A stretch of 64,000 bases of DNA. It comes from Candidatus Saccharimonadota bacterium (GTDB lineage Bacteria; Patescibacteriota; Saccharimonadia; Saccharimonadales; UBA4665). The position numbers and the translations under genes are program-made. A model generated the notes under the pieces. It was not told the origin of the DNA. It made no database searches and saw only the letters and a list, made by a program, of their open reading frames with translations. The stretch spans positions 18,885-82,884 of the forward strand of contig JBBCFY010000001.1 of NCBI GenBank assembly GCA_037200465.1, written 5' to 3'. Positions 1-64,000 of the stretch are shown piece after piece; the stretch's first letter is position 1, and every line of letters starts with the position of its first letter.

Positions 1-431
1 GCACCCATGCTGATCCACAGGAACGCGGCCAGCGGAAACACGACGCCCAGATAGTTATTGACGATGACCGAAGCAGACTTGAAACCGGGATTGTGTGCGG
101 CGATGATCGACAGGATACCGCCGATGATGGTCGTGATCGGCAGCCCTAAGCTTAACAGCAGCAGCCCGCGCGCCAGTTTCGCAATCTGCCGTCCGTCCTT
201 GGAAGCTTTGATGAGCTGGCTGTAACGGTACAGCTTCTGGTAGCCGTAAAACGCGGCGAACCAGATCAGGACTTCGGGGATGATGATGGTGAAGTCGAGT
301 GCCCGCAGCTCGGCAGAGGTGATGTGGTAGCGGATGAGCGTGGCCTTATCGGGAGCCGGAAACAACGTCAGGCCTATGAACGCGACGACGAACGCGCTGT
401 ACCAATAGAATATCCGTGATTTTAGTCTCAT
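1..431 (-). CDS. hypothetical polytopic membrane protein (partial, C-terminus beyond window edge)
   Basis: Minus-strand frame is open from ATG (431-429) to position 1. Translation MRLKSRIFYWYSAFVVAFIGLTLF... is mostly hydrophobic helices. Absent from the ORF track because it touches the edge. Confidence 0.45.
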   Translation of the reverse strand, partial: MRLKSRIFYWYSAFVVAFIGLTLFPAPDKATLIRYHITSAELRALDFTIIIPEVLIWFAAFYGYQKLYRYSQLIKASKDGRQIAKLARGLLLLSLGLPITTIIGGILSIIAAHNPGFKSASVIVNNYLGVVFPLAAFLWISMG

Positions 432-622
432 GCCGCTCCCTGTTAAATGTAACCGCCGCGCTGGAAATAGATGATAAACGGCAACTGTGCCATCGGCGCT
501 TGCTGCACTACATCATAAGCCCTACGCGGCAATAAGCTGTGTAATTATTCTGACAGAAATCACTTGTGTTCCCAGCATTCCTACATTAAGCTTATGGTAA
601 GAAAAGAGAAAATAACAACACT

Positions 623-1297
623 ATGCCCGCCGCCATCGAGCTGAAGAATCTGACGAAAACCTACAAACTGGGTGATGAAGTGCTCAATGCGCTCGATGGG
701 GTCAGCTGCGATATCAAGTCCGGCGAATTCGTCGCCATCACCGGGCCGTCCGGTTCCGGCAAATCGACGCTGGCGAACATTATCGGTGGGCTCGATAAAC
801 CTACCTCGGGCAGTATCGTTGTTGACGGCAGTGATTTGTCGCATGTGCACGACAAGCAGCTGTCCGATTACCGCAATCATCACATCGGCTTCGTCTTCCA
901 GTCGTTTAACCTCCAAGGTACGCAGACAGCGCTCGAGAATGTCATGCTGCCTTTGGTGTTCTCGCATATGAAGAGCAAGGACCGCAAGGCCCGCGCCAAA
1001 GAGTGCCTGGAAGCAGTCGGTCTTGGTGACCGGCTCAAACACAAGCCAAGCCAGCTGAGCGGCGGCCAACGGCAGCGCGTGGCTATCGCCCGTGCACTCG
1101 CGGTCAAGCCCAGTATCATTCTGGCTGACGAGCCGACCGGTAACCTCGACACTGCCCGCGGCGACGAGATCATGAAGCTGCTGCGCGACCTGAACAAGCA
1201 GGGTATTACGCTCATCGTCATAACCCACGACATGGCTATCGCCAAGCAGGCCGATCGTATCATACATATCCAGGATGGAAAGATGACCCGTCCATGA
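623..1297 (+). CDS. ABC transporter ATP-binding protein (MacB/LolD/FtsE-like)
   Basis: Walker [13 protein letters not shown] signature [15 protein letters not shown], Walker B IILADEPT. 4-nt ATGA overlap with the downstream permease reading frame. Confidence 0.9.
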
Positions 1298-2731
1298 GAT
1301 TCTCCGATTATATACTGATAGCCTTTCGCAACATCCGCCGCCAGAAGCTGCGTAGCGCACTGACCATCTTCGCGGTGGTCATCGGCGCTACCAGCGTTAC
1401 CATCATGCTGGCGGCCGTCTTCAGCCTGAAAGGCTTCATGACCAAGCAGTTCGAAGCCAACGGTACCTTCCAGCAAGTGGCGGTTTCGCCGCAGACCGAT
1501 ATAACCTGGACCAGGGAGGTAATAATTGTACTACTTGTGTCAAGCTTACCGATGACCTGGCGACCAAGATAGCCGGTTTGCAACACGTAATCGGCGTGGC
1601 CCGCGAGACGCAAGTCAACCCATTCCAAGCGCTCATGTACGCAATCAGAAGCTGCGTACCCAGCAGGTAGTCGCATATGATACCAACGGGATCATCAAGA
1701 ATACGGTACTGGCCGCCGGGATATCAGCAGCGGCGATACGACGGGCGTACTCACCATCACCTCGGACTACGCCGATAAACTGGGATTCAAGGGAAATTAC
1801 CAGGCCTTGATCGGCAAGCAGGTCGGCCTTATGACACAGAATTACTATTCGGGCGTCGGTTCCGACCCGATTGCGGCGTTCCAGGCGCAACAGGCCTACT
1901 TCCAGTCTCATCCGGGAGCGGGCGGACAGGATTATCAACCGACACCGATCACGCTCACCGGCACGATTGTCGGTATCATGGACACTACCCAGAACAATTA
2001 TCAGATCCGAGTACCGCTCGACTGGGCCCGCGGCATGGAGGAGAACCAGATGGCGGTCGTAACGCAGGCCGACCAGGACGCCGCGCAGGCCAAATGCCGG
2101 AACAGCCACACGCCCGGCTCGTGCAACACCAGCCGGTGCCGTCTACCGTGACTACTGAGGATGAGCTGGCCAAGCAGGGTTATAACGGATTCATCGTCAA
2201 GGTCGACCAGGCGTCGAATGCCGCGAGCGTGGCCAAGACCATCCGCATACCTACAAGGTTGGGGCGGCCGATGCCCAGACCGAGATCAAGAGCCAGCTGG
2301 CCATCTTCAATATCCTCGGCCTGGTGCTGGGCGGTATCGGCGGGATAGCGTTGGTAGTTGCAGCCGTGGGTGTCGTGAACACTATGATCATGAGCATACT
2401 GGAACGGACCCGCGAGATCGGTGTGATGCGCGCCGTCGGTGCTCGCCGCAGTACCGTCAGCCTGCTGTTCACTATCGAGGCAGCATTGCTGGGATTCTGG
2501 GGCGGTGTCATCGGCCTGGCCATCGGCTACGGCGCGGTATTGGTGGCCAACCCGCTCATCAATAAACAGCTGTCCACCAATAACATCACCAGCTCCAACA
2601 TCATCACGCTGCCTATCTGGCTTATCCTGGGTGTTATCGGGCTCACTACGGTCATCGGTATCCTAGCAGGTCTGTACCCTGCCCGCCGCGCCGCCCGCCT
2701 CGACCCGGTCGAAGCCTTGCACTATGAGTAG
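1294..2731 (+). pseudogene. MacB/FtsX-type ABC permease, broken by about 5 frameshifts
   Basis: The N-terminal TM ([25 protein letters not shown]), the periplasmic-domain pieces and the C-terminal FtsX domain (MSILERTREIGVMRAVGARR...LYPARRAARLDPVEAL) are all recognisable. They lie in different frames (ORFs 1294..1572, 1807..2151, 2094..2348, 2324..2731, plus two unlisted frames between 1510 and 1800). Confidence 0.8.
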
Positions 2732-2732
2732 C

Positions 2733-3307
2733 CTAGCTCAAGTACTGCACCAGCTTTTTAGTAAAACGCTGCATATGTGGATCAAATATTGCCGGGTGTG
2801 ATTGGAGTATTTCGTTAAAGCCGAACCAATTCATATCAGTGAATTCCTGCCGGTCAAACTGCAATGGGTCGTGCATGTCGCCGTGCAGCAAGTACCATAA
2901 GCTGACGTCGGTGTGTCCGGCAGTCAGGCCAACCGTTTGTGTGACGGTGATGAAAAAAGGATGGTCATTATTTTTAAGAAATGTAGCGTCCAAGTTCACT
3001 TCTTCCAACGCCTCTCTGACCACTGTTTGTCTGGGATGTTCATTCAACTCCACATGGCCCCCGGTGGGCAGCCACAGCTGAGCCTTGATGTGGTCACCCA
3101 ATAGCAAACATTTATGTTCCGGATCGATGACTACGAAATATGAAACAAGATGCTTCGGCGGTTTGTCCGGCTTTTCTATCCTGAATATATTCGCACCACT
3201 TTCAATCCAGCCTGCCGCGTCGTCCTGTGCATGATCTCAAGCTCATCAAAAGGTTTGATGTCGTTGATCTCATCTCGGATCTGGTCCCGGACAGTCTGCA
3301 GCTTCAT
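2733..3307 (-). pseudogene. NUDIX hydrolase with one frameshift near 3225-3236
   Basis: Nudix box GGHVELNEHPRQTVVREALEEVNL. The frame stays open upstream of the listed TTG start (KPPKHLVSYFVVIDPEHKCLLLGDH) up to a stop at 3237-3239, with no start codon. A second frame from ATG 3307 encodes MKLQTVRDQIRDEINDIKPFDELEIMH and joins it after a 1-nt shift. Confidence 0.65.
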
Positions 3308-3365
3308 ATACCCGAAGCGTAGATGTAAACACCGATCAAGGCAAGCGCATTATTGACAACAAAAT

Positions 3366-3578
3366 CTAATCGCGGATACGAAGTTTGGCACGACCCTGCA
3401 TGGCGCGGAAGGCACCATGCTTCAGGTTACTGACATCAATGGTCTCGCTGCGCTTGAATGAAAGTATACGCGTGGAATTCGTACTGCCATGAAAAATACG
3501 GAACGGTTTTCCAGCCCTATAGAAGCGTCTGACCTCGGCGGCTATTTTAGAAACCCGGGCAACGTGGTCGTCTCTCAT
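3366..3578 (-). pseudogene. possible N-terminal remnant of a FAD-binding (PCMH/DWF1-like) oxidoreductase
   Basis: 70-aa ORF containing PFRIFHGSTNSTR, which I recall as an N-terminal motif of FAD-linked oxidases. The rest of such a gene (about 400 aa) is absent. Weak call. Confidence 0.3.
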
Positions 3579-3632
3579 CCATATATCCTACCAAATCAAA
3601 GCACCTTCGGAAAAAGCCCTTGGCGCACGGTG

Positions 3633-4133
3633 CTATAAAGTGCCCGGTTCTGAAGCTGTAAATTCTCTTAGAGCCTGCTCATCCATTTGGCAGAGCTGCC
3701 ATTCCGGCAAGATGAGCGCTCCCATATTGCGATACGTTCGTATGGCCGATTCGTTCCAGTCCAGCACCAGCCATTCCATGCGTTTCATGCCCAGATCAAG
3801 CGCGGTCGTGGCTAGGTGCCGGATGAGCTTGGTCCCGATGCCTTGGGCCCTGACCTCCGGGTCCACATAAGCGTCCTCCAGGTGCATGTAGTCACCGACC
3901 CAGGTAGAGAATCGAGTATACCAGATCGCCATGCCGGCGGGTGTACCATCCGTTTCGGCAATGACCGCGTTGAAATGGTTGCCCTCCCGAAGGTATGCGG
4001 CATAATCTTCGACACTCAACTCGACCCGGTCGCGCGCATGCTCGTAGTCTGCCAGATCACAGACGAACCCATGAATAATGGAGGCGTCTTCGGCTGTGGC
4101 AGTACGCAGGTTGAGCATGTATAGAAACTCCAA
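3633..4133 (-). CDS. GNAT family N-acetyltransferase (diamine/SSAT-like)
   Basis: 166 aa. The acetyl-CoA binding segment VDPEVRAQGIGTKLIRHL and the overall GNAT layout are present. TTG start at 4133 or ATG at 4118. Confidence 0.85.
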   Translation of the reverse strand: MEFLYMLNLRTATAEDASIIHGFVCDLADYEHARDRVELSVEDYAAYLREGNHFNAVIAETDGTPAGMAIWYTRFSTWVGDYMHLEDAYVDPEVRAQGIGTKLIRHLATTALDLGMKRMEWLVLDWNESAIRTYRNMGALILPEWQLCQMDEQALREFTASEPGTL

Positions 4134-4168
4134 AAGATGATAAAAACCCGGTAGACGGACTTAGATAA

Positions 4169-4245
4169 TGGTAGCGGCGACAAGACTTGAACTTGTGACC
4201 CCAGGCTTATGAGTCCTGTGCTCTAACCAGCTGAGCTACGCCGCC
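4169..4245 (-). tRNA. tRNA-Met (anticodon CAT), elongator-like; a tRNA-Ile2 (lysidine) identity cannot be excluded
   Basis: Reverse complement GGCGGCGTAGCTCAGCTGGTTAGAGCACAGGACTCATAAGCCTGGGGTCACAAGTTCAAGTCTTGTCGCCGCTACCA folds as a cloverleaf. The anticodon loop is CTCATAA, the T-loop is TTCAAGT, and CCA is encoded. It closely resembles the E. coli metT-type body. Confidence 0.85.
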
Positions 4246-4311
4246 CTAATTTGGCTTGTACCAAAATCAGTAAAGAACAGGGGAGATTGTAACAGATTCG
4301 AGGGATGTTGG

Positions 4312-5073
4312 CTAGTATTGGCGGAGGGCTAGGTAGACTACGGCGCTCAACCCGATGGCGATTATGGTGATACGCAGCCAGTGGCTGGAGACTTTCTGGG
4401 CGCTGCGGGCGCCGCAGTATCCGCCGATGGTCGCGCCGGCGGCCATCACCAGGCCGGTGCGCCACTGGATCAGGTGCGAACTATACAGGCAGAGTATCGA
4501 GGTACCGGAAAGAAAGATAGCCGAGACGTTCTTCATGGCGTTCATCATGTGGGTGTCGGGCATGTTCGTGAAGCCGAGCAGCCCGAGCATGATGAAGCCG
4601 TAGCCGGCCCCGAAAAAGCCGCCGTAAAAACTTAAGGGAAGCATAATGAAACCGATAAGTACCATCGGCAGCCAGCTGCGGCGGATACCTTTGACGTGCA
4701 AGTGCAGGTGGAAATGCAGGAACGGCTGGAAGGCGAACAGCAATACGCCGAACAGCACTAGCTCCGGCACGATGCTGGTGAAATCATGTGCGGAAGTGTT
4801 ACGCAATGTCAGCGCTCCAAGTGCCGCGCCGGTTACCACCGGAAAGATGAACAACGCATAGCGCAGCGGCACCCGCTTCAGGTATTTCCAGTAGCCGATG
4901 GCCGAAGTAACCTGTCCCGGCCAGGTCACGACGCTGCCGGTGGCGTTGGCCATCAGCGGCGGCACGCCCAGCGCGATCAGCACCGGGAACCCCACGAGCA
5001 TGCCGCCGCCGGCGATGGCGTTCATGGCCCCCACCACGAACCCGGCCAGCAATAGTGCGATATCTTTTTCCAT
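4312..5073 (-). CDS. TauE/SafE family sulfite-exporter-like membrane protein
   Basis: 253 aa, about 7-8 TM helices. The N-terminal GFVVGAMNAIAGGGMLVGFPVL is typical of TauE/SafE (DUF81). Confidence 0.8.
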   Translation of the reverse strand: MEKDIALLLAGFVVGAMNAIAGGGMLVGFPVLIALGVPPLMANATGSVVTWPGQVTSAIGYWKYLKRVPLRYALFIFPVVTGAALGALTLRNTSAHDFTSIVPELVLFGVLLFAFQPFLHFHLHLHVKGIRRSWLPMVLIGFIMLPLSFYGGFFGAGYGFIMLGLLGFTNMPDTHMMNAMKNVSAIFLSGTSILCLYSSHLIQWRTGLVMAAGATIGGYCGARSAQKVSSHWLRITIIAIGLSAVVYLALRQY

Positions 5074-5119
5074 GTTTATTGTTGTTTTCTAAGGACAGTA
5101 TAGCTGCTATTGTTATTTT

Positions 5120-5569
5120 ATGGCAGAGAAGAAAGTGGGGGTCGGTTTTGGTGTCATGCTCATCAGGGACGGGAAAGTATTGCTCGGCAGGCGTCACGAC
5201 GACCCAGAGAAGGCAGATAGCCTACTGAATGGTGCAGGGAAATGGACTATGCCGGGCGGAAAATTGGATTTCGGAGAGACCTTTGAGGTTGGTGCGAGTC
5301 GGGAAGTACTAGAAGAAACAGGTATCACAACCGGTAAATTAAGCGTGATTTGTGTCAATCAAGATATCGTGGAAACTGCACACTTTATAACTATCGGGCT
5401 CATGTGCAAAGAATTTTCCGGCGAGCCTCAAGTCATGGAGCCGGATGAAATTACCAAGTGGGATTGGTTCGATCTTAATAGTCTTCCGACCCCGCTTTAT
5501 TTTCCCAGCGCCAAAATCTTTGAGAATTACGCGAAGAAGAAGTTTTATATTGCCAAATTCAATATGTGA
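5120..5569 (+). CDS. NUDIX hydrolase
   Basis: Nudix box GGKLDFGETFEVGASREVLEETGI; 149 aa. Confidence 0.85.
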   Translation: MAEKKVGVGFGVMLIRDGKVLLGRRHDDPEKADSLLNGAGKWTMPGGKLDFGETFEVGASREVLEETGITTGKLSVICVNQDIVETAHFITIGLMCKEFSGEPQVMEPDEITKWDWFDLNSLPTPLYFPSAKIFENYAKKKFYIAKFNM

Positions 5570-5596
5570 GCTACTGCTTGCTAAACCTTAATAAAC

Positions 5597-6004
5597 TTAC
5601 GGACGGAAGCCAGTGGCGATGAAGTGCTCCATGGGCAAAAAGACAGGCGAAGGTAAATCGTCCCAGTCAAACCATTGCCATTTGACCATTCTGTCCGGCT
5701 CCATGATTTGTGGCTCACCAGACTTCCAGGCAGCCTTCATATATATAGTTACATAGTGTTTGTTTTCCTTGTCAAAGATATCATTTGTGCATGTCACAAA
5801 CTCAACCTTAGCGATAGCTAGGCCTGTTTCTTCGGCAACTTCCCGAACTGCACAACCTTCGAACGATTCGCCAAATTCCAGATGTCCGCCCGGAAAGCTC
5901 CAAGTGCCCTCACCGTGCGCATTCAGACGCTGGCCCATTAATACCTTGCCGTCTCTGACCACGCATACTCCTACGCCGACTTTCGGCCTATTCTGCTCAT
6001 CCAT
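5597..6004 (-). CDS. NUDIX hydrolase
   Basis: Nudix box GGHLEFGESFEGCAVREVAEETGL; 135 aa. Paralogous to 5120..5569. Confidence 0.85.
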   Translation of the reverse strand: MDEQNRPKVGVGVCVVRDGKVLMGQRLNAHGEGTWSFPGGHLEFGESFEGCAVREVAEETGLAIAKVEFVTCTNDIFDKENKHYVTIYMKAAWKSGEPQIMEPDRMVKWQWFDWDDLPSPVFLPMEHFIATGFRP

Positions 6005-6021
6005 TGATACAATTATACGGT

Positions 6022-6945
6022 ATGGATATCGATTTGGAGCCGGGGAGGTACGTGGTGGCAGTGAGCGGTGGAGTGGACTCCGTGGCGTTACTGCATATCC
6101 TGACTCAGGTGGGAATGGATTCCCGCCTGCGCGGGAATGACAAGGCAGGGAAGTACCAATTTACCGTTGCGCATTTTGATCATGGTATCCGGGAAGATTC
6201 GGCGGAAGACCGGCGGCTGGTGCAGGCGCTGGCAAGAGAGTATGGGCTGCCGTTCGCGCATCACCAGGGGAAACTCGGGCCCCAGGCGAGCGAGGCGCAG
6301 GCCCGCGAAGCCCGTTACCGGTTCTTGCACCGGGTGCGGCAGGCAAGCGGGGCAGGGGCGGTCATCACGGCGCACCACCAGGATGATGTGCTCGAAACCG
6401 TCATTCTGAATTTACTGCGCGGTACCGGACGGCGTGGACTCAGCTCATTGAAAAGCACGGACGTGGTGAAGCGTCCGCTGCTGCACGTGCCCAAAAAAGA
6501 ATTGCTCCGCTTCGCTAAGAGGGAAGGGCTCAGCTACCGCGAAGACAGCACCAATGCCGACCCGAAATATCTGCGGAACTATATCCGTCAGAACATATTG
6601 CCTCGCTTCGCTGAAACCGACAGGGAAGTGCTGCTGGCCACCATGCGGCGCGCGCAGGAGCTGAACGAGGCGATAGGGCAGCAGGCGGTGAACTACTTGC
6701 ATATGCAACCGGCCGCCGGCGTACTGGATCGGCAGGCGTTCATCATGCTGCCGCATGCCGTGGCGCGCGAAATCATGGCCGAGTGGCTGCTGGCCAACAC
6801 CGGTGCGCAGCTCTCGAAGAAGCTGCTGGAGCGCCTGGTGGTGGCAGCCAAAACCGGCCGCAGCGGCAGCCGGGTGGATGTGGATAAAGGCCACTGGCTG
6901 GAGATTGCCCGGCAGACTCTGGCACTCCGCACCCGTGAGCGCTAG
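6022..6945 (+). CDS. tilS: tRNA(Ile)-lysidine synthase
   Basis: PP-loop VAVSGGVDSVALLH, HFDHGIRE, and TAHHQDDVLET. The track ORF starts at TTG 6004. ATG 6022 is preferred because TACAAT lies 8 nt upstream. Confidence 0.85.
   Translation: MDIDLEPGRYVVAVSGGVDSVALLHILTQVGMDSRLRGNDKAGKYQFTVAHFDHGIREDSAEDRRLVQALAREYGLPFAHHQGKLGPQASEAQAREARYRFLHRVRQASGAGAVITAHHQDDVLETVILNLLRGTGRRGLSSLKSTDVVKRPLLHVPKKELLRFAKREGLSYREDSTNADPKYLRNYIRQNILPRFAETDREVLLATMRRAQELNEAIGQQAVNYLHMQPAAGVLDRQAFIMLPHAVAREIMAEWLLANTGAQLSKKLLERLVVAAKTGRSGSRVDVDKGHWLEIARQTLALRTRER
6115..6141. repeat. 27-nt GC-rich palindromic repeat copy inside tilS (in frame, codons MDSRLRGND)
   Basis: atggattcccgcctgcgcgggaatgac is identical to 43421..43447. 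It contains the hairpin attcccgc-ctgc-gcgggaat. Confidence 0.85.
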
Positions 6946-6981
6946 GCAAAGGGGCGCGAAAAGTTGTATACTTAGACGGAC

Positions 6982-8847
6982 ATGGATAAAAAACCTTTAC
7001 GACCCAATGCCAAACGTAGCCAGGGAGGGCGGGGACTCAAGAACGCCGGCTTTGTCGCGCTGATAGTGCTCGTGGCGCTCATCAGCTACGCGGCTTATCG
7101 GCAACCCAGTACGCTCACCGAAATCCCGATTTCCAAGGCCGTCCAGCAAGCCGATGCGGGGCAATACCAGAAAGTGGAAGTGAGCGGCAATGAGCTGGAT
7201 ATTACCAAAAAGGGCGACAGCAAGCCGACGCTCAAGGCCTTCAAGGAAGATGGTGTCAGCCTGAAGGATGAGGGCCTGAATTATGATAAGGTCCAGGTGA
7301 GCATCAAGCCGGGCAGCAGCACTGGCGCATTGGTAGGCAGTCTGGCGGTGAACCTTATCCCGGTGCTGCTCATCGGCGGCCTATTGTACTTTATGCTTAA
7401 GAGCGCCCAGGGGCAGGGCAACCAGGCGCTCAGTTTCGGCAAATCCCGCGCCCGGCTGTACGGCAACGAGAAGGACAAGGTCAGCTTCAAGAGCGTGGCC
7501 GGCCAGGCCGAAGCCAAGCAAGACCTGGAAGAGGTCGTCGAGTTTTTGAAGTTCCCCAAGAAGTTCGCATCGCTCGGTGCACGGATTCCTAAGGGTGTTT
7601 TGCTGGTAGGCCCTCCGGGTACCGGCAAGACCTTGTTGGCCCGCGCGGCGGCAGGGGAGGCCGGTGTTCCCTTCTTCAGTATCTCCGGTTCCGAGTTCGT
7701 CGAGATGTTCGTGGGTGTCGGCGCCAGCCGCGTACGCGATCTGTTCGCCAAGGCCAAAAAGAACGCGCCGTGCATCATATTCGTCGATGAAATCGATGCC
7801 GTCGGCCGCCGCCGCGGATCCGGCATGGGCGGTGGGCACGACGAGCGCGAGCAGACCCTGAACCAGATATTGGTAGAGATGGACGGATTCGAACAGGGCG
7901 TCAACGTCATCGTGCTGGCCGCAACCAACCGCGCCGACGTGCTTGACCCTGCCCTGCTCCGCCCCGGCCGGTTTGACCGCCGCGTGAACATCGGCCTGCC
8001 CGACCGCCCAGACCGCAAAGCCATCCTGGACGTGCACTTCGAGAAGAAGCCGTTAGCCAAAGACGTGGATGTCGATGCCTTGGCCGCCAAAACGGCCGGT
8101 TCGTCCGGTGCGGATCTGGCCAACATCACCAACGAAGCTGCCATCATCGCGGCCCGCTCCAACCATACGCAGATTACTCAGGCCGACGTCACCGAAGCGT
8201 TCGAGCGCGTAGCTATCGGCCCGGAGCGCAAGAGCAAGGTTATGAACGACCATGAAAAGGAGCTGACCGCCTACCACGAAGCCGGCCACGCCATCGTCGG
8301 CCATGTGCTGCCGGATAGCGATGTCGTGCACAAGGTCACTATCATCCCGCGCGGCGGGACTGGTGGTGTCACCTGGTTCATCCCGCCCGAGGACAAGAGC
8401 TACCACAGCATCCTTGAATACAAAGACATATTGGCCCGTATGCTGGGCGGCCGCATCGCCGAGGAAGTCATCTACGGCAAGGAGCGGGTGACTACGGGTG
8501 CCGGCAACGACCTGCAGAAAGCCGCTGAGCTGGCCCGCGACATGGTCATCAACCAGGGCATGGGCACCAAGCTGCGCGACCAAGTCTTCCACGTGGAAGA
8601 GGGCATGATGCTAGAGCGTATGGTGCACGAACGTGAGTACAGCGACGACACCGCCAAGGTAATCGACCAGGAAGTAGAAGCTCTGATTACCGAAGCCGCT
8701 ACCCGCGCCCGCGCTGTCATCAAGGCAAACATCAAATACATCACGGCGCTCAAGGACAGGCTGCTCGAAAAAGAGACCGTCGACGCCGACGAAGTCCATG
8801 AACTATTCGAGGGCTCTCATCTCCCCAAAGAAGCTTCGCTCTATTGA
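6982..8847 (+). CDS. ftsH: ATP-dependent zinc metalloprotease FtsH
   Basis: N-terminal TM, AAA+ Walker A GPPGTGKT, Walker [12 protein letters not shown] region, zinc motif HEAGHA; 621 aa. Confidence 0.97.
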
Positions 8848-8961
8848 GAGAACCGAGATAGGTTCTCTCAACGCGCCGGCAAAATCGAATAGATTTTGTC
8901 GGGCTTCTCTTTCCTGAGAAGCTTATAAAAATAACTACGGAATGAATCCATAGTTATTTTT
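8845..8961 (+). terminator. array of four consecutive stem-loops downstream of ftsH
   Basis: The four stem-loops are:
- tgagagaacc/ggttctctca (8845-8870)
- caaaat/attttg (about 8878-8900)
- gcttctc/gagaagc (8904-8923)
- aaaaataactacgg/ccatagttattttt (8927-8961)
Only the last has flanking A/T tracts. Confidence 0.4.
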
Positions 8962-9031
8962 CGATGCGACTGACTGGGGGGGGGCAGTTGCCTAAAACCG
9001 GAAACGGATTTCTGGGCTTGGGAAACTGCTT

Positions 9032-9098
9032 GGGTGGGGGAGATGAAACGCTCGCGCGAAAGAAAATAACTTCGCGTAAACGCCTATCTCCCCCACCC
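9032..9098. other. 67-nt GC-rich stem-loop (13-bp perfect stem) of unknown function
   Basis: gggtgggggagat (9032-9044) pairs perfectly with atctcccccaccc (9086-9098). An inner hairpin is cgcgaa...ttcgcg. It lies in the convergent intergenic region. Confidence 0.4.
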
Positions 9099-9156
9099 GG
9101 TGTTCATCTGTTCCCCGCCAGAACTGGTTGTACCTAGTTCCGGCGCCGGCGTGTGG

Positions 9157-9288
9157 CTACTTGCTGCCCTTGCCCTTGCTGACTGTCTCGGGACGGTGCC
9201 TGCCGTTGTCGCCACTGCTGGTTGACGTCGACGTACCGCCGCTCTTGTCCTTGTGCGAGACAGCCGGTGCGGTCGGGATGTGGATCAT
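9157..9288 (-). CDS. small hydrophilic hypothetical protein (43 aa)
   Basis: The Shine-Dalgarno-like sequence aaaggaaaggaacaacc is followed by ATG. Translation is MIHIPTAPAVSHKDKSGGTSTSTSSGDNGRHRPETVSKGKGSK. It is below the ORF-track size cut-off and preceded by a palindromic operator-like site. Confidence 0.35.
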   Translation of the reverse strand: MIHIPTAPAVSHKDKSGGTSTSTSSGDNGRHRPETVSKGKGSK

Positions 9289-9338
9289 GGTTGTTCCTTT
9301 CCTTTCGGGGAGCCAAAGCGCGGAATAGCGCTATGGGT

Positions 9339-9367
9339 TGAACAGTGTTCAGTATATGACTGAACAC
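9339..9367. promoter_or_regulatory. operator-like cluster of three TGAACA/TGTTCA half-sites overlapping a minus-strand TATACT
   Basis: tgaaca-g-tgttca-gtatatgac-tgaaca. This includes the perfect palindrome gtgttcagt-atatg-actgaacac (9345-9367), about 55-80 nt upstream of the small ORF start at 9288. Confidence 0.4.
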
Positions 9368-9434
9368 GTCTGTGGCCGGATCGGTCTCATGAGGGGGTGC
9401 CTCTAGTGATCCGGACGGCGGAAAGGCTAGCTGA

Positions 9435-9647
9435 TCAGGATGATGCAGCGGCGTCGGTCGCGGCGAAGTCCGGGTGGGCTTCAATGGTCTCGATGGGCTG
9501 ATGCTCATCTTCTGGCGGCCAGTCGTTGGAAGCGAGTTGGGTTTCCCAGAATCTGAGTTCTTTCTTGGACTTCTCATCGAACGGGTCTCGCTCGACGGCG
9601 GCCGCGAACTCGGTGATCTTGGCTAGCGCCAGAGCTTCGTTTACCAC
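9435..9647 (-). CDS. small acidic hypothetical protein (70 aa)
   Basis: The ORF has a plausible globular, acidic composition (MVNEALALAKITEFAAAVERDPFDEKSKKELRFWETQL...). No recognisable motif. Confidence 0.4.
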   Translation of the reverse strand: MVNEALALAKITEFAAAVERDPFDEKSKKELRFWETQLASNDWPPEDEHQPIETIEAHPDFAATDAAASS

Positions 9648-9936
9648 GGTCCTCTCCTGTATCTCGGGGGTAGTAATTGCAGGCAGGGCACGAAAATCAT
9701 GCGCCTATCTGCAATCACCACTTGCCTGAGCTGGAGATTAACAACAGATGAACTTTTAAGGTACTTCGAAGGTATCACCTCTCAGGGACGCCTCAACGAA
9801 GCAGAGCACATTGTAGCACAAATGGTACTAAAATGCAAGTATATTGAAGCATATGAAAAGGCCTTCGAGCCCTGTATTTGCGGGGCAAAGCATGAGAAAA
9901 TAAGAGTAACCGTTTTTCCAGCGGGAGGTTTATCAT

Positions 9937-12570
9937 ATGGCACGATCACATGGCTCTCAAGATCCGACCCACGACGACAGCGGCGTGGTGCTTTTGCTGC
10001 AGGTGCCGCGGGCGAATGAAAAGAAAGAGCTGGCGGCCGAACAGATGTTCGCCAGCCTCCACGGCCTGCTCACCATCCCGCAGCCGGGACTCATGAAGGC
10101 CGCTAGGCGCGAACGCCTGAGCTTCGAGATCGCCGTGCGCGAACGCCGCATCGGCTTCTACGTGTGGGTGCCGAACTATCTGAAAAGCTATGTGGAAGAG
10201 CAGATTTATGCCCAGTATCCGACGGTCCACATCAGTGAGGTCGAAGACTACGCCATGTACCGTGAGGAGCAGCAGTACCCCACTCAGCTGGTGACCGAGC
10301 TGAAATTCGTCGGCCACAATGCCCTGCCCATCAAGACGTTCCAGAGTTTCGAGGTCGATCCGTTGGCGGCCATCACGGCCACGCTGGCGAAATTCACCGA
10401 TCAGGAAGAGGCCTGGGTGCAGCTGCTCATAAGGCCGGCACCGAGCAATTGGCACAAGAACAGCGAACGGTACATATCCGGTATAAAAGGCGGCGGGGGT
10501 ACCAGCACCAAAGGACTCATGAGCGCGCTGTGGAAGCCGCCCGAGACCGTGACTGAGACGGTGAAGCTGAGCGATTACGAAACCACCCGGGCCAGCGCTG
10601 CCGTGGAAAAGACCCAGAAACTGGCGTTCGAGACCCAGCTGCGCATCGTGTACCGCGGCAATACCACGCCGCAACAAGCGCAGCTCCAGATGCAGAGCAT
10701 CATCGCCAGCTACAAGCAGTTCAATAGCACCTACCTGAACGGTTTCGAGGCCAAGCGGGTACTGGATGATCCGTTCCTGGTGGCGCACTACCGTTCCCGG
10801 GCATTCAACCGGGCCGGCTTCGTCTGCAACATCGAGGAAGTCGCCACGCTCTATCACCTGCCCCACACCAATGTGGAGACGCCGTTTATCCTGTGGGCTA
10901 CCAGCCAGACCGCCGAGCCCCCGGCCAATCTGCCGGTAGTGACACCCGAGACGGAGCACGAGCTGAGTCCCGTCGCCGCGACGAATTTCCGTGGGCACAA
11001 CACCATGTTCGGCATGCCGCGGAGTGACCGCGGTCGGCACTTGTACATCATCGGACAGACCGGTACCGGTAAATCCGGTATGTTGGAGCTGCTGACGATC
11101 TCCGATATCTATAGTCCGTATGGCTTCGCCGTCATCGATCCGCACGGCGATTATGCCCAGGCAGTGCTCAAGCGGATTCCGGCCGAGCGGGCTGCCGATG
11201 TGGTGTATTTCAACCCGGCCGACACCGATTTCCCGATGGGTTTCAACCCGCTCGAGGTCTACGATCCGAAGCTCAAGACGCACACCTGCTCGGAGCTGAT
11301 CGGTGTCATCAAGCGTATATTCGAGAATAGTTGGGGCCCGCGGCTGGAGTATATCCTGCGTTATTCCATCTTGGCGCTGCTTGATTATCCGGACGCGACG
11401 ATGCTCGACATCACGCGTATCCTGACCGAGAAGAAATTCCGGAACGATGTGCTGAAATACGTCGCGGATCCGGTGGTGCGGAACTTCTGGACTATCGAGT
11501 TCGCCAGCTGGAACGAGCGGTTCATGACCGAAGCCGTGGCGCCGATCCTCAACAAGGTCGGGGCGTTTACGGCCAATCCGCTGGTGCGCAACATCATCGG
11601 CCAGCCCAAGAGCAGCTTCAACATTCGGCAGATCATGGATGAGCGCAAGATCCTGATCGTGAACTTGAGCCGCGGGCTGGTGGGCGAGGACAACGCTGCC
11701 CTGCTCGGTGCGCTGCTGGTCACCAAGATACAGATGGCGGCTATGAGCCGGGCTGACATATCCGGCGAAGACCGGACGCCGTTCTACCTGTATGTGGATG
11801 AGTTCCAGAACTTTGCTACCGACAGTTTCGCGACTATCTTGAGCGAGGCGCGCAAATACGGCCTGAACCTGACGGTCGCCAACCAGTACACGGCGCAGAT
11901 GATGCAAGAGGTCAAGGATGCCGTGTTCGGTAACGTCGGTTCCATCATCTCGTTCCGGACCAGCGCAGACGATGCCCGGGTGATGCTGAAGTACTTCGAG
12001 CCGAAGTTCGAGGAGCACGATATCGTGCATATGCACAACCGCCACTTCGCCATCAGCATGACCATCGAGGGTGAGAAGGTGCCTGCCTTCTCGGCGATCA
12101 GCCTGAACTTGCCGGCCTTCGGTGCCGACTACAGCCCGCAGATCATCGCGCACAGCCGCGCCCAATATTCCCAGAGCCGTGAGTCCATCGAACGCTATGT
12201 GGCGGATCACTACCTGACGAGCGAGAGTGCTGAACTCAAGCAAGGCGAACCGCGGGCCAGTAAGCCCCAGCCTGCGCCGCGACCGCCGGCCGGACCGACT
12301 CCCCGCGCCGTGTCAGCACCGGCGCCTGAGGCTTCCAAGCCCCGCCCGGCGGCCAAAGCACCCCAGTCTCCGGCTGCTGCGCTATCACAGGCGGTCTTGG
12401 GCAAACTTGCTCCCGTTCCGATCTCGCTCGCTACCGGTGAAGATGCCAAGCCGAAACGCAAACGCGTCCGCCACCGCAAGCGCAAGACCGTCGACGGCAA
12501 GCCGCCCACCGGCCCGACGACTGCCCAGGTAGCCCGGGCTATCGAAGAGGGCGTCATCCACTTGAATTAG
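9937..12570 (+). CDS. VirD4/TraD/TraG-like (DUF87/HerA-FtsK superfamily) P-loop ATPase with proline-rich basic tail
   Basis: SD gggagg precedes the start. Walker A IIGQTGTGKSG and Walker B FYLYVDEFQNFAT are present. The C-terminal 130 aa are Pro/Ala/Lys-rich and low-complexity. 877 aa. Confidence 0.8.
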   Translation: MARSHGSQDPTHDDSGVVLLLQVPRANEKKELAAEQMFASLHGLLTIPQPGLMKAARRERLSFEIAVRERRIGFYVWVPNYLKSYVEEQIYAQYPTVHISEVEDYAMYREEQQYPTQLVTELKFVGHNALPIKTFQSFEVDPLAAITATLAKFTDQEEAWVQLLIRPAPSNWHKNSERYISGIKGGGGTSTKGLMSALWKPPETVTETVKLSDYETTRASAAVEKTQKLAFETQLRIVYRGNTTPQQAQLQMQSIIASYKQFNSTYLNGFEAKRVLDDPFLVAHYRSRAFNRAGFVCNIEEVATLYHLPHTNVETPFILWATSQTAEPPANLPVVTPETEHELSPVAATNFRGHNTMFGMPRSDRGRHLYIIGQTGTGKSGMLELLTISDIYSPYGFAVIDPHGDYAQAVLKRIPAERAADVVYFNPADTDFPMGFNPLEVYDPKLKTHTCSELIGVIKRIFENSWGPRLEYILRYSILALLDYPDATMLDITRILTEKKFRNDVLKYVADPVVRNFWTIEFASWNERFMTEAVAPILNKVGAFTANPLVRNIIGQPKSSFNIRQIMDERKILIVNLSRGLVGEDNAALLGALLVTKIQMAAMSRADISGEDRTPFYLYVDEFQNFATDSFATILSEARKYGLNLTVANQYTAQMMQEVKDAVFGNVGSIISFRTSADDARVMLKYFEPKFEEHDIVHMHNRHFAISMTIEGEKVPAFSAISLNLPAFGADYSPQIIAHSRAQYSQSRESIERYVADHYLTSESAELKQGEPRASKPQPAPRPPAGPTPRAVSAPAPEASKPRPAAKAPQSPAAALSQAVLGKLAPVPISLATGEDAKPKRKRVRHRKRKTVDGKPPTGPTTAQVARAIEEGVIHLN

Positions 12571-12637
12571 CGGCTTCTAAACGCGGTCTTTAGCCCTGTT
12601 TTCCAAAGAGTAAGCAGGCTATACTGGATGTAACCAT

Positions 12638-14229
12638 ATGAATCTCAAAATCCCGCGCACGCGCAAACGAATCTCTCTCGGCTCGGCGGCTGTTCTGCTG
12701 GTGAGCAGCTCGCTGCTGGCGCAAGCGCTCGGCTTCCTGCGCACTAAGCTGGTGAACGGCAACTTCTCGGCCGTCGGGCTGCACAGTACCGACAGCTACT
12801 TCGCCGCTTTCAACATCCCCGATTTCTTCTTCTACACCATTTCGGCCGGAGCGCTGGGCGTGGCCTTCATGCCGGTACTGGCCGATCACCTGGCCCGGGC
12901 GACCGTAAAGGCATGTGGAATATTACCAGCAGCCTGCTGAATTTCATGAGCATCATTATGCTTGGCGTGGCGGTCATCATCTTCGCCTTCGCCCAGCCGC
13001 TCATCCACCACATCGTGGCACCGAAACTCGGACCTCAGCAGCTGCATGACGCCGTTGTCATCATGCGCCTACTGGCACTGAATCCGCTACTCTTCACTAT
13101 CTCCGGGATTCTCGTCGCCACCCAGCAGAGCCTCGGACGGTTCTTTTTCTATGCCATCGCGCCGCTATTTTATAACTTGTCTATCATCCTTAGCATTTAC
13201 GTCTTCAAGCACAATATCGGCCTGGTCGGCTTGGGTATCGGTGCGTTCGTTGGGGCAGTGTTGCAGCTGATCGTCGTGATAATCGGTACCTATGGTACCG
13301 GTTTTCGTTGGCGTCCGACCATCCAGTGGAGCCTACCGGATTTCCGCTTGGTACTGCGCCAGTTGCCGCCGCGCAGCCTCGACCAGGGGATTGATCAGCT
13401 GGAGTCCATCGTCGAGACCAACTTCGCAACCCGCCTCGGTCCTGGCAACGTGTCGTACTACAGCAATGCTTATACCCTGGCGCTCGCACCGGTCCTGCTT
13501 ATCGGTACCGCTATCTCGACTGCCATTTTCCCACGGCTTAACAACCGCTTAAGCCATGGCCGGTCTGACCTGTTCCGGCAGGATTTCCTGCGGACGCTAC
13601 GGCTCATTATCTGGATTACGCTACCCGTGGTAGTCATCTGTTTCTTCGGCCGCGGTTATCTGGCCCGACTGATTTTTACCCGCAATAGCAACGTCATCGC
13701 CGATATCTTCGGTTTCCTGACAGTCGCCATCTTTTTCCGTACGCTCTATACCATCATCTCGCGCTGGTTTTACGCCCAGAAAGACACTAAGACTCCATTG
13801 TACGTCTCTATTTTCGCCATCTCGCTGAACATAGTCTTGGCCTACGAACTGGCCCGGCCAGGCAGCTATGGCGTGGAAGGTTTGGCATTGGCCCAATCCA
13901 TCGTAGCGGCCACTGAGGTGCTGATATTGAGCGTCATTATGGTACTGCGCGATCACAAATTGTTCGACGCCTATTTCTGGAGCGGCGTCTTCCGTACTAT
14001 ATCGGTCACCGGATTCAGCCTGGTAGCAGGCTATATAACGGTCGGTTTCGTGCCGCTCGGGGTTGACGACCGCGGTTTCATCACGCTCGGTACCAAACTG
14101 GTGATAATAGCCGCCGTCACCCTGGCGACTCACTTCGTTATCTCCGGCATTTTTGACCTCGAAGAAGCGCGTCCATTTTGGGCCTGGGCCAAACGGCTCA
14201 TCCTCCGCCCCATCAAGGTCGATTACTAG
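12638..14229 (+). CDS. murJ: lipid II flippase MurJ (MviN), interrupted by an apparent 1-nt deletion in a C3G3 run (about 12894-12899)
   Basis: ORF 12638..12940 (SAAVLLVSSSLLAQALGFLRTKLV...FNIPDFFFYTISAGALGVAFMPVLADHLAR) continues in the -1 frame as (G)DRKGMWNITSSLLNF... (ORF 12913..14229). Together they give a typical 14-TM MurJ. Confidence 0.8.
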
Positions 14230-14273
14230 CTACCTCTGTTATTTTGGGCTCACCCCTGTTATAATTGACCTGA

Positions 14274-16148
14274 ATGAAACAGGATCATATCCGCAATTTC
14301 TGCATCATCGCGCACATCGACCACGGTAAGTCTACCCTGGCCGACCGTTTGCTGGAACTGACCGGGACGGTGGAGAAGCGCAACATGAAGGCGCAGCTGC
14401 TGGACCGGATGGATCTGGAGCGGGAAAAGGGTATAACCATCAAGCTGGCCCCGGTGCGTATGGCATACAAAAACTACGAGCTGAACCTTATCGACACGCC
14501 CGGGCATGTCGACTTCAGCTATGAAGTCTCGCGCAGCCTGCAGGCCTGCGAAGGCGCGCTGCTGGTGGTGGACGCGTCGCAAGGAATCCAAGCCCAAACA
14601 TTGGCGAATGTGTATCTGGCGATGGCAGCCAATCTGACGATTATCCCCGTTTTGAATAAGATTGACCTGCCAGCCGCGGATGTGGAACGTGTCGGCGCGG
14701 AAATTGTCAGCCTGCTCGGCTGCAAGTTCGAAGACATCCTGCAGATTTCTGCCAAGACGGGTATGGGCGTAGATATGGTGCTAGAGCGGATTGTCGCGGA
14801 TGTGCCGGCGCCCAAGGAATCGACCATGCCTGAAACGCGTGCACTTATCTTTGACAGTTATTACGATGATTACCGCGGGGTAATTCTTTACATTCGTGTG
14901 GTAGATGGGGAGATATCCAAGAATTCACAGATAAAAATGCTCAATACGAGCGCACAGGGTCTCGCGTTAGAAGTCGGTGCACTGACACCTGAGATGACGC
15001 CGGGTACAATACTAAAAGCTGGAGAGATCGGCTATATAGTCACGAACCTGAAAACGACCCGTGACGCCAAAGTTGGAGATACTGTCACATTGGTGAGAAA
15101 TAAAATCACCGCCAACAATGTTCGCGGTGATTCTACTGGTGACCTAGCCGCCGCTGCCGTCACCGTCAAAACGAGTACTCATGATAGCCCTCCTTCCACT
15201 GATATTGTACCACTGCCTGGCTACAAAGATGTGCAGCCGTTCGTGTACGCCGGTTTTTTCCCGGAAAGCAACGAGTTTTATAACGAGCTGAAAGAGGCGA
15301 TCGAAAAGCTTTCCTTAAGCGACAGTGCGCTGCAGTACGAACCGGAAAACTCGCCGGTGCTCGGCTTTGGCGTGCGCATCGGCTTCCTGGGCTTGTTGCA
15401 TATGGACATCGTGCGCGAGCGGTTGGAAAGGGAATACAACCTGGACCTCGTGGTCACGAACCCGTCGACCGATTATCAGATCAAGCTCCTGAACGGAGAA
15501 GAGTTGGATATCAAATCGGCCGCCGATCTGCCCGACCCGTCGAAAATCGACGTCATCCGGGAGCCATGGATAAAGGGCGAGATCATCGTGCCGAAAACCT
15601 ATGTCGGCCCGGTGATCCAGCTCATCAGCGGTAAGCGCGGATTGCAAAACAATCTCAGTTATGTGGAAGACCGCGCAGTCGTCGGCTTCGAGGCGCCGCT
15701 GGCCAACCTGCTGACCGATTTCTACGACCAGCTCAAAAGCATCACCAGCGGCTACGGCAGCTTCAACTACGAGCTGGACGATTACCGAGCCGAAGACTTG
15801 GTGAAAGTCGACTTTTACGTGGCCGGCGAGCGCGTCGACGCGCTGAGCGTGATGGTGCATCGCAGTGAAGCCGAGCGGCTGGGCCGCGAAATCACCGCGA
15901 AACTAAAGGAAGTCATCCCACGCCAGAACTTCCAGGTGGCGCTGCAGGCGGCCATCGGTGGCCGGTTCATCGCCCGCGAAGACCTCAGCGCTTATCGCAA
16001 AGACGTGACGACCGGCCTGTACGGCGGCGACGTCTCCCGCAAGAAAAAAGTCCTGGCCAAGCAGAAGAAAGGCAAAGAGCGCATGAAAAAGTTTGGAAAG
16101 GTCGATATACCGGCCGAAGCCTTCACGGTGATGTTAAAGCGTGATTAA
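14274..16148 (+). CDS. lepA: elongation factor 4 (LepA)
   Basis: G1 AHIDHGKST, G3 DTPGH, G4 NKID, and the conserved C-terminal LepA domain are present. About 30 extra residues sit in domain II (NKITANNVRGDSTGDLAAAAVTVKTSTHDSPPSTDIV). Confidence 0.97.
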   Translation: MKQDHIRNFCIIAHIDHGKSTLADRLLELTGTVEKRNMKAQLLDRMDLEREKGITIKLAPVRMAYKNYELNLIDTPGHVDFSYEVSRSLQACEGALLVVDASQGIQAQTLANVYLAMAANLTIIPVLNKIDLPAADVERVGAEIVSLLGCKFEDILQISAKTGMGVDMVLERIVADVPAPKESTMPETRALIFDSYYDDYRGVILYIRVVDGEISKNSQIKMLNTSAQGLALEVGALTPEMTPGTILKAGEIGYIVTNLKTTRDAKVGDTVTLVRNKITANNVRGDSTGDLAAAAVTVKTSTHDSPPSTDIVPLPGYKDVQPFVYAGFFPESNEFYNELKEAIEKLSLSDSALQYEPENSPVLGFGVRIGFLGLLHMDIVRERLEREYNLDLVVTNPSTDYQIKLLNGEELDIKSAADLPDPSKIDVIREPWIKGEIIVPKTYVGPVIQLISGKRGLQNNLSYVEDRAVVGFEAPLANLLTDFYDQLKSITSGYGSFNYELDDYRAEDLVKVDFYVAGERVDALSVMVHRSEAERLGREITAKLKEVIPRQNFQVALQAAIGGRFIAREDLSAYRKDVTTGLYGGDVSRKKKVLAKQKKGKERMKKFGKVDIPAEAFTVMLKRD

Positions 16149-16259
16149 CGGCACTGTCTTTTTCATGCGCTCTTTTGGAAGGGTAAGCCGGTCTCGGTGG
16201 ATTTATTCCACCGCACCGCGCGTAGGGAAACCCATGGGGTTTCCCTATTGAAATGACGC

Positions 16260-16325
16260 ATGAAAAAGTTTGGAAAAGTAGACATCCCCGCCGAAGCCTT
16301 CACGGTCATGCTCAAACGGGACTAG
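16260..16325 (+). pseudogene. orphan second copy of the last 21 codons plus stop of lepA
   Basis: It encodes MKKFGKVDIPAEAFTVMLKRD*, identical to lepA residues encoded at 16083..16148. It differs at 12 of 66 nt, all synonymous or stop-for-stop. There is no RBS and no upstream frame. Confidence 0.8.
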
Positions 16326-16328
16326 GGT

Positions 16329-16916
16329 TCAGGCCGTATATTCGATAAGCTCTTGGCACAATAGGCGCACGGTCTGGAAATAGTTATCCGCGGCATCTGG
16401 TGTGTCACGTAAGGCATTAAAAGGAAAGATAAGGCTATTAGGCCGTATGTCTTTATTCACGGCACTGATATGCCGCTTATCCCATAGGACCGGGGGAGTT
16501 GCCTCCAGCTCTGTAAGCTCTGTGTCCGTCGGCAAAAATGCCCAATGCCTGGTATGCAGACTTGTGTGGGTGGAGTCGTGCACACGTACATACTGCCTGG
16601 TCATCATCGCACCCTTACTTTCTTCCGTATCGCCATCACCAGGCAGCACGCGGAATTCATCGGTTATACCGTACTCGTCGGGCTCCGTACGGCGCACAAA
16701 GGCGGGATAAACCCAATTGTGATCGGAGCCTTTGACTATCTCTATCCCGCCTTTGCTAAGGGCAATCGCACTGACGGCTTCTGAGACACCGCGCAACCGG
16801 ACTAGCAACTCTGTCGAACCGGCAAGCGGGGCATCAACCGCGACAAGCGAGTCGACAGCGTGCTTCGCATTCGCGAGAGCCTCGCTCGTTATCTGGTCCG
16901 GGGTAAGCCTACTCAT
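16329..16916 (-). CDS. hypothetical protein (195 aa)
   Basis: Long ORF convergent with lepA. No recognisable motif. Confidence 0.55.
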   Translation of the reverse strand: MSRLTPDQITSEALANAKHAVDSLVAVDAPLAGSTELLVRLRGVSEAVSAIALSKGGIEIVKGSDHNWVYPAFVRRTEPDEYGITDEFRVLPGDGDTEESKGAMMTRQYVRVHDSTHTSLHTRHWAFLPTDTELTELEATPPVLWDKRHISAVNKDIRPNSLIFPFNALRDTPDAADNYFQTVRLLCQELIEYTA

Positions 16917-16983
16917 AATAACTAATTATAACATTTAATATTAATAATACAAACTAAGCGGTGCAGAATTCTCCCGGTGGTAA

Positions 16984-17607
16984 TTAGTAGCTCTGGGCTT
17001 GAGCAAGGTAGTTGGCGAGTGGAGTGAGGTCGTAGGCACACGCGGTCTTTTCGCTGTAGACGTCCATAGTGCGGCCGTCGGCCAGGGTTTTACTGGACAG
17101 CAAGTGGTCGTATTTGGTCTTGGTGCCGAACACTACGTGGAGGCCGCGTGAGCAGACCTGCAGGCCGGGTACGGCCGTGAAGAGCGTGCTGGAATCGCGG
17201 TTCACCAAGCCTTGTCCCTCGGCGTCGCGCAGCTTTGATACACCCACGCTGACGGCATTGGTGACGGTGACATCTGCTTCGGCGTCGACGCTGTCGAATG
17301 AAGGCGTGTAGGTATACAAAAGGTTCGGCATGGTTGCCGGCTGCGGCGGCAGCACTAGGTTGGCATCCGGCAGGTAGACTTTCTTGCTGACCGGTTCGAT
17401 GACCGCTGGCTTATGGAGGGCCTCGACCGATTCAATGATTATGCTGGTGATGGGTTCACCCGACGTGTAGCGGTCGACGCGCCAGAAATGCACGTCCAAG
17501 GCGACCTGCGCGACCAATATAAGTACGGCCAGAACGCCGATGCCGGCGATGGCCACGTTGCGCCATAAGAATCTCTTGGGTCGTTCAGAGGATTTCGCTT
17601 TTGCCAC
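16984..17607 (-). CDS. hypothetical membrane-anchored extracytoplasmic protein (207 aa)
   Basis: Basic N-terminus followed by a single TM (VAIAGIGVLAVLILVAQVAL), then a soluble domain. Confidence 0.55.
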   Translation of the reverse strand: MAKAKSSERPKRFLWRNVAIAGIGVLAVLILVAQVALDVHFWRVDRYTSGEPITSIIIESVEALHKPAVIEPVSKKVYLPDANLVLPPQPATMPNLLYTYTPSFDSVDAEADVTVTNAVSVGVSKLRDAEGQGLVNRDSSTLFTAVPGLQVCSRGLHVVFGTKTKYDHLLSSKTLADGRTMDVYSEKTACAYDLTPLANYLAQAQSY

Positions 17608-17645
17608 GATATCTACAGCCTACCGCAAGCCAAGCGTAAGCACAA

Positions 17646-18107
17646 CTAGACTGACTGCAGTTGCTGCAGATCGGCGATAATCTCGGCGGCGTGCTTAGCA
17701 GGGTCGACGCCGCGGTACTCTTTGGCGATAGTCCCCTCGGGCGTAATGATGAACGTATCCCGGTTGACGCCCAGGAACTCGCGCCCCATCATTTTCTTGG
17801 GCTTCCAGCTGCCGTACGCTTCTATCATAGTGTGATCGGGGTCGCTGAGGAGTGTGAAATTGAGCCCGTGTTTGTCCGCGAATTTGCGGTGGCTTTTCAC
17901 GCTGTCTTTGCTCACACCTACTACCTCGGCGTTGCCGAATTCGGCGATGGCATCGCGCTCGTCGCGGAAATTGCAGGCCTCGGTAGTGCAGCCCGGCGTG
18001 TCATCCTTGGGGTAGAAATACAGCACCAGCCATTTACCGGCGTAATCGCTCAAATGGTGCGTGATGCCGTCTTGGTCGAGCAACGAGAAATCGGGTGCTT
18101 GTTTCAT
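17646..18107 (-). CDS. bcp: thioredoxin-dependent peroxiredoxin Bcp
   Basis: The peroxidatic motif YFYPKDDTPGCTTEAC is present; 153 aa, AhpC/TSA fold. Confidence 0.9.
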   Translation of the reverse strand: MKQAPDFSLLDQDGITHHLSDYAGKWLVLYFYPKDDTPGCTTEACNFRDERDAIAEFGNAEVVGVSKDSVKSHRKFADKHGLNFTLLSDPDHTMIEAYGSWKPKKMMGREFLGVNRDTFIITPEGTIAKEYRGVDPAKHAAEIIADLQQLQSV

Positions 18108-18128
18108 GATATATAAAGTATAGCGATA

Positions 18129-18746
18129 TCAGGCCGCCGTGGCTAGACGTTCCAGCTGTCCGATGATAGCCCCCGTCACTTCGGCCGCCAGCGGCGTGCC
18201 GTCTATCTCTATCACCAAGCCATGTTTACGATAGAAATCTATCACCGGAGTCGTTTTGGCGCGGAACTCATCCAAGCGCTTGTCGAAGAGGTGGGCGGCA
18301 TCATCGGCTCGGACTTCGCGGTCGCCCATGAATGCGGCCTCGGTGTGCCGTTTGCGGGCGACGCCTTCGGGCACGGTCAGCAGGACGACTGCTTTCAGCG
18401 GGTGGCCGGAAATCTTCGTGGCCTGCAACACCCCTTCCTGCTCGCCGTCCCAGCGGCCGACCGAACTCAATATCAGCGGCTTGCCATCGAACTCCGGTTT
18501 ACTGAGGTAGGGCGGTACGATCTGCAGATAATCTTCGATAGGTATCAAGCCGCCCGCTTCCATTATCGCTTTCGCTCGAGCAGGGATTCGGCTGCCGCGC
18601 AGGATCTTGCCGCCGCCTAGCAGTTCGCCCTCGAGCAGGTCTGCCAGAGCCTGGCCCTGAGTGTCTTTGCCGGCGAATGGCATGCCGAAAATGTTTATCG
18701 AGCCCTGACCGAGCCATGCGCGGATGGCCTCAAGCTTTTTTTCCAT
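18129..18746 (-). CDS. adenylate-kinase-family nucleoside monophosphate kinase with divergent P-loop
   Basis: Collinear with Adk: GMPFAGKDTQ (versus GPPGAGKGTQ), a LID-like region R..ADD, and RLDEFRAKTTPVIDFYRKHGLVIEIDG. Confidence 0.65.
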   Translation of the reverse strand: MEKKLEAIRAWLGQGSINIFGMPFAGKDTQGQALADLLEGELLGGGKILRGSRIPARAKAIMEAGGLIPIEDYLQIVPPYLSKPEFDGKPLILSSVGRWDGEQEGVLQATKISGHPLKAVVLLTVPEGVARKRHTEAAFMGDREVRADDAAHLFDKRLDEFRAKTTPVIDFYRKHGLVIEIDGTPLAAEVTGAIIGQLERLATAA

Positions 18747-18793
18747 GGGAGCACTATACCAAACAGAGGTAGTCAGCGCAACTTATCAAAAGA

Positions 18794-19605
18794 CTAATCC
18801 GATTCCTGCGGGACAAGTACTAGCTGTTGCCGCTTCAGCGTGTCGAATACGGTTGCACCGAACCGTACGAGTCGTCGCGTGTCCTGTACCAGATGAGCCG
18901 GCAACATGTGTTCATCGGGCTCTATGCCGGTTTCGGCTATCGCCACCCGGAACACGCCCGTATGCATCAGACGGGCGTAGACGTTTTCGGTCTGGGCCCC
19001 GAGTGACATGTCCGGATCGATCAGTCGTACGAGTCTTCTGATAGGATTGGGCACGTGGCGCCGGGCGGTCGCGGCGAACACTTCGGCATGTTTGAAATAA
19101 TGCGGTGCCCGTATGGCTGCCGGCAGCTTGGCGTCATAGGTATCCATGTCCAGATCCTCTGCGTCCGCGATGGCGGTTTGCAGATCCGCGCGAAAGCGCC
19201 CCATGGCGGTATGTACCCCGTAACCCCGGGCCGGAAGGCCGGTCATGGTTGCCAGCCAGAATGACATGTAATCGCTCTGTCTCCAGGCTATCTTACCCAG
19301 TACTACGGCTTCTATGGCGGTGGTAGGATTGAGTTGGCCGTCCTGAACAGTTCATCGCACAGCTCCATGGCGGTGTCGGTATTTTTGGCAATAGCCTGTC
19401 CGATGTCGAGGCTATCGTCCCGGACGTGGCCGCCGGATGTGATAGAAGAGCTGCAGTAGTCTTCGGCCTGCACGTCAAGCCGGCCCATCTTCTCGCGCAT
19501 CCTTACGTACGCGTCGAATGGGTCTAGGCCTTCCGCGTTGGCCTCAAAGGTCAATTCGGTCAAAATGTCCCTGAACGGACGCTCGGTCTCCCTCGTACTG
19601 CCCAT
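18794..19605 (-). pseudogene. hypothetical protein split by one frameshift near 19345-19355
   Basis: ORF 19312..19605 (MGSTRETERPF...ELCDELF) and the open frame upstream of ORF 18794..19267 (TVQDGQLNPTTAIEAVVLGKIAWRQSDYMSFW...) abut and overlap. This is consistent with one gene of about 270 aa. Confidence 0.45.
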
Positions 19606-19647
19606 GGAATTTACTATACCATGATGCTGATCAGTGCTGACAGGTAG

Positions 19648-19674
19648 TTGGCACTCTTGAGTTTTGACTGCCAG
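19648..19674. promoter_or_regulatory. degenerate CIRCE-like inverted repeat overlapping the hrcA promoter
   Basis: TTGGCACTC-N9-GACTGCCAG, compared with the consensus TTAGCACTC-N9-GAGTGCTAA. TTGAGT (19657-62), a 17-nt spacer and TATACT (19680-85) lie 9 nt before the hrcA ATG. Confidence 0.5.
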
Positions 19675-19694
19675 AACGGTATACTGCAAGCACT

Positions 19695-20393
19695 ATGACG
19701 GAGCGCCAGAAACAGATCCTCAGCGCCATTATCGAGCAGTATGCCGAAGTAGCTGTGCCGGTGGGCAGTAGTTTGCTGGCTAAAGTCTTCGATGTATCCA
19801 GTGCCACCATACGCGCTGAAATGGCCGAGCTGGAGCGCTTGGGATACATAGAACAGCCGCACACCTCTGCCGGGCGCATCCCGACCGACCGCGGGTACCG
19901 GTTCTATGTGAACAACTTGGCGGCCTCCGAAGAGGGCCAGCCCGAGCGCCGCGGCGAGCGGGCGCTGACCGCCCGGGTGACCGATGGCGGCATGCCGGAA
20001 CGCACCATCCGCAACGCCGTGGACACCCTGGTGGAGCTGACCCACAACCTTGGGTTGGCTACCATCGGCAACCAGCTGTATATGAGCGGGCTCAGCAACT
20101 TGTTCGGGCAGCCGGAATTCACCACTGGCAACCAGGTGCAGCAGGTCGCCCGCCTGCTCGACAATCTCGAGCCGTGGCTGCGCGAAGCCGCGCCGAACGA
20201 ACCGCTCAGCGTGTTCATAGGCTCCGAGAACCCCATTGGACGCTCAGCCGGCGTCAGCCTTATCATCAGCCGCTTCCGCAGTCCGTTCAGCGATCATAGC
20301 TACATCGGTGTGCTTGGCCCGACACGCCAGAGCTACCGCGATGTGATGGGCTTGGTAGCGCACACCGGCAAAACACTAGAGGAGGTATTGTGA
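19695..20393 (+). CDS. hrcA: heat-inducible transcription repressor HrcA (short form, 232 aa)
   Basis: The N-terminal wHTH ERQKQILSAIIEQYAEVAVPVGSSLLA...SSATIRAEMAELERLGYIEQPHTSAGRIPTDRGYRFYV is typical of HrcA. Confidence 0.85.
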   Translation: MTERQKQILSAIIEQYAEVAVPVGSSLLAKVFDVSSATIRAEMAELERLGYIEQPHTSAGRIPTDRGYRFYVNNLAASEEGQPERRGERALTARVTDGGMPERTIRNAVDTLVELTHNLGLATIGNQLYMSGLSNLFGQPEFTTGNQVQQVARLLDNLEPWLREAAPNEPLSVFIGSENPIGRSAGVSLIISRFRSPFSDHSYIGVLGPTRQSYRDVMGLVAHTGKTLEEVL

Positions 20394-20593
20394 TGCGCGG
20401 CACTGAATCCCCACGGCCGGTTTTCATTCATGATCCATTGGAGCGACCTGATTCTCGGCTCAAAGTCGGCGAGGTTGTCGGGACAGCGGTAGTCTGGGCA
20501 CTCTGTGGTGTAGTGAGCGCGGGAATTGCCATACATCAGAAGCTTCGCCCCTCAGACCCATACGTCGAACTTTCGGAGGTACATGATGACTGA
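20390..20593 (+). CDS. small hypothetical protein (67 aa) between hrcA and grpE
   Basis: GTGATG overlap with the hrcA stop and overlap with the grpE start suggest translational coupling. One hydrophobic segment (VVGTAVVWALCGVVSAGIAI). Confidence 0.35.
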   Translation: MMRGTESPRPVFIHDPLERPDSRLKVGEVVGTAVVWALCGVVSAGIAIHQKLRPSDPYVELSEVHDD

Positions 20594-21059
20594 TAAGCCA
20601 AAGAAAAAAGATACTAAACTGAGCATGCTGGAGCAGCAAGTGGCCGAGCTGACCGAGGCGCTGCAACGTGAGCGCGCCGACGTCATGAATGTCCGCCGCC
20701 GCCACGAAGAGCAGATCGCCGGGCTCAAGGACCTGGTGAAGGCAAGTGTAGTGCGTGATCTGCTGCCCGTCATCGATAACTTCGAGCGTGCGCTCAAGCA
20801 CGTGCCCAAGGAGCTGGAAGGCAACGACTACATCAAAGGCGTCCAGGGGGTCGTGAAGCAGTTCGAGAAGACGCTGAGCGACATCGGCGTCGAGCGTATC
20901 AAGACCACCGGCGAGCCGTTCGACCCGCGTTACCATGAAGCCGTCAGCATGGAAGACGGCGAAGGCACGCAGGAAGTGGTGAGCGAAGAACTTCAGGCCG
21001 GCTACCGCTTGGGCGACGAAGTCATCCGCCACGCCATGGTCCGCGTCAAAATGGCCTGA
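20583..21059 (+). CDS. grpE: nucleotide exchange factor GrpE
   Basis: SD ggagg lies 4 nt before ATG 20583. A coiled-coil N-terminus is followed by VIDNFERAL...FDPRYHEAV...GYRLGDEVIRHAMVRV. Confidence 0.9.
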   Translation: MMTDKPKKKDTKLSMLEQQVAELTEALQRERADVMNVRRRHEEQIAGLKDLVKASVVRDLLPVIDNFERALKHVPKELEGNDYIKGVQGVVKQFEKTLSDIGVERIKTTGEPFDPRYHEAVSMEDGEGTQEVVSEELQAGYRLGDEVIRHAMVRVKMA

Positions 21060-21061
21060 GC

Positions 21062-21316
21062 ATGAGTGAATCGCTCAATACTCCATCGGCCGAGAACGTA
21101 TTCAGGGCATACAGTGATTTGCTCGTGCTTTGGGATTGGGTATTACGCAAAGAGGTCAGCCTTGATTTTGTTGGTCTAGATGACTGCCTGCGGGAAATCC
21201 AGCTGAAGCACGGTGTCCCGAACGCAGGGTTCCTGGATGCCAACACGATTACGCGCCAGGCTGCGCAAGATTCAATGGACGATCCGGGCTATGTCGCCAA
21301 GTATGAAGCGATATAA
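21062..21316 (+). CDS. hypothetical protein (84 aa)
   Basis: ORF starts 3 nt after the grpE stop. Lower GC than its neighbours. No motif. Confidence 0.45.
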   Translation: MSESLNTPSAENVFRAYSDLLVLWDWVLRKEVSLDFVGLDDCLREIQLKHGVPNAGFLDANTITRQAAQDSMDDPGYVAKYEAI

Positions 21317-21398
21317 AATGCTTGCGCTTACATCCCGGCACCTATACAATACCCGCTAATGAACTGCGCCCCAGCTACGCGAAACCACGATAGCAAGG

Positions 21399-21728
21399 GT
21401 GCTTTTTCTTTGCTCGTCACTCCGTGCGAGGGGTGCGATGTCTAGCGCCCTCCAGGCGCAAACCCCTTCATTTGAATCTGTTATTTATCCCCCTCCTGAA
21501 AACGATTTCATCAGCGGGTTAGGCGGTGATATCGTCCGCCAGGACTACATCGTACAGTCTATGACAGACGTTATTCTGGATGATGCCTTATCGGCCGACG
21601 ATAAGGCAGTGGAGTTGGTCTTTATAGAGCAGTTGGGCGGCTGTACGAACCTGGAGGCTCGCATATTGCAGATGTTCGCTGTCCGGGCTGCGCAACGCGC
21701 CACCGAAAGACACTTGAAGTCCATTTAG
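21399..21728 (+). CDS. hypothetical protein (about 97-109 aa)
   Basis: ORF with GTG 21399 or ATG 21438 (MSSALQAQ...). It ends inside CIRCE-1. Confidence 0.4.
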   Translation: MLFLCSSLRARGAMSSALQAQTPSFESVIYPPPENDFISGLGGDIVRQDYIVQSMTDVILDDALSADDKAVELVFIEQLGGCTNLEARILQMFAVRAAQRATERHLKSI

Positions 21729-21751
21729 CACTCTTGACTATTGAGTGCTAA
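21725..21751. promoter_or_regulatory. CIRCE operator (perfect consensus)
   Basis: TTAGCACTC-TTGACTATT-GAGTGCTAA. The spacer contains a TTGACT -35-like hexamer, and TGCTACAAT (extended -10) follows. Confidence 0.85.
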
Positions 21752-21771
21752 TTTTTTATGCTACAATTGTA

Positions 21772-21798
21772 TTAGCACTCAGTGCGAGTATCTGCTAA
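21772..21798. promoter_or_regulatory. second, half-degenerate CIRCE-like element
   Basis: TTAGCACTC-AGTGCGAGT-ATCTGCTAA. The left arm is perfect and the right arm matches 6/9. It lies 21 nt after CIRCE-1 and just upstream of the SD for ORF 21817. Confidence 0.5.
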
Positions 21799-21816
21799 TT
21801 ATATGGAGGAAACATC

Positions 21817-22119
21817 ATGACTGTAATCACAGGGGAACAACCCCAGGAACCGGAAAATCGTTCCAGATTCGCCATAATCGGTGAGACGGTTGTAGCCACG
21901 GCTGCCCTAACGGCTGACGAGATGGATTCATTAACTCTTGTTGAATTAGATCAAGCTATACGGGAGCCGAGCGTAGGTATGCATTCTGTTGATCCAGCAG
22001 AGGACATTCTGAATTTTGAAAAACGGTTAGCTGCCGGAGAGAAAGTTACTGCCGTGCTCGCGGGCCAGCTGGTCCGAATCACCCCGCTAGATATTCTAAC
22101 GATGAAGAGAAAGAAGTAA
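21817..22119 (+). CDS. hypothetical protein (100 aa), first gene after CIRCE and co-oriented with dnaK
   Basis: Strong SD ggagga. The ORF ends 16 nt before dnaK. No motif. Confidence 0.55.
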   Translation: MTVITGEQPQEPENRSRFAIIGETVVATAALTADEMDSLTLVELDQAIREPSVGMHSVDPAEDILNFEKRLAAGEKVTAVLAGQLVRITPLDILTMKRKK

Positions 22120-22135
22120 GTAGGAGTAAATTTAT

Positions 22136-24070
22136 ATGGCAAAGATTATTGGAATCGACTTAGGCACCACCAACAGCGCAATGGCTGTGATGCAGAGTGG
22201 TAAACCAGAAATTATCGCGAATAGCGAAGGCAATCGCACGACGCCTAGCGTGGTGGCTATTAATAAGAATAGAGAACGCTTGGTAGGCCAGGTGGCGCGC
22301 CGCCAGCAGGTCACCAACCCCAAGAACACCATTTATGAAGTAAAGCGCCTCATCGGCCGCAATTTCAGTGACAAAGAAGTCCAGCGCGACCTGAAGCTGA
22401 TGGGCTACGAGATCGTCAAAGCCGGTAACGGCGTGAAGGTCAAGATGGGCGACAAGGAATATAGCCCGGAAGAGATTTCCGCGATGATCCTGAGCAAACT
22501 CAAGGCTGACGCCGAAAGCTTCCTGGGCGACAAAGTGACCGAAGCGGTCATTACCGTCCCGGCGTACTTCGACGACTCCCAGCGCCAGGCTACCAAAGAT
22601 GCCGGTAAGATTGCTGGATTGGAAGTTAAGCGCATTATCAACGAACCGACTGCAGCAGCACTGGCCTATGGGCTCGAAAAGGGCAAGACCGACGAGAAGA
22701 TCGCTGTCTATGACCTCGGTGGTGGTACGTTCGACGTATCTATATTGGAGTTGGGCGACGGTGTATTTGAGGTCAAGAGCACCAATGGTGACACCCACCT
22801 CGGCGGCGCCGACTTCGACCGCGTACTCGTGAACTACTTCGTGGACGAGTTCAAGAAAGACAGCGGCATCGACATCAGCAGCGACAACGCCGCCATGCAG
22901 CGCCTGCGGGACGAGGCCGAGAAAGCCAAGATTGAGCTCTCGACCGCTCAAGAAGTCGACGTCAACCTGCCGTTCCTGACCGCCGACGCCGAAGGCCCTA
23001 AGCACTTCGAGCACAAACTGACCCGCGCTAAGCTGGAGAGCCTGGTGGGCGATCTGATAACCAAGACCGCCGACCCTTGCGAGAAGGCTCTGAAGGACGC
23101 CGGCCTCAAGGCCAGCGAAATCGACGCTATCGTGCTGGTGGGCGGTATGACCCGCATGCCGGCCGTGGTCGAAAAGGTCAAAGCCATCTTCGGCAAAGAC
23201 CCGATGAAGGGCGTGAACCCGGACGAAGTCGTGGCCGTCGGTGCTGCCATCCAGGGCGGTGTGCTGCAGGGCGACGTCAAGGACGTGCTGCTGTTGGATG
23301 TTACACCTTTGAGCCTCGGTATCGAGACCATGGGCGGCGTCATGACCAAGCTCATCGAGCGTAACACCACCATCCCGACCAGCAAATCCGAAACCTTCAG
23401 CACCGCTGCCGACAACCAGCCGCAGGTGGAAGTCCACGTGCTGCAGGGCGAGCGCGAAATGGCTGAGGGCAACAAGAGCCTGGGCCGGTTCGTGCTGGAC
23501 GGTATCCCGAACGCACCGCGCGGCGTACCGCAGATCGAGGTCACCTTCAATATCGACGCCAACGGCATCCTGAACGTCACTGCCAAGGATAAGGGCACCG
23601 GCAAGGAGCAGAACATCACCATCCAGGGTTCCGGCAGCCTTGATAAGACTGAAGTTGAAAAGATGGCCAAAGAAGCCGAGGCGCACGCCGAGGAAGACAA
23701 GGCCAAGAAGGAAGCCGTGGAAGCCCGCAACCTGCTTGACGGCTCTGTGTACCAGGCCGAGAAGATGAAGAAAGACAACGCTGAGAAGATTAGCGAAGAC
23801 GACGTGAAGAAAATCGACGAGGCCGTCGAGAAAGCCAAGAAAGTCGTGGACGACGACAAGGCTGATAAGGACGCTTTGCAAGCTGCCGCGACCGAGCTGA
23901 ACGATGTACTGATGGCCGTCGGTGCCAAAATGTACGAGAACGCCGCCAGCGAAGATTCCGCCGAAGACGGCAATGATGCCAAAGACGACGACAAGGCTGA
24001 CAAGAAGTCCAAGAAAGACACCGACGAGCCCATCGAAGGTGAAGTCGTCGACGACAAAGAAGGCAAATAA
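22136..24070 (+). CDS. dnaK: molecular chaperone DnaK (Hsp70)
   Basis: [27 protein letters not shown], and an acidic C-terminal tail; 644 aa. Confidence 0.98.
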
Positions 24071-24072
24071 AC

Positions 24073-24504
24073 ATGCCATTATCGCCTACCATGGAGGTGT
24101 ACAATTTCATATTCTATCAGCACACAGCAGAAGGTGAATTCGTATGGCTAAGCTACTACCAAGATTCTCCGGAATTTGGTTGGCAAGCTCCCAATGCCAA
24201 TAGTGTTGTTAGCTCTGATATTACTCAGGCTGTCCATGTTGCTGCAGATCGCATGCAGTCGGAAGTGAGGTCTGGCAGCGTCAAAGAGTTACTTACTAAA
24301 ACTATGCATAGTCCCGGGAATACACCTGAAGCAGTCGTTCATATATGCGAGGCGGAGATTAGTAATTTGAAGCTGGACGCCTTTTTGCATGAAGGTATCG
24401 TATATGCACCATTCCCGCCCGAATTGGCGGTTAATGCGATTGAATTTTCAGTACTACGGGAAGCTATTGCTAAACGTTATGGTTTTAAGCAAGACGCAGC
24501 ATAA
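24073..24504 (+). CDS. hypothetical protein (143 aa)
   Basis: ORF starts 2 nt after the dnaK stop. Lower GC. No motif. Confidence 0.5.
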
Positions 24505-24526
24505 GGAATCGGCGGAGCATAGCCAG

Positions 24527-24847
24527 ATGACTGATTTCGTAGAGGTGGTCCTGACGTGCGGGAGCTGGCAGGAGGCGCAGAAGGTTACGGATGCGTTGCT
24601 GGCCAGTAAGTTGGTGGCGTGCGTGGAACAGATGGAAATCAGTTCGAAGAACTGGTGGAAGGGCTCGATCGAGCAGAACAAAGAGGTCAAGCTCATCATG
24701 GAAACGGTCGCCGGGAAATTCGATGCTATCGAGGCAGAGGTGAAGAAACATCACAGCTACGACACGTTCGTACTGCAGATGGTCCCGATCGCCCGCCTTT
24801 CCCGGGGAGCCGCCGAATGGTTAACCGAGACGGTCGGTGATAAGTAA
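24527..24847 (+). CDS. cutA: CutA1-like divalent-cation tolerance protein
   Basis: 106 aa from ATG 24527. VVLTCGSWQEAQKVTDALLASKLVACV...YDTFVLQMVPI follows the CutA pattern. Confidence 0.7.
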   Translation: MTDFVEVVLTCGSWQEAQKVTDALLASKLVACVEQMEISSKNWWKGSIEQNKEVKLIMETVAGKFDAIEAEVKKHHSYDTFVLQMVPIARLSRGAAEWLTETVGDK

Positions 24848-24865
24848 GGTAAAATAGGACGATAT

Positions 24866-25222
24866 ATGACGACAGCGGTAGCGGCGGAGTGGGTGGTGAG
24901 CGACATCGACGGTGGTGTGCGTATCGCTGCGGCTGCTGACGGTACTGAGATGGTATCGGCGGAAGTGGTGCAGTGCCGCGGTGTCATCTACCGTCTGGCC
25001 GATGCCGTGCTGAATGACCCGCCCGAGCCTATCGACGCCGCACTGCTTGCCCGCGCAGAGAATGAAGCCGTGCGGCTGGGTGCCCATGCCTTGAAGATCG
25101 CCGTGGGCGGTAACTACAGAAAATTCTTTACCGGTCTGGGATACTTCGAAAAAGGCACGTCGCATACCGGTTCCGAGGGGACGCAGTACGACATGAAGAA
25201 AGTGATTACCGATGGCAGATAA
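24866..25222 (+). CDS. hypothetical protein (118 aa), possibly a truncated GNAT-like fold
   Basis: ORF overlaps the dnaJ start by 11 nt. The C-terminal AVRLGAHALKIAVGGNYRKFFTGLGYFEKG is GNAT-like. Weak call. Confidence 0.4.
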   Translation: MTTAVAAEWVVSDIDGGVRIAAAADGTEMVSAEVVQCRGVIYRLADAVLNDPPEPIDAALLARAENEAVRLGAHALKIAVGGNYRKFFTGLGYFEKGTSHTGSEGTQYDMKKVITDGR

Positions 25223-26318
25223 ACGCGATTATTATGATGTGCTGGGCGTGCCTAAGGGTGCCAGTGCCGATGAGATTAAGAAGGCTTTCCGGCGGAAGGC
25301 GGTGGAACTGCACCCTGACAAACAGGGGGGTGACGAAGCTGCGTTCAAAGAGGTGAACGAGGCGTACGAGGTGCTGAAAGACTCATCAAAGCGCCAGCGC
25401 TACGACCAGTTCGGGCACGCCGGTGTGGGCGGCAACGGCGGAGGCGGCGGCAATCCGTTCGGCGGTTTCGGCGGCCAGGGCCAGAACGTGAATTTCGATT
25501 TCGGTGACCTGGGGCTGGGTGATATCTTCAGCAGCTTCTTCGGCGGCCAGCCGGGTGGCGGGCGGCAGCGCCAAGCCCGCGGTAACGACGTGGAGACGCG
25601 CATCGAAATCGGCTTCGAAGAAGCCGTCTTCGGCACCGAAGTCGCACTGAACCTCAACCTGGAAGACACCTGCAGCCACTGCAAAGGTACTACGGCCGAA
25701 CCCGGCTACGAGCTCAAGACCTGCGATACCTGCAAAGGCTCCGGCCAGGTGGTCACGGCCACGCGCACCATCTTCGGCAACATCCAGCAGGCAGCCATCT
25801 GCCCGACCTGCCACGGCACCGGCAAAGTGCCCGAAAAGGTCTGCAGCGTCTGCCACGGCAAGGGCACGGAGCGCCGCACGCAGAAAATTACGCTCAAAGT
25901 CCCGGCCGGCATCGACGATGGCGCCACTATCCGCTTGCCCGAGCACGGCGAAGCCATCGCCAACGGCCCCAAGGGCGACTTATATGTCCATGTCCGGGTA
26001 AAAGCCCACAAGCGCTTCACGCGCGAAGGCGATCTGATCCTAAGTGAAGAGCACGTGGGCATGGTGGAAGCCGCACTCGGTACCGAGATGGACGTCGACA
26101 CCGTGGACGGCCCGATTCGCATGAAGGTCCCGGCCGGCACGCAGAGCGGCACCGACTTCAAACTGAGCAATCACGGTGTGCCCCACGTAAATAGCCAGGC
26201 GCGCGGCCCGCACATCGTCACTATCATCGTTGATACTCCCACCAAACTCAGCAAGCAGCAAAAAGAGCTGCTGGAGCAGTTCAGCTCCGGCAGCCCCAAA
26301 AAACATGGTCTATTCTAG
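25212..26318 (+). CDS. dnaJ: molecular chaperone DnaJ
   Basis: J-domain with LHPDK, a G/F-rich linker, and four CxxCxGxG zinc motifs (CSHCKGTT, CDTCKGSG, CPTCHGTG, CSVCHGKG). Confidence 0.95.
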   Translation: MADKRDYYDVLGVPKGASADEIKKAFRRKAVELHPDKQGGDEAAFKEVNEAYEVLKDSSKRQRYDQFGHAGVGGNGGGGGNPFGGFGGQGQNVNFDFGDLGLGDIFSSFFGGQPGGGRQRQARGNDVETRIEIGFEEAVFGTEVALNLNLEDTCSHCKGTTAEPGYELKTCDTCKGSGQVVTATRTIFGNIQQAAICPTCHGTGKVPEKVCSVCHGKGTERRTQKITLKVPAGIDDGATIRLPEHGEAIANGPKGDLYVHVRVKAHKRFTREGDLILSEEHVGMVEAALGTEMDVDTVDGPIRMKVPAGTQSGTDFKLSNHGVPHVNSQARGPHIVTIIVDTPTKLSKQQKELLEQFSSGSPKKHGLF

Positions 26319-26336
26319 TTTGGAGCTTGGACTCCA

Positions 26337-27122
26337 TCACTCCTCAGGAAGGCTAGCCCCGTCAAATACGCCGCCACGACCATGGCGCTTGACGTAATAA
26401 AGCGCCCGGTCGGCTTCAGCGACATTTTCGTATACATCGGACTTGCTAAGATCCAGCTCTGCGACCCCAATGCTGGCGTCTATAGTAGCTGAGATTCCTG
26501 CTTCAGTGCCGATAGCTATGGGCTCTGCGATACGTTGGCGTACTTTCTGTGCGACTAATACTCCCTCACTAGAGGTAGATCGAGGCAGTATAATGATAAA
26601 CTCGTCCCCACCTAAACGTGCGACCACATCGCGCTCACGGACGCTTTCCAGCATTCGTTTCGCGACTACTTGAAGCACCATGTCGCCGACATTGTGGCCA
26701 TGGCTATCGTTTATGGGCTTGAAATGGTCAAGATCAATAAATAGTACCGAACCGGGCTTGTGCTCTACGGAGTCGTTTTGACGCCGATGGAACTCTTGAC
26801 GAAGGCCGTCGTAAGTAATCTGCAGTATTCTGCGGTCCGGTAGCCCCGTTAGGCTGTCACGCATTGCTTCATGTGTGGTTATGAGCGTTTGTTTTTTCTC
26901 TTCTGCGGCACGGCGTTCGTAGGCTAATATAACATGCGCCGCATTCTTGTTTTCGCTGGAACTATAGGCTTCGACTAAGGGATGGATGGCACGTATTCCT
27001 TGTGCTACTGCATCATAGAAAAGGAGTTGATCGGCATAATCGAACACAGCATTTGCCTGAGCTGAAGGAAGCTCAGTGAAGCTTATTTCAGGAGATCGAT
27101 ATTCTTGATTAAATTCCGCCAT
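26337..27122 (-). CDS. GGDEF-domain diguanylate cyclase without a recognisable sensor domain
   Basis: RLGGDEFIIIL active-site motif, with HGHNVGDMVLQ upstream. The first approximately 85 residues are helical with no known domain. Confidence 0.85.
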   Translation of the reverse strand: MAEFNQEYRSPEISFTELPSAQANAVFDYADQLLFYDAVAQGIRAIHPLVEAYSSSENKNAAHVILAYERRAAEEKKQTLITTHEAMRDSLTGLPDRRILQITYDGLRQEFHRRQNDSVEHKPGSVLFIDLDHFKPINDSHGHNVGDMVLQVVAKRMLESVRERDVVARLGGDEFIIILPRSTSSEGVLVAQKVRQRIAEPIAIGTEAGISATIDASIGVAELDLSKSDVYENVAEADRALYYVKRHGRGGVFDGASLPEE

Positions 27123-27128
27123 TATTGA

Positions 27129-27157
27129 ATAATAATTACATTACAGATAAAAGTCAA
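27129..27157 (-). promoter_or_regulatory. sigma-70-type promoter abutting the GGDEF start codon
   Basis: On the minus strand: TTGACT, 17 nt, TATTAT, 6 nt, ATG. No SD. Confidence 0.5.
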
Positions 27158-27218
27158 TGTTATAACATATAGTATATATATTTTCCAACTCTCTTTATAT
27201 AACACTTTCATCAGCTCG

Positions 27219-28676
27219 TCAGTTACGCTTCTCGTAATTCGCTTGATTGACAGAGAGAGCACCGATGAGTGTATGTATGTCCCGATTCAATATGACTGAT
27301 TGACGACCTAAGGGGTCATGGTCGACGTCATACAGTAACCCCATCCTGCCAAGAGCGAATCTGTAGAGGTTAGAGGACAAACCGATGGGAGAAACCGTTT
27401 CGTATACTCCAAGCGTACGGTTTACCGTATCCTGGATATTCTCCGTCAGAAGGTAGCGCTTATCAGGATTAGCGAAATCATATGGCGTAAAGGTGCTCAG
27501 GTAGCTTCTGACTCCACTATCAAAGGCACTGAATCCGAGCATCCATTTTTCATTTGGGGCCAAACCGCGATCGTGTGCGAAGAGAGTCCGTCTGGCGGAT
27601 GTTTCCAGTATGATATCCCGACCTCCTTCTTGTATGTTTCGTTTGTCTCGACGCATAGCTTGTAGCTGTAGACCTAACGTAACGTCCTCGCCACGGCGAC
27701 CATCCTTACCCCCGCCAGCTGCACAATAGGCGCTGCCTCGCATGATCATATTCGCGCCGGCAAATATCACATGACCGCTTTTTGAGCTCGTGACCGCATT
27801 GATATATTGGTAGACTCGCGTAGCCACTAAGAGCTCAGGATTACTTATCAGCGCCGAAGAATCCCATTCGAGTACGCCCGATATGCCATCCAACATAGGA
27901 TCTGCTGCGAAAGTCTCGGCGATGGTCTTCAGGTAGCTCTTGTCGATGTGCACGGAGTCGGCGTCATTGAATACCAATATGGGATCTTTAGTACCTCGTT
28001 CCTGATGCAGTTTGATCGTCATGTCATGCAGCGTGCGCTTGATATGACCGATATTCGGCTCTTCCTCGTAGACTTCCTCGAAGGTTATGAGGCGGAGCTC
28101 TGGGTGCTCTGCCCGAATGGTGGCGATAGCTTCTTTGGCTGCCGTGTCATCCGTCGGCTTGCCGTCAGTATCCTGTGCGGGCCGGTTCAGGAAGACGATG
28201 ATTTCATGGGGACGGTCGGTATTTTGCTCCGTGTATAATTTTAGTGAATCATATAACGACGCACCTTCTTGGTGGGAGGCTGCCGCAATACACACGGATA
28301 CCTCCGCGGGTGCCATTCGCTCCTCGATCGGTATGGTCGCGTAGAGCCTATCCAGCGAGCCAGCGTAGTCAGGTTCGCGGCTGTGCTTCGAGGCGAGGTA
28401 TAGGCTTGCTTCGGTGCTGAATTCAAGCCGAGCAGTAGGGTCTGTTAGAATCGTTTCGGAGAACGTATAATTTGCCTCTCGGCGAACATCGTTAGCGATC
28501 CTGTCTAGAGAAGTGGAGGGGGATTCGCTTGCTGCAATCTGGTAAGCCGGTATGGTATTAGAGGTAGGCGGCGTAGCAAGATTCTCTTCTATAAGGCCTT
28601 GTTCGGGTACGTCCTTTAACATGCCGGTTACTTCGGCCAGGGAGGTCGGATGAAAGCTATAATTAAACTCAGACAT
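27219..28676 (-). CDS. GT-A-fold (family 2-like) glycosyltransferase with unknown N-terminal domain
   Basis: 485 aa. VSVCIAAASHQEG..., the DxD-like motif VFNDADSVHID, and GEDVTLGLQ. About 43% GC in a sampled 60-nt stretch. Confidence 0.55.
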   Translation of the reverse strand: MSEFNYSFHPTSLAEVTGMLKDVPEQGLIEENLATPPTSNTIPAYQIAASESPSTSLDRIANDVRREANYTFSETILTDPTARLEFSTEASLYLASKHSREPDYAGSLDRLYATIPIEERMAPAEVSVCIAAASHQEGASLYDSLKLYTEQNTDRPHEIIVFLNRPAQDTDGKPTDDTAAKEAIATIRAEHPELRLITFEEVYEEEPNIGHIKRTLHDMTIKLHQERGTKDPILVFNDADSVHIDKSYLKTIAETFAADPMLDGISGVLEWDSSALISNPELLVATRVYQYINAVTSSKSGHVIFAGANMIMRGSAYCAAGGGKDGRRGEDVTLGLQLQAMRRDKRNIQEGGRDIILETSARRTLFAHDRGLAPNEKWMLGFSAFDSGVRSYLSTFTPYDFANPDKRYLLTENIQDTVNRTLGVYETVSPIGLSSNLYRFALGRMGLLYDVDHDPLGRQSVILNRDIHTLIGALSVNQANYEKRN

Positions 28677-28688
28677 AATCTAAGTAAC

Positions 28689-28717
28689 ATTTTACAACAC
28701 TTATGTATAAAAGTCAA
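28689..28717 (-). promoter_or_regulatory. sigma-70-type promoter for 27219..28676
   Basis: On the minus strand: TTGACT, 17 nt, TAAAAT, 12 nt, ATG. It shares the 10-mer ATTGACTTTT (plus the next 2 nt, AT) with the promoter at 27129..27157. Confidence 0.5.
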
Positions 28718-28778
28718 TATTATGTAACAATACTTTAATATTGGCAAAAGCGGTTTAGGGGTGTAATAATAGGGGTAA

Positions 28779-28895
28779 ATGCGCTCCCTCAAAAACGATC
28801 AGAACGGCTTCGTACCGATGTTAATTTGCCTGGTTCTCATCATCGCGGCGGTGCTGTATTTCTCCTACGAGCATGTCGTTCGCGCACAACACTAG
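28779..28895 (+). CDS. possible small membrane protein (38 aa)
   Basis: ATG is preceded by aggggtaa. Translation MRSLKNDQNGFVPMLICLVLIIAAVLYFSYEHVVRAQH has one TM. It is GC-richer than the AT-rich flanks. Below the track size cut-off. Confidence 0.25.
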   Translation: MRSLKNDQNGFVPMLICLVLIIAAVLYFSYEHVVRAQH

Positions 28896-28924
28896 TTGAA
28901 TAAAAACAATTAATGTGTTAAAAT
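28896..28924 (+). promoter_or_regulatory. sigma-70-type promoter abutting the start of 28934..30784
   Basis: TTGAAT, 17 nt, TAAAAT, 9 nt, ATG. No SD. Confidence 0.5.
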
Positions 28925-28933
28925 AGCTTTATT

Positions 28934-30784
28934 ATGGCCGAATCAAATCCACTCTGGCCCTACACCGAGCGAGACAGCACGTATGCCGCGCAGGCCTTAG
29001 AAAGGCTGGCCGCACCTTCGGAGGCGCCGCTTTCTGAAACGGATTTGCAGGCAGCCTACGAATTTGGCTGGAGGCTTTTCCAGGGCCCCGAAGGTGATAC
29101 GGACCCTACCAAGACTATAAGGTCGATCGACCTTATGAACATAAGCAGCGAAAGTGAGAGCTACTATCTGGGTTATTTTCGAACTGCGCTTGGCAGACAG
29201 GCCCTAGGAAACCTCGGCGTTGAAGCTACGGATGATGAAGCAAATATCAGCTCGCAGTTGTATGAGGCCGCTGCAAACGGTAAGGCTGCCCCGACGAAAT
29301 TCCGGCGTGAAGTAGCAAACGCAAGTCGCGCCTGGTATGTCGCTGACGTTGCTGAGCGCCTGACACGTCCGGCGGCAGAGGATGCCGATGCCGTTGATTC
29401 CGGTGTACTGCATCTGAAGAACGCGCCCGAAAAACTGTTGGAAAAACTGGCCGCCCTGCAAAGTTTCAGATCTTTTTATAAAGCAGTTTCCGCCGAACTG
29501 AAGACAGAGGAAATATCGCCGCTCCATGAAGCCAAGGTACTACTGCTGCGATTGCACTGGGCAAAGGTCAATGATATGGTTGCAGAGCTATATCCAGGCG
29601 CCTTATCACTTGCGGAGCAACTGCAGCACTCACCCAAAACCGAGCTAACAACCAAATGGCGTGATAGTCTGACTGATGTACTTCCGGTAGTACGCCAGGT
29701 ATATAAGAGCGAAGAACCTGACATATCTCTGCTCGCCGATAAAGACAAGTCTTTATTTGCCACCGAATTCGCCAGGCGCCTGGACTTGGTGCGCAACGGT
29801 GCAGAAAACGTCGGCACGCCAGACTTTTCACCCATTAGCCGAACGATTATGGACTTGGTGGTATCACTGGAAAACGAAGAGGATACATACATGACCGCTG
29901 TGCCCTTTGTCTTGCCCGCGGAAGTCGTTGCGGAATTAGATAAGGTCAGTTGGGATGCTGACGAGTTCATCCAGTTCTTACGAGGGACACTGGCAGACTG
30001 GGAAATGTTAAGCAGTATAGAAGACGACTGGGAGGCGGTGAAAGATCGAACCGGCCCGGCGGCCGATGGCAAGTGGCAGGCTATCGGTACACCGGCAGGT
30101 GAATCATTGAGCGTAAGTAATACAAAGCAGGTCATGAGCGTGGGTGAGAGCCACGATCGTACGCTCACTCAATTGTCGCCGTCCGGACCGCTGCTTTCCG
30201 GGCCGCACGAGTCCGCGCACGCCTTGCAGGCTAAGCATGAAAAGATACTTGCGCAAAAGCTGGGCTTAGCTGAGGTAAGAGGTAGGCGCTCAAGTTTAGC
30301 GCGTGAGTTTGGCGGTATATATGAAGAAAGCCATATACAGGCTATGCTCGGCCGTAAGCGGGACGCAAGCGTGACGTACCTTCGGGCGCTAGAAGCGAAG
30401 CGTGCGGGAGCAAACCAAATGCAAGTTGCCAGGTCCTTCCTCGATGCCCTGCCCGGCTCCGAAGCTGCCGAGCGCCCCATGAAAGACCGAGAGCTGGCCG
30501 CTGACCGGATGTTGCGGCTGTACCGCCATGGTGGCCACGATTCCCAGCCGCTGAACTATTTGGAACAGGAGCTGCTGGTACGGGGTACGCGGGGTATGCC
30601 GGCTGACCGGGTACGGGGAATGACTCTTGCCGCCAGCAGTTTTTCTCTGATTGACGCGGCGGCCCTGCACCGGTTTGGGCTGATAGATGTACCGACTGCG
30701 GCCGAGCATGAACCCGCCGAAGAAATGATGCGGAAATTCCTGCGGCAATATTTCCCGAAGGTCGCGGCCGGTATCATTGGCTAG
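28934..30784 (+). CDS. hypothetical protein with HExxH motif (putative zinc metallopeptidase, 616 aa)
   Basis: GPHESAHALQ (HExxH) is followed about 40 aa later by GGIYEESH, a possible third ligand (gluzincin-like). The rest is helical and unrecognised. Confidence 0.5.
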   Translation: MAESNPLWPYTERDSTYAAQALERLAAPSEAPLSETDLQAAYEFGWRLFQGPEGDTDPTKTIRSIDLMNISSESESYYLGYFRTALGRQALGNLGVEATDDEANISSQLYEAAANGKAAPTKFRREVANASRAWYVADVAERLTRPAAEDADAVDSGVLHLKNAPEKLLEKLAALQSFRSFYKAVSAELKTEEISPLHEAKVLLLRLHWAKVNDMVAELYPGALSLAEQLQHSPKTELTTKWRDSLTDVLPVVRQVYKSEEPDISLLADKDKSLFATEFARRLDLVRNGAENVGTPDFSPISRTIMDLVVSLENEEDTYMTAVPFVLPAEVVAELDKVSWDADEFIQFLRGTLADWEMLSSIEDDWEAVKDRTGPAADGKWQAIGTPAGESLSVSNTKQVMSVGESHDRTLTQLSPSGPLLSGPHESAHALQAKHEKILAQKLGLAEVRGRRSSLAREFGGIYEESHIQAMLGRKRDASVTYLRALEAKRAGANQMQVARSFLDALPGSEAAERPMKDRELAADRMLRLYRHGGHDSQPLNYLEQELLVRGTRGMPADRVRGMTLAASSFSLIDAAALHRFGLIDVPTAAEHEPAEEMMRKFLRQYFPKVAAGIIG

Positions 30785-30918
30785 ACGAATGGCGGCAAGC
30801 TTGGCGTAGTGCTCCCCGTGTCGCCCCGTTCCTTAAGATTTATGCTACAATTGCGACAGATTATCAAGTGGCAGGCCGGTTCGGCCCTGCATCAATATAA
30901 AAAGGAAGTAGCGTTTAC

Positions 30919-31644
30919 ATGGACGTCGTTTATTTATTCAAGGAATCAGAGGAACACGACTCCGCCGAGCTGCGCTACTCACTGCGTTCGCTCAAAAATG
31001 TTGACCACGACAAAGTGTTTATCGTGGGGGAGAAGCCGGTGTGGGCGACGAATGTCGAGTACATTCCGGTAGCGCAAACCGGCACTAAGGGGAAGAACGT
31101 AGCCAGAAATCTATCTGTCGCTGTCGGTACGGAGGCGATATCGGAAGACTTCATCATGATGAATGATGATTTCTTCTTTATGAAACCACAAAGCTTCACC
31201 GGGAATCTGCACTGGGGACCCTTACGGGATATCATCGCACGATACGGAGTTCGGTATGAGGAAGACACGGACTACACTCGTAATATGAAGCAGACGCTCG
31301 AACTGCTGGTATCACTCGGATTTGATGACCCTCTATGCTACGAGCTGCACGTCCCTATGATACTGAACAAAACCAATATGCGCCGCATGCGGCAAGAAGT
31401 AAGCGGTCCTATATATCAATTCCGGAGCTTTTACGGCAATTACTTCAACGTCGGAGGCGTACAAATAGAAGACGTCAAGATATTCTTGGACCCCCGGCAC
31501 AATGACCCGCGCTATGAGGAAGACCCGGCCGGCTACCTGTCGGCCCAGACGCTCCTTTCGGCGACAGGAGGATCATTCGCGCGAGGCTTAGTCGGAACGT
31601 ATGTCCGGCAGCGGTTCAGCGAAAAATCACCTTACGAGATCTAA
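30919..31644 (+). CDS. Stealth-like (capsule hexose-1-phosphate transferase family) protein, short form
   Basis: DVVYLFKES...ELRYSLRSLKNV...KVFIVGEKP and FIMMNDDFFF resemble Stealth conserved regions CR1-CR2. 241 aa. Confidence 0.5.
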   Translation: MDVVYLFKESEEHDSAELRYSLRSLKNVDHDKVFIVGEKPVWATNVEYIPVAQTGTKGKNVARNLSVAVGTEAISEDFIMMNDDFFFMKPQSFTGNLHWGPLRDIIARYGVRYEEDTDYTRNMKQTLELLVSLGFDDPLCYELHVPMILNKTNMRRMRQEVSGPIYQFRSFYGNYFNVGGVQIEDVKIFLDPRHNDPRYEEDPAGYLSAQTLLSATGGSFARGLVGTYVRQRFSEKSPYEI

Positions 31645-32666
31645 GCGAGCAGCTGTTCGTATAGCTCCAGGTATTCTGCGGCCATGCGGTTCACATCAAA
31701 GCGTTTGGCGAATGATACGCAATCCTCTGCGGAAATATCCTTAGATTTCAGGGCGGCCGCGGCGAACTCATCCGCGGTGTCGCACAGATAACCGGTCTTG
31801 CCATCGATCACCAGTTCAGCGCGCGAACCGCCGCGCTGCATGAGTACCGGCGTGCCGCACGCCTGAGATTCTATGGCGACCAGGCCGAATGGTTCGTGTA
31901 TATCGGACGGAAAAATAACCGCTCGAGCACTGCCGTAGTGGCCAATCAGTTCCCGGGGCGATTTAGGTCCGAGGTAGCGTATCTGCTCGCCGTCGATGGA
32001 AGCTTGCAGGCCGTCCCAGTACGAGCGATTTTTGGGTGCGACTTTGCCGATGATATCCAGGGGCAGCCCGGCTCGTTTGGCCGCCTCGATCGCGACAGGC
32101 AGATTTTTTTCCGGTGCGATCCGGCCGACGAAGAGCAGCCTGTCTGAGCGGGCATTCCGTGCAGGTCGGAATGCGGTCAGGTCTATCCCGTGATAAATAC
32201 ACCCTTTGGTCCGGATACCATGCTGCTTGTCGAAATCGAGCATGAAATGAGTCGGCGGCACCGCCCAGACATTCGGACTCGGGTGGCTTTTGGCGCTGGC
32301 GATGGTTTCCTCGGTCGGCCACCAATGCTGGGTGAAGACGATCGGCTTCGCCGTCGCGTCCGACACGGTGTAGTGCAAGTTGTCGTAGTGGCTATGGTAA
32401 ATATCGACACTTTGGTCCCTGAGGGCTTCGAGCAGGAGCGTACGGTTGGCGGTGGCTGTGTCGTCGTAGCTGCCCTCGATACTCTTCCAGGACACACCCG
32501 GAATATCGATGTACGACGCGGGGTTGCTGTATATCGTCACGGCTAAGCCGGCCGCCGCCTGTCTGGTCGCCAGGTCGATTACCCAATCGTACCGGCCGTT
32601 ATGGTGATCGAGCGGAAAAGTGATGCTATACGGTGTGAGGTGTGCGACTGAACAGGCCGGTTTCAT
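31641..32666 (-). CDS. family 4 (GT-B) glycosyltransferase
   Basis: The E-x7-E region EPFGLVAIESQACGTPVL is present. The start is taken at MKPAC..., which forms an ATGA overlap with the stop of the upstream ATP-grasp gene. Confidence 0.8.
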   Translation of the reverse strand: MKPACSVAHLTPYSITFPLDHHNGRYDWVIDLATRQAAAGLAVTIYSNPASYIDIPGVSWKSIEGSYDDTATANRTLLLEALRDQSVDIYHSHYDNLHYTVSDATAKPIVFTQHWWPTEETIASAKSHPSPNVWAVPPTHFMLDFDKQHGIRTKGCIYHGIDLTAFRPARNARSDRLLFVGRIAPEKNLPVAIEAAKRAGLPLDIIGKVAPKNRSYWDGLQASIDGEQIRYLGPKSPRELIGHYGSARAVIFPSDIHEPFGLVAIESQACGTPVLMQRGGSRAELVIDGKTGYLCDTADEFAAAALKSKDISAEDCVSFAKRFDVNRMAAEYLELYEQLLA

Positions 32667-33904
32667 AGGAGTGCTACCTGTAAGCGCTCGACCTCGGCAC
32701 ATTTTGCCATGAACTCCGTATAGTCCGCGTCTTGCACTATGACGACCGCGGTCGCCTTATAGCCGTCTTTTGCCGGGCCGCACTTGGCGCCGCGCTTAGC
32801 TTTTATGTTCAGGCTATGGACTCTCTTGGCCACGATACGTACATGCTCTGCGGGAACAAGCGCGTCAAACGCACCGGTCGTATGAGGAAACAGCTCGTAT
32901 ACGGCCGTATAACCTTTCAAGGGAGCCTGCGTATCGATGAGCGGTTCACTTGCAGCGTTCGCGACTTCCATTGCCGCTAGATCCATGCCATAGGATAGGC
33001 GATACATCCTGGGCCGGTAGCCGCCGATGCGGGCGCCTATCTCTATGATTTTTATCGTATTTTGCGTCGTATGGATAAGCTCCACGTGCGCCGGCGACGA
33101 TCGCAGTTTCAACGCCGCCATGCCTCGCCGTGCCGCCTCGAACAGCCTGTCCTGCAGCTGTTCGTCTATATGGGCGGGAAGGGCGCGTCGGTACAAGAAA
33201 TTGTCGTCGAAACCTGCTTGCGCTGCGTTCGTCAGCGCTGCCACGCCGGGACATATCGTCGCCTGGCCGTCACTACCTGCGAATGCCGCCACGGAATACA
33301 GCTGACCTTCCATGAACTGTTCGATTATCAACCGAGGCGCCCGGCCGTAGACACGGTATTGCTTGTACAGGCCGTGCAGTTGCGACAGGGCGTAGCGGGT
33401 TGACGCCTCCAGTTGCTCCCGGTCGTCGCAGCGGATAACCAACAGGCTCTTCACCAGGTTCGCCGGTTTGATGATGACCGGGAAGCCGTGCGCCTGTGCG
33501 AAGCGGGTAGCCTCTTCCACGGACGCTATCTCGCCGAATGCGGGCGAGAGGCTCTCGTCGTAATCCGCGAACGCTTGCCGCATGAGCATCTTGTCCGTAC
33601 ACAAGAGAGCAGACTCGGGGCTTATACCGGGCAGCTGCAGCTTTTCAGCCAGCCGGGCTTTCGCAAGTATGTAGTTTTCGTAGGTGCAAACCAGCCCCGC
33701 GATAGACAGGTCCGGGATGGCAAGCGTATCCAGCGACACCGGGTCGGAGAAATCTACCGGCACCACCGCATCGTAGTCCGATGGGTTTTTGAGCGTGACC
33801 AGCTTGTCCAGAAAAACACCCACCGAAAAGCCGGCTTCACGTATCGCGTGTGCTGATGCGGAGAAGGGGTCAGGCTTGCCGACTATAAAGATGTATTTAT
33901 GCAT
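32663..33904 (-). CDS. ATP-grasp enzyme (L-amino-acid-ligase/carboxylate-amine-ligase-like)
   Basis: Pre-ATP-grasp plus ATP-grasp layout: KYIFIVG..., FPVIIKPANLVKSLLV, IIEQFMEG, VELIHT...IKIIEIGARIGG. The start is taken at MHKYIF (33904). Confidence 0.7.
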   Translation of the reverse strand: MHKYIFIVGKPDPFSASAHAIREAGFSVGVFLDKLVTLKNPSDYDAVVPVDFSDPVSLDTLAIPDLSIAGLVCTYENYILAKARLAEKLQLPGISPESALLCTDKMLMRQAFADYDESLSPAFGEIASVEEATRFAQAHGFPVIIKPANLVKSLLVIRCDDREQLEASTRYALSQLHGLYKQYRVYGRAPRLIIEQFMEGQLYSVAAFAGSDGQATICPGVAALTNAAQAGFDDNFLYRRALPAHIDEQLQDRLFEAARRGMAALKLRSSPAHVELIHTTQNTIKIIEIGARIGGYRPRMYRLSYGMDLAAMEVANAASEPLIDTQAPLKGYTAVYELFPHTTGAFDALVPAEHVRIVAKRVHSLNIKAKRGAKCGPAKDGYKATAVVIVQDADYTEFMAKCAEVERLQVALL

Positions 33905-34005
33905 TTGATTGTATGTATAACAGGCGTAGTATACCATTACAATAGGGCCGGTTCGGACAAACAGCAGGTATTGCAAAAATTAAGCTAAAGTGTTACAATA
34001 TACAT

Positions 34006-35421
34006 ATGACAATCAATAAGACTCTGGATACCTTAGGCTCTTCGGAAAATGTCAGTTTCCCGGAATTGGGACTGATAGATATTCCTGCGCGCACCGACAC
34101 CGGCGCGCGTACTTCAACCATTTGGGCCTCGAATATCCAGGTCATCGGCGATGAACTGCAGTTTACCGTGTTCGGTAAGGGCCATCCCGGTCATTCCGGC
34201 AAAAAGATAACGATGACCGATTTCGCCCAGTTGACCGTAACGCCATCGAACGGCATAGCGGAAGAGCGGTATGTGGTGAAGCTGTTGGTCGCCCTGAGGG
34301 ATCGGCGGATGCGCGTTTCCTTCACGCTTGCCGATCGTTCAACCCAGACCTATCCTATTCTTCTGGGGCGTAATATCTTGAAGAAGCGGTTCATAGTTGA
34401 TGTTTCGGCGGACGAGAAAACAGCCGTTGAGGACGCAAAGGTCGCAGCGAAACTTGAGCAAGCCTTTGCCGCTAAAAGATCTTCTGCCACTGTAAAATCC
34501 AGCTACAGCGGCCCCAAACTCAAAATCGCAATCCTGTCCAAGGGGCCGGGTAATTATTCGACCAAACGCATCAAAGAAGAAGCCCTAAAACATGGACACG
34601 AGGTTCGAGTCATTAACTATGCGAAATGCTATGTGACGCTCGAAAGCAACAAGCCGGTGGTGCGTTACGAGGGCGAATCGCTGCACGATATCGACGTGAT
34701 TATTCCTCGTATCGCCGCAAATCTGACAGGCTATGGTTCATCTATCGTGCGGCAGTTCGAGATGCAGAACGTGTTTACCAGTACGACATCCATAGCCATC
34801 GTCCGTTCGCGCGACAAGCTGCGCAGCACGCAGCTGCTGGCTAAGGCCGGCGTGGGCATTCCAAAGACCGTGTTCGGCCGCGAAACCGCAGACCTTGATG
34901 ACATTCTGGAGCAGGTCGGCGGTGCGCCGGTCATCATAAAAGTCGCCCGTGGTACGCACGGCAACGGCGTGGTACTGGCCGAGACGCGTAAGGCTGCTAA
35001 GGCTGTGATGCAGGCGTTCTACGTGGAGGGCGTGAGCTTTATCGTGCAAGAGTATGTGGAGGAAAGTGCCGGCACTGACATCCGTGCGTTCGTGGTCAAC
35101 GGCAAGGTGGTCGCCAGCATGAAGCGCCAGAGTCTGGACGATGACTTCCGCAGTAACCTGCACCAGGGCGGCGAAGGTTCGGCGGTAAAACTGACCGATG
35201 AAGAGCGCAAAACCGCTCAAAAGGCCGCCAAGGCCATGGGTCTGCCGATCTGCGGCGTGGATATGATGCGTTCCGACCGCGGCCCGCTAGTGCTGGAGGT
35301 CAACTCCAGTCCCGGTTTCGGCATCGAAAAGGTGACCGGCCATAACGTGGCCGAGAAGATCATCGAGTACGTCGAGCAGAATGCCAAGGGCGGCCGTCGT
35401 AAAGACAAAGTCGGCGCGTAG
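34006..35421 (+). CDS. rimK: fusion of a retropepsin-like DUF785 (RimB-like) domain and RimK-type alpha-L-glutamate ligase
   Basis: The N-terminal 135 aa contain ARTDTGARTS (a D-T-G aspartyl-protease signature) and LLGRNILKKRFIVDV. The C-terminal 300 aa are collinear with RimK (KIAILS..., VIIKVARGTHGNGVVL, FIVQEYVEES, GVDMMRSDRGPLVLEVNSSPG). Confidence 0.8.
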   Translation: MTINKTLDTLGSSENVSFPELGLIDIPARTDTGARTSTIWASNIQVIGDELQFTVFGKGHPGHSGKKITMTDFAQLTVTPSNGIAEERYVVKLLVALRDRRMRVSFTLADRSTQTYPILLGRNILKKRFIVDVSADEKTAVEDAKVAAKLEQAFAAKRSSATVKSSYSGPKLKIAILSKGPGNYSTKRIKEEALKHGHEVRVINYAKCYVTLESNKPVVRYEGESLHDIDVIIPRIAANLTGYGSSIVRQFEMQNVFTSTTSIAIVRSRDKLRSTQLLAKAGVGIPKTVFGRETADLDDILEQVGGAPVIIKVARGTHGNGVVLAETRKAAKAVMQAFYVEGVSFIVQEYVEESAGTDIRAFVVNGKVVASMKRQSLDDDFRSNLHQGGEGSAVKLTDEERKTAQKAAKAMGLPICGVDMMRSDRGPLVLEVNSSPGFGIEKVTGHNVAEKIIEYVEQNAKGGRRKDKVGA

Positions 35422-35426
35422 GACAT

Positions 35427-35451
35427 ATGAGAGGGGAATATCCCCTCTCAT
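35427..35451 (+). terminator. 11-bp perfect hairpin after the rimK fusion gene (no T-tract)
   Basis: atgagagggga-ata-tcccctctcat, 6 nt after the stop codon. Confidence 0.4.
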
Positions 35452-35556
35452 CGCGCCGGGCTTCGGCATAGCCAAAGTCTCGGGCTGCTCTCCCCTGGGC
35501 TCCAGGTCGCAATAGCTACAAGGGAAGATACATTACGCTCATGGTATTATTTAGGT

Positions 35557-36072
35557 ATGACATACCTGGTCGTATTAGCGGCCTTAGCCCTTGTGCCGGT
35601 CCTGGCGATAGTTTTTCTGCGGGTCAATGGCGCCATCGCTTTCATGAGCCTGTGCCTGGGCAGCGTGCTCGTCAGCTATACGTCGAGTGATGTCGAAGGC
35701 GTGTTCGGCAGTTTCTCGTCATCGAAAAATATGCTGACGACCAACCAGTGGGTGCAGCTGGGGTTGCTGCTGGTGCCGTTGCTGCTCACCATATTGTTCA
35801 CGCGCGGCAGTGTCAAAGGTACCAAAAAGCTTACGAACATTTTGCCCGCGCTGTCAGCCGGTCTGCTAACCGCCCTGCTGGTCGTGCCGCTATTGGGCGT
35901 GAATGTACAGCGGCAGATTCACCATCAGGCCGCCTGGACGCAGCTAAGCAATGCCCAGACCGGTGTATTGCTGGGCGGCGCGTTGTTCAGCCTGGTGTTC
36001 CTCCTGTTTACCCACCGCACCCGCAAAAGCGAAGAGGAAGGCAAGGGCAAGAAAAAGCACGGCAAACACTGA
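35557..36072 (+). CDS. hypothetical membrane protein (171 aa, about 5 TM, Lys-rich tail)
   Basis: Hydrophobic ORF. TATTAT lies 6 nt before the ATG. Confidence 0.6.
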   Translation: MTYLVVLAALALVPVLAIVFLRVNGAIAFMSLCLGSVLVSYTSSDVEGVFGSFSSSKNMLTTNQWVQLGLLLVPLLLTILFTRGSVKGTKKLTNILPALSAGLLTALLVVPLLGVNVQRQIHHQAAWTQLSNAQTGVLLGGALFSLVFLLFTHRTRKSEEEGKGKKKHGKH

Positions 36073-36202
36073 GCTTCCGGCTTGGATTGGCAAGAATTAT
36101 CTGAATGGTTGCATTTCAAAAACGCTTGTGCTAAGTTAGATGCTGATGCATACACGAAAGGATCCCGATGCTTGCTAAAGCCAAGGGGTTCTTTTTTATA
36201 AA

Positions 36203-36226
36203 ACAGCCCTCCGGGGCTGTTTTTTT
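36203..36226 (+). terminator. rho-independent terminator
   Basis: acagccc-tccg-gggctgt followed by T6. A weaker G-U-containing hairpin plus T-tract precedes it at about 36160-36197. Confidence 0.7.
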
Positions 36227-36261
36227 ATGCATCGGAATCAGTAACTAAAAAGGAGGTGCGA

Positions 36262-37122
36262 ATGGTCAACAACTATAGAGGAGTAGAGGACACGCCGGCA
36301 TTCAGCGAGGTCGTAAACAAGCTGCGCAGTTTCTGCCTAAGCAAAGGGTTCTGCGAGGTAAGTACGCAGGACCGGCTCAGCATCCTGGCAGCCTGCGAGG
36401 ATCCGGACACGGTCGCAACGTACCGGTACATGGGTGAGGTCTGGCCACTGCCCCAGACCGGACAGATGTGGCTCGAATATGAACTGCTGACCCGTCCCGA
36501 GCTGCCCGGCGTGTTCTGCGTAAGCACCAGCTACCGCAACGAACCCAACCCGGTGCCGGGACGGCACAAACTCATCTTCCCGATGTTCGAATTCGAGCTG
36601 AAGGGAGACATCAAGGAGCTGCGCAAATTTGAGACGGAGTTGCTTGAGTATCTGGGCTTCGGCGGCCAGGCCGACTTTATCTACAAGACATACGACTGGC
36701 TGAAGGGCTACTACAAGACCGAAGAGCTGACGCACAAGCACGAAAACAAAATGCTGGAAGATTTCGGACCCGTGGTGTTCTGCGAGGACTTCCCCGTCTC
36801 TACGTCGCCCTTCTGGAACATGAAGCGCCACGGTAAGGACCATGCCTACAAGATAGACGTGATAATCGGCGGGGCGGAAACTATCGGCAGCGCCGAGCGC
36901 AGCACTGACACCAAACAGATGGAGCATGAATTCTACACCATCAGCGAGGGCAAGTACGCCCAGAAGCTGTTCGACCTGTTCGGTAAGGCCAGGGTAGAGA
37001 AAGAATTACACGAGTTTTTGGAGCTTGGCTTCTTCCCGCGCGTGGGCGGCGGGATAGGGCTGACGCGGCTGATCGACGCAATGAAGAAAGGAGGCCATAT
37101 GAACAACGTAAACAACAACTAG
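36262..37122 (+). CDS. stand-alone class II aaRS catalytic-core paralog (AsnRS-related asparagine synthetase A-like)
   Basis: SD aaaggagg. Motif 2-like STSYRNEPNPVPGRHKLIFPMFEFE and motif 3-like GGGIGLTRLIDAM are present. There is no anticodon-binding domain. 287 aa. Confidence 0.6.
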   Translation: MVNNYRGVEDTPAFSEVVNKLRSFCLSKGFCEVSTQDRLSILAACEDPDTVATYRYMGEVWPLPQTGQMWLEYELLTRPELPGVFCVSTSYRNEPNPVPGRHKLIFPMFEFELKGDIKELRKFETELLEYLGFGGQADFIYKTYDWLKGYYKTEELTHKHENKMLEDFGPVVFCEDFPVSTSPFWNMKRHGKDHAYKIDVIIGGAETIGSAERSTDTKQMEHEFYTISEGKYAQKLFDLFGKARVEKELHEFLELGFFPRVGGGIGLTRLIDAMKKGGHMNNVNNN

Positions 37123-37131
37123 CCAATCAAA

Positions 37132-37158
37132 AACTCCCCAAGGGCCCGGGGAGTTTTT
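37132..37158. terminator. bidirectional rho-independent terminator between convergent genes
   Basis: aactcccc-aagggccc-ggggagtt, flanked by an A-tract and a T-tract. Confidence 0.7.
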
Positions 37159-37199
37159 GTTTGGAGGCGCAGCGCAGGTAGGTCACGCGCCGCATAGAG

Positions 37200-38177
37200 T
37201 CAAAAAGATTTTTCGTAGATAGCTATACGCTCCATTGCAATGTTACGAAAATTGTCGATGTCTCCAACGATTTTCCCGGAACTAACCTTTGCCATCATCA
37301 TCGCAGCCCAATTTATGTCGAATACTTCCGTGTACCGTCGAAACTCATGCACTCTTTCTGTAAGCTCTGTTGCAGATAGACCCAGCCGCTCTGCTACATG
37401 TAGGATAAGGGCTTGGCGATAAGGTCTCATGAAGTCTGTAGTATGTGTCGTGTAGGCTATGAAGAATTCTGGGCCGGTAGTATGAAAGCACGCCGAATGC
37501 CAGTCGATCAGTGTAAATGAACCATCTTGCTGTACTAAAATGTTTCCGCTTGAAGGATCGTCATGTCCGAACGCTGGTTCATGATTGCCAACTTGCTGAG
37601 CAAGTTGAGCTGACTGTTCAATCTTTGGACGTAGCCAGTCAATGATGGCCTGGTCTGGGCATGACTGCTCAACAATTGTGAACCAATCAGTACCGAATTG
37701 TTTAACCTCATCCTGAGTGGTTCTAACCGGTGAAGATACGACATTGAGCTCGGCTGCGAGCTTTTGATATTCGGCCAAGGAAATGGAGGCGGTATCGAGT
37801 AGGCTGTCCATGACTTTGACGGCCAGTAATTTCGGGCTGACTCTCCTTTGTCTGAATTTAAATTCATGCGAAGGGGTGCCTTCAGCAAAACTCATTGCTA
37901 TGGCTTTAAGGTCATCCTTAACCCACAGTGGGCGTGGCGCGTGAACAAAACCATGCCTTTCTAGAAGAGTCAGCACAACAAACGTATGGCCATAGTTTGC
38001 GTTACTGGCAGCGTTTTCTCGTTCAAAGAGTAGTACGAACGGATTATTTGGTATGGCTACTTCGTATGCTAGTGAACTAAAACCTCCATTTAATACGGAG
38101 ATGTGTTTTGGTTCAGAGGTTTGGTCTACTTGCTTTGCTAAATCGAGTACAGCGTCCATCGTCACAGCTCTTATCAT
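37200..38177 (-). CDS. aminoglycoside/choline-kinase-type phosphotransferase (APH family)
   Basis: Brenner motif FGHDDPSSGNILV and LIDWHSA are present. About 33% GC in a sampled 60-nt stretch. Confidence 0.75.
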   Translation of the reverse strand: MIRAVTMDAVLDLAKQVDQTSEPKHISVLNGGFSSLAYEVAIPNNPFVLLFERENAASNANYGHTFVVLTLLERHGFVHAPRPLWVKDDLKAIAMSFAEGTPSHEFKFRQRRVSPKLLAVKVMDSLLDTASISLAEYQKLAAELNVVSSPVRTTQDEVKQFGTDWFTIVEQSCPDQAIIDWLRPKIEQSAQLAQQVGNHEPAFGHDDPSSGNILVQQDGSFTLIDWHSACFHTTGPEFFIAYTTHTTDFMRPYRQALILHVAERLGLSATELTERVHEFRRYTEVFDINWAAMMMAKVSSGKIVGDIDNFRNIAMERIAIYEKSF

Positions 38178-38275
38178 AGCAGGCTATAACTATTGCAGGT
38201 GCTTACGCTGTTTGACCCATACATAAAATACGCCACCATTACGGTGGCATATCGTTTCATCTGTCGGTTTCTTCG

Positions 38276-38352
38276 TGGAGGGCCCAGTGGGATTCGAACC
38301 CACGACACGCGGCTTAAAAGGCCGCTGCTCTAACCGACTGAGCTATGGGCCC
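38276..38352 (-). tRNA. tRNA-Lys (anticodon TTT)
   Basis: Reverse complement GGGCCCATAGCTCAGTCGGTTAGAGCAGCGGCCTTTTAAGCCGCGTGTCGTGGGTTCGAATCCCACTGGGCCCTCCA forms a perfect cloverleaf. The anticodon loop is CTTTTAA and CCA is encoded. Confidence 0.92.
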
Positions 38353-38427
38353 TCGTCGGAACCTACGCAAAAGTCTCGTTTTGCCGCGAGCGGCAAAAGC
38401 TTTGACCTATTGCTATGTTCCTCCTCT

Positions 38428-38469
38428 AAAATTTCAAACAGCAGCGGAGCTGCTTCGGTTTGAAATTTT
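38428..38469. other. 12-bp stem-loop with A- and T-tracts (bidirectional terminator-like) in a divergent intergenic region
   Basis: aaaatttcaaac ... gtttgaaatttt encloses an inner agcagc/gctgct hairpin. No gene on either strand reads into it. Confidence 0.4.
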
Positions 38470-38600
38470 GCTATTAGCTGCAGGGCTGCAGCGGAAATAA
38501 CTTCTTACATTATCGATTTTTTTCTGGAAAAAGTCAATCTGGCGCAGGCTGATATGACGCTCATGGTTGCCGGGCGGCGGCTTGGTACACTAGCAGAAAT

Positions 38601-40091
38601 ATGTGGAGCAGGTATAGGAGGCGGCGGCTGAACCAGACGACAGTGCTGATGCTGGGCTGCGGCGCGTTTTTGGTGGGGCTGGTCGCAGCTCGGCGGCAGG
38701 AGGACTTAACCGGTTGGTTCGTGGTGCCGTTCCTGGCGGCTGCCGTCTGCGCGTCGCGCCGCCGGACCATCCTTACAACACTCGTGGTGGTGGCGGCCGG
38801 ACTGTTGCTGGGGATCTGGCGCGGCGGCGTGTACATGCACCGGCTGGAGCCGTACCGGACACTGAGCATGCAGAAGATAGAGTTCAATGCTACGGCCGAT
38901 ATCGATGCCGTGTACGGCGCGAACAGCCAGCTGAGCTTCGTGGTGCGCAACGTGCAGTTCACGTACCCGCAGACTATCCGGGTGCCGGGGACGATAAAAG
39001 TCAACGGGTTCGGTGCGATGATGATTTACCGCGGCGACCGGGTGGAGGTGAGCGGCAAGCTGTATCCGACCCGCGGGGCCAGTCAGGCCACCGTATCGTT
39101 CGCGGAAATCACGCCGCTGAGGAGCGGTACGTCGGCTATCGATACGCTGCGCCGTAAGTTCACGGCCGGCATGCAGACCGCGCTGCCCGAACCGGCGGCT
39201 TCGTTCGGTATGGGCCTGCTGGTAGGCCAGCGCAATACGCTGCCGGCGGAGCTGACGCAGGCCATCCTGATGGTCGGGCTGACGCACATCATCGCCGTCA
39301 GCGGCTACAATCTGACTATCCTGCTGGATGCCTCGCGGCGGCTGATGGGCAATCGCTCCAAAGTGCTTTCCACGGCTGCCGCGCTGGTGCTGATCTTTGG
39401 CTTCCTGCTGGTGGCGGGCACCAGTGCCAGCATCGTCCGGGCGGCCGTCATCAGCGTGCTGGGCCTGGCGGCCTGGTATTACGGCCGGAGCGTACGGCCG
39501 CTGTTGCTCATCTTGCTGGCGGCGGCTGGTACGGCCTATGCCAATCCGGTGTACCTGTGGGCGGATATCAGCTGGTATCTGTCATTCCTGGCGTTCTTCG
39601 GTATCCTGATGATCGCGCCGCACGTGACGCACCGGCTATATGGCCAGAAGCAGCCGGGGCTCATCCCGCAGATCATGATCGAAAGCCTGTGCGCCGAACT
39701 CATGACGTTGCCGTTCATCCTGTATATCTTCGGCCAGCTGTCGCTGGTCAGCCTGCTTTCGAACATGCTGGTGGTGGCGCTGATCCCGTTGGCCATGCTG
39801 CTCAGCCTCATCGCCGGACTGGCCGGGATGTTGGCCGGTAACATCGCCGGCTGGTTCGCGTGGCCGGCGCGGGTGCTGCTGACCTATATGCTGGATGTCG
39901 TGAACCTGCTCAGCCGCATCCCGCACGTCTTCCAGCAGAACCGGTACCTGTCGGCGGTGGATATGGCGCTGTGCTACGGCGGACTGGTCGCGGTGCTCTT
40001 GCTGGCGTATGGCGGCAGGAGGCGTTACATGCGCGTAGGCTTCAGCACTGAGAAAGAGGCCGAAACGGCCGGAGCACTGGTAATTGGGTAA
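38601..40091 (+). CDS. comEC: ComEC/Rec2 family competence channel (no C-terminal metallo-beta-lactamase domain)
   Basis: A DUF4131-like N-terminus is followed by the competence domain GLTHIIAVSGYNLTIL and multiple TMs. 496 aa. Confidence 0.85.
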   Translation: MWSRYRRRRLNQTTVLMLGCGAFLVGLVAARRQEDLTGWFVVPFLAAAVCASRRRTILTTLVVVAAGLLLGIWRGGVYMHRLEPYRTLSMQKIEFNATADIDAVYGANSQLSFVVRNVQFTYPQTIRVPGTIKVNGFGAMMIYRGDRVEVSGKLYPTRGASQATVSFAEITPLRSGTSAIDTLRRKFTAGMQTALPEPAASFGMGLLVGQRNTLPAELTQAILMVGLTHIIAVSGYNLTILLDASRRLMGNRSKVLSTAAALVLIFGFLLVAGTSASIVRAAVISVLGLAAWYYGRSVRPLLLILLAAAGTAYANPVYLWADISWYLSFLAFFGILMIAPHVTHRLYGQKQPGLIPQIMIESLCAELMTLPFILYIFGQLSLVSLLSNMLVVALIPLAMLLSLIAGLAGMLAGNIAGWFAWPARVLLTYMLDVVNLLSRIPHVFQQNRYLSAVDMALCYGGLVAVLLLAYGGRRRYMRVGFSTEKEAETAGALVIG

Positions 40092-40094
40092 CGT

Positions 40095-40790
40095 ATGCTT
40101 ATACTAGAAGGGATGGAGGACAGGTTGAAATTCGGAGCGTTCAAGAGTCTGCAAGGTGCAGGCGTGATTCGCCAGTACGCCAAAAAGCGCACCATCCTGT
40201 TCCAGGGTGAGATTCCGCGCAGCGCCATGGTACTGATGAACGGCCTGGTGAAGGTATACGGCATCACTACCAGCGGCGATCAGCGCACGGTGACGCTGCT
40301 GAGTGCCGGCGACATCTTCCCGGTGGAATACGTCTTCGACAAATCACGGGTAAGCCTGTATTACTACGAAGCCCTGACCGATTGCGCGGCATTGTCGTTG
40401 CCAAAGAATGAATTCCTGGCGGCGCTCGATAACGACGCGGAACTCAAGGACCAGGTGTTCCAAAGCTATATGGCGCACTACACCAGTGCGACCATGCACA
40501 TTTACGCGCTGGAGCACTCGCACGCCCAGGAGAAGCTGGTGTATATACTGCAGTATCTGGTAGCACGGTTCGGCGAGAAGCAGCCGAGCGGGCTGACCAA
40601 GATCGATCTGCGCCTGAGCCACCAGGATATCGCCGAGATGGTCGGCCTGACCCGCGAGACCACGGCCGTGGAGTTGCACCGCCTGAAAGATAAGGGCTTG
40701 ATAGATTACCAGCGTTTTTCGTATTTCGTGAACGTTCCATCGCTGGTCCAGGCCACCGGAAGCGATGAATTTGAGGACGTCGAAGTCTAA
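40095..40790 (+). CDS. Crp/Fnr family transcriptional regulator
   Basis: A cNMP-binding beta-barrel is followed by the C-terminal HTH LSHQDIAEMVGLTRETTAVELHRLKDKGLI. Confidence 0.85.
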   Translation: MLILEGMEDRLKFGAFKSLQGAGVIRQYAKKRTILFQGEIPRSAMVLMNGLVKVYGITTSGDQRTVTLLSAGDIFPVEYVFDKSRVSLYYYEALTDCAALSLPKNEFLAALDNDAELKDQVFQSYMAHYTSATMHIYALEHSHAQEKLVYILQYLVARFGEKQPSGLTKIDLRLSHQDIAEMVGLTRETTAVELHRLKDKGLIDYQRFSYFVNVPSLVQATGSDEFEDVEV

Positions 40791-42417
40791 ACCGGCCGAT
40801 GCCGCAGAGGTTGCGCCCGGTATCAGCTACTGGCATCTGTTCCATGATTTGCCGGAGCCGCACATGCTGTTCAGGGCGAACGATCCGCAGTACACCATCG
40901 TGGATATGAACAAGGCCCGCGAGCGCCAGACCGGCACCCGCCGCCGGCAGGCTATCGGCCGGCCGCTGTTCGAAGTCTTTCCGCCGCCCGACGAGGAGTC
41001 CCGGAAGATCGGGTTGGGCCTGCAGCGCAGATGGCTCCGGAAAGTCATCCGGACGGGCAGGGAAGTGCGGCTGGACGTGATGCGTTACGATCTGCTGCAG
41101 CCGGACGGTACGGCCGCGGCGCGCTTCTGGCAGCCGCTGTACCAACCAATTTTCGATGAGAACGGCAAGGTGGCATACATCTTGTCATCGACGCGTGATA
41201 TCACAGGTGAAATAACGGCCGAGCGGCGCATCACCGACGCCGAAAGCCGCCTGGAAGCGGCGCTGAGTATCGGCAAGGTGGGCAGCTGGGTGTGGGACGT
41301 TGACCTGGACCTGGTGATTGCTGACAGCAACATGGCGAAACTGTTCGGCCTGACCAAAAGGGATACGGTGATGGGATTGCCGCTCAAGCAACTATTGCGC
41401 GCGGTTCATCCCGAAGACCGCGCACGGGTGTCCAAGGCCATGGCCGCGACCGTACGGAAGCAGCTGCCGTTCGAAGAAGAGTACCGGACCTATGCGGCAA
41501 ACGGCGAGCTGCATTGGCTGCTGGCCCGCGGCAAACTGCAGGAACAGGACGGCCGGCTGCTATTTCCCGGCGTGATAGTCGATGTGACCGAGCGCCGCGA
41601 TCTGCTTGCGCAGGTCGAACTTGGTCGCCGGCAGGATCAGCTGAATCGCCAAGCCGCCAAGATACTGCAGGACCGCAACGAAGAGCTGGAAACATTGGCG
41701 CAGACGAAAGATGAATTCGTGGCGCTGGCCTCGCACCAGCTGCGTACGCCGGCGACCGCCGTCAAGCAGTATATCGGCATGGTGCTGCAGGGCTATGCCG
41801 GCACCGTCAGCGATGTACAGCGCGAAATGCTCGAGAAAGCGTTCGAGAGTAATGAACGCCAACTGCAGATTATCACCCAGATCCTGAATGCCGCCCGGGC
41901 GGATACCGGCCGCCTGGCAGTCGCGCCCATACCGGCCGACCTGTGCAACTTGGTTCGCGGCATCGCCGATGACATGCGGCCGACCTTGGAGCAACACCGG
42001 CACAGCTTCCGTTTCAGTATGCCCAAACGACCCGTGCCGGTGAGAGCTGACCTGGGTTACTTGCGGATGGCCATCGAGAATATCCTGCACAACGCCGATG
42101 TCTATACGCCCGCCGGGGGCGACGTACGGATGCGCCTGACCACATCTGGCAGGGAATGCCGGCTGAGCGTCACCGACACCGGCGTCGGCATCCGGAAAGC
42201 GGACCTTGGCAAGCTGTTCGTCAAGTTCTCGCGTATCCATAATCCGCTGAGTGTCGAAGCGGGCGGCAGCGGTATCGGCCTCTATCTGACGGCGGAGATC
42301 GTGCGGTTGCACGGCGGCCGGGTCGACGTGGAATCTAAGATCGGCAAAGGTAGCAGCTTCACTATCGTGCTGCCGCTGGCGCCGGGCCGGGAGAAGAATG
42401 GCTTAGGTGCTAAATAA
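40765..42417 (+). CDS. PAS-domain sensor histidine kinase (cytoplasmic)
   Basis: Two PAS-like segments, H-box LASHQLRTPATAV, N-box ENILHNADVYT, G-boxes VTDTGVGI and GSGIGLYL. Confidence 0.85.
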   Translation: MNLRTSKSKPADAAEVAPGISYWHLFHDLPEPHMLFRANDPQYTIVDMNKARERQTGTRRRQAIGRPLFEVFPPPDEESRKIGLGLQRRWLRKVIRTGREVRLDVMRYDLLQPDGTAAARFWQPLYQPIFDENGKVAYILSSTRDITGEITAERRITDAESRLEAALSIGKVGSWVWDVDLDLVIADSNMAKLFGLTKRDTVMGLPLKQLLRAVHPEDRARVSKAMAATVRKQLPFEEEYRTYAANGELHWLLARGKLQEQDGRLLFPGVIVDVTERRDLLAQVELGRRQDQLNRQAAKILQDRNEELETLAQTKDEFVALASHQLRTPATAVKQYIGMVLQGYAGTVSDVQREMLEKAFESNERQLQIITQILNAARADTGRLAVAPIPADLCNLVRGIADDMRPTLEQHRHSFRFSMPKRPVPVRADLGYLRMAIENILHNADVYTPAGGDVRMRLTTSGRECRLSVTDTGVGIRKADLGKLFVKFSRIHNPLSVEAGGSGIGLYLTAEIVRLHGGRVDVESKIGKGSSFTIVLPLAPGREKNGLGAK

Positions 42418-42498
42418 ATGAACGAATCTGCGAACTGGCTTACAGACGCGCGCCCGAAACTCCCTACAATAGCCAAAAGTAAAAGGAACTGATAGCAT

Positions 42499-42903
42499 AT
42501 GGTTACTATGAGTGGTAAGGACCTGCAAGTATTAATCGTCGAAGACGAACAACTGCTGAACGAAGCCTATGCGCGGGTACTTTCGGCTGCCAACATTTCC
42601 CTGCTTCGAGCGTACAATGGCAAAGAAGCCCTGGACGTACTCAAGACGGAGAAACCGGATATCATTCTGCTCGATCTGCGGATGCCGGTCATGGACGGCA
42701 TAGAGTTCCTGAAGAAGTTAAAGCCCAAGGATAACCTGCCGGAGGCCAAGATAATTGTCTTTAGCAACTATGACGACCAGCATGAGATTGATGAAGCATT
42801 CTCCTTAGGTGCTATGCATTACATGCTCAAGGCGTGGGCGACTCCGGATGAGCTCGTCAAGTTGATCCGTGAGGTTGATAACGCCTCGCAGCCCGTATCA
42901 TAG
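42499..42903 (+). CDS. single-domain response regulator (CheY-like receiver)
   Basis: VLIVEDE at the N-terminus and the phospho-acceptor context PDIILLDLRMPVMDG. No output domain. Confidence 0.85.
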   Translation: MVTMSGKDLQVLIVEDEQLLNEAYARVLSAANISLLRAYNGKEALDVLKTEKPDIILLDLRMPVMDGIEFLKKLKPKDNLPEAKIIVFSNYDDQHEIDEAFSLGAMHYMLKAWATPDELVKLIREVDNASQPVS

Positions 42904-43024
42904 AACTTTTTCAGAACGGCACAGTGCGAGCGAAAGCCTGCGCTCCAGTGCTCACGTACCCGTAAGTACGCTGCGCTTCGGTGCTCGGCTTTCATCTCAC
43001 ACTGCACCATTCTGAAAAAGTTCT
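42902..43024. repeat. 123-nt imperfect palindromic element A (29-nt arms, central cgtac-N6-gtacg hairpin)
   Basis: Arms 42902-42930 and 42996-43024 are complementary at 25/29 positions. All 4 mismatches are C-A or A-C on the plus strand, which become G-U on the minus strand. It shares the words catctcacact, cactgcacc and gtacgct with element B. Confidence 0.7.
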
Positions 43025-43162
43025 GCCAGCATAGCGCTTTTGCTAAAATTATTACAATTTTCCAGATAGCTTACTTACAGCCCGCATGCAGCCATTCGCC
43101 GTATGATAGGTATAGTTCCATCAAGGGACGTGGAATATACAAATGAAGCGGAGGAGAAAGGT

Positions 43163-43318
43163 ATGAGCTCACTCGACATCGATCAGAAAATCAGCAGTTT
43201 CTTGCAGCGCAAAGAAGCGGAATTTCCGGAGCTCGCCAGTATTGGCCGCCACGAATCACGTACCGTCAAGTATGCGTCGCAGCTACGGACAAGCGGACAG
43301 GTTCTGTTTACTCGCTAA
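43163..43318 (+). CDS. small hypothetical protein (51 aa)
   Basis: SD ggaggag lies 6 nt before ATG 43163, and a strong terminator follows. MSSLDIDQKISSFLQRKEAEFPEL... Confidence 0.45.
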   Translation: MSSLDIDQKISSFLQRKEAEFPELASIGRHESRTVKYASQLRTSGQVLFTR

Positions 43319-43339
43319 TGCTAATATCTAGTATCTAGG

Positions 43340-43369
43340 CCGCCGGCATTCACGCCGGCGGTTTTTTTT
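43340..43369 (+). terminator. rho-independent terminator
   Basis: ccgccggc-attcac-gccggcgg followed by T8. Confidence 0.8.
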
Positions 43370-43377
43370 GTGCTTTT

Positions 43378-43447
43378 GTCATTCCCGCGCAGGCGGGAAT
43401 CTATTCTCTTTCACCGTAAGATGGATTCCCGCCTGCGCGGGAATGAC
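43378..43447. repeat. inverted pair of the GC-rich palindromic repeat (same family as 6115..6141)
   Basis: gtcattcccgcgcaggcgggaatc (43378-43401) is the exact reverse complement of gattcccgcctgcgcgggaatgac (43424-43447). The spacer is 22 nt. Confidence 0.85.
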
Positions 43448-43495
43448 GGCTGCTGAGGGTTTATCTTTGGCCGGAAATCTGATACCATAACAGAT

Positions 43496-44218
43496 ATGAG
43501 CGGACATTCGAAGTGGTCAACAATCAAACGTGAAAAGGGCGCGAAAGACGCGGCCCGTGGTGCCGTGTTCACCAAGCTTGGTAACATGATCGCCATGGCC
43601 GCCCGCAGCGGCACCGATCCGGAAACGAACTTTGCGCTGCGCTTGGCGGTCGATAAAGCCAAGGCCGCCAACATGCCGAGCGCCAACATCCAGCGCAGCA
43701 TTGACCGCGTCAAGGATAAGAACGCCGCGCAGCTGCAGGAAGTACTGTACGAGGGCTACGGTCCGGGCGGTGTTGCCATCCTGGTGGAAGTCGCCACCGA
43801 CAATATCAACCGTACCTACCCCATGGTGCGCCTGGCGTTCAGCAAGCACGGCGGCAACATCGCCGAAAAGGGCGCCGTGGCCTTCCAGTTCGACCATAAA
43901 GGCATGATCCGTGTGAATGCTACCGGCGACGACTTGCTGCTGCAGGCTATCGACGCCGGTGCCGAAGATGTGCAGGAAGAAGGCTCCGAATCTGTCGTAT
44001 ACACTGCCGCGACTGATCTTGCCAAGGTTCGCGATGCGTTGAAAGCCGGTGGCGTAGAAATCACCGAAGCCGAACTGACCTACGTGCCGAACACCACCAT
44101 CGAAATCACCGATGCCGCAACCGCCGGCAAGATCATGCGCCTCATGGACGCCCTCGACGAAATAGACGACGTCACTAACACCCACGTCAACTTCGACATC
44201 GACGAATCGCTGCTATAA
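43496..44218 (+). CDS. yebC: YebC/PmpR family DNA-binding transcriptional regulator
   Basis: MSGHSKWSTIKREKGAKDAARG... and the full-length YebC pattern; 240 aa. Confidence 0.93.
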   Translation: MSGHSKWSTIKREKGAKDAARGAVFTKLGNMIAMAARSGTDPETNFALRLAVDKAKAANMPSANIQRSIDRVKDKNAAQLQEVLYEGYGPGGVAILVEVATDNINRTYPMVRLAFSKHGGNIAEKGAVAFQFDHKGMIRVNATGDDLLLQAIDAGAEDVQEEGSESVVYTAATDLAKVRDALKAGGVEITEAELTYVPNTTIEITDAATAGKIMRLMDALDEIDDVTNTHVNFDIDESLL

Positions 44219-44226
44219 TCCAGCCT

Positions 44227-44583
44227 ATGGGCGAAAACGTGCCGGCCGCAAATGATTCCGAAATCCGGGAGGTCGTTTCGCACTATCTTTCAGCACAGAC
44301 CGTAGAGGTGTCGTCTGCAGATCAAGTCGATCCTGATGCCACTATATTTTCACTCCTGATTGACGATGAAACCTATTACTTGCTTGAAGAGGATTATATC
44401 TCCGGGCTTGAGGGCGCATTATTCAGATTTCAGGAATTTGGCATCCAAGACACTCGTCTGCAGAGGGTCGCAGCTGACGATGATGCTAATCAACATCCAC
44501 TGGATGCCTATCAAATCTTTTATAGACCCCGAAAGCTCAAGTACGAAGTGAGATATGTTTTAGCAAAAGGCAAAAAGACATGA
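44227..44583 (+). CDS. hypothetical acidic protein (118 aa) between yebC and ruvC
   Basis: ORF has an ATGA overlap with ruvC. Lower GC. No motif. Confidence 0.5.
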   Translation: MGENVPAANDSEIREVVSHYLSAQTVEVSSADQVDPDATIFSLLIDDETYYLLEEDYISGLEGALFRFQEFGIQDTRLQRVAADDDANQHPLDAYQIFYRPRKLKYEVRYVLAKGKKT

Positions 44584-45053
44584 GAATACTGGGGATTGAT
44601 CCGGGGACGGGGATATTGGGGTTCGGGATTATCGAGGCGAGCAAGGGCAAGTTCCAGCTGGTGGACGGCGGGGTGATTCGAACACCGGTGAAGGAAGACG
44701 ACGCGGTGCGGCTCTTGACGATTTACGAAGAACTAACGGATATTATCACAAACACCAACCCAACAATTATGTCAGTGGAAAAACTGTTTTTCGCGCGCAA
44801 CGTGACGACGGCGATGACCGTGGCGCAGGCTCGCGGCGTGGTGCTGCTGTGCGGCAAGCAGGCCGGCATGGAGATTTATGAATATACACCGATGCAGATA
44901 AAGCTGGCGATTACCGGCTATGGCAAGGCGGATAAGAAGCAGATGCAGGAGATGGTGCGTGTCATCCTCGGCCTGGAGTCAATTCCCAAGCCCGATGATG
45001 CCGCCGACGCCATCGCCGCCGCGATTACGCATGCCCAATCGGCAAGCCGCTAG
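44580..45053 (+). CDS. ruvC: crossover junction endodeoxyribonuclease RuvC
   Basis: ILGIDPGTGILGFGI..., EKLFFARN, and DAADAIAAAITHA. Confidence 0.93.
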   Translation: MRILGIDPGTGILGFGIIEASKGKFQLVDGGVIRTPVKEDDAVRLLTIYEELTDIITNTNPTIMSVEKLFFARNVTTAMTVAQARGVVLLCGKQAGMEIYEYTPMQIKLAITGYGKADKKQMQEMVRVILGLESIPKPDDAADAIAAAITHAQSASR

Positions 45054-45771
45054 CGTCATAGCCGTATGGATGGGAAATGCCGTAGAGTTCGTAAATCGGC
45101 ATGACGAGCTGGGGTTTAATATCGTGGTCAAAGGTTTCGAGATCGGCTTCGGATCGCAACGAGAACGGCTTGGGATGCAACAGTTCACGCTCTGCGCCTT
45201 GGTTCCGGATCTGGCCGAACGTATAGAGCTCGCAGACGGACAGGTCTTCATTCGCTCCCAGGATCAGCAGCCGTTCGTCAACCTCGGGTGCATCCTCGAA
45301 CATGGTTATACAACGACTGCAGGGGCAGAGCGTCGGTGTGCGGTGCGGGTTGGCGTCTGCATCGGCCGGGTCGGCTAAGATGGCGATGCCCAGCGCCCGG
45401 TTGAGTCCGTTGTATCTGCCTTTGGCCAGGCAGACCTGCTCGGCATGCAGGTTAAGTCCGCCCGCCTGTGCGGGTTTGACGTTATAGCCCCCAAAGTACG
45501 CGAGCAGTCCGTGCTCAAAATCAACCATTGCCGCGCAGGCGCCGACCCGATAGTCCCGCCAGGATACGGCCGATTCCGCCGCCTTTTTTGAACGCTCCAG
45601 TGCAAGCACCAGTCCGGTAACGGCGGCAATGGCCGCCCGGGCCTCGAGGGTCTCGGCTGGGCCGCCGAACGCCGGATCACGCCTGAGTGATAGTGGCCGG
45701 AGGATATATTCGTGCGGAGCCGGCTGCCGATATACGGCCGGGACGGCATCGATGAGATCGGGCTTTGGCAT
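45025..45771 (-). CDS. cytidine/deoxycytidylate-deaminase-fold protein with N- and C-terminal extensions
   Basis: The zinc motif HAE is followed 38 residues later by PCSRC. 248 aa. The 3' end overlaps the ruvC 3' end by 29 nt (convergent). Confidence 0.6.
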   Translation of the reverse strand: MPKPDLIDAVPAVYRQPAPHEYILRPLSLRRDPAFGGPAETLEARAAIAAVTGLVLALERSKKAAESAVSWRDYRVGACAAMVDFEHGLLAYFGGYNVKPAQAGGLNLHAEQVCLAKGRYNGLNRALGIAILADPADADANPHRTPTLCPCSRCITMFEDAPEVDERLLILGANEDLSVCELYTFGQIRNQGAERELLHPKPFSLRSEADLETFDHDIKPQLVMPIYELYGISHPYGYDASGLPIGHA

Positions 45772-45837
45772 GCGTCCAGCATACGTCAGGCCGCGCGGGT
45801 AGCCAAAAGCGTGATAGCGGCATAGTATAATGACGCT

Positions 45838-46413
45838 ATGATAGCGACACTAACGGGCGTGGTAAGCGAGAAGCCGGGCGACATGGTCGTGCTGGACGTG
45901 CAGGGCGTGGGGTACGGGCTGCAGGTGACGGCCGAGGATTTCGGGCGGCTACCGACCGGCGAAAAGGCAAAGCTCTATGTGCACGAACATGTGCGCGAGC
46001 AGGCGTATGATCTATTCGGCTTCGTTAGTTTAGATACTAAACGATTATTTGAGCAATTGCTGGGCGTGAAAAATGTGGGTCCAAAAGTGGCGCTCGCGGT
46101 GTTGGATATCGGCAATGCGGCCGGTGTACGCGGGGCCATCGCTGCTGGCGATGTGAAACTGCTGCAGAGCGCCAAAGGCGTAGGCAAGCGTGCCGCCGAG
46201 CAGATAGTGGTCGAGCTGCGCGACAAAGTCGGTTTGAGCAGCACTGACACGGCCGAAGGTATCGTGTCCCGTCCCGGCATCAATACCCAGGACGAAGCCG
46301 CCGAAGCCCTCATCTCCCTCGGCTACTCCCCGCAGGACGCGACGCTGGCACTCAAAGATATCGATGCCGACTTACCGGTCGAGGAGCGTATCAAACTGGC
46401 CCTCAAGAACTAG
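45838..46413 (+). CDS. ruvA: Holliday junction branch migration complex subunit RuvA
   Basis: MIATLTGVV...VLDVQGVGYGL, HhH motifs GVKNVGPKVALAVL and KGVGKRAAEQIV, and C-terminal domain III. Confidence 0.93.
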   Translation: MIATLTGVVSEKPGDMVVLDVQGVGYGLQVTAEDFGRLPTGEKAKLYVHEHVREQAYDLFGFVSLDTKRLFEQLLGVKNVGPKVALAVLDIGNAAGVRGAIAAGDVKLLQSAKGVGKRAAEQIVVELRDKVGLSSTDTAEGIVSRPGINTQDEAAEALISLGYSPQDATLALKDIDADLPVEERIKLALKN

Positions 46414-47510
46414 CGTTTATGGTGGATGCGGACCAGCGCGAACTCGCGTTTTTCGCCGAGCCAGAAGCTAAGGGCCATCAGACCGATCACCAGGTAGAAC
46501 GGCCAGGCTAGCAGCAACCACTTGGTGGTGTTAGCCAGCCGTTTGGCGCCGCCCGGGTTGGTTGCCGTCCCGGCCGTACCGGTGCCTCCATTGCTGCTGG
46601 CTGTGTTCAGGAACGGAGCTTTACCGGACGAGTCGGTTATGAGCGCCGCCAGCTGGGTGACATGGGTTTGGCCCGCGTTATCCACTGACTTGATGACGAC
46701 CGGGTAGTACCCGGCAGCGGCGTACCGGTGCTGGATGCTGAACACCGGGTCTCCGGGAAAACTCAGCTTGGATGTCTTGCTATCACCCCAGTCAATTGTC
46801 ACCGTATAGGGAGGCGTACCGCCCTCCAGGTCCAGCTGCCAGGTGAAGGTCTGATGGGAGGGGAACGTTTGGAAATGAAAGTCACTGGTCAGCAGCAGCG
46901 GCGCGGCAACTGTCGGCGCAGCTGTATCAGCGGGCGCCGGCGCGGCCGTCGTGCCGGCGCTGCCGTGGGTCTCCGTGGCCTTGGCAGCTGGCGGTTGGTA
47001 CACGACTGTGATACTGGGCGTCGGCGGGCCTTGCAGATCAGTCTGGTTGTAGTCTTGGATGGTAAGCGTGTTATTGCCCGGATACAGCGAGGTCGTGATC
47101 CGGTAGGTACCGCTGCCGCTGCACCAGGCGACGCCATTGAAGGCACCGTTCAGGGTAAGTACTACATACGAAAGTGACGGACATGAGCCGGAGACATCTA
47201 CGGCCGAGGATGTCAAGACTGCTTTGTCGCTCGGCGCGTCAATAGTAGCTGCCGCCTGCAGCGCCGGCGCCTCGACCGTGGCCGAAATGAGGGTCGCCGC
47301 GATGACCTGGTACGTCCAACCGGCCATGAACACGCCGGCGCAGAGGAGGATGAAGGTGCTGAGCGGGTGCAGCAACAGGCGTTTGTGGAACGGATAGGCG
47401 CTGCGGCGGGCCTGCTTGGCAATGATCGCGGCCCGATGTTTTATGATGCGGGCGTGCAGTGTCTTTTTGCTGCGCTGGGCTGTTTTACGTTTGGGTTTTT
47501 TAGTGCTCAT
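46410..47510 (-). CDS. membrane protein with Ig-like and PKD-like extracytoplasmic domains (N- and C-terminal TMs)
   Basis: Basic N-terminus plus TM, the PKD-like signature GGTPPYTVTIDWGDS, and a C-terminal TM plus basic tail. 366 aa. Confidence 0.6.
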   Translation of the reverse strand: MSTKKPKRKTAQRSKKTLHARIIKHRAAIIAKQARRSAYPFHKRLLLHPLSTFILLCAGVFMAGWTYQVIAATLISATVEAPALQAAATIDAPSDKAVLTSSAVDVSGSCPSLSYVVLTLNGAFNGVAWCSGSGTYRITTSLYPGNNTLTIQDYNQTDLQGPPTPSITVVYQPPAAKATETHGSAGTTAAPAPADTAAPTVAAPLLLTSDFHFQTFPSHQTFTWQLDLEGGTPPYTVTIDWGDSKTSKLSFPGDPVFSIQHRYAAAGYYPVVIKSVDNAGQTHVTQLAALITDSSGKAPFLNTASSNGGTGTAGTATNPGGAKRLANTTKWLLLAWPFYLVIGLMALSFWLGEKREFALVRIHHKR

Positions 47511-47524
47511 GAAGCTTTGGTGGA

Positions 47525-47671
47525 TCAGGGGCCGTAGCCGCGCATGCCGTAACCGGGCAGCTCTGAAGGCGAGGAGTCGATACCCCGGGTGAAGGCCCCC
47601 AAGAACGCAGAAATGCCGGCAAACCCAACTACACCCGACAACAGCGCGAGCAAGAACTGCTTGCGCGTCAT
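47525..47671 (-). CDS. possible small membrane protein (48 aa)
   Basis: ATG 47671. MTRKQFLLALLSGVVGFAGISAFLGAF... ends 14 nt before the next gene start. Below the track cut-off, and the SD spacing is poor. Confidence 0.3.
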   Translation of the reverse strand: MTRKQFLLALLSGVVGFAGISAFLGAFTRGIDSSPSELPGYGMRGYGP

Positions 47672-47772
47672 CTCCTTTTCCAAAAGCTTTTCTATCTTGG
47701 CCAAAACAGTCTGCCTATTTATATTCGCTTACGCTTAGCTTAGGTGATGAATGCGAGGCTGTCAAGAGGTGG

Positions 47773-48393
47773 CTAATTGGCTACGGCCGTATACGTCACC
47801 TGAGTGCTGTAGGTGCCGCTGGCGACGGCAGTGTCAGCGCAGACTCCGTACCACACGCTGGTGACGACAGCCGGATCCGCAGCAGCGTCGGTGTCGGCAA
47901 GTGTGTCGGCTGTTGCGTTGCTGGCCGGCACGCCTGCGAACGAGAGTGAGCTGCTGCTGACATCTGTCTGGGCCGATGTGGGGCCGCTGCCGAACCCGCC
48001 CGCGCCGTCCACGCGGTAACCCCAATGATTGATCGCCAATGTCACGGGGCTGCTCAGCGTGCCGGCGGAAGCGGTGATGCCGTGCGCTCCCGACTTCAGA
48101 GAAGTATCGGTGCCGCTATCGGCCAGCGTGAGGCTGAAGCCGTTCGAGTTATCGGTGAATACCGACACCTGATCTTTCTGGATACTGCAGCTGCCGGTCG
48201 GGCTGGGCGTCAGGCTGATGCCGACACTGCTGCTGGTAGTGATGCTGACACTGCAGGACCCATACTGGCAGGCGCTGTACGTGCCGCTGCCGTACTGGAT
48301 GGCTGCTGCCCGCCAGGGTACCATAAGGAGCGCGAACAGGCCGGCTGCGACAGCCATACCTCCATATATCCGTGACGTGCGGCACCGGACCAC
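47773..48393 (-). CDS. secreted Thr/Ser/Gly-rich beta-type surface protein (WxL-domain-like or SCPU-like), paralog of 49335..49976
   Basis: Signal peptide present. The C-terminal half is shared with its paralog: WGYRVDG.GGFGSGPTS ... VWY ... A.GTY...VTYT..AN. Family assignment is tentative. Confidence 0.55.
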   Translation of the reverse strand: MVRCRTSRIYGGMAVAAGLFALLMVPWRAAAIQYGSGTYSACQYGSCSVSITTSSSVGISLTPSPTGSCSIQKDQVSVFTDNSNGFSLTLADSGTDTSLKSGAHGITASAGTLSSPVTLAINHWGYRVDGAGGFGSGPTSAQTDVSSSSLSFAGVPASNATADTLADTDAAADPAVVTSVWYGVCADTAVASGTYSTQVTYTAVAN

Positions 48394-48394
48394 T

Positions 48395-49318
48395 TCAAGT
48401 TCCCATATCTGGCGCCGGTGATCGCTTGTGTGCGCGCCGCCGCCGGCGCAGCAGACGGTACAGACCGAATAACAGTATCAGCAAGATGATGCCGGCAAAT
48501 ATGATCCTGACGGCGGGTGCCATCACTAGGACATATCTCGTGGGCAACTGCTCTTTGGCATCCACTATCGTGGCCGAACCGGTGACTTTGAAGAGTCCGA
48601 GCGGCGGTGCGTTGGCCCAGGTGGCCGGGATGCGCCGGATAGTCTCCGGCAGGATCTCTTTCTGAGTATTCAGCGTGAACTTGGCGCGGCCGAATACGTC
48701 GCTGACCACGATCTGCACGTTCGAGGCATAGTGCACGCCGCCGTCGTTTTCCAACCGTACGGTGCTGGTAAGCGGTTGCTTCTGCAGGAACGGCACCGAC
48801 CAGCTCGTCAATTTTCCGGCCTGTTTGACCGGCCCGGACACCGTGATGTAGAAGATCTCGCCGACCCGTTCATTGATAACTACGCCCTGGTTCGGGGGCG
48901 CCTTCGTTTCGGCGAATGCCACCGCGTAGTAACCGCCCGGCTGGGTGCCGGCCGGCACGCTCAGTGTATAGCCGACGGTCAGGGCTTGTCCCGGCTTGCT
49001 GTCGGCTCCGGCGGTGGTAAATTTCAGCCAGTCGGCCACGTTGGCATGCCCCGGCAGTGCCGTAAAATCGGGCGTGTATTCTTCGCCCTGTACCGAATAC
49101 GGCGCGGAGTAAATGGTGACGGAAAAGTCCTGCTCTCCCTGATTGATGATCTGGAACGTGCCGTGTATCGAAGCGCCGGGGTCGATGGTGGGCTTGGTGG
49201 TGGCAGGCGAGACGGTCAGTGTCTTGTCGCCCGGTGCAGCACCGGCAGTACTGCCGGTGCCAATGATTCCCAAAAACATGGCCGCCACCGCCAGCAGACA
49301 AACCGCCACTCGTCTCAT
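48395..49318 (-). CDS. DUF916/DUF3324-like cell-surface protein (CscA/WxL-interacting type)
   Basis: Signal peptide, two beta-rich domains (TFQIINQGEQDFSVTIYSAPY...), then a C-terminal TM plus RRRRRA tail. This is the architecture of WxL-cluster DUF916 proteins. Confidence 0.55.
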   Translation of the reverse strand: MRRVAVCLLAVAAMFLGIIGTGSTAGAAPGDKTLTVSPATTKPTIDPGASIHGTFQIINQGEQDFSVTIYSAPYSVQGEEYTPDFTALPGHANVADWLKFTTAGADSKPGQALTVGYTLSVPAGTQPGGYYAVAFAETKAPPNQGVVINERVGEIFYITVSGPVKQAGKLTSWSVPFLQKQPLTSTVRLENDGGVHYASNVQIVVSDVFGRAKFTLNTQKEILPETIRRIPATWANAPPLGLFKVTGSATIVDAKEQLPTRYVLVMAPAVRIIFAGIILLILLFGLYRLLRRRRRAHKRSPAPDMGT

Positions 49319-49334
49319 GGCTCTAGTATACCTG

Positions 49335-49976
49335 CTAGTTGGCGGTTACCGTATAGGTAACGTTGTTCGTGTAAGTGCCGGTTGCCTGGGTGGTATCGGC
49401 CGCGGTGGCATACCAGACGGTCGTCGTGTCGCTTGCTGCGACGCCGGAAGTAGTTTTGAGCGTATTCGGTGAGCCGGTGGCCGGTACGGCGGCGAACTTG
49501 ACACTGCCGATAGCCTGGCTGCTGGCGCCGCTGGTCGGGCCGCTGCCAAACCCGCCGATGCCGTCCACGCGGTAACCCCAGGTGTTGACCGACATGGCAA
49601 CCGGACTGGCCTGCGTGCCGGAGGAATGCGGAATGGTGTTGCCGCCGGAGACAAGGGAGGTTCCGGCGCCGGTTTCACCGAGCACCAGCGTATAGCCGGA
49701 GCTGTCATTGGTGCTGACAGTAACGGTGTCGCTGGCGATGGTTTGTGCGCCGGCACCGGTCGGAGCGACGTTGACATTCACCGTGCTATCGGTGGTAAAC
49801 AAGCTGATGACTGAGCCGATGGCAGAGCTGATGGTCGTGGACTGGGTGTCGGCCCCGGCTACGACGGGCGAGCCGACGACCAAGACCACTAGCAGACCGC
49901 TAGCTGCCCAATAACGCAAACGGCCGGTCGCTATGTGCCTGGGCAATCGAGTTGCGGACTGTTTAATCATATCCAA
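49335..49976 (-). CDS. secreted Thr/Ser/Gly-rich beta-type surface protein, paralog of 47773..48393
   Basis: N-terminal TM/signal, TWGYRVDGIGGFGSGPTSG, and the C-terminus GTYTNNVTYTVTAN. Confidence 0.55.
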   Translation of the reverse strand: MDMIKQSATRLPRHIATGRLRYWAASGLLVVLVVGSPVVAGADTQSTTISSAIGSVISLFTTDSTVNVNVAPTGAGAQTIASDTVTVSTNDSSGYTLVLGETGAGTSLVSGGNTIPHSSGTQASPVAMSVNTWGYRVDGIGGFGSGPTSGASSQAIGSVKFAAVPATGSPNTLKTTSGVAASDTTTVWYATAADTTQATGTYTNNVTYTVTAN

Positions 49977-50151
49977 TATATTGTTTATGCTTTACTTATG
50001 CTCATCATACCGCCTACCTGCGGTTATAGTCAAACATTCCTGAAGAGTGCCGATTGAGGCGCCGTAAGATTGTCTGACCGATGAAGGTTATGGTATTGTA
50101 AAAGTATTGCTGACAACAGCGCATGTTTTCGGGTAAATAAAGGGAAATATC

Positions 50152-50559
50152 ATGGCACGTCTGCCGGTAACGGGGGGAGATAACGATAGTTGGGGAAGCC
50201 TCCTCAACGATTTTTTGCAGCAGGCGCTCGATTCCGACGGTACGCTGCTCACCGGCTCCACGAACACCTACACTGCCTCTGCCAACACCAACCTGGCGAG
50301 CGGCAGCAAGCCCGGCTTGGTCCAGCTCGCCGGTGATTTGACGACACCGGTTACGGCACCGAAAGTTACCGGTCTGCAAGGGAAAGCAGTCGCCACGGAC
50401 ACGCCGCTCGACAACCAAGTATTGACCTGGCAGGCTTCGAGCAGCAGCTGGAAGCCGCTGACACCCAGTAGCGGCGGCGTTTTGGGTGATATCGATGGCG
50501 GCAGTTCCAGTTCGGTGTACGGCGGCGTCACGGCGATAGATTGCGGGGCATCCGTCTGA
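50152..50559 (+). CDS. phage minor-tail/tail-fibre N-terminal-like protein (135 aa)
   Basis: MARLPVTGGDNDSWGSLLNDFL... and GLVQLAGDL...P.VTGLQG...QVLTW...W.P resemble conserved N-terminal modules of actinophage tail proteins, recalled from memory. TGATG overlap with the next gene. Confidence 0.55.
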   Translation: MARLPVTGGDNDSWGSLLNDFLQQALDSDGTLLTGSTNTYTASANTNLASGSKPGLVQLAGDLTTPVTAPKVTGLQGKAVATDTPLDNQVLTWQASSSSWKPLTPSSGGVLGDIDGGSSSSVYGGVTAIDCGASV

Positions 50560-51593
50560 TGGCTGCGCAGATCCAATTCCGCCGCGACACTGCGGCCAAC
50601 TGGACATCCAACAACCCCACCTTAGCTCAAGGCGAAGTCGGGCTTGAGACGGACACGAATTCCTACAAGATAGGTGACGGCAGCACTGCCTGGAACAGTA
50701 TGGGCTACAGACAATTAGCCCCGGAAATCACGAGTTTGTTGCTGGACGGGCAGGGCAGTGATGCGTCTGCGCCTCGTTCCGGTGATCTGACGGTTTACGC
50801 AAAGGCCATTGCCGGCCGTATGATGCTGAAGCAAGTTGGCCCTTCGGGCTTAGCTACCGCGCTGCAGCCATTCCTGGCCCGCAACAAAGTCGCCATGTGG
50901 AACCCTTCGGGAAACAGCACCACCGTACCTGGAATCTTTGGCTACACGGCACCCACCACGAATGGGACGCTGACCTCGCGGAGTGTCGCGAGCAGTGGTC
51001 TCTTCGTCCGGATGCGCCGCATGAGCTATGTCTCGGCAGCTGGTGCCGGCTCACTCTGTTACCAGTATGTCGCAGTCGCGCAGGTTACTCTCGGTGACGG
51101 CGCGGGCAACGGCGGCTTTCATAAAATAACGCGTTTCGGCATCAGTGACGCGGCTGCGGTGACCGGCGCGCGGATGTTCTGCGGGGTCAGTTCGTCCACC
51201 AGCGCACCGACTAACGTCGAACCCTCCACGCTGACGAATTCCATCGGCATCGGCCATGGCGCTGCCGATACCACTATGCATATATATTGCGGCGGTTCGA
51301 GTGCCCAGACACCGATCGACCTGGGCAGCAACTTTCCCTGTAGCACGCGCAACACGGATATGTATGAACTTGCGCTGTTCGCACCGCCGAACAGTAACAA
51401 CACCGTCTACTACGAGGTAACCCGCCTGAACACCGGCAATGTGGCTACCGGTACTCTGACCGGTACCGCCGGGACCGATGTACCCGACCCCTCTACCCTG
51501 CTGTCTTATCAGCGTATCTGGCGGACCAACAACGCCACCGCCTTGGCGGTCGCCTACGACATCGTGTCAGACTACATAGAAACGGATAATTAG
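50559..51593 (+). CDS. tail-fibre-like protein with Mtd_N/hyaluronidase-N-type head motif (344 aa)
   Basis: The N-terminus IQFRRDTAANWTSNNPTLAQGEVGLETDTNSYKIGDGSTAWNSM matches the phage tail-fibre N-terminal repeat motif. The C-terminal approximately 270 aa are beta-rich and about 55% identical (by eye) to the next gene. Confidence 0.6.
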   Translation: MAAQIQFRRDTAANWTSNNPTLAQGEVGLETDTNSYKIGDGSTAWNSMGYRQLAPEITSLLLDGQGSDASAPRSGDLTVYAKAIAGRMMLKQVGPSGLATALQPFLARNKVAMWNPSGNSTTVPGIFGYTAPTTNGTLTSRSVASSGLFVRMRRMSYVSAAGAGSLCYQYVAVAQVTLGDGAGNGGFHKITRFGISDAAAVTGARMFCGVSSSTSAPTNVEPSTLTNSIGIGHGAADTTMHIYCGGSSAQTPIDLGSNFPCSTRNTDMYELALFAPPNSNNTVYYEVTRLNTGNVATGTLTGTAGTDVPDPSTLLSYQRIWRTNNATALAVAYDIVSDYIETDN

Positions 51594-51595
51594 CC

Positions 51596-52636
51596 GTGGC
51601 CGTACAGATAAAATGGCGGCGTGATACGGCGGCTAACTGGAGTACCAATAACCCTACCTTGGCTGCCGGCGAGCCGGGGTTCGAGACTGACACCGGCCAA
51701 TACAAGATAGGGGATGGGACCAGTGCCTGGAACAGTCTGGCACATGGCTCCTTCTCAGCAAACCCTTTGGCGGTCCTCTTTGCCGACCAGTCGAGCGGTA
51801 CCGATCCCGCCGCTCCGTCGGCCGGCAACCTGTTGCTGTACGGGAAGACGACCGCCGGGCGTATGATGCTGAAGTACATCGATCCTTCGGGCATGAACAC
51901 TGCCGTCCAGCCGTTCTTCGGCCGGACCAAGGCGGGATACTGGAATCCGCAGGGGAATTCGGCTACGTTGCCCGCCGTTTTCGGCTTCGCCAGCCCTACC
52001 GTCGTCGGCACCGCTACGGCAGCAAATGTCGCGACAACTAATCTGTTCACGCGGATGCGCCGGATCAGCTTCGTATCGGCAGCGACGGTCGGGTCACTCT
52101 GCGGCAGCCACCTGAACACAGCCGGAATTACCCTGGGCGATGGTTTTGGCAATGGGGGATTCTATAAGCTCATCCGGTTCGGATGCAGCGATCCTGCTAC
52201 TGTCGCTGGCGCGCGGATGTTCTGTGGGGTCAGCCAATCTGCCGGTACTCCTGCCAATGCCGAGCCGTCGACGTTTACGAACCTCATCGGTATCGGCCAT
52301 GGCGCCGCCGATACCAGCATGTCGATATATTATGGAGGTTCAACGGCCCAAGCTCCGATTGCGCTCGGTGCGAATTTCCCCGCTAACACATTGTCTGCCG
52401 ATGTCTATGAGCTTGCACTCTACGCGCCCCCCAACCAGTATGCTATCTATTATGAGGTCACGGTGCTCAATAGCGGTTATGTGGCCAGCGGTGTGATACA
52501 AGGCGACGGTGCCGGCACTGTCCTGCCGGTATCATCGATGCTTATGACTATCAGTCAGAACTGGCGGACGAACAATGCCACTGCTCTGGCGGTAAGCCTC
52601 GATATCATGAGCGAGTACATCGAAACCGACTATTAG
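51596..52636 (+). CDS. tail-fibre-like protein, tandem paralog of 50559..51593 (346 aa)
   Basis: IKWRRDTAANWSTNNPTLAAGEPGFETDTGQYKIGDGTSAWNSL, collinear with the preceding gene through to the shared ...WRTNNATALAV..DI.S.YIETD. C-terminus. Confidence 0.6.
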   Translation: MAVQIKWRRDTAANWSTNNPTLAAGEPGFETDTGQYKIGDGTSAWNSLAHGSFSANPLAVLFADQSSGTDPAAPSAGNLLLYGKTTAGRMMLKYIDPSGMNTAVQPFFGRTKAGYWNPQGNSATLPAVFGFASPTVVGTATAANVATTNLFTRMRRISFVSAATVGSLCGSHLNTAGITLGDGFGNGGFYKLIRFGCSDPATVAGARMFCGVSQSAGTPANAEPSTFTNLIGIGHGAADTSMSIYYGGSTAQAPIALGANFPANTLSADVYELALYAPPNQYAIYYEVTVLNSGYVASGVIQGDGAGTVLPVSSMLMTISQNWRTNNATALAVSLDIMSEYIETDY

Positions 52637-52694
52637 TGAACGCAGTAAAATATACCACTGGCGATGAGCTTACGCTTATTGCGGTATAATACAT

Positions 52695-53729
52695 TTGATG
52701 ATCGAACGAATAGTTGGCGCGGTACCGGTAGATGATGACGAGGTCGAACAGGAGTTCGAGCTCAAGCTGCGGCCACATGATTTCGCCAACTATATCGGGC
52801 AGGATAGGCTGAAGCAGAATCTGCAATTGGCCATAACGGCGGCCAAGAAGCGCGGAGAAGCGCTGGACCATGTGCTGCTGTACGGGCCGCCGGGGCTCGG
52901 TAAGACCACCATGGCCAGCGTGATAGCGAACGAGATGGGCGCGCAGATCCGTATAACCTCCGGTCCGGCAATTGAACGGGCGGGAGACCTGGCCAGCCTG
53001 CTCACCAACCTGCAGGACGGCGATATCCTCTTTATAGATGAGATACACCGGCTGCACCGGACGGTTGAGGAGGTGCTCTACAGCGCCATGGAAGATTACA
53101 AACTGGATATCATGCTCGGCAAAGGGCCATCGGCCCGTAGCTTGCGGCTCGATTTACCCCAGTTTACGCTGATAGGGGCGACCACCCGCACCGGCGCCCT
53201 GGCCGCACCGCTGCGCGATCGCTTCGGCCACATTCACCGGCTGGAATTCTATACACCGGAACAGGTGCAGCAGATCATCGAGCGGGCGGCAAATATCCTA
53301 ACGATTAAGATAAATGGGGAAGCGGCACTGAAGCTGGCGGAGCGCAGCCGGCTGACGCCCCGTATCGCCAACCGCCTCTTGAAACGCGTCCGCGACTATG
53401 CCGATGTCAACGGCGACGGCATCATCGACCTGAACATTTCGACCAAGGCGCTCGAGCTGCTCGAGATAGACGAGCTGGGGCTGGACCCGGCCGACCGCAT
53501 GCTGCTGCACGCCATCATCGACAGTTACAACGGCGGTCCGGTCGGGGTTGAAACGCTGGCCGCCATCACCAGCGAAGAGCGCACCACCATCGAAGATTTC
53601 ATAGAGCCCTACCTGATGCAGATCGGTCTGCTGGAGCGCACGCCGCGCGGTCGCAAGGTGACGCACAAAACCTACAAGCACCTCGGCAAGCAGCCGCCGA
53701 AAGACAATCCGCAGACAAGCCTGGTATAA
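52695..53729 (+). CDS. ruvB: Holliday junction branch migration DNA helicase RuvB
   Basis: [12 protein letters not shown], Walker [10 protein letters not shown], Walker [10 protein letters not shown], and [18 protein letters not shown] at 52698 is also possible. Confidence 0.96.
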
Positions 53730-53741
53730 TACAAGGCGACT

Positions 53742-54554
53742 ATGGATCCCAACCAACCTTCCGAGCCAGCCAACGATCCGCTGCAAAACATAAACAACCC
53801 GCTGAAAGTCATGCAGCAGGGCGAGCGCGTGCTCTGCGAGATACGGCGCCATCCCGTGGGCATCTGGGGCGTGTACGGCATCGTGGCCATCATCATAATC
53901 GCGGCGATCGCGGCGGTGGTCATCGCGCCGAATTACATTTCCGGCATCACCCAATCGACCAAGGCGGCGCTGGCATTGGGAGCGGTCATCGTAGCGGCCA
54001 TTTCCCTGCTCTACACCTATGTGGCGCACGTAGTCTACAGCGGCAACCGCTGGATACTCACCAGTGACAGCCTGACGCAGATCACTCAGGTCGGCCTGTT
54101 CCGCAAGCAAAGCAGCCAACTGTCGCTGGCCAACCTGGAAGACGTCACGGTTGACCAGAACGGCTTGTTCCAGAGCATGGTCGGCTACGGCACGCTCAAG
54201 GTCGAGACGGCCGGCGAACACAGCAAGTTCACCTTCGTCTTCTGTCCGAACCCCAACAAATACGCCAAGGAAATCATCGCCGCACACGAGGCGTACATCG
54301 CTGAAAACCCCGAGGAGATGCACACCACCAACCGCCCGTTGGCCAACACGTCGAGTTTCAACCAGTCGTATGCCCAGCCGATGCCGCAACAGGCTCCCGT
54401 AGGGCAGCAATACCAGCAGTCATACGACCCGACGCAGCAATACGCCCAGCCGCAGTACCAGCAGCCGCAACAGCAACCGCCTTATCAACAGCCCCAAGCC
54501 ACGCCCTACACCGAACCGCCGGAAGCTCCGAACGGCCCCGGCCAGCAAAGCTAG
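53742..54554 (+). CDS. bacterial PH-domain (bPH_2/DUF304, YdbT-like) membrane protein with Gln/Pro-rich tail
   Basis: Two TMs are followed by NRWILTSDSLTQITQVGLFRKQSSQLSLANLEDVTV...GTLKVETAG. The C-terminal 70 aa are Q/P/Y-rich. Confidence 0.7.
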   Translation: MDPNQPSEPANDPLQNINNPLKVMQQGERVLCEIRRHPVGIWGVYGIVAIIIIAAIAAVVIAPNYISGITQSTKAALALGAVIVAAISLLYTYVAHVVYSGNRWILTSDSLTQITQVGLFRKQSSQLSLANLEDVTVDQNGLFQSMVGYGTLKVETAGEHSKFTFVFCPNPNKYAKEIIAAHEAYIAENPEEMHTTNRPLANTSSFNQSYAQPMPQQAPVGQQYQQSYDPTQQYAQPQYQQPQQQPPYQQPQATPYTEPPEAPNGPGQQS

Positions 54555-54559
54555 CGGGT

Positions 54560-54877
54560 TTATTCCTGGAACGGATTGTTGCGAGCGCTTTGGAACAGTG
54601 ATTGTACGCTGACGCTGTTGTCCTGCAGGCTTTGGATCTTCTGGATGGTCGCCGGGTCGATGCGCGGCTGCGGCGTCGACTGGGCGGTCTCTTCGCTCGC
54701 GGACGCCGGCGCGTTGCTGTAGACGTTGATGCGCCACAGAATGTAGCCGTAGATGCCGGCGACTACCAGGAAGAACACGAACACTTTGTAGCCGCTGACC
54801 TTTTGCAGTGCACCTTTGGCCAGGGCCGGCAGGTCGCTTACGTTGAGCTGTTGTTTCGCGGCTTTCTTATCTTTCAT
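54560..54877 (-). CDS. small single-TM protein, last gene of the pilMNO operon (PilP-position)
   Basis: 105 aa with one TM (VFVFFLVVAGIYGYILW). 4-nt overlap with pilO. Confidence 0.5.
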   Translation of the reverse strand: MKDKKAAKQQLNVSDLPALAKGALQKVSGYKVFVFFLVVAGIYGYILWRINVYSNAPASASEETAQSTPQPRIDPATIQKIQSLQDNSVSVQSLFQSARNNPFQE

Positions 54878-55476
54878 GGCTTGATGAACTCGTTGATTAC
54901 CAGGGTGAAGGCGATGAGATTGGTGCTGGTCGCATCAGGCTGGATGGTGATGCTGCTGACCTGTGCGGTGCGGCGGTTCTGTTCGAGCTTGCTCAGGAAA
55001 TCCGTGAACTCGCCGTAAGGAACGCGTGCCGTCTGGTCCTGGCTGACGGTGATGGGCAGCTCGTAGACGCCGGTTATGCCCGGGACGGGCGTGAGCTGGG
55101 TGAGATTGGGGTTGTTATTGGCGCCGGGCGTGACCGTACCGAGCGTGGAGGCGGGGAAGGTGATGGACGACAGTTTGGATATGCCGCTCGAGGCAGCCAG
55201 ATTGACGATTTCGCGGACTGCTTCGGCCTGGTCCTTATCCTGGGGTACGATGGTCTCGGCGATGGTGTTCAGCTCGCCGTATTTGGTAATGTCTTTCTTG
55301 TTTTTGGCCAGCGTCGCCTGGGTCGTATCCACGATATCACTGTCGGCGCGCAGCTTGGACAGCTTGGCCGCTTGCGTGCTCAGTATCTTGTTGGCGCCAT
55401 AGGCGATGCCGAACAGGCCCACCGCGAGCAGCGTGAACACGCCTATCAGCACGAAGTACAATTGCTTGGATTTCAT
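54874..55476 (-). CDS. pilO: type IV pilus assembly protein PilO-like
   Basis: N-terminal TM, coiled coil and a ferredoxin-like C-terminus. Operon position after pilN, with a 4-nt overlap. Confidence 0.6.
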   Translation of the reverse strand: MKSKQLYFVLIGVFTLLAVGLFGIAYGANKILSTQAAKLSKLRADSDIVDTTQATLAKNKKDITKYGELNTIAETIVPQDKDQAEAVREIVNLAASSGISKLSSITFPASTLGTVTPGANNNPNLTQLTPVPGITGVYELPITVSQDQTARVPYGEFTDFLSKLEQNRRTAQVSSITIQPDATSTNLIAFTLVINEFIKP

Positions 55477-56072
55477 GGGCTGCTCCCGTTGTTCGTGAAC
55501 AGGAAGGGATTATCGGTGGCGAACAGTGCGCGGATGTCGGCGGTGCAGGGGTACTGGCTATTGCCGGTGGTGCCGCTGTTCAGGCAGTTGATACTGACGA
55601 TATCCGCCTCGGTGAATATCTGGTTCTTGGGGTCGGCCAGGTTCACCTGCAGCTGGGTGGCAGCGTTATAGTTAGCGGTCTGGGCGGTGATCTCTACCCC
55701 GCCCTGGGCCTGGGTAATCACCAGGTTGGTCAGGATGACATCACTTGGCGTGACGCTGGCCAGTTGCTTAAGCAGCTTCGAGAACAGGATTTCCTTGGAC
55801 AGTACCTGGACGACCAGTTTCAAGTTGTTAGAGATGGTGGTGACCTGCTTTTGCACGCCGGCCAGGTTCTGCGACTTCAGCTGGCTGTTGCTGTCGGCGA
55901 TCTGCTGGGTGGTAGTGTTGATGGATTGGTTCAAGTACAAGTAGCCGCCGCCGAGCAGCAGTGCGCCGCCGGCCAGGCAGAACGCGGCCGAGATGATCCA
56001 CCGGACGAGCATCCGGTTGCGCCGGGCGTATTTATAAGCTTGCTTGGTGTCGGGCGGCAGCAGATTGATCAT
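55473..56072 (-). CDS. pilN: type IV pilus assembly protein PilN
   Basis: The hallmark N-terminus MINLLPPDTKQ..., a TM and a coiled coil. The track ORF (to 56450) has a spurious R/S/P-rich N-terminal extension. Confidence 0.8.
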   Translation of the reverse strand: MINLLPPDTKQAYKYARRNRMLVRWIISAAFCLAGGALLLGGGYLYLNQSINTTTQQIADSNSQLKSQNLAGVQKQVTTISNNLKLVVQVLSKEILFSKLLKQLASVTPSDVILTNLVITQAQGGVEITAQTANYNAATQLQVNLADPKNQIFTEADIVSINCLNSGTTGNSQYPCTADIRALFATDNPFLFTNNGSSP

Positions 56073-56121
56073 GAGGCTTCGCCTCCTGACAGCATATTGA
56101 CTATCGCAGTATGCGTAAGAA

Positions 56122-57150
56122 TCATGCGAAGACTTCCTCCGGATCGATGGCTGCCAGCCCGGCGGCTGTGACGTACGACATGCGTTCGGTGAGGTTGAAC
56201 GGCTGTAAACGCCCGAAATCGATGTAGGAAGTGGGGTCGATGGAGCGGACGGCAAGGCGTAGGTTGCTAGTGAGGTATTCCGCCAGGCCCGGCATGTTGG
56301 CGCCGCCGCCGGCGATGGCAGCCTGCGATATCTTGCGGTTATCGGGCGCGTGTTCTTCGTAGTAACGGACGGTGCGCTTGATTTCCTTGAGGAGCAGACT
56401 GAGCAGCGGGTCGAGCGCCTTGGCGATCTGGGCCTGTTTCTTGCTGGCATTCAGGCCGTATTTGGCCTTGATGAGAGCCGCTTCCTTATCGGTGACGCCC
56501 AGCTCGCGGGCGATGGCGGCCGTGAACAGCTCACTGCCGCAGGCTACCGTGCCACTGACCACCGGACCGTTGTCGTAGACGGTGATGTCGGCACTGTCAC
56601 TGCCGAAATCGATCAGCAGCGAGGCGACGTCGCTCTGCGTATCGCGGGCGAACAGATGTGCGCCGGCACCGCTGGAAGTCTGCAGTATGACGGCTTCGAG
56701 GCCCAGCAGGCGGGCCAGCGTGATGTAGGAGTCGACGATACGTTTGGGCATGGCCACGATGAATACGCTGGTCTTGTCGCTGCCGGTGCCGACCCGGGTG
56801 TAATCGACGTACAGGTCCTCGAGCGCGGCCGGGATGTATTGCTCCGCTTCGTTTTGGACCGCTTCGGCCAGATCCTTGTCGTTCAGCGACGGTACCGCGA
56901 GCGAGCGCGTAAATGCCCGGGCCATGGGCAGCGACAGCGCGACACGTTTGGTGGTGATATCACCGACCAGATGGTGTTTGAACAGCTCCTGTACGGCGGC
57001 CGCCAAGACTTCGGGTTTTTCTATGACGCCGTCGACGACCGCGCCCGGATCGAAAGTGGTTTCGCCGTAACCGACAAGTTTGAGGCTGTGTTTGACAGGC
57101 CGGAGCTGCAGGACACGGATCTTGCCGTGGCCGATATCGAGCCCGAACAT
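56122..57150 (-). CDS. pilM: type IV pilus assembly ATPase-fold protein PilM
   Basis: MFGLDIGHGKIRVLQL... and an actin-like fold throughout. gagga lies 7 nt upstream of ATG 57150. An alternative ATG at 57186 lies inside element B. Confidence 0.85.
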   Translation of the reverse strand: MFGLDIGHGKIRVLQLRPVKHSLKLVGYGETTFDPGAVVDGVIEKPEVLAAAVQELFKHHLVGDITTKRVALSLPMARAFTRSLAVPSLNDKDLAEAVQNEAEQYIPAALEDLYVDYTRVGTGSDKTSVFIVAMPKRIVDSYITLARLLGLEAVILQTSSGAGAHLFARDTQSDVASLLIDFGSDSADITVYDNGPVVSGTVACGSELFTAAIARELGVTDKEAALIKAKYGLNASKKQAQIAKALDPLLSLLLKEIKRTVRYYEEHAPDNRKISQAAIAGGGANMPGLAEYLTSNLRLAVRSIDPTSYIDFGRLQPFNLTERMSYVTAAGLAAIDPEEVFA

Positions 57151-57176
57151 AGGCTTATCCTCAAAAAACAGTATAG

Positions 57177-57343
57177 GAGAACTCATCTCACACTTCCCAT
57201 CCAGCTTCACGCCGTGCCGAGGGCACTGCACCGCAGTTTTGTTCGTCAGCGTACCCAAGAGTACGCTTCCTCGCAAGAACTACGCCGCAGCACTCCTCGG
57301 CACGGCCTTCACTTAACAGATGTGAAGTATGAAATGAGTTCTT
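57177..57343. repeat. about 167-nt imperfect palindromic element B, related to element A, in the pilM leader
   Basis: Outer arms are 57179-57196 and 57324-57341 (16/18, both mismatches G-U on the minus strand). Inner arms ccgtgccgagg/cctcggcacgg are perfect (57212-22 and 57295-305). The apical hairpin is agcgtac-ccaaga-gtacgct (57248-67). Confidence 0.7.
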
Positions 57344-57437
57344 CGGTTGCGTCACGTGGTGCCCATCTTAAGCATAACTAGTATCTTGTGAATATAATAG
57401 CACGACTGGGGGTCCGGAAGCCACGAAATGCCTCCCT

Positions 57438-57463
57438 CAGTATACCGCTTATGCGGTATACTG
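57438..57463. promoter_or_regulatory. perfect 11-bp-arm palindrome 6 nt upstream of the pilin-like operon start codon
   Basis: cagtataccgc-ttat-gcggtatactg. TATAAT at 57393-98 lies upstream, so the palindrome would be in the 5' UTR or act as an operator. Confidence 0.45.
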
Positions 57464-57469
57464 TAGCTA

Positions 57470-59074
57470 ATGTACGGACAGAGGGCGGGCCAGTCTGAGA
57501 CACGGGTTCGGAGGGTTGCTGATGCGGCCGGATTCACGCTGATCGAGCTGGTGGTGAGCATGGTGGTGATATCCATCTTGGTAGTCAGCTTGTTCGGACT
57601 GTTCATCACCCTGGTGCATAGCGCCACCATCGCGAAGCAGCGGGCCGTGGCGCTCACCCTAGCCAACAATCAGATGGAGTATCTGAAATCGCTGCCCTAT
57701 GACAGCCTGATCGTCATCGGCGGCTCGATCGTCGGTACCGGTGTGGTGCAGCCGTCGGTGACGCAGACGGTCAACAATGCGAAATACACGGTGAAGACCG
57801 GCATCACCTATGTAGACGATGCCTATGATAACTGCGGCAACATCTACAGCACTGCCGCTCAGAAGGTTCAATATTGCCGCGGCGCTACGACTGCGACGCC
57901 GACGACCGATACCAACCCGGATGATTACAAAGATGCCAATGTCAGCGTCTATAACGCCGGGGGCACTAAGCTGGCGAATGTCGATACACAGATAGCCGCG
58001 CGCGTCTCCGAAACGGCCAGCAACACCGGCGCGTTCGTTATAACGGTGGTAGACGGCACCGGGACACCGATTTCCGGAGCGACGGTAACGGTCGTGAACA
58101 ATGTCGTCAACCCGCATGTCAACGCTTCGGATACGACCGACGAAAACGGCATCGCCATCATCTACGCCGCTACGCCGGACGCCAATAACGACTATGTGAT
58201 TACTGCCAGCATGAGCGGGTATTCCACCTTAAGTACTATCGCCGTCTCGGGTTCGCTGCAGCCGACCTATCCGAACCAGAAGGTCATCGCCCAGCAAGCC
58301 TCGAATCTGACCATGAAACTGTACCCGATGGTTGCGAACAGTCTGGTGGTGCAGACGACGGACACGGCAGGCAATCCGCTCGCCAATGTCAAGGTCTATG
58401 CCAAGGGCGGTTACAAGAAATTTACGTCGCTCACGGACTATGGTTACTACTACGATAATTACTATTCGAACTACAATAGCGGCACCGTCAGCGACAACCG
58501 GTTGGCGACCGATTCGGGCGGCCTGGGTGCGCTATCGAATCTGGTCCCGGCGAACAGTTACATATTTTGTAATAGCGATAATACGGCTTCCGCGAACACC
58601 AATTGTGCCATCGGATCCACCAAGTACTATTTGGCAGCGGCCGTTCCCTACGGCGGTGTCAATTCGCTGCAGCCGATTACCGTACCCATCAATGACCCGA
58701 CCAATCCGCCAAGCGCGGCCTATACCTATGGCGGCAACCAGTATGTCCAAAAAGTCCAGTTGATGCTGACCACCAGTTCTACTTTCCCGCGCGTCTACAC
58801 CATCAATCCCTACCAGCTCAGTCTGAGCGGCGGCGGCCTGGGCAGCGTGCTGATAACGCTCACCGGCTACAACCTGAGCTCTGCCACTGCTAAGCTGACA
58901 GAGGGAAGCAATACCTATACCGGAACCGGCTGCAGCAGCACTACCACCCAGCTCAAGTGTAGCTTCAATTTGTCGTCCATCGCTGTCGGCACCGCCCAGT
59001 TGGCCGTAACGAACAGTGCCGGAACGCTCACGCTGCCGACGACGCCGCAAGGAGGCCTCAATGTCGTTCCATAA
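57470..59074 (+). CDS. large prepilin-type protein (type IV pilin-like adhesin, 534 aa)
   Basis: Prepilin cleavage/methylation motif AAGFTLIELVVSMVVISIL, a CarboxypepD_reg-like segment (VVDGTGTPISGATVTVVN), and a C-terminal IPT/TIG-like domain. Confidence 0.8.
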   Translation: MYGQRAGQSETRVRRVADAAGFTLIELVVSMVVISILVVSLFGLFITLVHSATIAKQRAVALTLANNQMEYLKSLPYDSLIVIGGSIVGTGVVQPSVTQTVNNAKYTVKTGITYVDDAYDNCGNIYSTAAQKVQYCRGATTATPTTDTNPDDYKDANVSVYNAGGTKLANVDTQIAARVSETASNTGAFVITVVDGTGTPISGATVTVVNNVVNPHVNASDTTDENGIAIIYAATPDANNDYVITASMSGYSTLSTIAVSGSLQPTYPNQKVIAQQASNLTMKLYPMVANSLVVQTTDTAGNPLANVKVYAKGGYKKFTSLTDYGYYYDNYYSNYNSGTVSDNRLATDSGGLGALSNLVPANSYIFCNSDNTASANTNCAIGSTKYYLAAAVPYGGVNSLQPITVPINDPTNPPSAAYTYGGNQYVQKVQLMLTTSSTFPRVYTINPYQLSLSGGGLGSVLITLTGYNLSSATAKLTEGSNTYTGTGCSSTTTQLKCSFNLSSIAVGTAQLAVTNSAGTLTLPTTPQGGLNVVP

Positions 59075-59648
59075 GCAGTCGCAGGATGGTTTCAGCGTGA
59101 TTGAGCTGATGATCGCCTTGGCCCTGGCGGTGCTTATCAGCATCATGTTCTTCACGCTGTTCAAAACCAGTTTCTTGCAGTATCTGAATATCCAGCAAGA
59201 CGCCAGCACCGCCACGACGCTGGCTGGCCAGGAATCACGGGTGTCCACGGTGCTGCGCGGCGCTACCAGCGTGGTGTCTGCTTCGGATAATGATCTGGTG
59301 ATTTATTCATATTTTTACCCGAGCGATACGTATGTGTCGCTGCTGCACTACTATGTTTCTAGCGGTCAGCTGCTGGCCGACCTGACACCCATGAGCGCCA
59401 ACCCGCCGACCGGTACACCGCTTACTGCCAATCTGCGCACCTACACCATCATCCCGAATTTCTACCAAGCTGCCGGTACGCCGACGTTCGTGTATCTGGA
59501 CAGCAGTAACGCCGCCCTTCCGACACCGGTGACGGACCTGAACGCCATCAAGGCCATCCAAGTGAACCTGGCTGCTAAAGCGTCGAACGGCGGTAACCAG
59601 TCGATGACCCTGCAAGTGTCCCTAAGGAACTTCAAGACGAACTTATGA
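59061..59648 (+). CDS. prepilin-type minor pilin (195 aa)
   Basis: SD aaggagg. MSFHKQSQDGFSVIELMIALALAVLI (G/F cleavage motif). 14-nt overlap with the upstream gene. Confidence 0.8.
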   Translation: MSFHKQSQDGFSVIELMIALALAVLISIMFFTLFKTSFLQYLNIQQDASTATTLAGQESRVSTVLRGATSVVSASDNDLVIYSYFYPSDTYVSLLHYYVSSGQLLADLTPMSANPPTGTPLTANLRTYTIIPNFYQAAGTPTFVYLDSSNAALPTPVTDLNAIKAIQVNLAAKASNGGNQSMTLQVSLRNFKTNL

Positions 59649-61234
59649 TACGCAACCTTATGAAACGGATTCGGGAAGACGAAACGGGCTTCGTACTGCC
59701 CGGGCTGATCGCTTTCATGCTGGCCATGTCCATCATCGGCACAGCGACCATCACTATCATCTTGACCAACTTTGAAGTGGTGGGTAACAACGTTCGCAGC
59801 CAGCAAGCCTTCAATATCGCCGAGGCCGGCGTCAACTACTATCTATGGCATCTGAGCCACAATGCCGGTGACTACAAAGACGGGCAGAGTACGCCCACCA
59901 CGCCCGATCCGACGCTGGGCTACGGGCCGTACGTGCATAATTATGTCGATAATAACGATGCTACCACTGGCACGTACACGCTGTGGATCAAGCCTCAGGG
60001 CAGCGGGAGCACGCTGGTGACGGTACGCTCTATCGGCAAGGTCAATGGTACCACGGCTACCAGGACGGTGCAGGCGCAGGTCGGCGCGGCCTCGTTTGCC
60101 AGCTATGGCCTACTTGGGAATACTGAGTTCTGGTTCGGCTCCGATGAGACCGCCAACGGGCCGGTGTTCAGCAACGTGGGCGTGCACATGGATGGTACGA
60201 ACACCGACACGGTGGCGTCCGCCAACGCCACCTATACGCCGCAGAGCCAGTACGGCGGCGACGGCAATAGCCATCCGGGTGTTTGGTGCAGCACTACCGT
60301 CACGAGTCCGAATTGCAACACGCGCAACAAAACCAGCTGGCTGTACCCGAAGACCAGCGTTGACTTCAACCAGGTCAGTACCAGCTTGTGTACCATGAAG
60401 AAGACCGCGTTCGGTGACTACAGCACCACGAGCTCGTTGGCCAGCCAGAGCAACGCCTGCAGCCAGGTGCCCTCCACCCGCACGAACGCCTATATACCCG
60501 AAACCAGTACCGGTTTCAGCTCGACCACGGGCTATCTGATCCAGCTCAATACGAACGGCACCTATAATTTGTCTAAGGTCACGGGCGAGAACGACAAGGC
60601 TGCCAGCTATTCGAGCGCGCTCACGACCACATCGATCGCTACCAACATCGCGCTGCCCCCTTCCGGCGTGATATTCGTGGAGGATAACGTGTGGGTGCGT
60701 ACCAACCCGACCTTCCATGGCCGGGTGACCATTGCCTCCGGCCGCCTGGCGTCCAGCAGCCAGACCACGGACATAACCATCGCCGACCAGTTGCTCTATA
60801 CGCTCAAGGACGGCAGTGACGCCATCGGCTTAGTTTCTGAAGGTGATGTCGACCTGGCCCCGTACGCGCCTAGCAGTGCCAGCGGCAGCTTTAACTTTGA
60901 AGTCGACGCGGCAGCACTGGCCCAGACAGGCTCAGTCACCTGGCCGCTTTACTACGCCGGGACCAATACCTGTACCAAGGGCTGGGTCAACAGTACGCAG
61001 AAGCTTATTTTCTACGGCTCGGTGGCGAGCGACCTGGACTGGACGTGGAACTACCAGAGCAGCGGCTCGTGCGGCAATGCCGTCAAAGATACCTCCAGCG
61101 GCTACTATATATCGGGCATAGAGCACACCGAGACCGATTACGATTACAATATGCTTTATTCGCCGCCGCCCAGCTACCCTGTTACCGGTACCTACAACAT
61201 CCTGAACTGGCGCGAAGTCCTGCTGAAACCTTAG
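59645..61234 (+). CDS. PilX-like pilus-associated protein (529 aa)
   Basis: Hydrophobic N-terminus GFVLPGLIAFMLAMSIIGTATITIIL and QQAFNIAEAGVNYYLWHL, typical of PilX_N. The C-terminal region is large and beta-rich. Confidence 0.65.
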   Translation: MIRNLMKRIREDETGFVLPGLIAFMLAMSIIGTATITIILTNFEVVGNNVRSQQAFNIAEAGVNYYLWHLSHNAGDYKDGQSTPTTPDPTLGYGPYVHNYVDNNDATTGTYTLWIKPQGSGSTLVTVRSIGKVNGTTATRTVQAQVGAASFASYGLLGNTEFWFGSDETANGPVFSNVGVHMDGTNTDTVASANATYTPQSQYGGDGNSHPGVWCSTTVTSPNCNTRNKTSWLYPKTSVDFNQVSTSLCTMKKTAFGDYSTTSSLASQSNACSQVPSTRTNAYIPETSTGFSSTTGYLIQLNTNGTYNLSKVTGENDKAASYSSALTTTSIATNIALPPSGVIFVEDNVWVRTNPTFHGRVTIASGRLASSSQTTDITIADQLLYTLKDGSDAIGLVSEGDVDLAPYAPSSASGSFNFEVDAAALAQTGSVTWPLYYAGTNTCTKGWVNSTQKLIFYGSVASDLDWTWNYQSSGSCGNAVKDTSSGYYISGIEHTETDYDYNMLYSPPPSYPVTGTYNILNWREVLLKP

Positions 61235-61273
61235 TCTGCTAGAGTCGCAGTGGTTTTTGGTATAGTAGAGCAT

Positions 61274-61783
61274 ATGCCGACCAGGGAATTCTTGTGTAAC
61301 TCACACAATGGTAAACAAGTTTACTATGACCCGGTTCATTCTAATGCCGCCACTCATTTCTCTGACACGCCCCAGCTAAAAGCACTAGTCATCGAAGTTT
61401 TAGAGAACAGAGATATAACTCGTGACACCCTTCAGTTTGATCTGGATATGGGCAGGATCATCGGGACAACCGATGTGGTAGAGACCGATAAAACGGACGA
61501 TATCGTGTATGTGCTGCGTAAGAACCGGAAGAAGCAAGGATATGTTCCGTTTACTAAATCAAGAGGGGCCGAGGAGAGCTCGTATATCTCCATTTCTTTG
61601 GTGGATGAGTACGGTGGAACCTACAGCCTATCCAGTGCGTGGATCGGCGCTTGGGATGACCCGCCATTTCCCCAGGAGCCGCATGCGACTTCCGACAGCA
61701 AGACCTATTGGGGCAAGCATGCCTTTGTCTGGGGTAGTCAGGAAATAATAGCTGGCACCGAGACTACCAAGCAGCCATGGTAA
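61274..61783 (+). CDS. hypothetical protein (169 aa)
   Basis: ORF from ATG 61274, with TATAGT 7 nt upstream. Lower GC. No motif. Confidence 0.5.
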   Translation: MPTREFLCNSHNGKQVYYDPVHSNAATHFSDTPQLKALVIEVLENRDITRDTLQFDLDMGRIIGTTDVVETDKTDDIVYVLRKNRKKQGYVPFTKSRGAEESSYISISLVDEYGGTYSLSSAWIGAWDDPPFPQEPHATSDSKTYWGKHAFVWGSQEIIAGTETTKQPW

Positions 61784-61808
61784 TCATGTAGGGACTCTGT
61801 GCAAACAA

Positions 61809-61838
61809 AAAGCCGGAGCGTCTGAAGGTTCCGGCTTT
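61809..61838. terminator. bidirectional terminator between convergent genes
   Basis: aaagccgga-N12-tccggcttt, with a flanking A-run and T-run. Confidence 0.65.
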
Positions 61839-61853
61839 TAGTAGGACCAGAAA

Positions 61854-62315
61854 CTAGTTATTACTGATCTTGTCGATGACACTGCCGTCCGATTCCAGCT
61901 TGGCATAGATGCCGTAGTCGGTACAGGGGTTGGCGCTGCCGGCGCTGTCGTCACAACCGGCCGGGATTACATTGTAAGCGTACTGCGTGTGCGTAGGCGT
62001 GGTGCCGGCTATCACGGTCGTGGCGCTGTTTGTGGGATCTTGCAGCGCGCCGGCGTCAAAGCCCTTCATGTTGGCGGTGCGCCAGGTAGCGTCATTCAGG
62101 TGGACCAGGGTAGGGTAAGTATTGTTGCTGCCGTAGTATGATTCAAGCTCGGCCTGGATGGCAGCGACGTCCGTTTTGCGCTTGCTGTCGCGAGCCTTCT
62201 GCTGGATGCCCGTGAATGTCACGATGACTAGTGTTGCCAGGATGCCGATCACGACGATGACGATCAGCAGTTCGACGATCGTGAAGCCTCTGGATCCGTT
62301 TCTTGCTGAAGTCAT
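61854..62315 (-). CDS. type IV major pilin (153 aa)
   Basis: MTSARNGSRGFTIVELLIVIVVIGILATLVIV... is the class III signal with G/F cleavage and Glu5. Confidence 0.9.
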   Translation of the reverse strand: MTSARNGSRGFTIVELLIVIVVIGILATLVIVTFTGIQQKARDSKRKTDVAAIQAELESYYGSNNTYPTLVHLNDATWRTANMKGFDAGALQDPTNSATTVIAGTTPTHTQYAYNVIPAGCDDSAGSANPCTDYGIYAKLESDGSVIDKISNN

Positions 62316-62347
62316 ATAACCTTCTTAAGCTTTATGGTCAGGTATAC

Positions 62348-62380
62348 AAAAAGCACCGTGATTGCTCATCGGTGCTTTTT
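62348..62380 (-). terminator. rho-independent terminator after the upstream pilin gene
   Basis: aaaaagcaccg-N11-cggtgcttttt. Confidence 0.75.
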
Positions 62381-62395
62381 GCGGTGTCTTTGTTC

Positions 62396-62857
62396 CTAGT
62401 TGTTGCTGACTTTGCTGATGATGCTGCCGTCTGCTTCAAGCTTGGCATAGATGCCGTAGTTGGTGCAGGGGTTGGTCGCACCTGCGGTGTCGACACAGCC
62501 CGTAGGTGTTACATCGTATGAGTACTGCGTTCCGCTTGGGGTCTGACCGGCGAGAAGAGTCGGTGAGTTACCCTTAGGGTCCTGCAACGCGTTCGGGTCG
62601 AAGCCCTTCATGTTCGTACTACGCCAAGTGTCACTGTTTAAATCAGTTAAGGTTGGGTAGGTGTTGTTGCTAGAGTAGTAAGACTCAAGTGATGCCTGTA
62701 TGGCACCGATGTCCGTTTTGCGTTTGCTGTCGCGAGCTTTTTGTTGAATGCCGGTGAAGGTTACGATGACCAATGTGGCCAAGATGCCGATAACGACGAT
62801 GACGATCAAAAGTTCAACGATTGTGAAACCTTTTGATTTATTTTTCAGTGAAACCAT
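62396..62857 (-). CDS. type IV major pilin, tandem paralog (153 aa)
   Basis: MVSLKNKSKGFTIVELLIVIVVIGILATLVIV.... SD aggagggtg. Confidence 0.9.
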   Translation of the reverse strand: MVSLKNKSKGFTIVELLIVIVVIGILATLVIVTFTGIQQKARDSKRKTDIGAIQASLESYYSSNNTYPTLTDLNSDTWRSTNMKGFDPNALQDPKGNSPTLLAGQTPSGTQYSYDVTPTGCVDTAGATNPCTNYGIYAKLEADGSIISKVSNN

Positions 62858-62923
62858 GGGGGCCCACCCTCCTATAGTAATTTTAATAGTTTTACTTCGG
62901 GGATTACCCGTAGCCTAGTGCAC

Positions 62924-62951
62924 ATTATAACCATAAGCGGAGCTTCGTCAA
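62924..62951 (-). promoter_or_regulatory. near-consensus sigma-70 promoter for the pilin genes
   Basis: On the minus strand: TTGACG, 16 nt, TATAAT, about 66 nt upstream of ATG 62857. Confidence 0.6.
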
Positions 62952-63005
62952 GCAGATTCTAAGTGTATAACTCTAGTGGTCTGTCTGGCGGCAGGAGGCC
63001 GTAAT

Positions 63006-64000
63006 CTAGTTGTTACCGATCTGGGTACTTAGGTTGGCAATCGGGCCCATCACACTGGCAGCGATAAGACCTACGCCGGCGCCTAGGAAGATGATCATGA
63101 CCGGCTCGATGATGCTGGCCAGACTGTCGATAGCCGTGGCCACTTCTTCTTCGTAGAAGTCAGCCACTTTTACGAGCACCACATCCGTCTTACCGGTTTC
63201 CTCGCCGACCGCCAGCATCTGCGAGACGATGCGCGGGAAGTGCGGACTGCTAGCCAATACCTCGGATAGTTGCTTGCCGTTCTTGACCTCTTTAGCGGCC
63301 GCGGCCAGCTCCTTCTCGATAACCTTGTTGCCGATGGAACCGCCGGTCACTGCCAGGGCGTCCAGCACACCGACACCGGCAGCCATCAGGGCGGAAAAGA
63401 TGCGGGCGAAGCGGGCGATGGCGACCTTGGTGATGAGCGTTTTGACGATGGGCGTCTTCAGCATCAAGACATGGAACTGGTACTTGCCTTTCGGCGTCCT
63501 GATATAGCGCAGGGTAAAGAAAACCACCAAGGCTATGGCCGGCAATACGATATAGGCGTATTTGCGGCAGATCTGGCTGAAGTCCAGCAGCACCTGCGTG
63601 TATATGGGCAGCTTGGCGTTGGGCCCGCCCAAGGAAGTGATAATGCTAGATATCTTAGGCATTAAGATAAACATGATGCCGAAGAACGCGATGACGGTGA
63701 CGCTCAAGATAACTGCCGGATAGGTCATGGCGCCTTTGATGCGCTTCTTGATGCTGGCATTCTGTTCGACCTGCAGTGCCAGGCGCTTCAGGATTTCGTC
63801 CAGGATACCGCCCTCTTCGCCGGCCCGGACCATGTTCACGAACACCTCGTCGAAGACTCTCGGGTACTTCGCGAACGCATCGCCCAGGTTGGTGCCGCTC
63901 TCTATGTCTTTGGTGATTTTGCCGAGGACCTCGCGGAAATAGGGGCTGTTCGGGCTATCCTTGAGCGTGTCGAGACCGCGGGCCAGCGGGACGCCGGCCG
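63006..64000 (-). CDS. pilC: type IV pilus platform protein PilC (GspF family), partial (N-terminus beyond window end)
   Basis: T2SSF repeat with ...MVRAGEEGGILDEIL... and ...MLAVGEETGKTDVVL.... The frame stays open to position 64000. Confidence 0.88.
   Translation of the reverse strand, partial: AGVPLARGLDTLKDSPNSPYFREVLGKITKDIESGTNLGDAFAKYPRVFDEVFVNMVRAGEEGGILDEILKRLALQVEQNASIKKRIKGAMTYPAVILSVTVIAFFGIMFILMPKISSIITSLGGPNAKLPIYTQVLLDFSQICRKYAYIVLPAIALVVFFTLRYIRTPKGKYQFHVLMLKTPIVKTLITKVAIARFARIFSALMAAGVGVLDALAVTGGSIGNKVIEKELAAAAKEVKNGKQLSEVLASSPHFPRIVSQMLAVGEETGKTDVVLVKVADFYEEEVATAIDSLASIIEPVMIIFLGAGVGLIAASVMGPIANLSTQIGNN

What the first reader, a model, noticed from the sequence alone, without database searches (positions are those of the whole stretch)
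16074..16325. The last 21 codons of lepA occur twice, with synonymous-only divergence, plus an 18-nt inverted repeat
lepA ends ...ERMKKFGKVDIPAEAFTVMLKRD* at 16083..16148. A second copy at 16260..16325 encodes exactly MKKFGKVDIPAEAFTVMLKRD*.

What the sequence shows:
- The copies differ at 12 of 66 nt. All differences are third-position or otherwise synonymous (TTA/CTC Leu, TAA/TAG stop).
- The first 20 nt (cgcatgaaaaagtttggaaa) are identical.
- Copy 2 has no RBS and no upstream frame. It ends 3 nt from the stop of the convergent gene 16329..16916, so it looks like the ancestral lepA terminus.
- The 111-nt spacer begins with the exact reverse complement (16158-16175) of aaagagcgcatgaaaaag (16074-16091). 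It also contains a 25-nt perfect palindrome, tagggaaaccc-atg-gggtttcccta (16223-16247).

Synonymous-only divergence means both copies evolved under protein-coding selection in different lineages before being joined. That is the signature of an att-type scar from an element targeting the lepA 3' end, or of replacement of lepA by a xenologous allele with an illegitimate downstream junction.
Basis: seen in the sequence. Interest (0 to 1): 0.62.

Follow-up and report, generated by a model that had tools for sequence, protein, structure and literature searches.

The report
Repeat element duplicates lepA gene end
The second copy of the lepA tail is a leftover stub next to a small, folded, multi-copy DNA repeat of Saccharibacteria that repeatedly appears at gene ends with such stubs, and the silent-only differences show that two diverged lepA alleles were joined by recombination.

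Summary
lepA (14274-16148) ends with a 69-nt tail (16080-16148) that recurs at 16257-16325. The copies differ at 12 sites, all synonymous, after a 20-nt identical block.

The spacer is not anonymous. Positions 16171-16261 hold one copy of a ~90-nt structured repeat, here called E. E has no Rfam match. I found 79 copies in Saccharibacteria genomes and metagenomes, three of them in this window, and 19 of its 23 base pairs show compensatory changes.

Eleven of 79 E copies are flanked by 18-54-nt direct repeats of the neighbouring sequence; shuffled flank pairs gave none. The repeats include lepA tails, lepA heads starting exactly at ATG, and the ends of other genes. In 9 of 9 informative cases the working gene end lies on E's 5' side and the stub abuts E's terminal hairpin. 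Four stubs are mosaic: identical next to E, diverged further away.

Best reading: an E-bearing lepA allele recombined with a diverged E-less allele, with one crossover inside the stub. How the first duplication arises is unknown.

A classical integrase att scar is not supported: no recombinase, variable repeat length, many targets. The 18-nt inverted repeat is specific to this lepA-tail lineage and remains unexplained.

The parts
14274..16148 (+). lepA (elongation factor 4), 624 aa, the working gene
   Evidence: Pfam GTP_EFTU, EFG_C and LepA_C. It is 74-89% identical to LepA of Saccharimonadales MAGs.
16080..16148 (+). Copy 1: the functional last 22 codons plus stop of lepA, on the 5' side of the repeat element
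   Evidence: It uses codons that are rare in this genome: TTA 3%, CGT 11%, ATA 16%.
16074..16091 (+). Left arm of the 18-nt perfect inverted repeat (lepA codons K E R M K K). It spans the point (16079|16080) where the duplicated segment begins.
   Evidence: It forms an 18-bp long-range stem in the predicted RNA fold.
16158..16175 (+). Right arm of the inverted repeat, lying between the lepA stop and the element core
   Evidence: Homologous TTCATGCG..TTTT segments occur at the same place in L076 and in contigs of runs X3 and X8. It is unique among the 79 element copies.
16171..16261 (+). Element E: a ~90-nt structured repeat. Sub-parts: degenerate 5' motif 16177-16191, hairpin P2 16196-16212, CCGCGCG 16216-16222, hairpin P3 16223-16247.
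   Evidence: Covariance model R1 scores it at 43.9 bits, E 1e-10. Structure is supported by covariation.
16257..16325 (+). Copy 2: an untranslated stub of a lepA tail that abuts the P3 end of E. Positions 16257-16276 are identical to copy 1. Positions 16277-16325 differ at 12 synonymous sites.
   Evidence: in-frame TGA just upstream. Mosaic test p about 0.012.
16329..16916 (-). Convergent 195-aa ORF of unknown status (context, not part of the element)
   Evidence: No hit in Pfam, NCBIfam, PHROGs or PADLOC. No homologue among 5.8 billion proteins. Absent from the 80 relatives. GC3 is 0.58, against 0.7-0.8 for neighbouring genes.
8830..8920 (-). Second copy of E in the window, directly after ftsH. 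The ftsH stop codon lies in the P3 stem.
   Evidence: R1 score 77.4 bits. Sequence. An 8-nt direct repeat AGAAGCTT lies at 8829-8836 and 8910-8917; this is within the background range.
35413..35501 (-). Third copy of E in the window, between the genes 34006-35421 and 35557-36072
   Evidence: R1 score 57.6 bits. Sequence.

Best explanation
Shown. The spacer between the two lepA tails carries one copy of E, a ~90-nt structured, multi-copy intergenic repeat of Saccharibacteria. E recurs with the same architecture elsewhere: working gene end, then E read from its GGGAAGAGCAGCC side, then its terminal hairpin P3, then a non-functional stub that repeats the last or first 18-69 nt of the same gene. 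The stub always abuts P3.

Inferred. The present lepA arrangement arose in two steps.
1. In some lineage E arrived at the lepA terminus together with a duplication of the gene end. Fresh examples have perfect repeats: L053 tail, 43 nt; L065 head, 44 nt.
2. This E-bearing allele then moved into a diverged, E-less lepA by homologous recombination. One crossover lay in the lepA body and the other inside the short stub, probably after DNA uptake.

The second step explains three observations. Copy 2 is identical to copy 1 for the 20 nt next to E. It then switches to a tail that differs only at synonymous sites. The stub still reads as a perfect lepA tail although it is no longer translated.

Which of the two tails is resident cannot be decided. 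Codon choice slightly favours copy 2.

Not known. I could not determine the primary event that creates element plus duplication. Its polarity and variable length point to a one-ended process in which the P3 end is joined inside the gene end. They argue against a symmetric transposase cut.
For: E is a structured repeat:
- Model R1 finds 79 copies in 65 loci, three of them in the window.
- 93.5% of cells are paired and 19 of 23 pairs show compensatory changes. None of 500 shuffles reached this, and slid controls fall to about 40-50% paired.
- G-U pairs outnumber A-C 57 to 24, which indicates that the GGGAAGAGC strand is the folded one.
- E is patchy. It occurs in 8 of 80 species-level lepA neighbourhoods and is intergenic in all gene-orientation contexts.

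E is linked to gene-end duplication:
- 11 of 79 copies have flanking direct repeats scoring 15 or more. The maximum in 232 shuffled flank pairs was 11.
- Cases: lepA tails in the window and L053; lepA heads starting at ATG in L039, L065 and L005; other gene tails in L214 (two) and L166; the rplF stop and rplR start in L191; an msrA head in L165; a terminator hairpin in L164.
- In 9 of 9 informative cases the working end is on E's 5' side and the stub starts within -11 to +12 nt of the model's 3' end.

Recombination between alleles:
- All 12 differences are synonymous (chance about 6e-9). None of 5 degenerate codons differs in the first block, against 11 of 16 afterwards (p 0.012).
- The same E-proximal identity and E-distal divergence occur in L005 (stub MNQDH.., working head MDQSR..), L214 and L165.
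- The stub boundary (C)GCATGAA is shared by the window, L076 and contigs in runs X3 and X8.
- The tails of the two copies are as different as tails of different species: 55 of 66 identical, against a median of 50-52.
Against: - No donor or empty-site allele of the same species was found. All relatives are 79% or less identical in lepA DNA, so no recombination tract can be mapped.
- The mosaic test in the window alone is only p about 0.01.
- One stub (L039) shows the opposite pattern, with mismatches next to E.
- 68 of 79 E copies have no detectable flanking repeat. Duplication is therefore not an obligatory or lasting mark of E.
- Most duplication cases in the genome set are at lepA because those loci were chosen by lepA.
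- Uptake and recombination in these organisms were not tested here.
- The 18-nt inverted repeat is not explained by this model.
Confidence: 0.6

Rival explanations
1. One-step homology-facilitated illegitimate recombination. A foreign DNA fragment carrying the 3' part of lepA plus its own downstream flank, which happened to contain E, recombined homologously within lepA. Its far end was joined illegitimately inside the resident tail, leaving the resident tail as a stub. E plays no active part.
For: - Synonymous-only divergence means two alleles were joined.
- The region downstream of lepA is not syntenic among relatives, so no downstream homology would be available.
- L039 shows a lepA followed by E without a stub, as a possible donor type.
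Against: - The stub starts within about 12 nt of E's P3 end in all 11 cases, and the polarity is 9 of 9. Random fragment ends would not give this.
- A 20-nt block, and blocks of 32-43 nt in L005 and L214, of near-identity next to E is longer than the microhomology usual for illegitimate joints.
- The perfect 43-50-nt repeats in L053 and L065 would need donors identical in coding sequence but unrelated in flank.
Confidence: 0.2
2. E is a non-autonomous transposon that makes long, variable target-site duplications, as IS1549 and IS1634 do. The two lepA tails are such a duplication that later diverged in place.
For: - Direct repeats of 18-54 nt flank 14% of copies, several of them perfect.
- One repeat is purely non-coding: the L164 terminator hairpin.
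- IS1549 and IS1634 make 8-514-bp variable repeats by an unknown mechanism (PMC2266710).
Against: - Divergence in place cannot give 12 of 12 synonymous differences in an untranslated stub.
- No clear terminal inverted repeats. The inserted segment has ragged ends: 3-37 extra nt on the 5' side and 4-20 on the 3' side.
- No transposase family recurs next to E.
- A symmetric staggered cut does not predict the 9 of 9 polarity.
Confidence: 0.1
3. Scar of an integrase-driven integrative element or prophage that targets the 3' end of lepA and supplies a replacement tail, with the interior later deleted.
For: The layout, a replacement tail followed by a displaced tail with a 20-nt identical block, resembles attL and attR around a gene 3' end.
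Against: - No recombinase gene within the scanned neighbours.
- No viral contig carries a lepA tail alone. All 34 viral-collection hits hold a full-length or nearly full-length lepA from other phyla.
- The same small repeat gives stubs at lepA heads and at other genes, with lengths of 18-69 nt.
Confidence: 0.06
4. Assembly artefact or chimeric join of two strains' lepA ends.
For: The source is a metagenome with low depth, about 3x in run X1.
Against: - A separately built Logan contig reproduces 15700-16700 exactly.
- The copies share only 20 identical bases.
- The same architecture occurs in unrelated assemblies and studies.
Confidence: 0.01

Closest known systems
Integrative elements that rebuild the 3' end of their target gene (tRNA, tmRNA or protein-gene att sites; deletion remnants such as CIMEs). 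Named from my own knowledge.
   Same: A replacement gene end is followed by the displaced original end as a direct repeat, with a block of identity at the start of the repeat.
   Different: No recombinase. The inserted segment is only about 110-180 nt. Repeat length varies from 18 to 69 nt. Targets include gene heads and several different genes. The inserted unit is a conserved folded repeat.
Homology-facilitated illegitimate recombination during natural transformation (described in Acinetobacter, Pseudomonas stutzeri and pneumococcus). Named from my own knowledge.
   Same: One homologous anchor in a conserved gene and a non-homologous far end. It produces mosaic alleles and can leave duplicated or deleted recipient sequence.
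   Different: Here the irregular joint is always at one defined end (P3) of one repeat family. Blocks of identity next to the joint are 14-43 nt long, which suggests later homologous spread through the stub.
IS1549 and IS1634, insertion sequences that create long, variable-length direct repeats (PMC2266710)
   Same: Variable target duplications of tens of base pairs, with no accepted mechanism.
   Different: Those are 1.5-2-kb elements with a DDE transposase and inverted ends. E is about 90 nt, has no coding capacity, no clear inverted ends and a strict polarity.
REP/BIME, Correia and other small structured intergenic repeats. Named from my own knowledge.
   Same: Small, hairpin-forming, multi-copy, placed just after stop codons in either orientation, and patchy among relatives.
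   Different: E keeps a conserved three-helix fold with conserved single-stranded motifs across many species. A fraction of copies carry long duplications of the neighbouring gene end.
Diversity-generating retroelement VR/TR pairs
   Same: The last part of a gene is repeated nearby, with a hairpin close to the repeat end.
   Different: Differences are not adenine-specific: 3 of 12 at A in either copy. No reverse transcriptase is nearby. LepA is not a variable ligand-binding protein.

Membership tests
Integrase-mediated integrative element (att scar) | Tyrosine or serine recombinase gene in or beside the repeat-bounded segment | tested here: not met
   The segment between the copies is 108 nt and has no ORF. 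The neighbours scanned are a TrwB-like ATPase, MurJ, LepA, two ORFs without hits, AhpC and ADK.
Integrase-mediated integrative element (att scar) | One fixed core sequence and target site shared by independent insertions | tested here: not met
   Repeats of 18-69 nt occur at lepA tails, lepA heads, rplF/rplR, msrA and other genes. Only the lepA-tail lineage shares the (C)GCATGAA boundary.
Integrase-mediated integrative element (att scar) | A free or viral form carrying the gene fragment (attP) | tested here: not met
   Two IMG/VR scans. The DNA pattern gave one chance hit. The peptide scan gave 34 loci, all with a full-length or nearly full-length lepA of other phyla.
Miniature inverted-repeat transposable element (MITE) | Terminal inverted repeats | tested here: inconclusive
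   The 79-copy consensus has no clear terminal inverted repeats. By eye, the 5' motif AAGAGCAGCC only weakly resembles the complement of the 3' end. In the window, CTTTTTCATGCG and CGCATGAAAAAG flank E, but the second belongs to the lepA stub.
Miniature inverted-repeat transposable element (MITE) | Short target-site duplication of fixed length | tested here: not met
   The repeats found are 18-54 nt by the scoring used (69 nt in the window) and vary in length.
Miniature inverted-repeat transposable element (MITE) | Multi-copy, non-coding, present or absent at orthologous sites among relatives | tested here: met
   79 copies, three in 64 kb. E lies next to lepA in only a few of 80 species.
Miniature inverted-repeat transposable element (MITE) | Parent insertion sequence or transposase sharing the ends | tested here: not met
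   Clustering of 443 flanking ORFs shows only housekeeping families recurring. This is limited to the contigs fetched.
REP/BIME-type extragenic repeats | Extragenic hairpin repeats close to gene ends, in both orientations | tested here: met
   Intergenic in almost all cases. Gene-orientation contexts were ++ 22, -- 13, +- 8 and -+ 3. E often lies 5-30 nt after a stop codon.
REP/BIME-type extragenic repeats | Associated RAYT (TnpA-like) transposase in the genome | not tested
   Whole genomes were not available. None was seen in the flanks.
Diversity-generating retroelement (VR/TR) | Differences confined to adenines of the template repeat | tested here: not met
   Only 3 of the 12 differing positions are A in copy 1, and 3 in copy 2.
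Diversity-generating retroelement (VR/TR) | Reverse transcriptase and accessory gene nearby | tested here: not met
   None among the genes within about 6 kb on either side.
Homology-facilitated illegitimate recombination product | Foreign allele on one side of a joint and resident sequence on the other | tested here: met
   Synonymous-only divergence of the two tails. Stub alleles resemble natural variants of other lineages.
Homology-facilitated illegitimate recombination product | Joint at a short microhomology at an arbitrary place in donor DNA | tested here: not met
   The joints lie within about 12 nt of E's P3 end in 11 of 11 cases. Identity blocks next to the joint reach 20-43 nt.
Any Rfam RNA family | Covariance-model match | tested here: not met
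   No relevant hit at E of 10 or below for window 15800-16600, window 35330-35560, L053 7700-8000 or L039 5880-6000.
Guide-RNA scaffold of a transposon nuclease (TnpB reRNA-like) | Structured scaffold directly followed by a guide that matches the target, with a nuclease gene adjacent | tested here: inconclusive
   On the reverse strand, the 18-nt lepA match follows E directly and spans the junction 16079|16080. However, no nuclease gene is adjacent, and no other E copy has such a match.

The most novel reading that the evidence does not exclude
E is an undescribed kind of non-autonomous selfish element of Saccharibacteria. It is joined by its P3 hairpin end inside the first or last few dozen bases of a conserved gene, and the gene end is duplicated. 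The stub plus the gene body then serve as built-in homology arms, so E can move into E-less alleles of other lineages by ordinary recombination after DNA uptake. In the lepA-tail lineage, the 18-nt inverted copy of the junction sequence, placed like a guide after a scaffold, could be part of the targeting.
Probability: 0.25. Interest if true: 0.85.

Novelty: new variant of a known kind. Interest (0 to 1): 0.64.

Why it matters
Saccharibacteria and other Patescibacteria have tiny genomes, and few mobile elements have been described in them (from my own knowledge). They are thought to depend on taking up foreign DNA. A conserved, folded 90-nt repeat that sits at the ends of housekeeping genes (lepA, ftsH, hrcA, mraZ/rsmH, ribosomal protein genes) would matter in two ways if it leaves polar duplications of gene ends and spreads between diverged lineages by recombination.

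First, it would be a new marker of gene flow in this group. Second, it would be a candidate new insertion mechanism. The known cases of long, variable target duplications (IS1549, IS1634) have no accepted mechanism either.

There are practical consequences too. Such stubs can be mis-annotated as small ORFs or pseudogenes. They can break assemblies at conserved marker genes. The element also gives a natural design (gene end, insert, stub) for marker insertion in transformable Saccharibacteria.

Tried and rejected
- **DGR.** Rejected: the differences are not adenine-specific and there is no reverse transcriptase.
- **Phage or plasmid attP carrying a lepA tail.** An IMG/VR DNA-pattern scan gave one chance hit inside an unrelated ORF. 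A peptide scan gave 34 provirus calls from other phyla, all holding a full-length or nearly full-length lepA.
- **First metagenome pattern** (TAAAGCGTGATTAA..TCATGCG). No hits.
- **Rfam.** No family for the spacer or for strong E copies.
- **True E in viral contigs.** None of the 10 pattern hits is a true E by the model.
- **Which copy is native.**
  - Tail-to-tail identities do not discriminate.
  - Sliding identity along lepA cannot detect a foreign tract, because the nearest relative is only 79% identical.
  - The same failure applies to L005 against L065.
  - A homologue search for the 195-aa ORF found only the ORF itself.
  - Codon choice gives only a likelihood ratio of about 6 for copy 2.
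- **Associated enzyme.** Clustering the ORFs flanking E found no recurrent transposase, recombinase or reverse transcriptase.
- **Inverted repeat as a general E feature.** It is not. The next best score is 9, within the background range.
- **LepA length difference** (624 against about 592 aa). It is due to unrelated loop insertions and has nothing to do with the tail.
- **Copy 2 as a translated mini-ORF.** Rejected as a general explanation: an in-frame stop lies upstream, there is no ribosome-binding site, and stubs such as L053's start mid-codon without a start codon.
- **Literature.** Searches for a described Saccharibacteria repeat found nothing.
Full report
**1. The observation**

The window comes from a Saccharibacteria (TM7) genome. 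Its LepA is 74-89% identical to LepA of Saccharimonadales MAGs. The exact protein is encoded on contig JBBCBH010010940.1 of GCA_037975565.1.

lepA runs from 14274 to 16148. Its last 22 codons plus stop (16080-16148) recur at 16257-16325.
- The copies differ at 12 of 69 nt, and no difference changes an amino acid.
- The first 20 nt are identical.
- An in-frame TGA lies directly before copy 2.
- The 18-mer at 16074-16091 has an exact inverted copy at 16158-16175.
- 16223-16247 is an 11-bp stem with a 3-nt loop.

With a per-site synonymous fraction of 0.21, 12 of 12 silent changes by chance is about 6e-9.

A separately built Logan contig of run X1 reproduces 15700-16700 without any difference.

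**2. Is it unique?**

Among 80 species-level relatives, the first scan found one more genome with a second lepA tail. This is L076: stop at 7875, second tail at 7942-8007.
- Its 66-nt spacer shares two features with the window's spacer: an inverted TCATGCG..TTTT segment about 13 nt after the stop, and a hairpin just before copy 2.
- Contigs of two further public runs (X3, X8) match the window's spacer. Their loose ends show a lepA stop, then 13 nt, then TTCATGCG. After the hairpin comes CGCATGAA(A/G).., that is, a second tail with the same left boundary.

The arrangement therefore recurs in several lineages.

**3. The spacer is a repeat element**

The same contigs, and the sequences downstream of lepA in L039 and L053, revealed a conserved motif:
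- GGGAAGAGCAGCC(C/G)GA,
- then a variable hairpin,
- then CC(G/C)GCGCG,
- then a GAGAAACC..GGTGTCTC hairpin.

An alignment of 12 copies folds into helix P1 enclosing hairpin P2, followed by hairpin P3. Fifteen of 23 pairs have compensatory changes.

A covariance model (R1) gave these results:
- 13 copies in the window plus the 80 relatives, including three in the window: 8830-8920 (-), 16171-16261 (+) and 35413-35501 (-).
- 66 more copies in metagenome contigs fetched with a core pattern.
- On all 79 copies, 93.5% of cells pair and 19 of 23 pairs covary. No shuffle or slid control comes close.
- G-U pairs outnumber A-C 57 to 24. The GGGAAGAGC strand is therefore the one that folds.

No Rfam family matches, and I found no paper describing the motif. 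I call the element E.

E is intergenic and occurs in all orientations relative to its neighbours. It often lies 5-30 nt after a stop codon. It recurs at sites such as CIRCE-hrcA, mraZ-rsmH and murJ-lepA. No transposase, recombinase or reverse transcriptase recurs beside it. No true E was found in viral contigs.

**4. E and duplicated gene ends**

I compared the 150 nt on each side of every copy. Eleven of 79 copies have direct repeats scoring 15 or more (18-54 nt). The best score in 232 shuffled flank pairs was 11.

The cases:
- the window's lepA tail;
- the L053 lepA tail (43 nt, perfect: 7737-7779 and 7863-7905);
- lepA heads beginning exactly at ATG in L065 (44-50 nt, perfect), L039 (20-26 nt) and L005 (32 nt plus diverged codons 2-5);
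- two gene tails in L214;
- a tail in L166 (48 nt, followed by a partial second E);
- the rplF stop and rplR start in L191;
- an msrA head in L165;
- a non-coding terminator hairpin in L164.

Two regularities stand out.
- Polarity. In 9 of 9 informative cases the copy that continues into the working gene lies on E's 5' side. The stub begins within -11 to +12 nt of the model's 3' end, that is, at P3.
- Mosaic stubs. In four cases (window, L005, L214 at 1870, L165) the stub is identical or nearly identical to the working copy next to E, and it diverges at the end away from E. The diverged parts look like natural alleles. For example, the stub reads MNQDH.. and the working head MDQSR.. in L005, and both types exist among relatives.
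- In the window, 0 of 5 degenerate codons differ in the first block, against 11 of 16 afterwards (p 0.012).

**5. Explanation**

The silent-only divergence of an untranslated stub means that the two tails diverged while each was a working lepA end.

E, the polarity and the mosaic pattern suggest a two-step history.
1. A primary event, of unknown mechanism, places E at a gene terminus together with a duplication of the gene end. The perfect repeats in L053 and L065 are examples.
2. The E-bearing allele then enters diverged E-less alleles by homologous recombination. The gene body serves as one arm and the stub as the other.

This leaves a stub that is donor-like next to E and resident further away. 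The shared stub boundary in the window, L076, X3 and X8 fits a single origin followed by spread.

The mirror-image reading is equally possible: the working tail plus E is resident, and the stub plus downstream DNA is incoming. Evidence on this is weak and mixed.
- Codon choice slightly favours copy 2 as resident.
- The adjacent 195-aa ORF has no homologue anywhere and has atypical GC3.
- The nearest relative, L001, has the 207-aa ORF directly convergent to lepA.

**6. What is not explained**

The primary duplication mechanism is unknown. Its ragged element ends, variable repeat length and strict polarity argue against a symmetric transposase cut. They favour a one-ended joint at P3. Long variable repeats are known for IS1549 and IS1634, also without a mechanism (PMC2266710).

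The 18-nt inverted copy of lepA codons KERMKK is specific to the lepA-tail lineage. It is not a feature of E in general.
- It spans the junction 16079|16080.
- In RNA it would form an 18-bp stem enclosing the last 19 codons (MFE -84.4 kcal/mol, z -6.2).
- On the reverse strand it sits like a guide after a scaffold.
- No nuclease gene is nearby, and no other copy has such a match.

**7. Comparison with known systems, and verdict**

- A classical att scar is not supported: no recombinase, no attP-like form, many targets, variable repeat length.
- A DGR is excluded.
- One-step illegitimate recombination explains the joined alleles. It does not explain the constant joint at P3 or the long identity blocks.
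- E resembles REP- or MITE-like intergenic repeats. It differs by its conserved three-helix fold and by the polar gene-end duplications.

I rate the finding as a real feature, and as a new variant of a known kind: a small non-autonomous repeat spread by recombination. There is about a one-in-four chance that it represents a new insertion and spread mechanism.

Noticed in passing
window 8829-8950: The E copy after ftsH overlaps the gene end: the ftsH stop (8845-8847) lies in the P3 stem. An 8-nt direct repeat AGAAGCTT flanks the element, followed by an AT-rich terminator-like hairpin. E may have replaced the original last codons of ftsH. The 8-nt repeat is within the background range.
   Followed up: partly
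window 16329-16916 (-): A 195-aa ORF abuts the lepA stub. It has no family hit, no homologue among 5.8 billion proteins and none in the 80 relatives. Its GC3 is 0.58, against 0.7-0.8 for neighbours. It may be foreign, fast-evolving or not a gene.
   Followed up: yes
window 14274-16148; L003, L024, L042, L065, L070, L076: LepA length varies from 592 to 631 aa through unrelated insertions at three surface positions. The window has a 32-aa insertion beginning about residue 308; other genomes have insertions after residue 67 or near residue 180.
   Followed up: partly
window 9937-12570 (+): An 877-aa protein with weak TrwB/TraD coupling-protein and HerA (DUF87) matches lies between ftsH and murJ. 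It is present in 13 of the 80 relatives' loci, so it is probably a core gene rather than part of a conjugative element.
   Followed up: partly
L006 9530-9621, L020 8628-8718, L065 10077-10167: In three species E lies between the CIRCE operator and the hrcA start codon, in the sense orientation. The window's hrcA (19695-20393) lacks it.
   Followed up: no
L149, L205, L223, L235: An MraZ-like ORF lies just 5' of E in four metagenome contigs, and in three of them the same downstream ORF family (probably rsmH) follows. This is another recurrent site next to a conserved gene.
   Followed up: no
L140 1218-3630: Four E copies lie within 2.5 kb, two of them in tandem. They sit just upstream of what looks like the 5' end of a 23S rRNA gene.
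   Followed up: no
L039 5895-5984 (-) and 7791-7883 (+): In this genome lepA is bracketed by two inverted E copies, with a head stub upstream and no tail stub. The layout looks like a composite cassette.
   Followed up: partly
L076 4271-4399 (+): A LOOT RNA (RF03000, 71 bits) lies upstream of lepA in this relative.
   Followed up: no
L083-L116 (IMG/VR): Many provirus predictions from other phyla end within a few bases of the 3' end of a full-length lepA. This suggests lepA often marks a predicted prophage boundary elsewhere. It is unrelated to the Saccharibacteria element.
   Followed up: partly
L166 1119-1300: Here the layout is gene tail, E, tail stub, then a partial second E with an internal deletion. 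This is the only case that looks like a tandem duplication of the tail-plus-E unit.
   Followed up: no

Follow-up and report, generated by a model that had tools for sequence, protein, structure and literature searches.

Phage tail-fibre-like genes located beside a Pam-type pilus operon in a Saccharimonadia genome

How CPR/Patescibacteria episymbionts choose and bind their bacterial hosts is a central open question. The Pam pilus, a surface filament restricted to CPR/Saccharimonadia, was identified only in 2026 in Candidatus Mycosynbacter amalyticus (bioRxiv 10.64898/2026.03.03.709456, June 2026; NCBIfam NF058578, NF058579, NF058581), and no adhesin or specificity determinant has been assigned to it. 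The system includes the pilins PamA (55 kDa, which carries a post-translational modification) and PamB (39 kDa), both with an N-terminal beta-sandwich domain, two chaperones with a PapD-like fold and a C-terminal TM helix, and PamR. This preprint states in one sentence that a tail fibre-like protein consistently co-localises with pam operons, but the protein is not analysed there and the supplement holds no accession for it.

Other described systems are also relevant to the locus studied here. In Bordetella phage BPP-1 Mtd and in HylP-type tail fibres (Pfam Mtd_N, PF18454), a constant N-terminal attachment module carries a variable C-terminal binding domain, and in branched or adaptor-based phage systems short adaptor proteins dock exchangeable tail fibres or tailspikes. 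The WxL/WxLIP (DUF916-DUF3324) surface clusters of Firmicutes (PMC10599100; PDB 9i1y, 9i25) encode small secreted beta-rich proteins together with WxLIP proteins in a monoderm envelope, and no phage-fibre genes are described for them. In Tat hitch-hiker export, as in E. coli PaoABC (PMC4273604) or heterodimeric Tat substrates (PMC10924467), signal-less folded partners are exported together with a protein that carries a Tat-type signal.

Gene content of the locus and phage-fibre modules

The window analysed is a stretch of 64,000 nucleotides from a Candidatus Saccharimonadota bacterium (contig JBBCFY010000001.1). An original prediction based on the sequence alone had proposed that three co-oriented, tightly coupled genes in the window are orphan phage tail-fibre-like genes, and this observation of three coupled fibre-like genes has been confirmed. 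The features of the locus are the following:

46410-47510 (-), PamR-like anchor protein (366 aa) with N- and C-terminal hydrophobic segments
47525-47704 (-), small conserved protein (59 aa) that looks like a Tat signal or a Tat-associated protein
47773-48393 (-), small Pam-type pilin (206 aa) with a signal peptide, corresponding to the C-terminal Ig-like pilin domain only
48395-49318 (-), membrane-anchored chaperone-like protein with two Ig domains (307 aa), resembling PamC/D, WxLIP and PapD
49335-49976 (-), small Pam-type pilin (213 aa) with a signal peptide and a hydrophobic N-terminus
49977-50151, divergent control region
50152-50559 (+), g1, short fibre 'adaptor' (135 aa; role inferred) with a conserved N-terminal region of about 100 aa and a variable C-terminal tail
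50559-51593 (+), g2, receptor-binding-protein-like gene (344 aa) with an Mtd_N cap, a linker and a ConA/legume-lectin-like domain
51596-52636 (+), g3, paralog of g2 (346 aa) with the same architecture

The ATG of g2 overlaps the TGA stop of g1 (TGATG), and g3 starts with GTG 2 nt after the g2 stop. The proteins g2 and g3, predicted to be tandem paralogs with roughly 55% identity by eye, were found to be 59% identical over their full length (E 2e-145). Both match Pfam Mtd_N above the gathering score (58.8 and 63.4 bits, respectively, against 26.3), with residues 5-43 covering the whole 37-position model, and both also match many PHROG tail-fibre families at the N-terminus and phrog_13925 across the C-terminal ~280 aa (E 1.9e-32 and 2.6e-24). 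A divergent centre between conserved ends, which had been claimed as a sign of diversified binding specificities, was not confirmed, because the most variable part is the linker at residues ~50-70 and the lectin-like domain is conserved throughout.

Profile and structure searches had been named in advance as the analyses that could place these proteins in a non-phage family or reveal a lectin-type tip, and they supported the phage-fibre identity. The AF2 model of g3 (pLDDT 84.8) gave legume lectins as Foldseek matches in the PDB (E ~1e-7, TM 0.55-0.62) and Caudovirales and giant-virus fibre proteins in BFVD (E 7e-34). The g3 protein is 56% identical to the C-terminus of Rhodobacter phage RcKemmy gp22, which lies between the host-specificity protein and the holin, and full-length homologs at 55-62% identity occur on IMG/VR phage contigs with no pam genes. 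For the L018/L042 phage contig (L numbers designate the loci compared in this work), a PHROG scan of the neighbouring genes gave only one strong family of unknown function and one weak tail hit; its viral status rests mainly on the IMG/VR classification and gene layout.

The stretch LAGDL...VTGLQG...QVLTW of g1 is homologous to a single copy of the DUF5907-type fibre repeat. The g1 protein alone scored 15 bits against the PF19264 gathering score of 27, whereas the g1 family profile hit 6197 proteins through this segment, and positions ~49-120 recur up to 34 times in long proteins; sampled hits are Pfam DUF5907 proteins and PHROG tail-fibre or minor-tail families. The segment is thus a homologous single repeat that is below threshold on its own, which leaves formal membership of g1 in PF19264 undecided.

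The proteins of the minus-strand arm resemble those of the Pam system, although the pilins, the chaperone and the PamR-like protein all score below NCBIfam cut-offs, so that this is a divergent Pam-like system, and formation of a filament by it has not been shown by anyone. The PamR-like protein matched CPR_pilus_PamR (NF058578) over positions 43-294 of 297 with E 7.6e-51; this score (172.7 bits) is below the equivalog cut-off of 300, so that the protein is a clear homolog but not an equivalog and its assignment as PamR proper is not settled by this search. The 206-aa and 213-aa pilins carry Sec signals, as in the Pam system; they hit CPR_Pam_pilin_C with E 1.7e-3 and 6.7e-4, respectively, and a profile-profile alignment (hhalign) of the small-pilin family to canonical Pam pilins covered the whole C-terminal domain (94% probability, E 1.2e-7). 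These pilins, of ~21 kDa, align only to that domain and lack the N-terminal beta-sandwich, whereas two-domain pilins of 340-385 aa are present in loci L014, L020, L023, L024 and L120. A sequence search for PamA/PamB-like chains with the window pilin and a canonical pilin found nothing relevant in the PDB copy searched, which does not contain the PamA/PamB structures.

The locus also differs from the described Pam system in having one chaperone rather than two and a divergently transcribed fibre arm. The AF2 model of the 307-aa protein (pLDDT 93.1) shows a signal helix, two Ig-like beta domains and a C-terminal TM helix at 268-298, and its best Foldseek matches are E. faecium WxLIP 9i1y/9i25 (E 2e-11), followed by the chaperone-usher chaperones CsuC, CfaA, FimC, PapD and EcpB (E 1e-9 to 1e-6). 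WxLIP has the same layout of signal peptide, two Ig-like domains and C-terminal TM helix, and both proteins sit next to small secreted beta-rich proteins in a monoderm envelope. It is 30% identical (E 4.5e-35) to the chaperone of a canonical pam operon in L020. The label 'WxL/DUF916-like' given to this cluster in the original prediction is therefore structurally apt, but the resemblance is structural only: no match to the Pfam WxL or WxLIP families was found at sequence level, none of 26 small pilins hit WxL, only 3 of 59 chaperone homologs touched WxLIP_PGBD (E ~0.09), and no WxL motifs or LPXTG partner were seen.

Conservation of the cassette and exchange of the fibre arm

A survey of co-occurrence with the neighbouring surface genes, which had been suggested beforehand as a check, revealed that the three genes are not orphans. 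In all 23 informative Saccharimonadia loci, g1 plus receptor-binding gene(s) are paired with pilin, chaperone and PamR homologs, in spite of different genomic flanks, although synteny across related genomes is partly inherited and these are not 23 independent events. In L020 the partner is a bona fide pam operon, with pilins at 150 and 105 bits against a cut-off of 55, and relatives of the window's fibre genes also sit directly beside canonical pam operons in L023 and L024. In L014 the fibre genes lie between two pam chaperone genes in one co-oriented block. The type IV pilus genes located downstream are adjacent only in this genome and its close relatives, and they are not part of the conserved unit.

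The C-terminal tail type of g1 matches the N-domain type of the next gene in 22 of 23 loci, and the pair is exchanged as a unit, which is the pattern expected of adaptor-RBP docking. The loci L122 and L123, from two close relatives, share the ruvA|cassette|ruvB site of the window (ruvB 86-89% identical) but carry a different g1 tail and a single 455-aa receptor-binding protein. Other loci keep Mtd_N and change the C-terminus (707 aa or 220 aa), and L120 and L030 carry at the same position large tailspike-like proteins with collagen repeats and beta-helices.

The genes are under purifying selection, with dN/dS of ~0.17 for g1 and ~0.06 for g2, which is the most conserved gene of the cassette (70-82% identical to orthologs). 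In the divergent control region, the plus-strand promoter for g1-g3 has a -35 TTGTCT at 50070-50075, an 18-nt spacer and an extended -10 TGgTATTGT at 50091-50099, and the TTG, TG and TA...T positions are invariant in an alignment of 11 loci. A consensus scan also found a minus-strand promoter-like site at 50033-50004.

The small protein of 59 aa, with the layout KIEKLLEKEM-TRKQFL-hydrophobic stretch-PGYGMRGYGP, was found by motif in 19 cassette loci and by HMM in 3 more, where it is placed 4 nt upstream of g1 (a position recorded for L014, L017, L020 and L024). All 8 small proteins tested hit NF038009, 'twin-arginine translocation system-associated protein', over nearly the whole model (E 5e-8 to 3e-12), but with 26-46 bits against a cut-off of 100. 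TAT_signal matches (TIGR01409) are borderline and reach the cut-off only for the R-R variant of L118 (16.8 against 16.7), most genomes having R-K (R-Q in two loci) and the window protein T-R-K-Q-F-L, so that these scores do not decide whether it is a Tat substrate or Tat-associated protein. tatC is nearby in 7 of 20 loci, with tatAC as a recurrent neighbour, and lies inside the pam arm in L002, whereas no tatAC lies in the 64-kb window.

Possible function and alternative explanations

The interpretation offered in the original prediction, domesticated phage receptor-binding proteins acting as adhesins or as the targeting part of an undescribed surface system, is partly supported: the receptor-binding-like identity and the association with a surface system fit the evidence, but the partner operon belongs to the already described Pam pilus type. 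The explanation favoured here, with moderate confidence, is that the trio is the phage-derived fibre arm of a conserved two-armed cassette of soil and freshwater Saccharimonadia, whose other arm (46410-49976) encodes a reduced Pam-type filament probably assembled by donor-strand exchange, a mode of assembly that was not examined here. In this view, g2 and g3 are domesticated phage receptor-binding proteins, and g1 is an adaptor whose conserved N-terminal part would dock, there being no baseplate or tail to dock to, to a constant partner, as yet unidentified and proposed to be a component of a bacterial filament or envelope, and whose variable tail would hold the N-terminal domain of the receptor-binding protein encoded next to it. 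The most likely role is glycan recognition outside the cell, working with the Pam-type filament to bind the bacterial host, with a receptor-binding arm that can be exchanged as in phages.

The homology, folds, synteny, co-variation, module swapping, purifying selection and conserved promoter are results of this analysis, whereas the extracellular location, glycan binding, physical link to the filament and Tat dependence are inferred. Export had been named as a point to be checked, and none of g1-g3 was found to have a signal peptide or TM segment, so that an extracellular role needs an unproven export route. The most plausible one, on weaker grounds, is Tat hitch-hiking of a pre-folded complex on the small Tat-signal-like protein, whose would-be passenger part is only ~20 residues; this was not assayed. 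The high conservation of g2 is unlike a receptor-binding protein in an arms race, and complexes of the fibre proteins with pilins, chaperone or PamR were not modelled.

A more far-reaching possibility, considered rather unlikely but not excluded, is that the g1 adaptor and the lectin-type (or tailspike-type) proteins would be folded in the cytoplasm, exported through TatAC on a dedicated ~60-aa Tat-signal protein and displayed on or beside the Pam-type pilus as exchangeable host-recognition heads, so that swapping the fibre arm would re-target the parasite to a new bacterial host, as in phage host-range evolution. The three genes are good candidates for how these tiny parasitic bacteria recognise their hosts, being phage-type lectin heads with an adaptor that turn over as modules at a fixed chromosomal site. 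If confirmed, this would be a new way for bacteria to reuse phage receptor-binding proteins without any tail or contractile machine, and it would allow the host range of uncultured CPR bacteria to be predicted from sequence. The g1 adaptor, the module swapping and the Tat link are not treated in the Pam preprint, and whether the fibre-like protein of M. amalyticus is a g2/g3 homolog was not tested directly. Literature searches for Saccharibacteria with tail fibre or Mtd, the M. amalyticus cryo-ET paper and the Southlakia Tn-seq paper gave no mention of these proteins.

Among the alternatives, a decaying prophage or tailocin remnant without present function is very improbable and largely refuted. 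All three proteins are built from phage fibre modules and have close homologs on phage contigs, but the reading frames are intact in more than 20 genomes under purifying selection, the promoter and the synteny with the pam-type arm are conserved in different chromosomal contexts, and no att-like flanking repeats or other mobile-element borders were found. The presence of the rest of a prophage had been stated beforehand as a condition that would overturn the prediction; the immediate flanks are ruvA and ruvB, and precomputed Pfam for +/-10 kb here, where only cellular genes appear, and in 10 related loci showed no capsid, terminase, portal, tube, sheath, baseplate, tape-measure, lysis or integrase genes, the remaining ~45 kb of the window being judged from the ORF list only. 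An independent surface or released weapon or adhesin, for example a fibre-only, bacteriocin-like binder of host or competitor cells that shares regulation with the filament without attaching to it, is unlikely, although less so than the other alternatives. It is favoured by the divergent transcription of both arms from a shared intergenic region, by the large tailspike-like proteins of L120 and L030, which could act alone as depolymerases, and by an arrangement relative to pam genes that varies between divergent and co-oriented. However, adjacency is kept through many rearrangements (23 of 23 loci), and the co-oriented block of L014 is hard to explain without a functional tie.

A cytoplasmic role, in which the proteins would act on the filament system from inside, for example as lectin-like or ConA-fold enzymes or chaperones that handle glycosylated pilin precursors or cell-wall glycan intermediates, is also unlikely. 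The lack of signal peptides, the glycoside hydrolases and lyases that share the ConA-like fold, the modification of PamA and the conservation of g2, with many invariant charged residues, are compatible with it. On the other hand, every homologous context outside Saccharimonadia is a virion fibre, the Mtd_N cap, the DUF5907 repeat, the collagen-repeat or beta-helix alternatives and the adaptor/RBP co-variation are hallmarks of extracellular fibres rather than of cytoplasmic enzymes, and there is a link to a Tat-associated small protein. A defence or decoy module, with RBP-like proteins that would occupy, mask or mimic the filament to block phages using it as a receptor in a superinfection-exclusion-like role, seems more doubtful still. 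Pili are common phage receptors, the RBPs are tightly linked to a pilus operon and the receptor-binding arm turns over in situ, but the export problem is the same, the strong conservation of g2 argues against an arms-race target, no Saccharimonadia phage carrying these modules was identified, and no defence-system signature was examined or seen.

Diversification of the DGR/Mtd type was rejected, since the predicted C-terminal fold is ConA/legume-lectin-like rather than the C-type-lectin fold of Mtd or a hyaluronidase beta-helix, there is no hypervariable patch, the only repeats in the region are those of the g2/g3 paralogy itself, with no template repeat, and no reverse transcriptase-like ORF was found in the window, where a single YVDD motif (a weak motif test) lies in a pilin-like ORF. 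The genes are moreover chromosomal and not part of a virion gene set. The FRRD at the N-terminus of g2 and g3 was also considered as a Tat signal, but no hydrophobic region follows it, and it is the conserved Mtd_N motif also present in phage proteins.

The three fibre-like genes

The three open reading frames that had been assigned in the original prediction to a phage tail-fibre-like trio were found exactly at the positions proposed, and the observation was thus confirmed. They are the following:
g1, 50152-50559, 135 aa.
g2, 50559-51593, 344 aa, with its ATG overlapping the stop codon of g1 as TGATG.
g3, 51596-52636, 346 aa, with a GTG start codon located 2 nt after the stop codon of g2.

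The g2 and g3 proteins are 59% identical over their full length and both carry the Pfam Mtd_N domain above the gathering score, whereas their C-terminal ~280 residues match phrog_13925, a phage family of unknown function. Composition was uniform across the region. The additional claim of a divergent centre between conserved ends does not hold; the variable part of g2 and g3 is the linker at residues ~50-70. The cluster R155/R156/K191/R194/H235/Y271 is conserved.

An AlphaFold2 model of g3 was built from 74 homologs (pLDDT 84.8) and displayed a small N-terminal cap, a poorly ordered linker and a large beta-sandwich. A structural comparison of this kind had been proposed beforehand to test the phage-fibre reading. 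Against the PDB, the predicted sandwich matched legume lectins and other ConA-like proteins (E ~1e-7, TM 0.55-0.62 normalised by target), and against predicted viral structures (BFVD) it matched uncharacterised Caudovirales proteins (E 7e-34, 37% identity) and collagen-repeat fibre proteins of giant viruses. Giant-virus proteins of Fadolivirus (A0A7D3R2D6) and Indivirus (A0A1V0SCQ2), some of them with collagen triple-helix repeats, share the same C-terminal lectin-like domain at up to 41% identity.

A tblastn search revealed that residues 81-345 are 56% identical to the C-terminus of gp22 of the Rhodobacter phage RcKemmy, which is encoded between the GTA-type host-specificity protein and the holin, the tail-fibre position. 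Full-length homologs with Mtd_N plus ConA-like architecture, 55-62% identical to g2 and g3, were found in IMG/VR viral contigs, including a 49.9-kb contig binned with a Chitinophagales MAG (IMGVR_UViG_2830693646_000005, loci L018 and L042, which are the same) and the contig of locus L037, which also has an adjacent 130-aa gene that consists only of Mtd_N. None of these contigs contains pam or g1 genes. This level of identity between Saccharimonadia genes and phages of unrelated hosts suggests fairly recent exchange.

The g1 protein gave no Pfam or PHROG hit on its own. However, a profile constructed from its 43 homologs has revealed that positions ~49-120 are a single copy of a repeat found up to 34 times in very long proteins, and the hits sampled were Pfam DUF5907 proteins and PHROG tail-fibre or minor-tail families. 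All three proteins are therefore built from phage fibre modules, as had been predicted.

The partner arm and its genomic setting

A survey of co-occurrence with neighbouring surface genes, which had also been put forward as a test, showed that these genes are not orphans, contrary to the original prediction. In three Saccharibacteria genomes of ~1 Mb, the surroundings of the homologs contained the same unit, g1 plus one or two Mtd_N genes transcribed divergently from three or four secreted proteins of ~200, ~300 and ~200 aa, although the genomic flanks were unrelated. A scan of GTDB species representatives followed by a blastp census extended this picture, since every locus with enough flanking DNA had pilin-like, chaperone-like and usually PamR-like genes next to the fibre genes. 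When the chaperone was used as the starting point the same result was obtained in 3 of 3 cases, and three more loci were found by starting from g1. In total, the pairing was observed in 23 of 23 informative loci, the uninformative ones being those that end within ~0.4 kb of g1 or are phage contigs.

The 366-aa protein of the partner arm is named by NCBIfam a relative of PamR (E 7.6e-51, below the equivalog cut-off), and the two ~210-aa proteins gave weak hits to the Pam pilin C-terminal domain. A profile-profile comparison confirmed that these small pilins correspond to the C-terminal Ig-like domain of canonical Pam pilins (94% probability, E 1.2e-7). The 307-aa chaperone-like protein (48395-49318, minus strand) was modelled with high confidence (pLDDT 93.1) as a signal peptide, two Ig-like domains and a C-terminal TM helix, and its best PDB matches were the E. 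faecium WxL-interacting protein (WxLIP, DUF916-DUF3324), followed by the chaperone-usher chaperones CsuC, CfaA, FimC, PapD and EcpB. This fits the description of PamC/PamD in the preprint that defined the Pam pili of the cultivable Ca. Mycosynbacter amalyticus (bioRxiv 10.64898/2026.03.03.709456). The earlier impression of a 'WxL/DUF916-like' neighbour was thus vindicated at the level of the predicted fold, but there is no sequence-level membership in those families. The order of the structural matches hints that WxL clusters and Pam pili are related monoderm versions of one assembly principle, while the sections of the preprint that were examined compare only with Pap/Fim.

In more distant relatives (loci L014, L020, L023 and L024) the fibre genes are co-oriented with canonical pam operons, whose two-domain pilins score well above the NCBIfam cut-off. 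The preprint states in one sentence that 'a tail fibre-like protein' is a central, consistently co-localised node of pam neighbourhoods, but that protein is not analysed there.

The whole ~6.2-kb cassette is located between ruvA (45838-46413) and ruvB (52695-53729) in this genome and in two close relatives (loci L122 and L123), but at unrelated sites in other genomes. Neither flanking repeats nor an integrase were found.

Co-variation, exchange of heads and the question of export

The first ~100 residues of g1 are conserved, but its C-terminal tail is present in two types. Tails of the form '...DGGxxSxxYGGxxxIDxGxx' are followed by a gene that starts with Mtd_N, whereas tails ending in '...AxxSMRI' are followed by a ~455-aa protein with a different N-terminal domain and the same lectin-like C-terminus. 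This correspondence holds in 22 of 23 loci, which is the pattern expected if the g1 tail docks the N-domain of the receptor-binding protein.

Loci L122 and L123 (ruvA 81-86% and ruvB 86-89% identical to those of the window) carry the cassette at the same ruvA|ruvB site, but with the other g1 tail and a single 455-aa head, and similarity to the g1 of the window ends at about residue 108. Elsewhere, the Mtd_N cap is kept and the C-terminus is replaced (707 aa or 220 aa). In locus L120 (L120:1-6503) the position is occupied by proteins of 1062 and 919 aa with GPT collagen-like repeats and a beta-helix tailspike-like part, and locus L024 carries extra fibre-like genes (L024:11125-14109), a second g1-like gene (234 aa) plus proteins of 143 and 549 aa.

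These genes are in use, as indicated by dN/dS values of ~0.06 for g2 and ~0.17 for g1 where dS could be estimated, and by a -35/extended -10 promoter upstream of g1 that is conserved in 11 loci. A neighbour-joining tree, although rough, separated g2-type and g3-type sequences into old paralog groups, with phage sequences interleaved with single-copy Saccharimonadia sequences.

Unlike all four proteins of the pam arm, g1, g2 and g3 have no hydrophobic N-terminus. A small gene encoding a 59-aa protein is conserved in the cassette, with the layout 'KxExLLxxEM-TR(K/R)QF(L/I)', a hydrophobic stretch of ~20 residues and then 'PGYGxRxYGP'. The eight versions tested all hit NCBIfam NF038009, 'twin-arginine translocation system-associated protein' (E 5e-8 to 3e-12, below the cut-off), and the R-R variants touch the TAT_signal models. 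This gene lies in the pam arm in window-type loci, but its homolog is located directly upstream of g1 in canonical-type loci, at 4 nt and on the same strand in L014, L017, L020 and L024. The positions are the following:
Window, 47525-47704, minus strand, Tat-signal-like small protein.
L014:8163-8444, homolog upstream of g1.
L017:5421-5660, homolog upstream of g1.
L020:8799-9038, homolog upstream of g1.
L024:9237-9473, homolog upstream of g1.

In addition, tatC, usually with tatA, was found next to or inside the cassette, within the neighbourhood examined, in 7 of 20 related loci and in several different relative positions, although no tatAC genes lie in the 64-kb window:
L002:5018-6074, inside the pam arm.
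L004:11551-12673.
L009:11125-12139.
L014:4262-5673.
L017:4113-4913, divergent from the small gene.
L020:7455-8486, divergent from the small gene.
L024:7855-9098, divergent from the small gene.

The Tat system exports folded proteins and can also carry signal-less partners bound to a signal-bearing subunit (PMC4273604, PMC10924467). A pre-folded fibre complex riding on this small protein would solve the export problem, but this remains an inference, since the motif is mostly R-K, tatAC is absent from the window and no interaction was modelled. The Tat route is held with low to moderate confidence.

Interpretation and neighbouring features

It is concluded that the trio is the phage-derived fibre arm of a Pam-type surface-filament cassette, and that it most likely supplies exchangeable glycan-binding heads for host contact. 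The original interpretation was supported in part. Cassette membership and phage origin are held with high confidence, while the extracellular adhesin role, which is inferred, is held with moderate confidence. A dead prophage remnant is essentially excluded, but a cytoplasmic role, an anti-phage decoy role, or an independent weapon or adhesin that is merely co-regulated all remain possible.

The partner system and the bare fact of co-localisation were already in the 2026 preprint, so the finding is not categorically new. As far as the searchable literature shows, the reduced small-pilin form of the operon, the adaptor/head co-variation, the in-situ head swapping, the predicted lectin fold with close phage relatives and the Tat-associated small protein have not been described.

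Other features of the neighbourhood are the following:
49965-49992, an AT-rich imperfect palindrome that overlaps the start codon of the 213-aa pilin gene and may be an operator in the divergent control region.
54560-63845, a type IV pilus cluster with pilM/N/O-like genes, large minor-pilin-like ORFs and two tandem near-identical 153-aa pilin genes (61854-62315 and 62396-62857), adjacent to the cassette only in this genome and close relatives (L123).
L001:12064-12480, L004:11029-11472 and L118:2649-3020, a secreted protein of ~125-147 aa, conserved among these loci and encoded just downstream of the second receptor-binding gene on the opposite strand, with no counterpart in the window.
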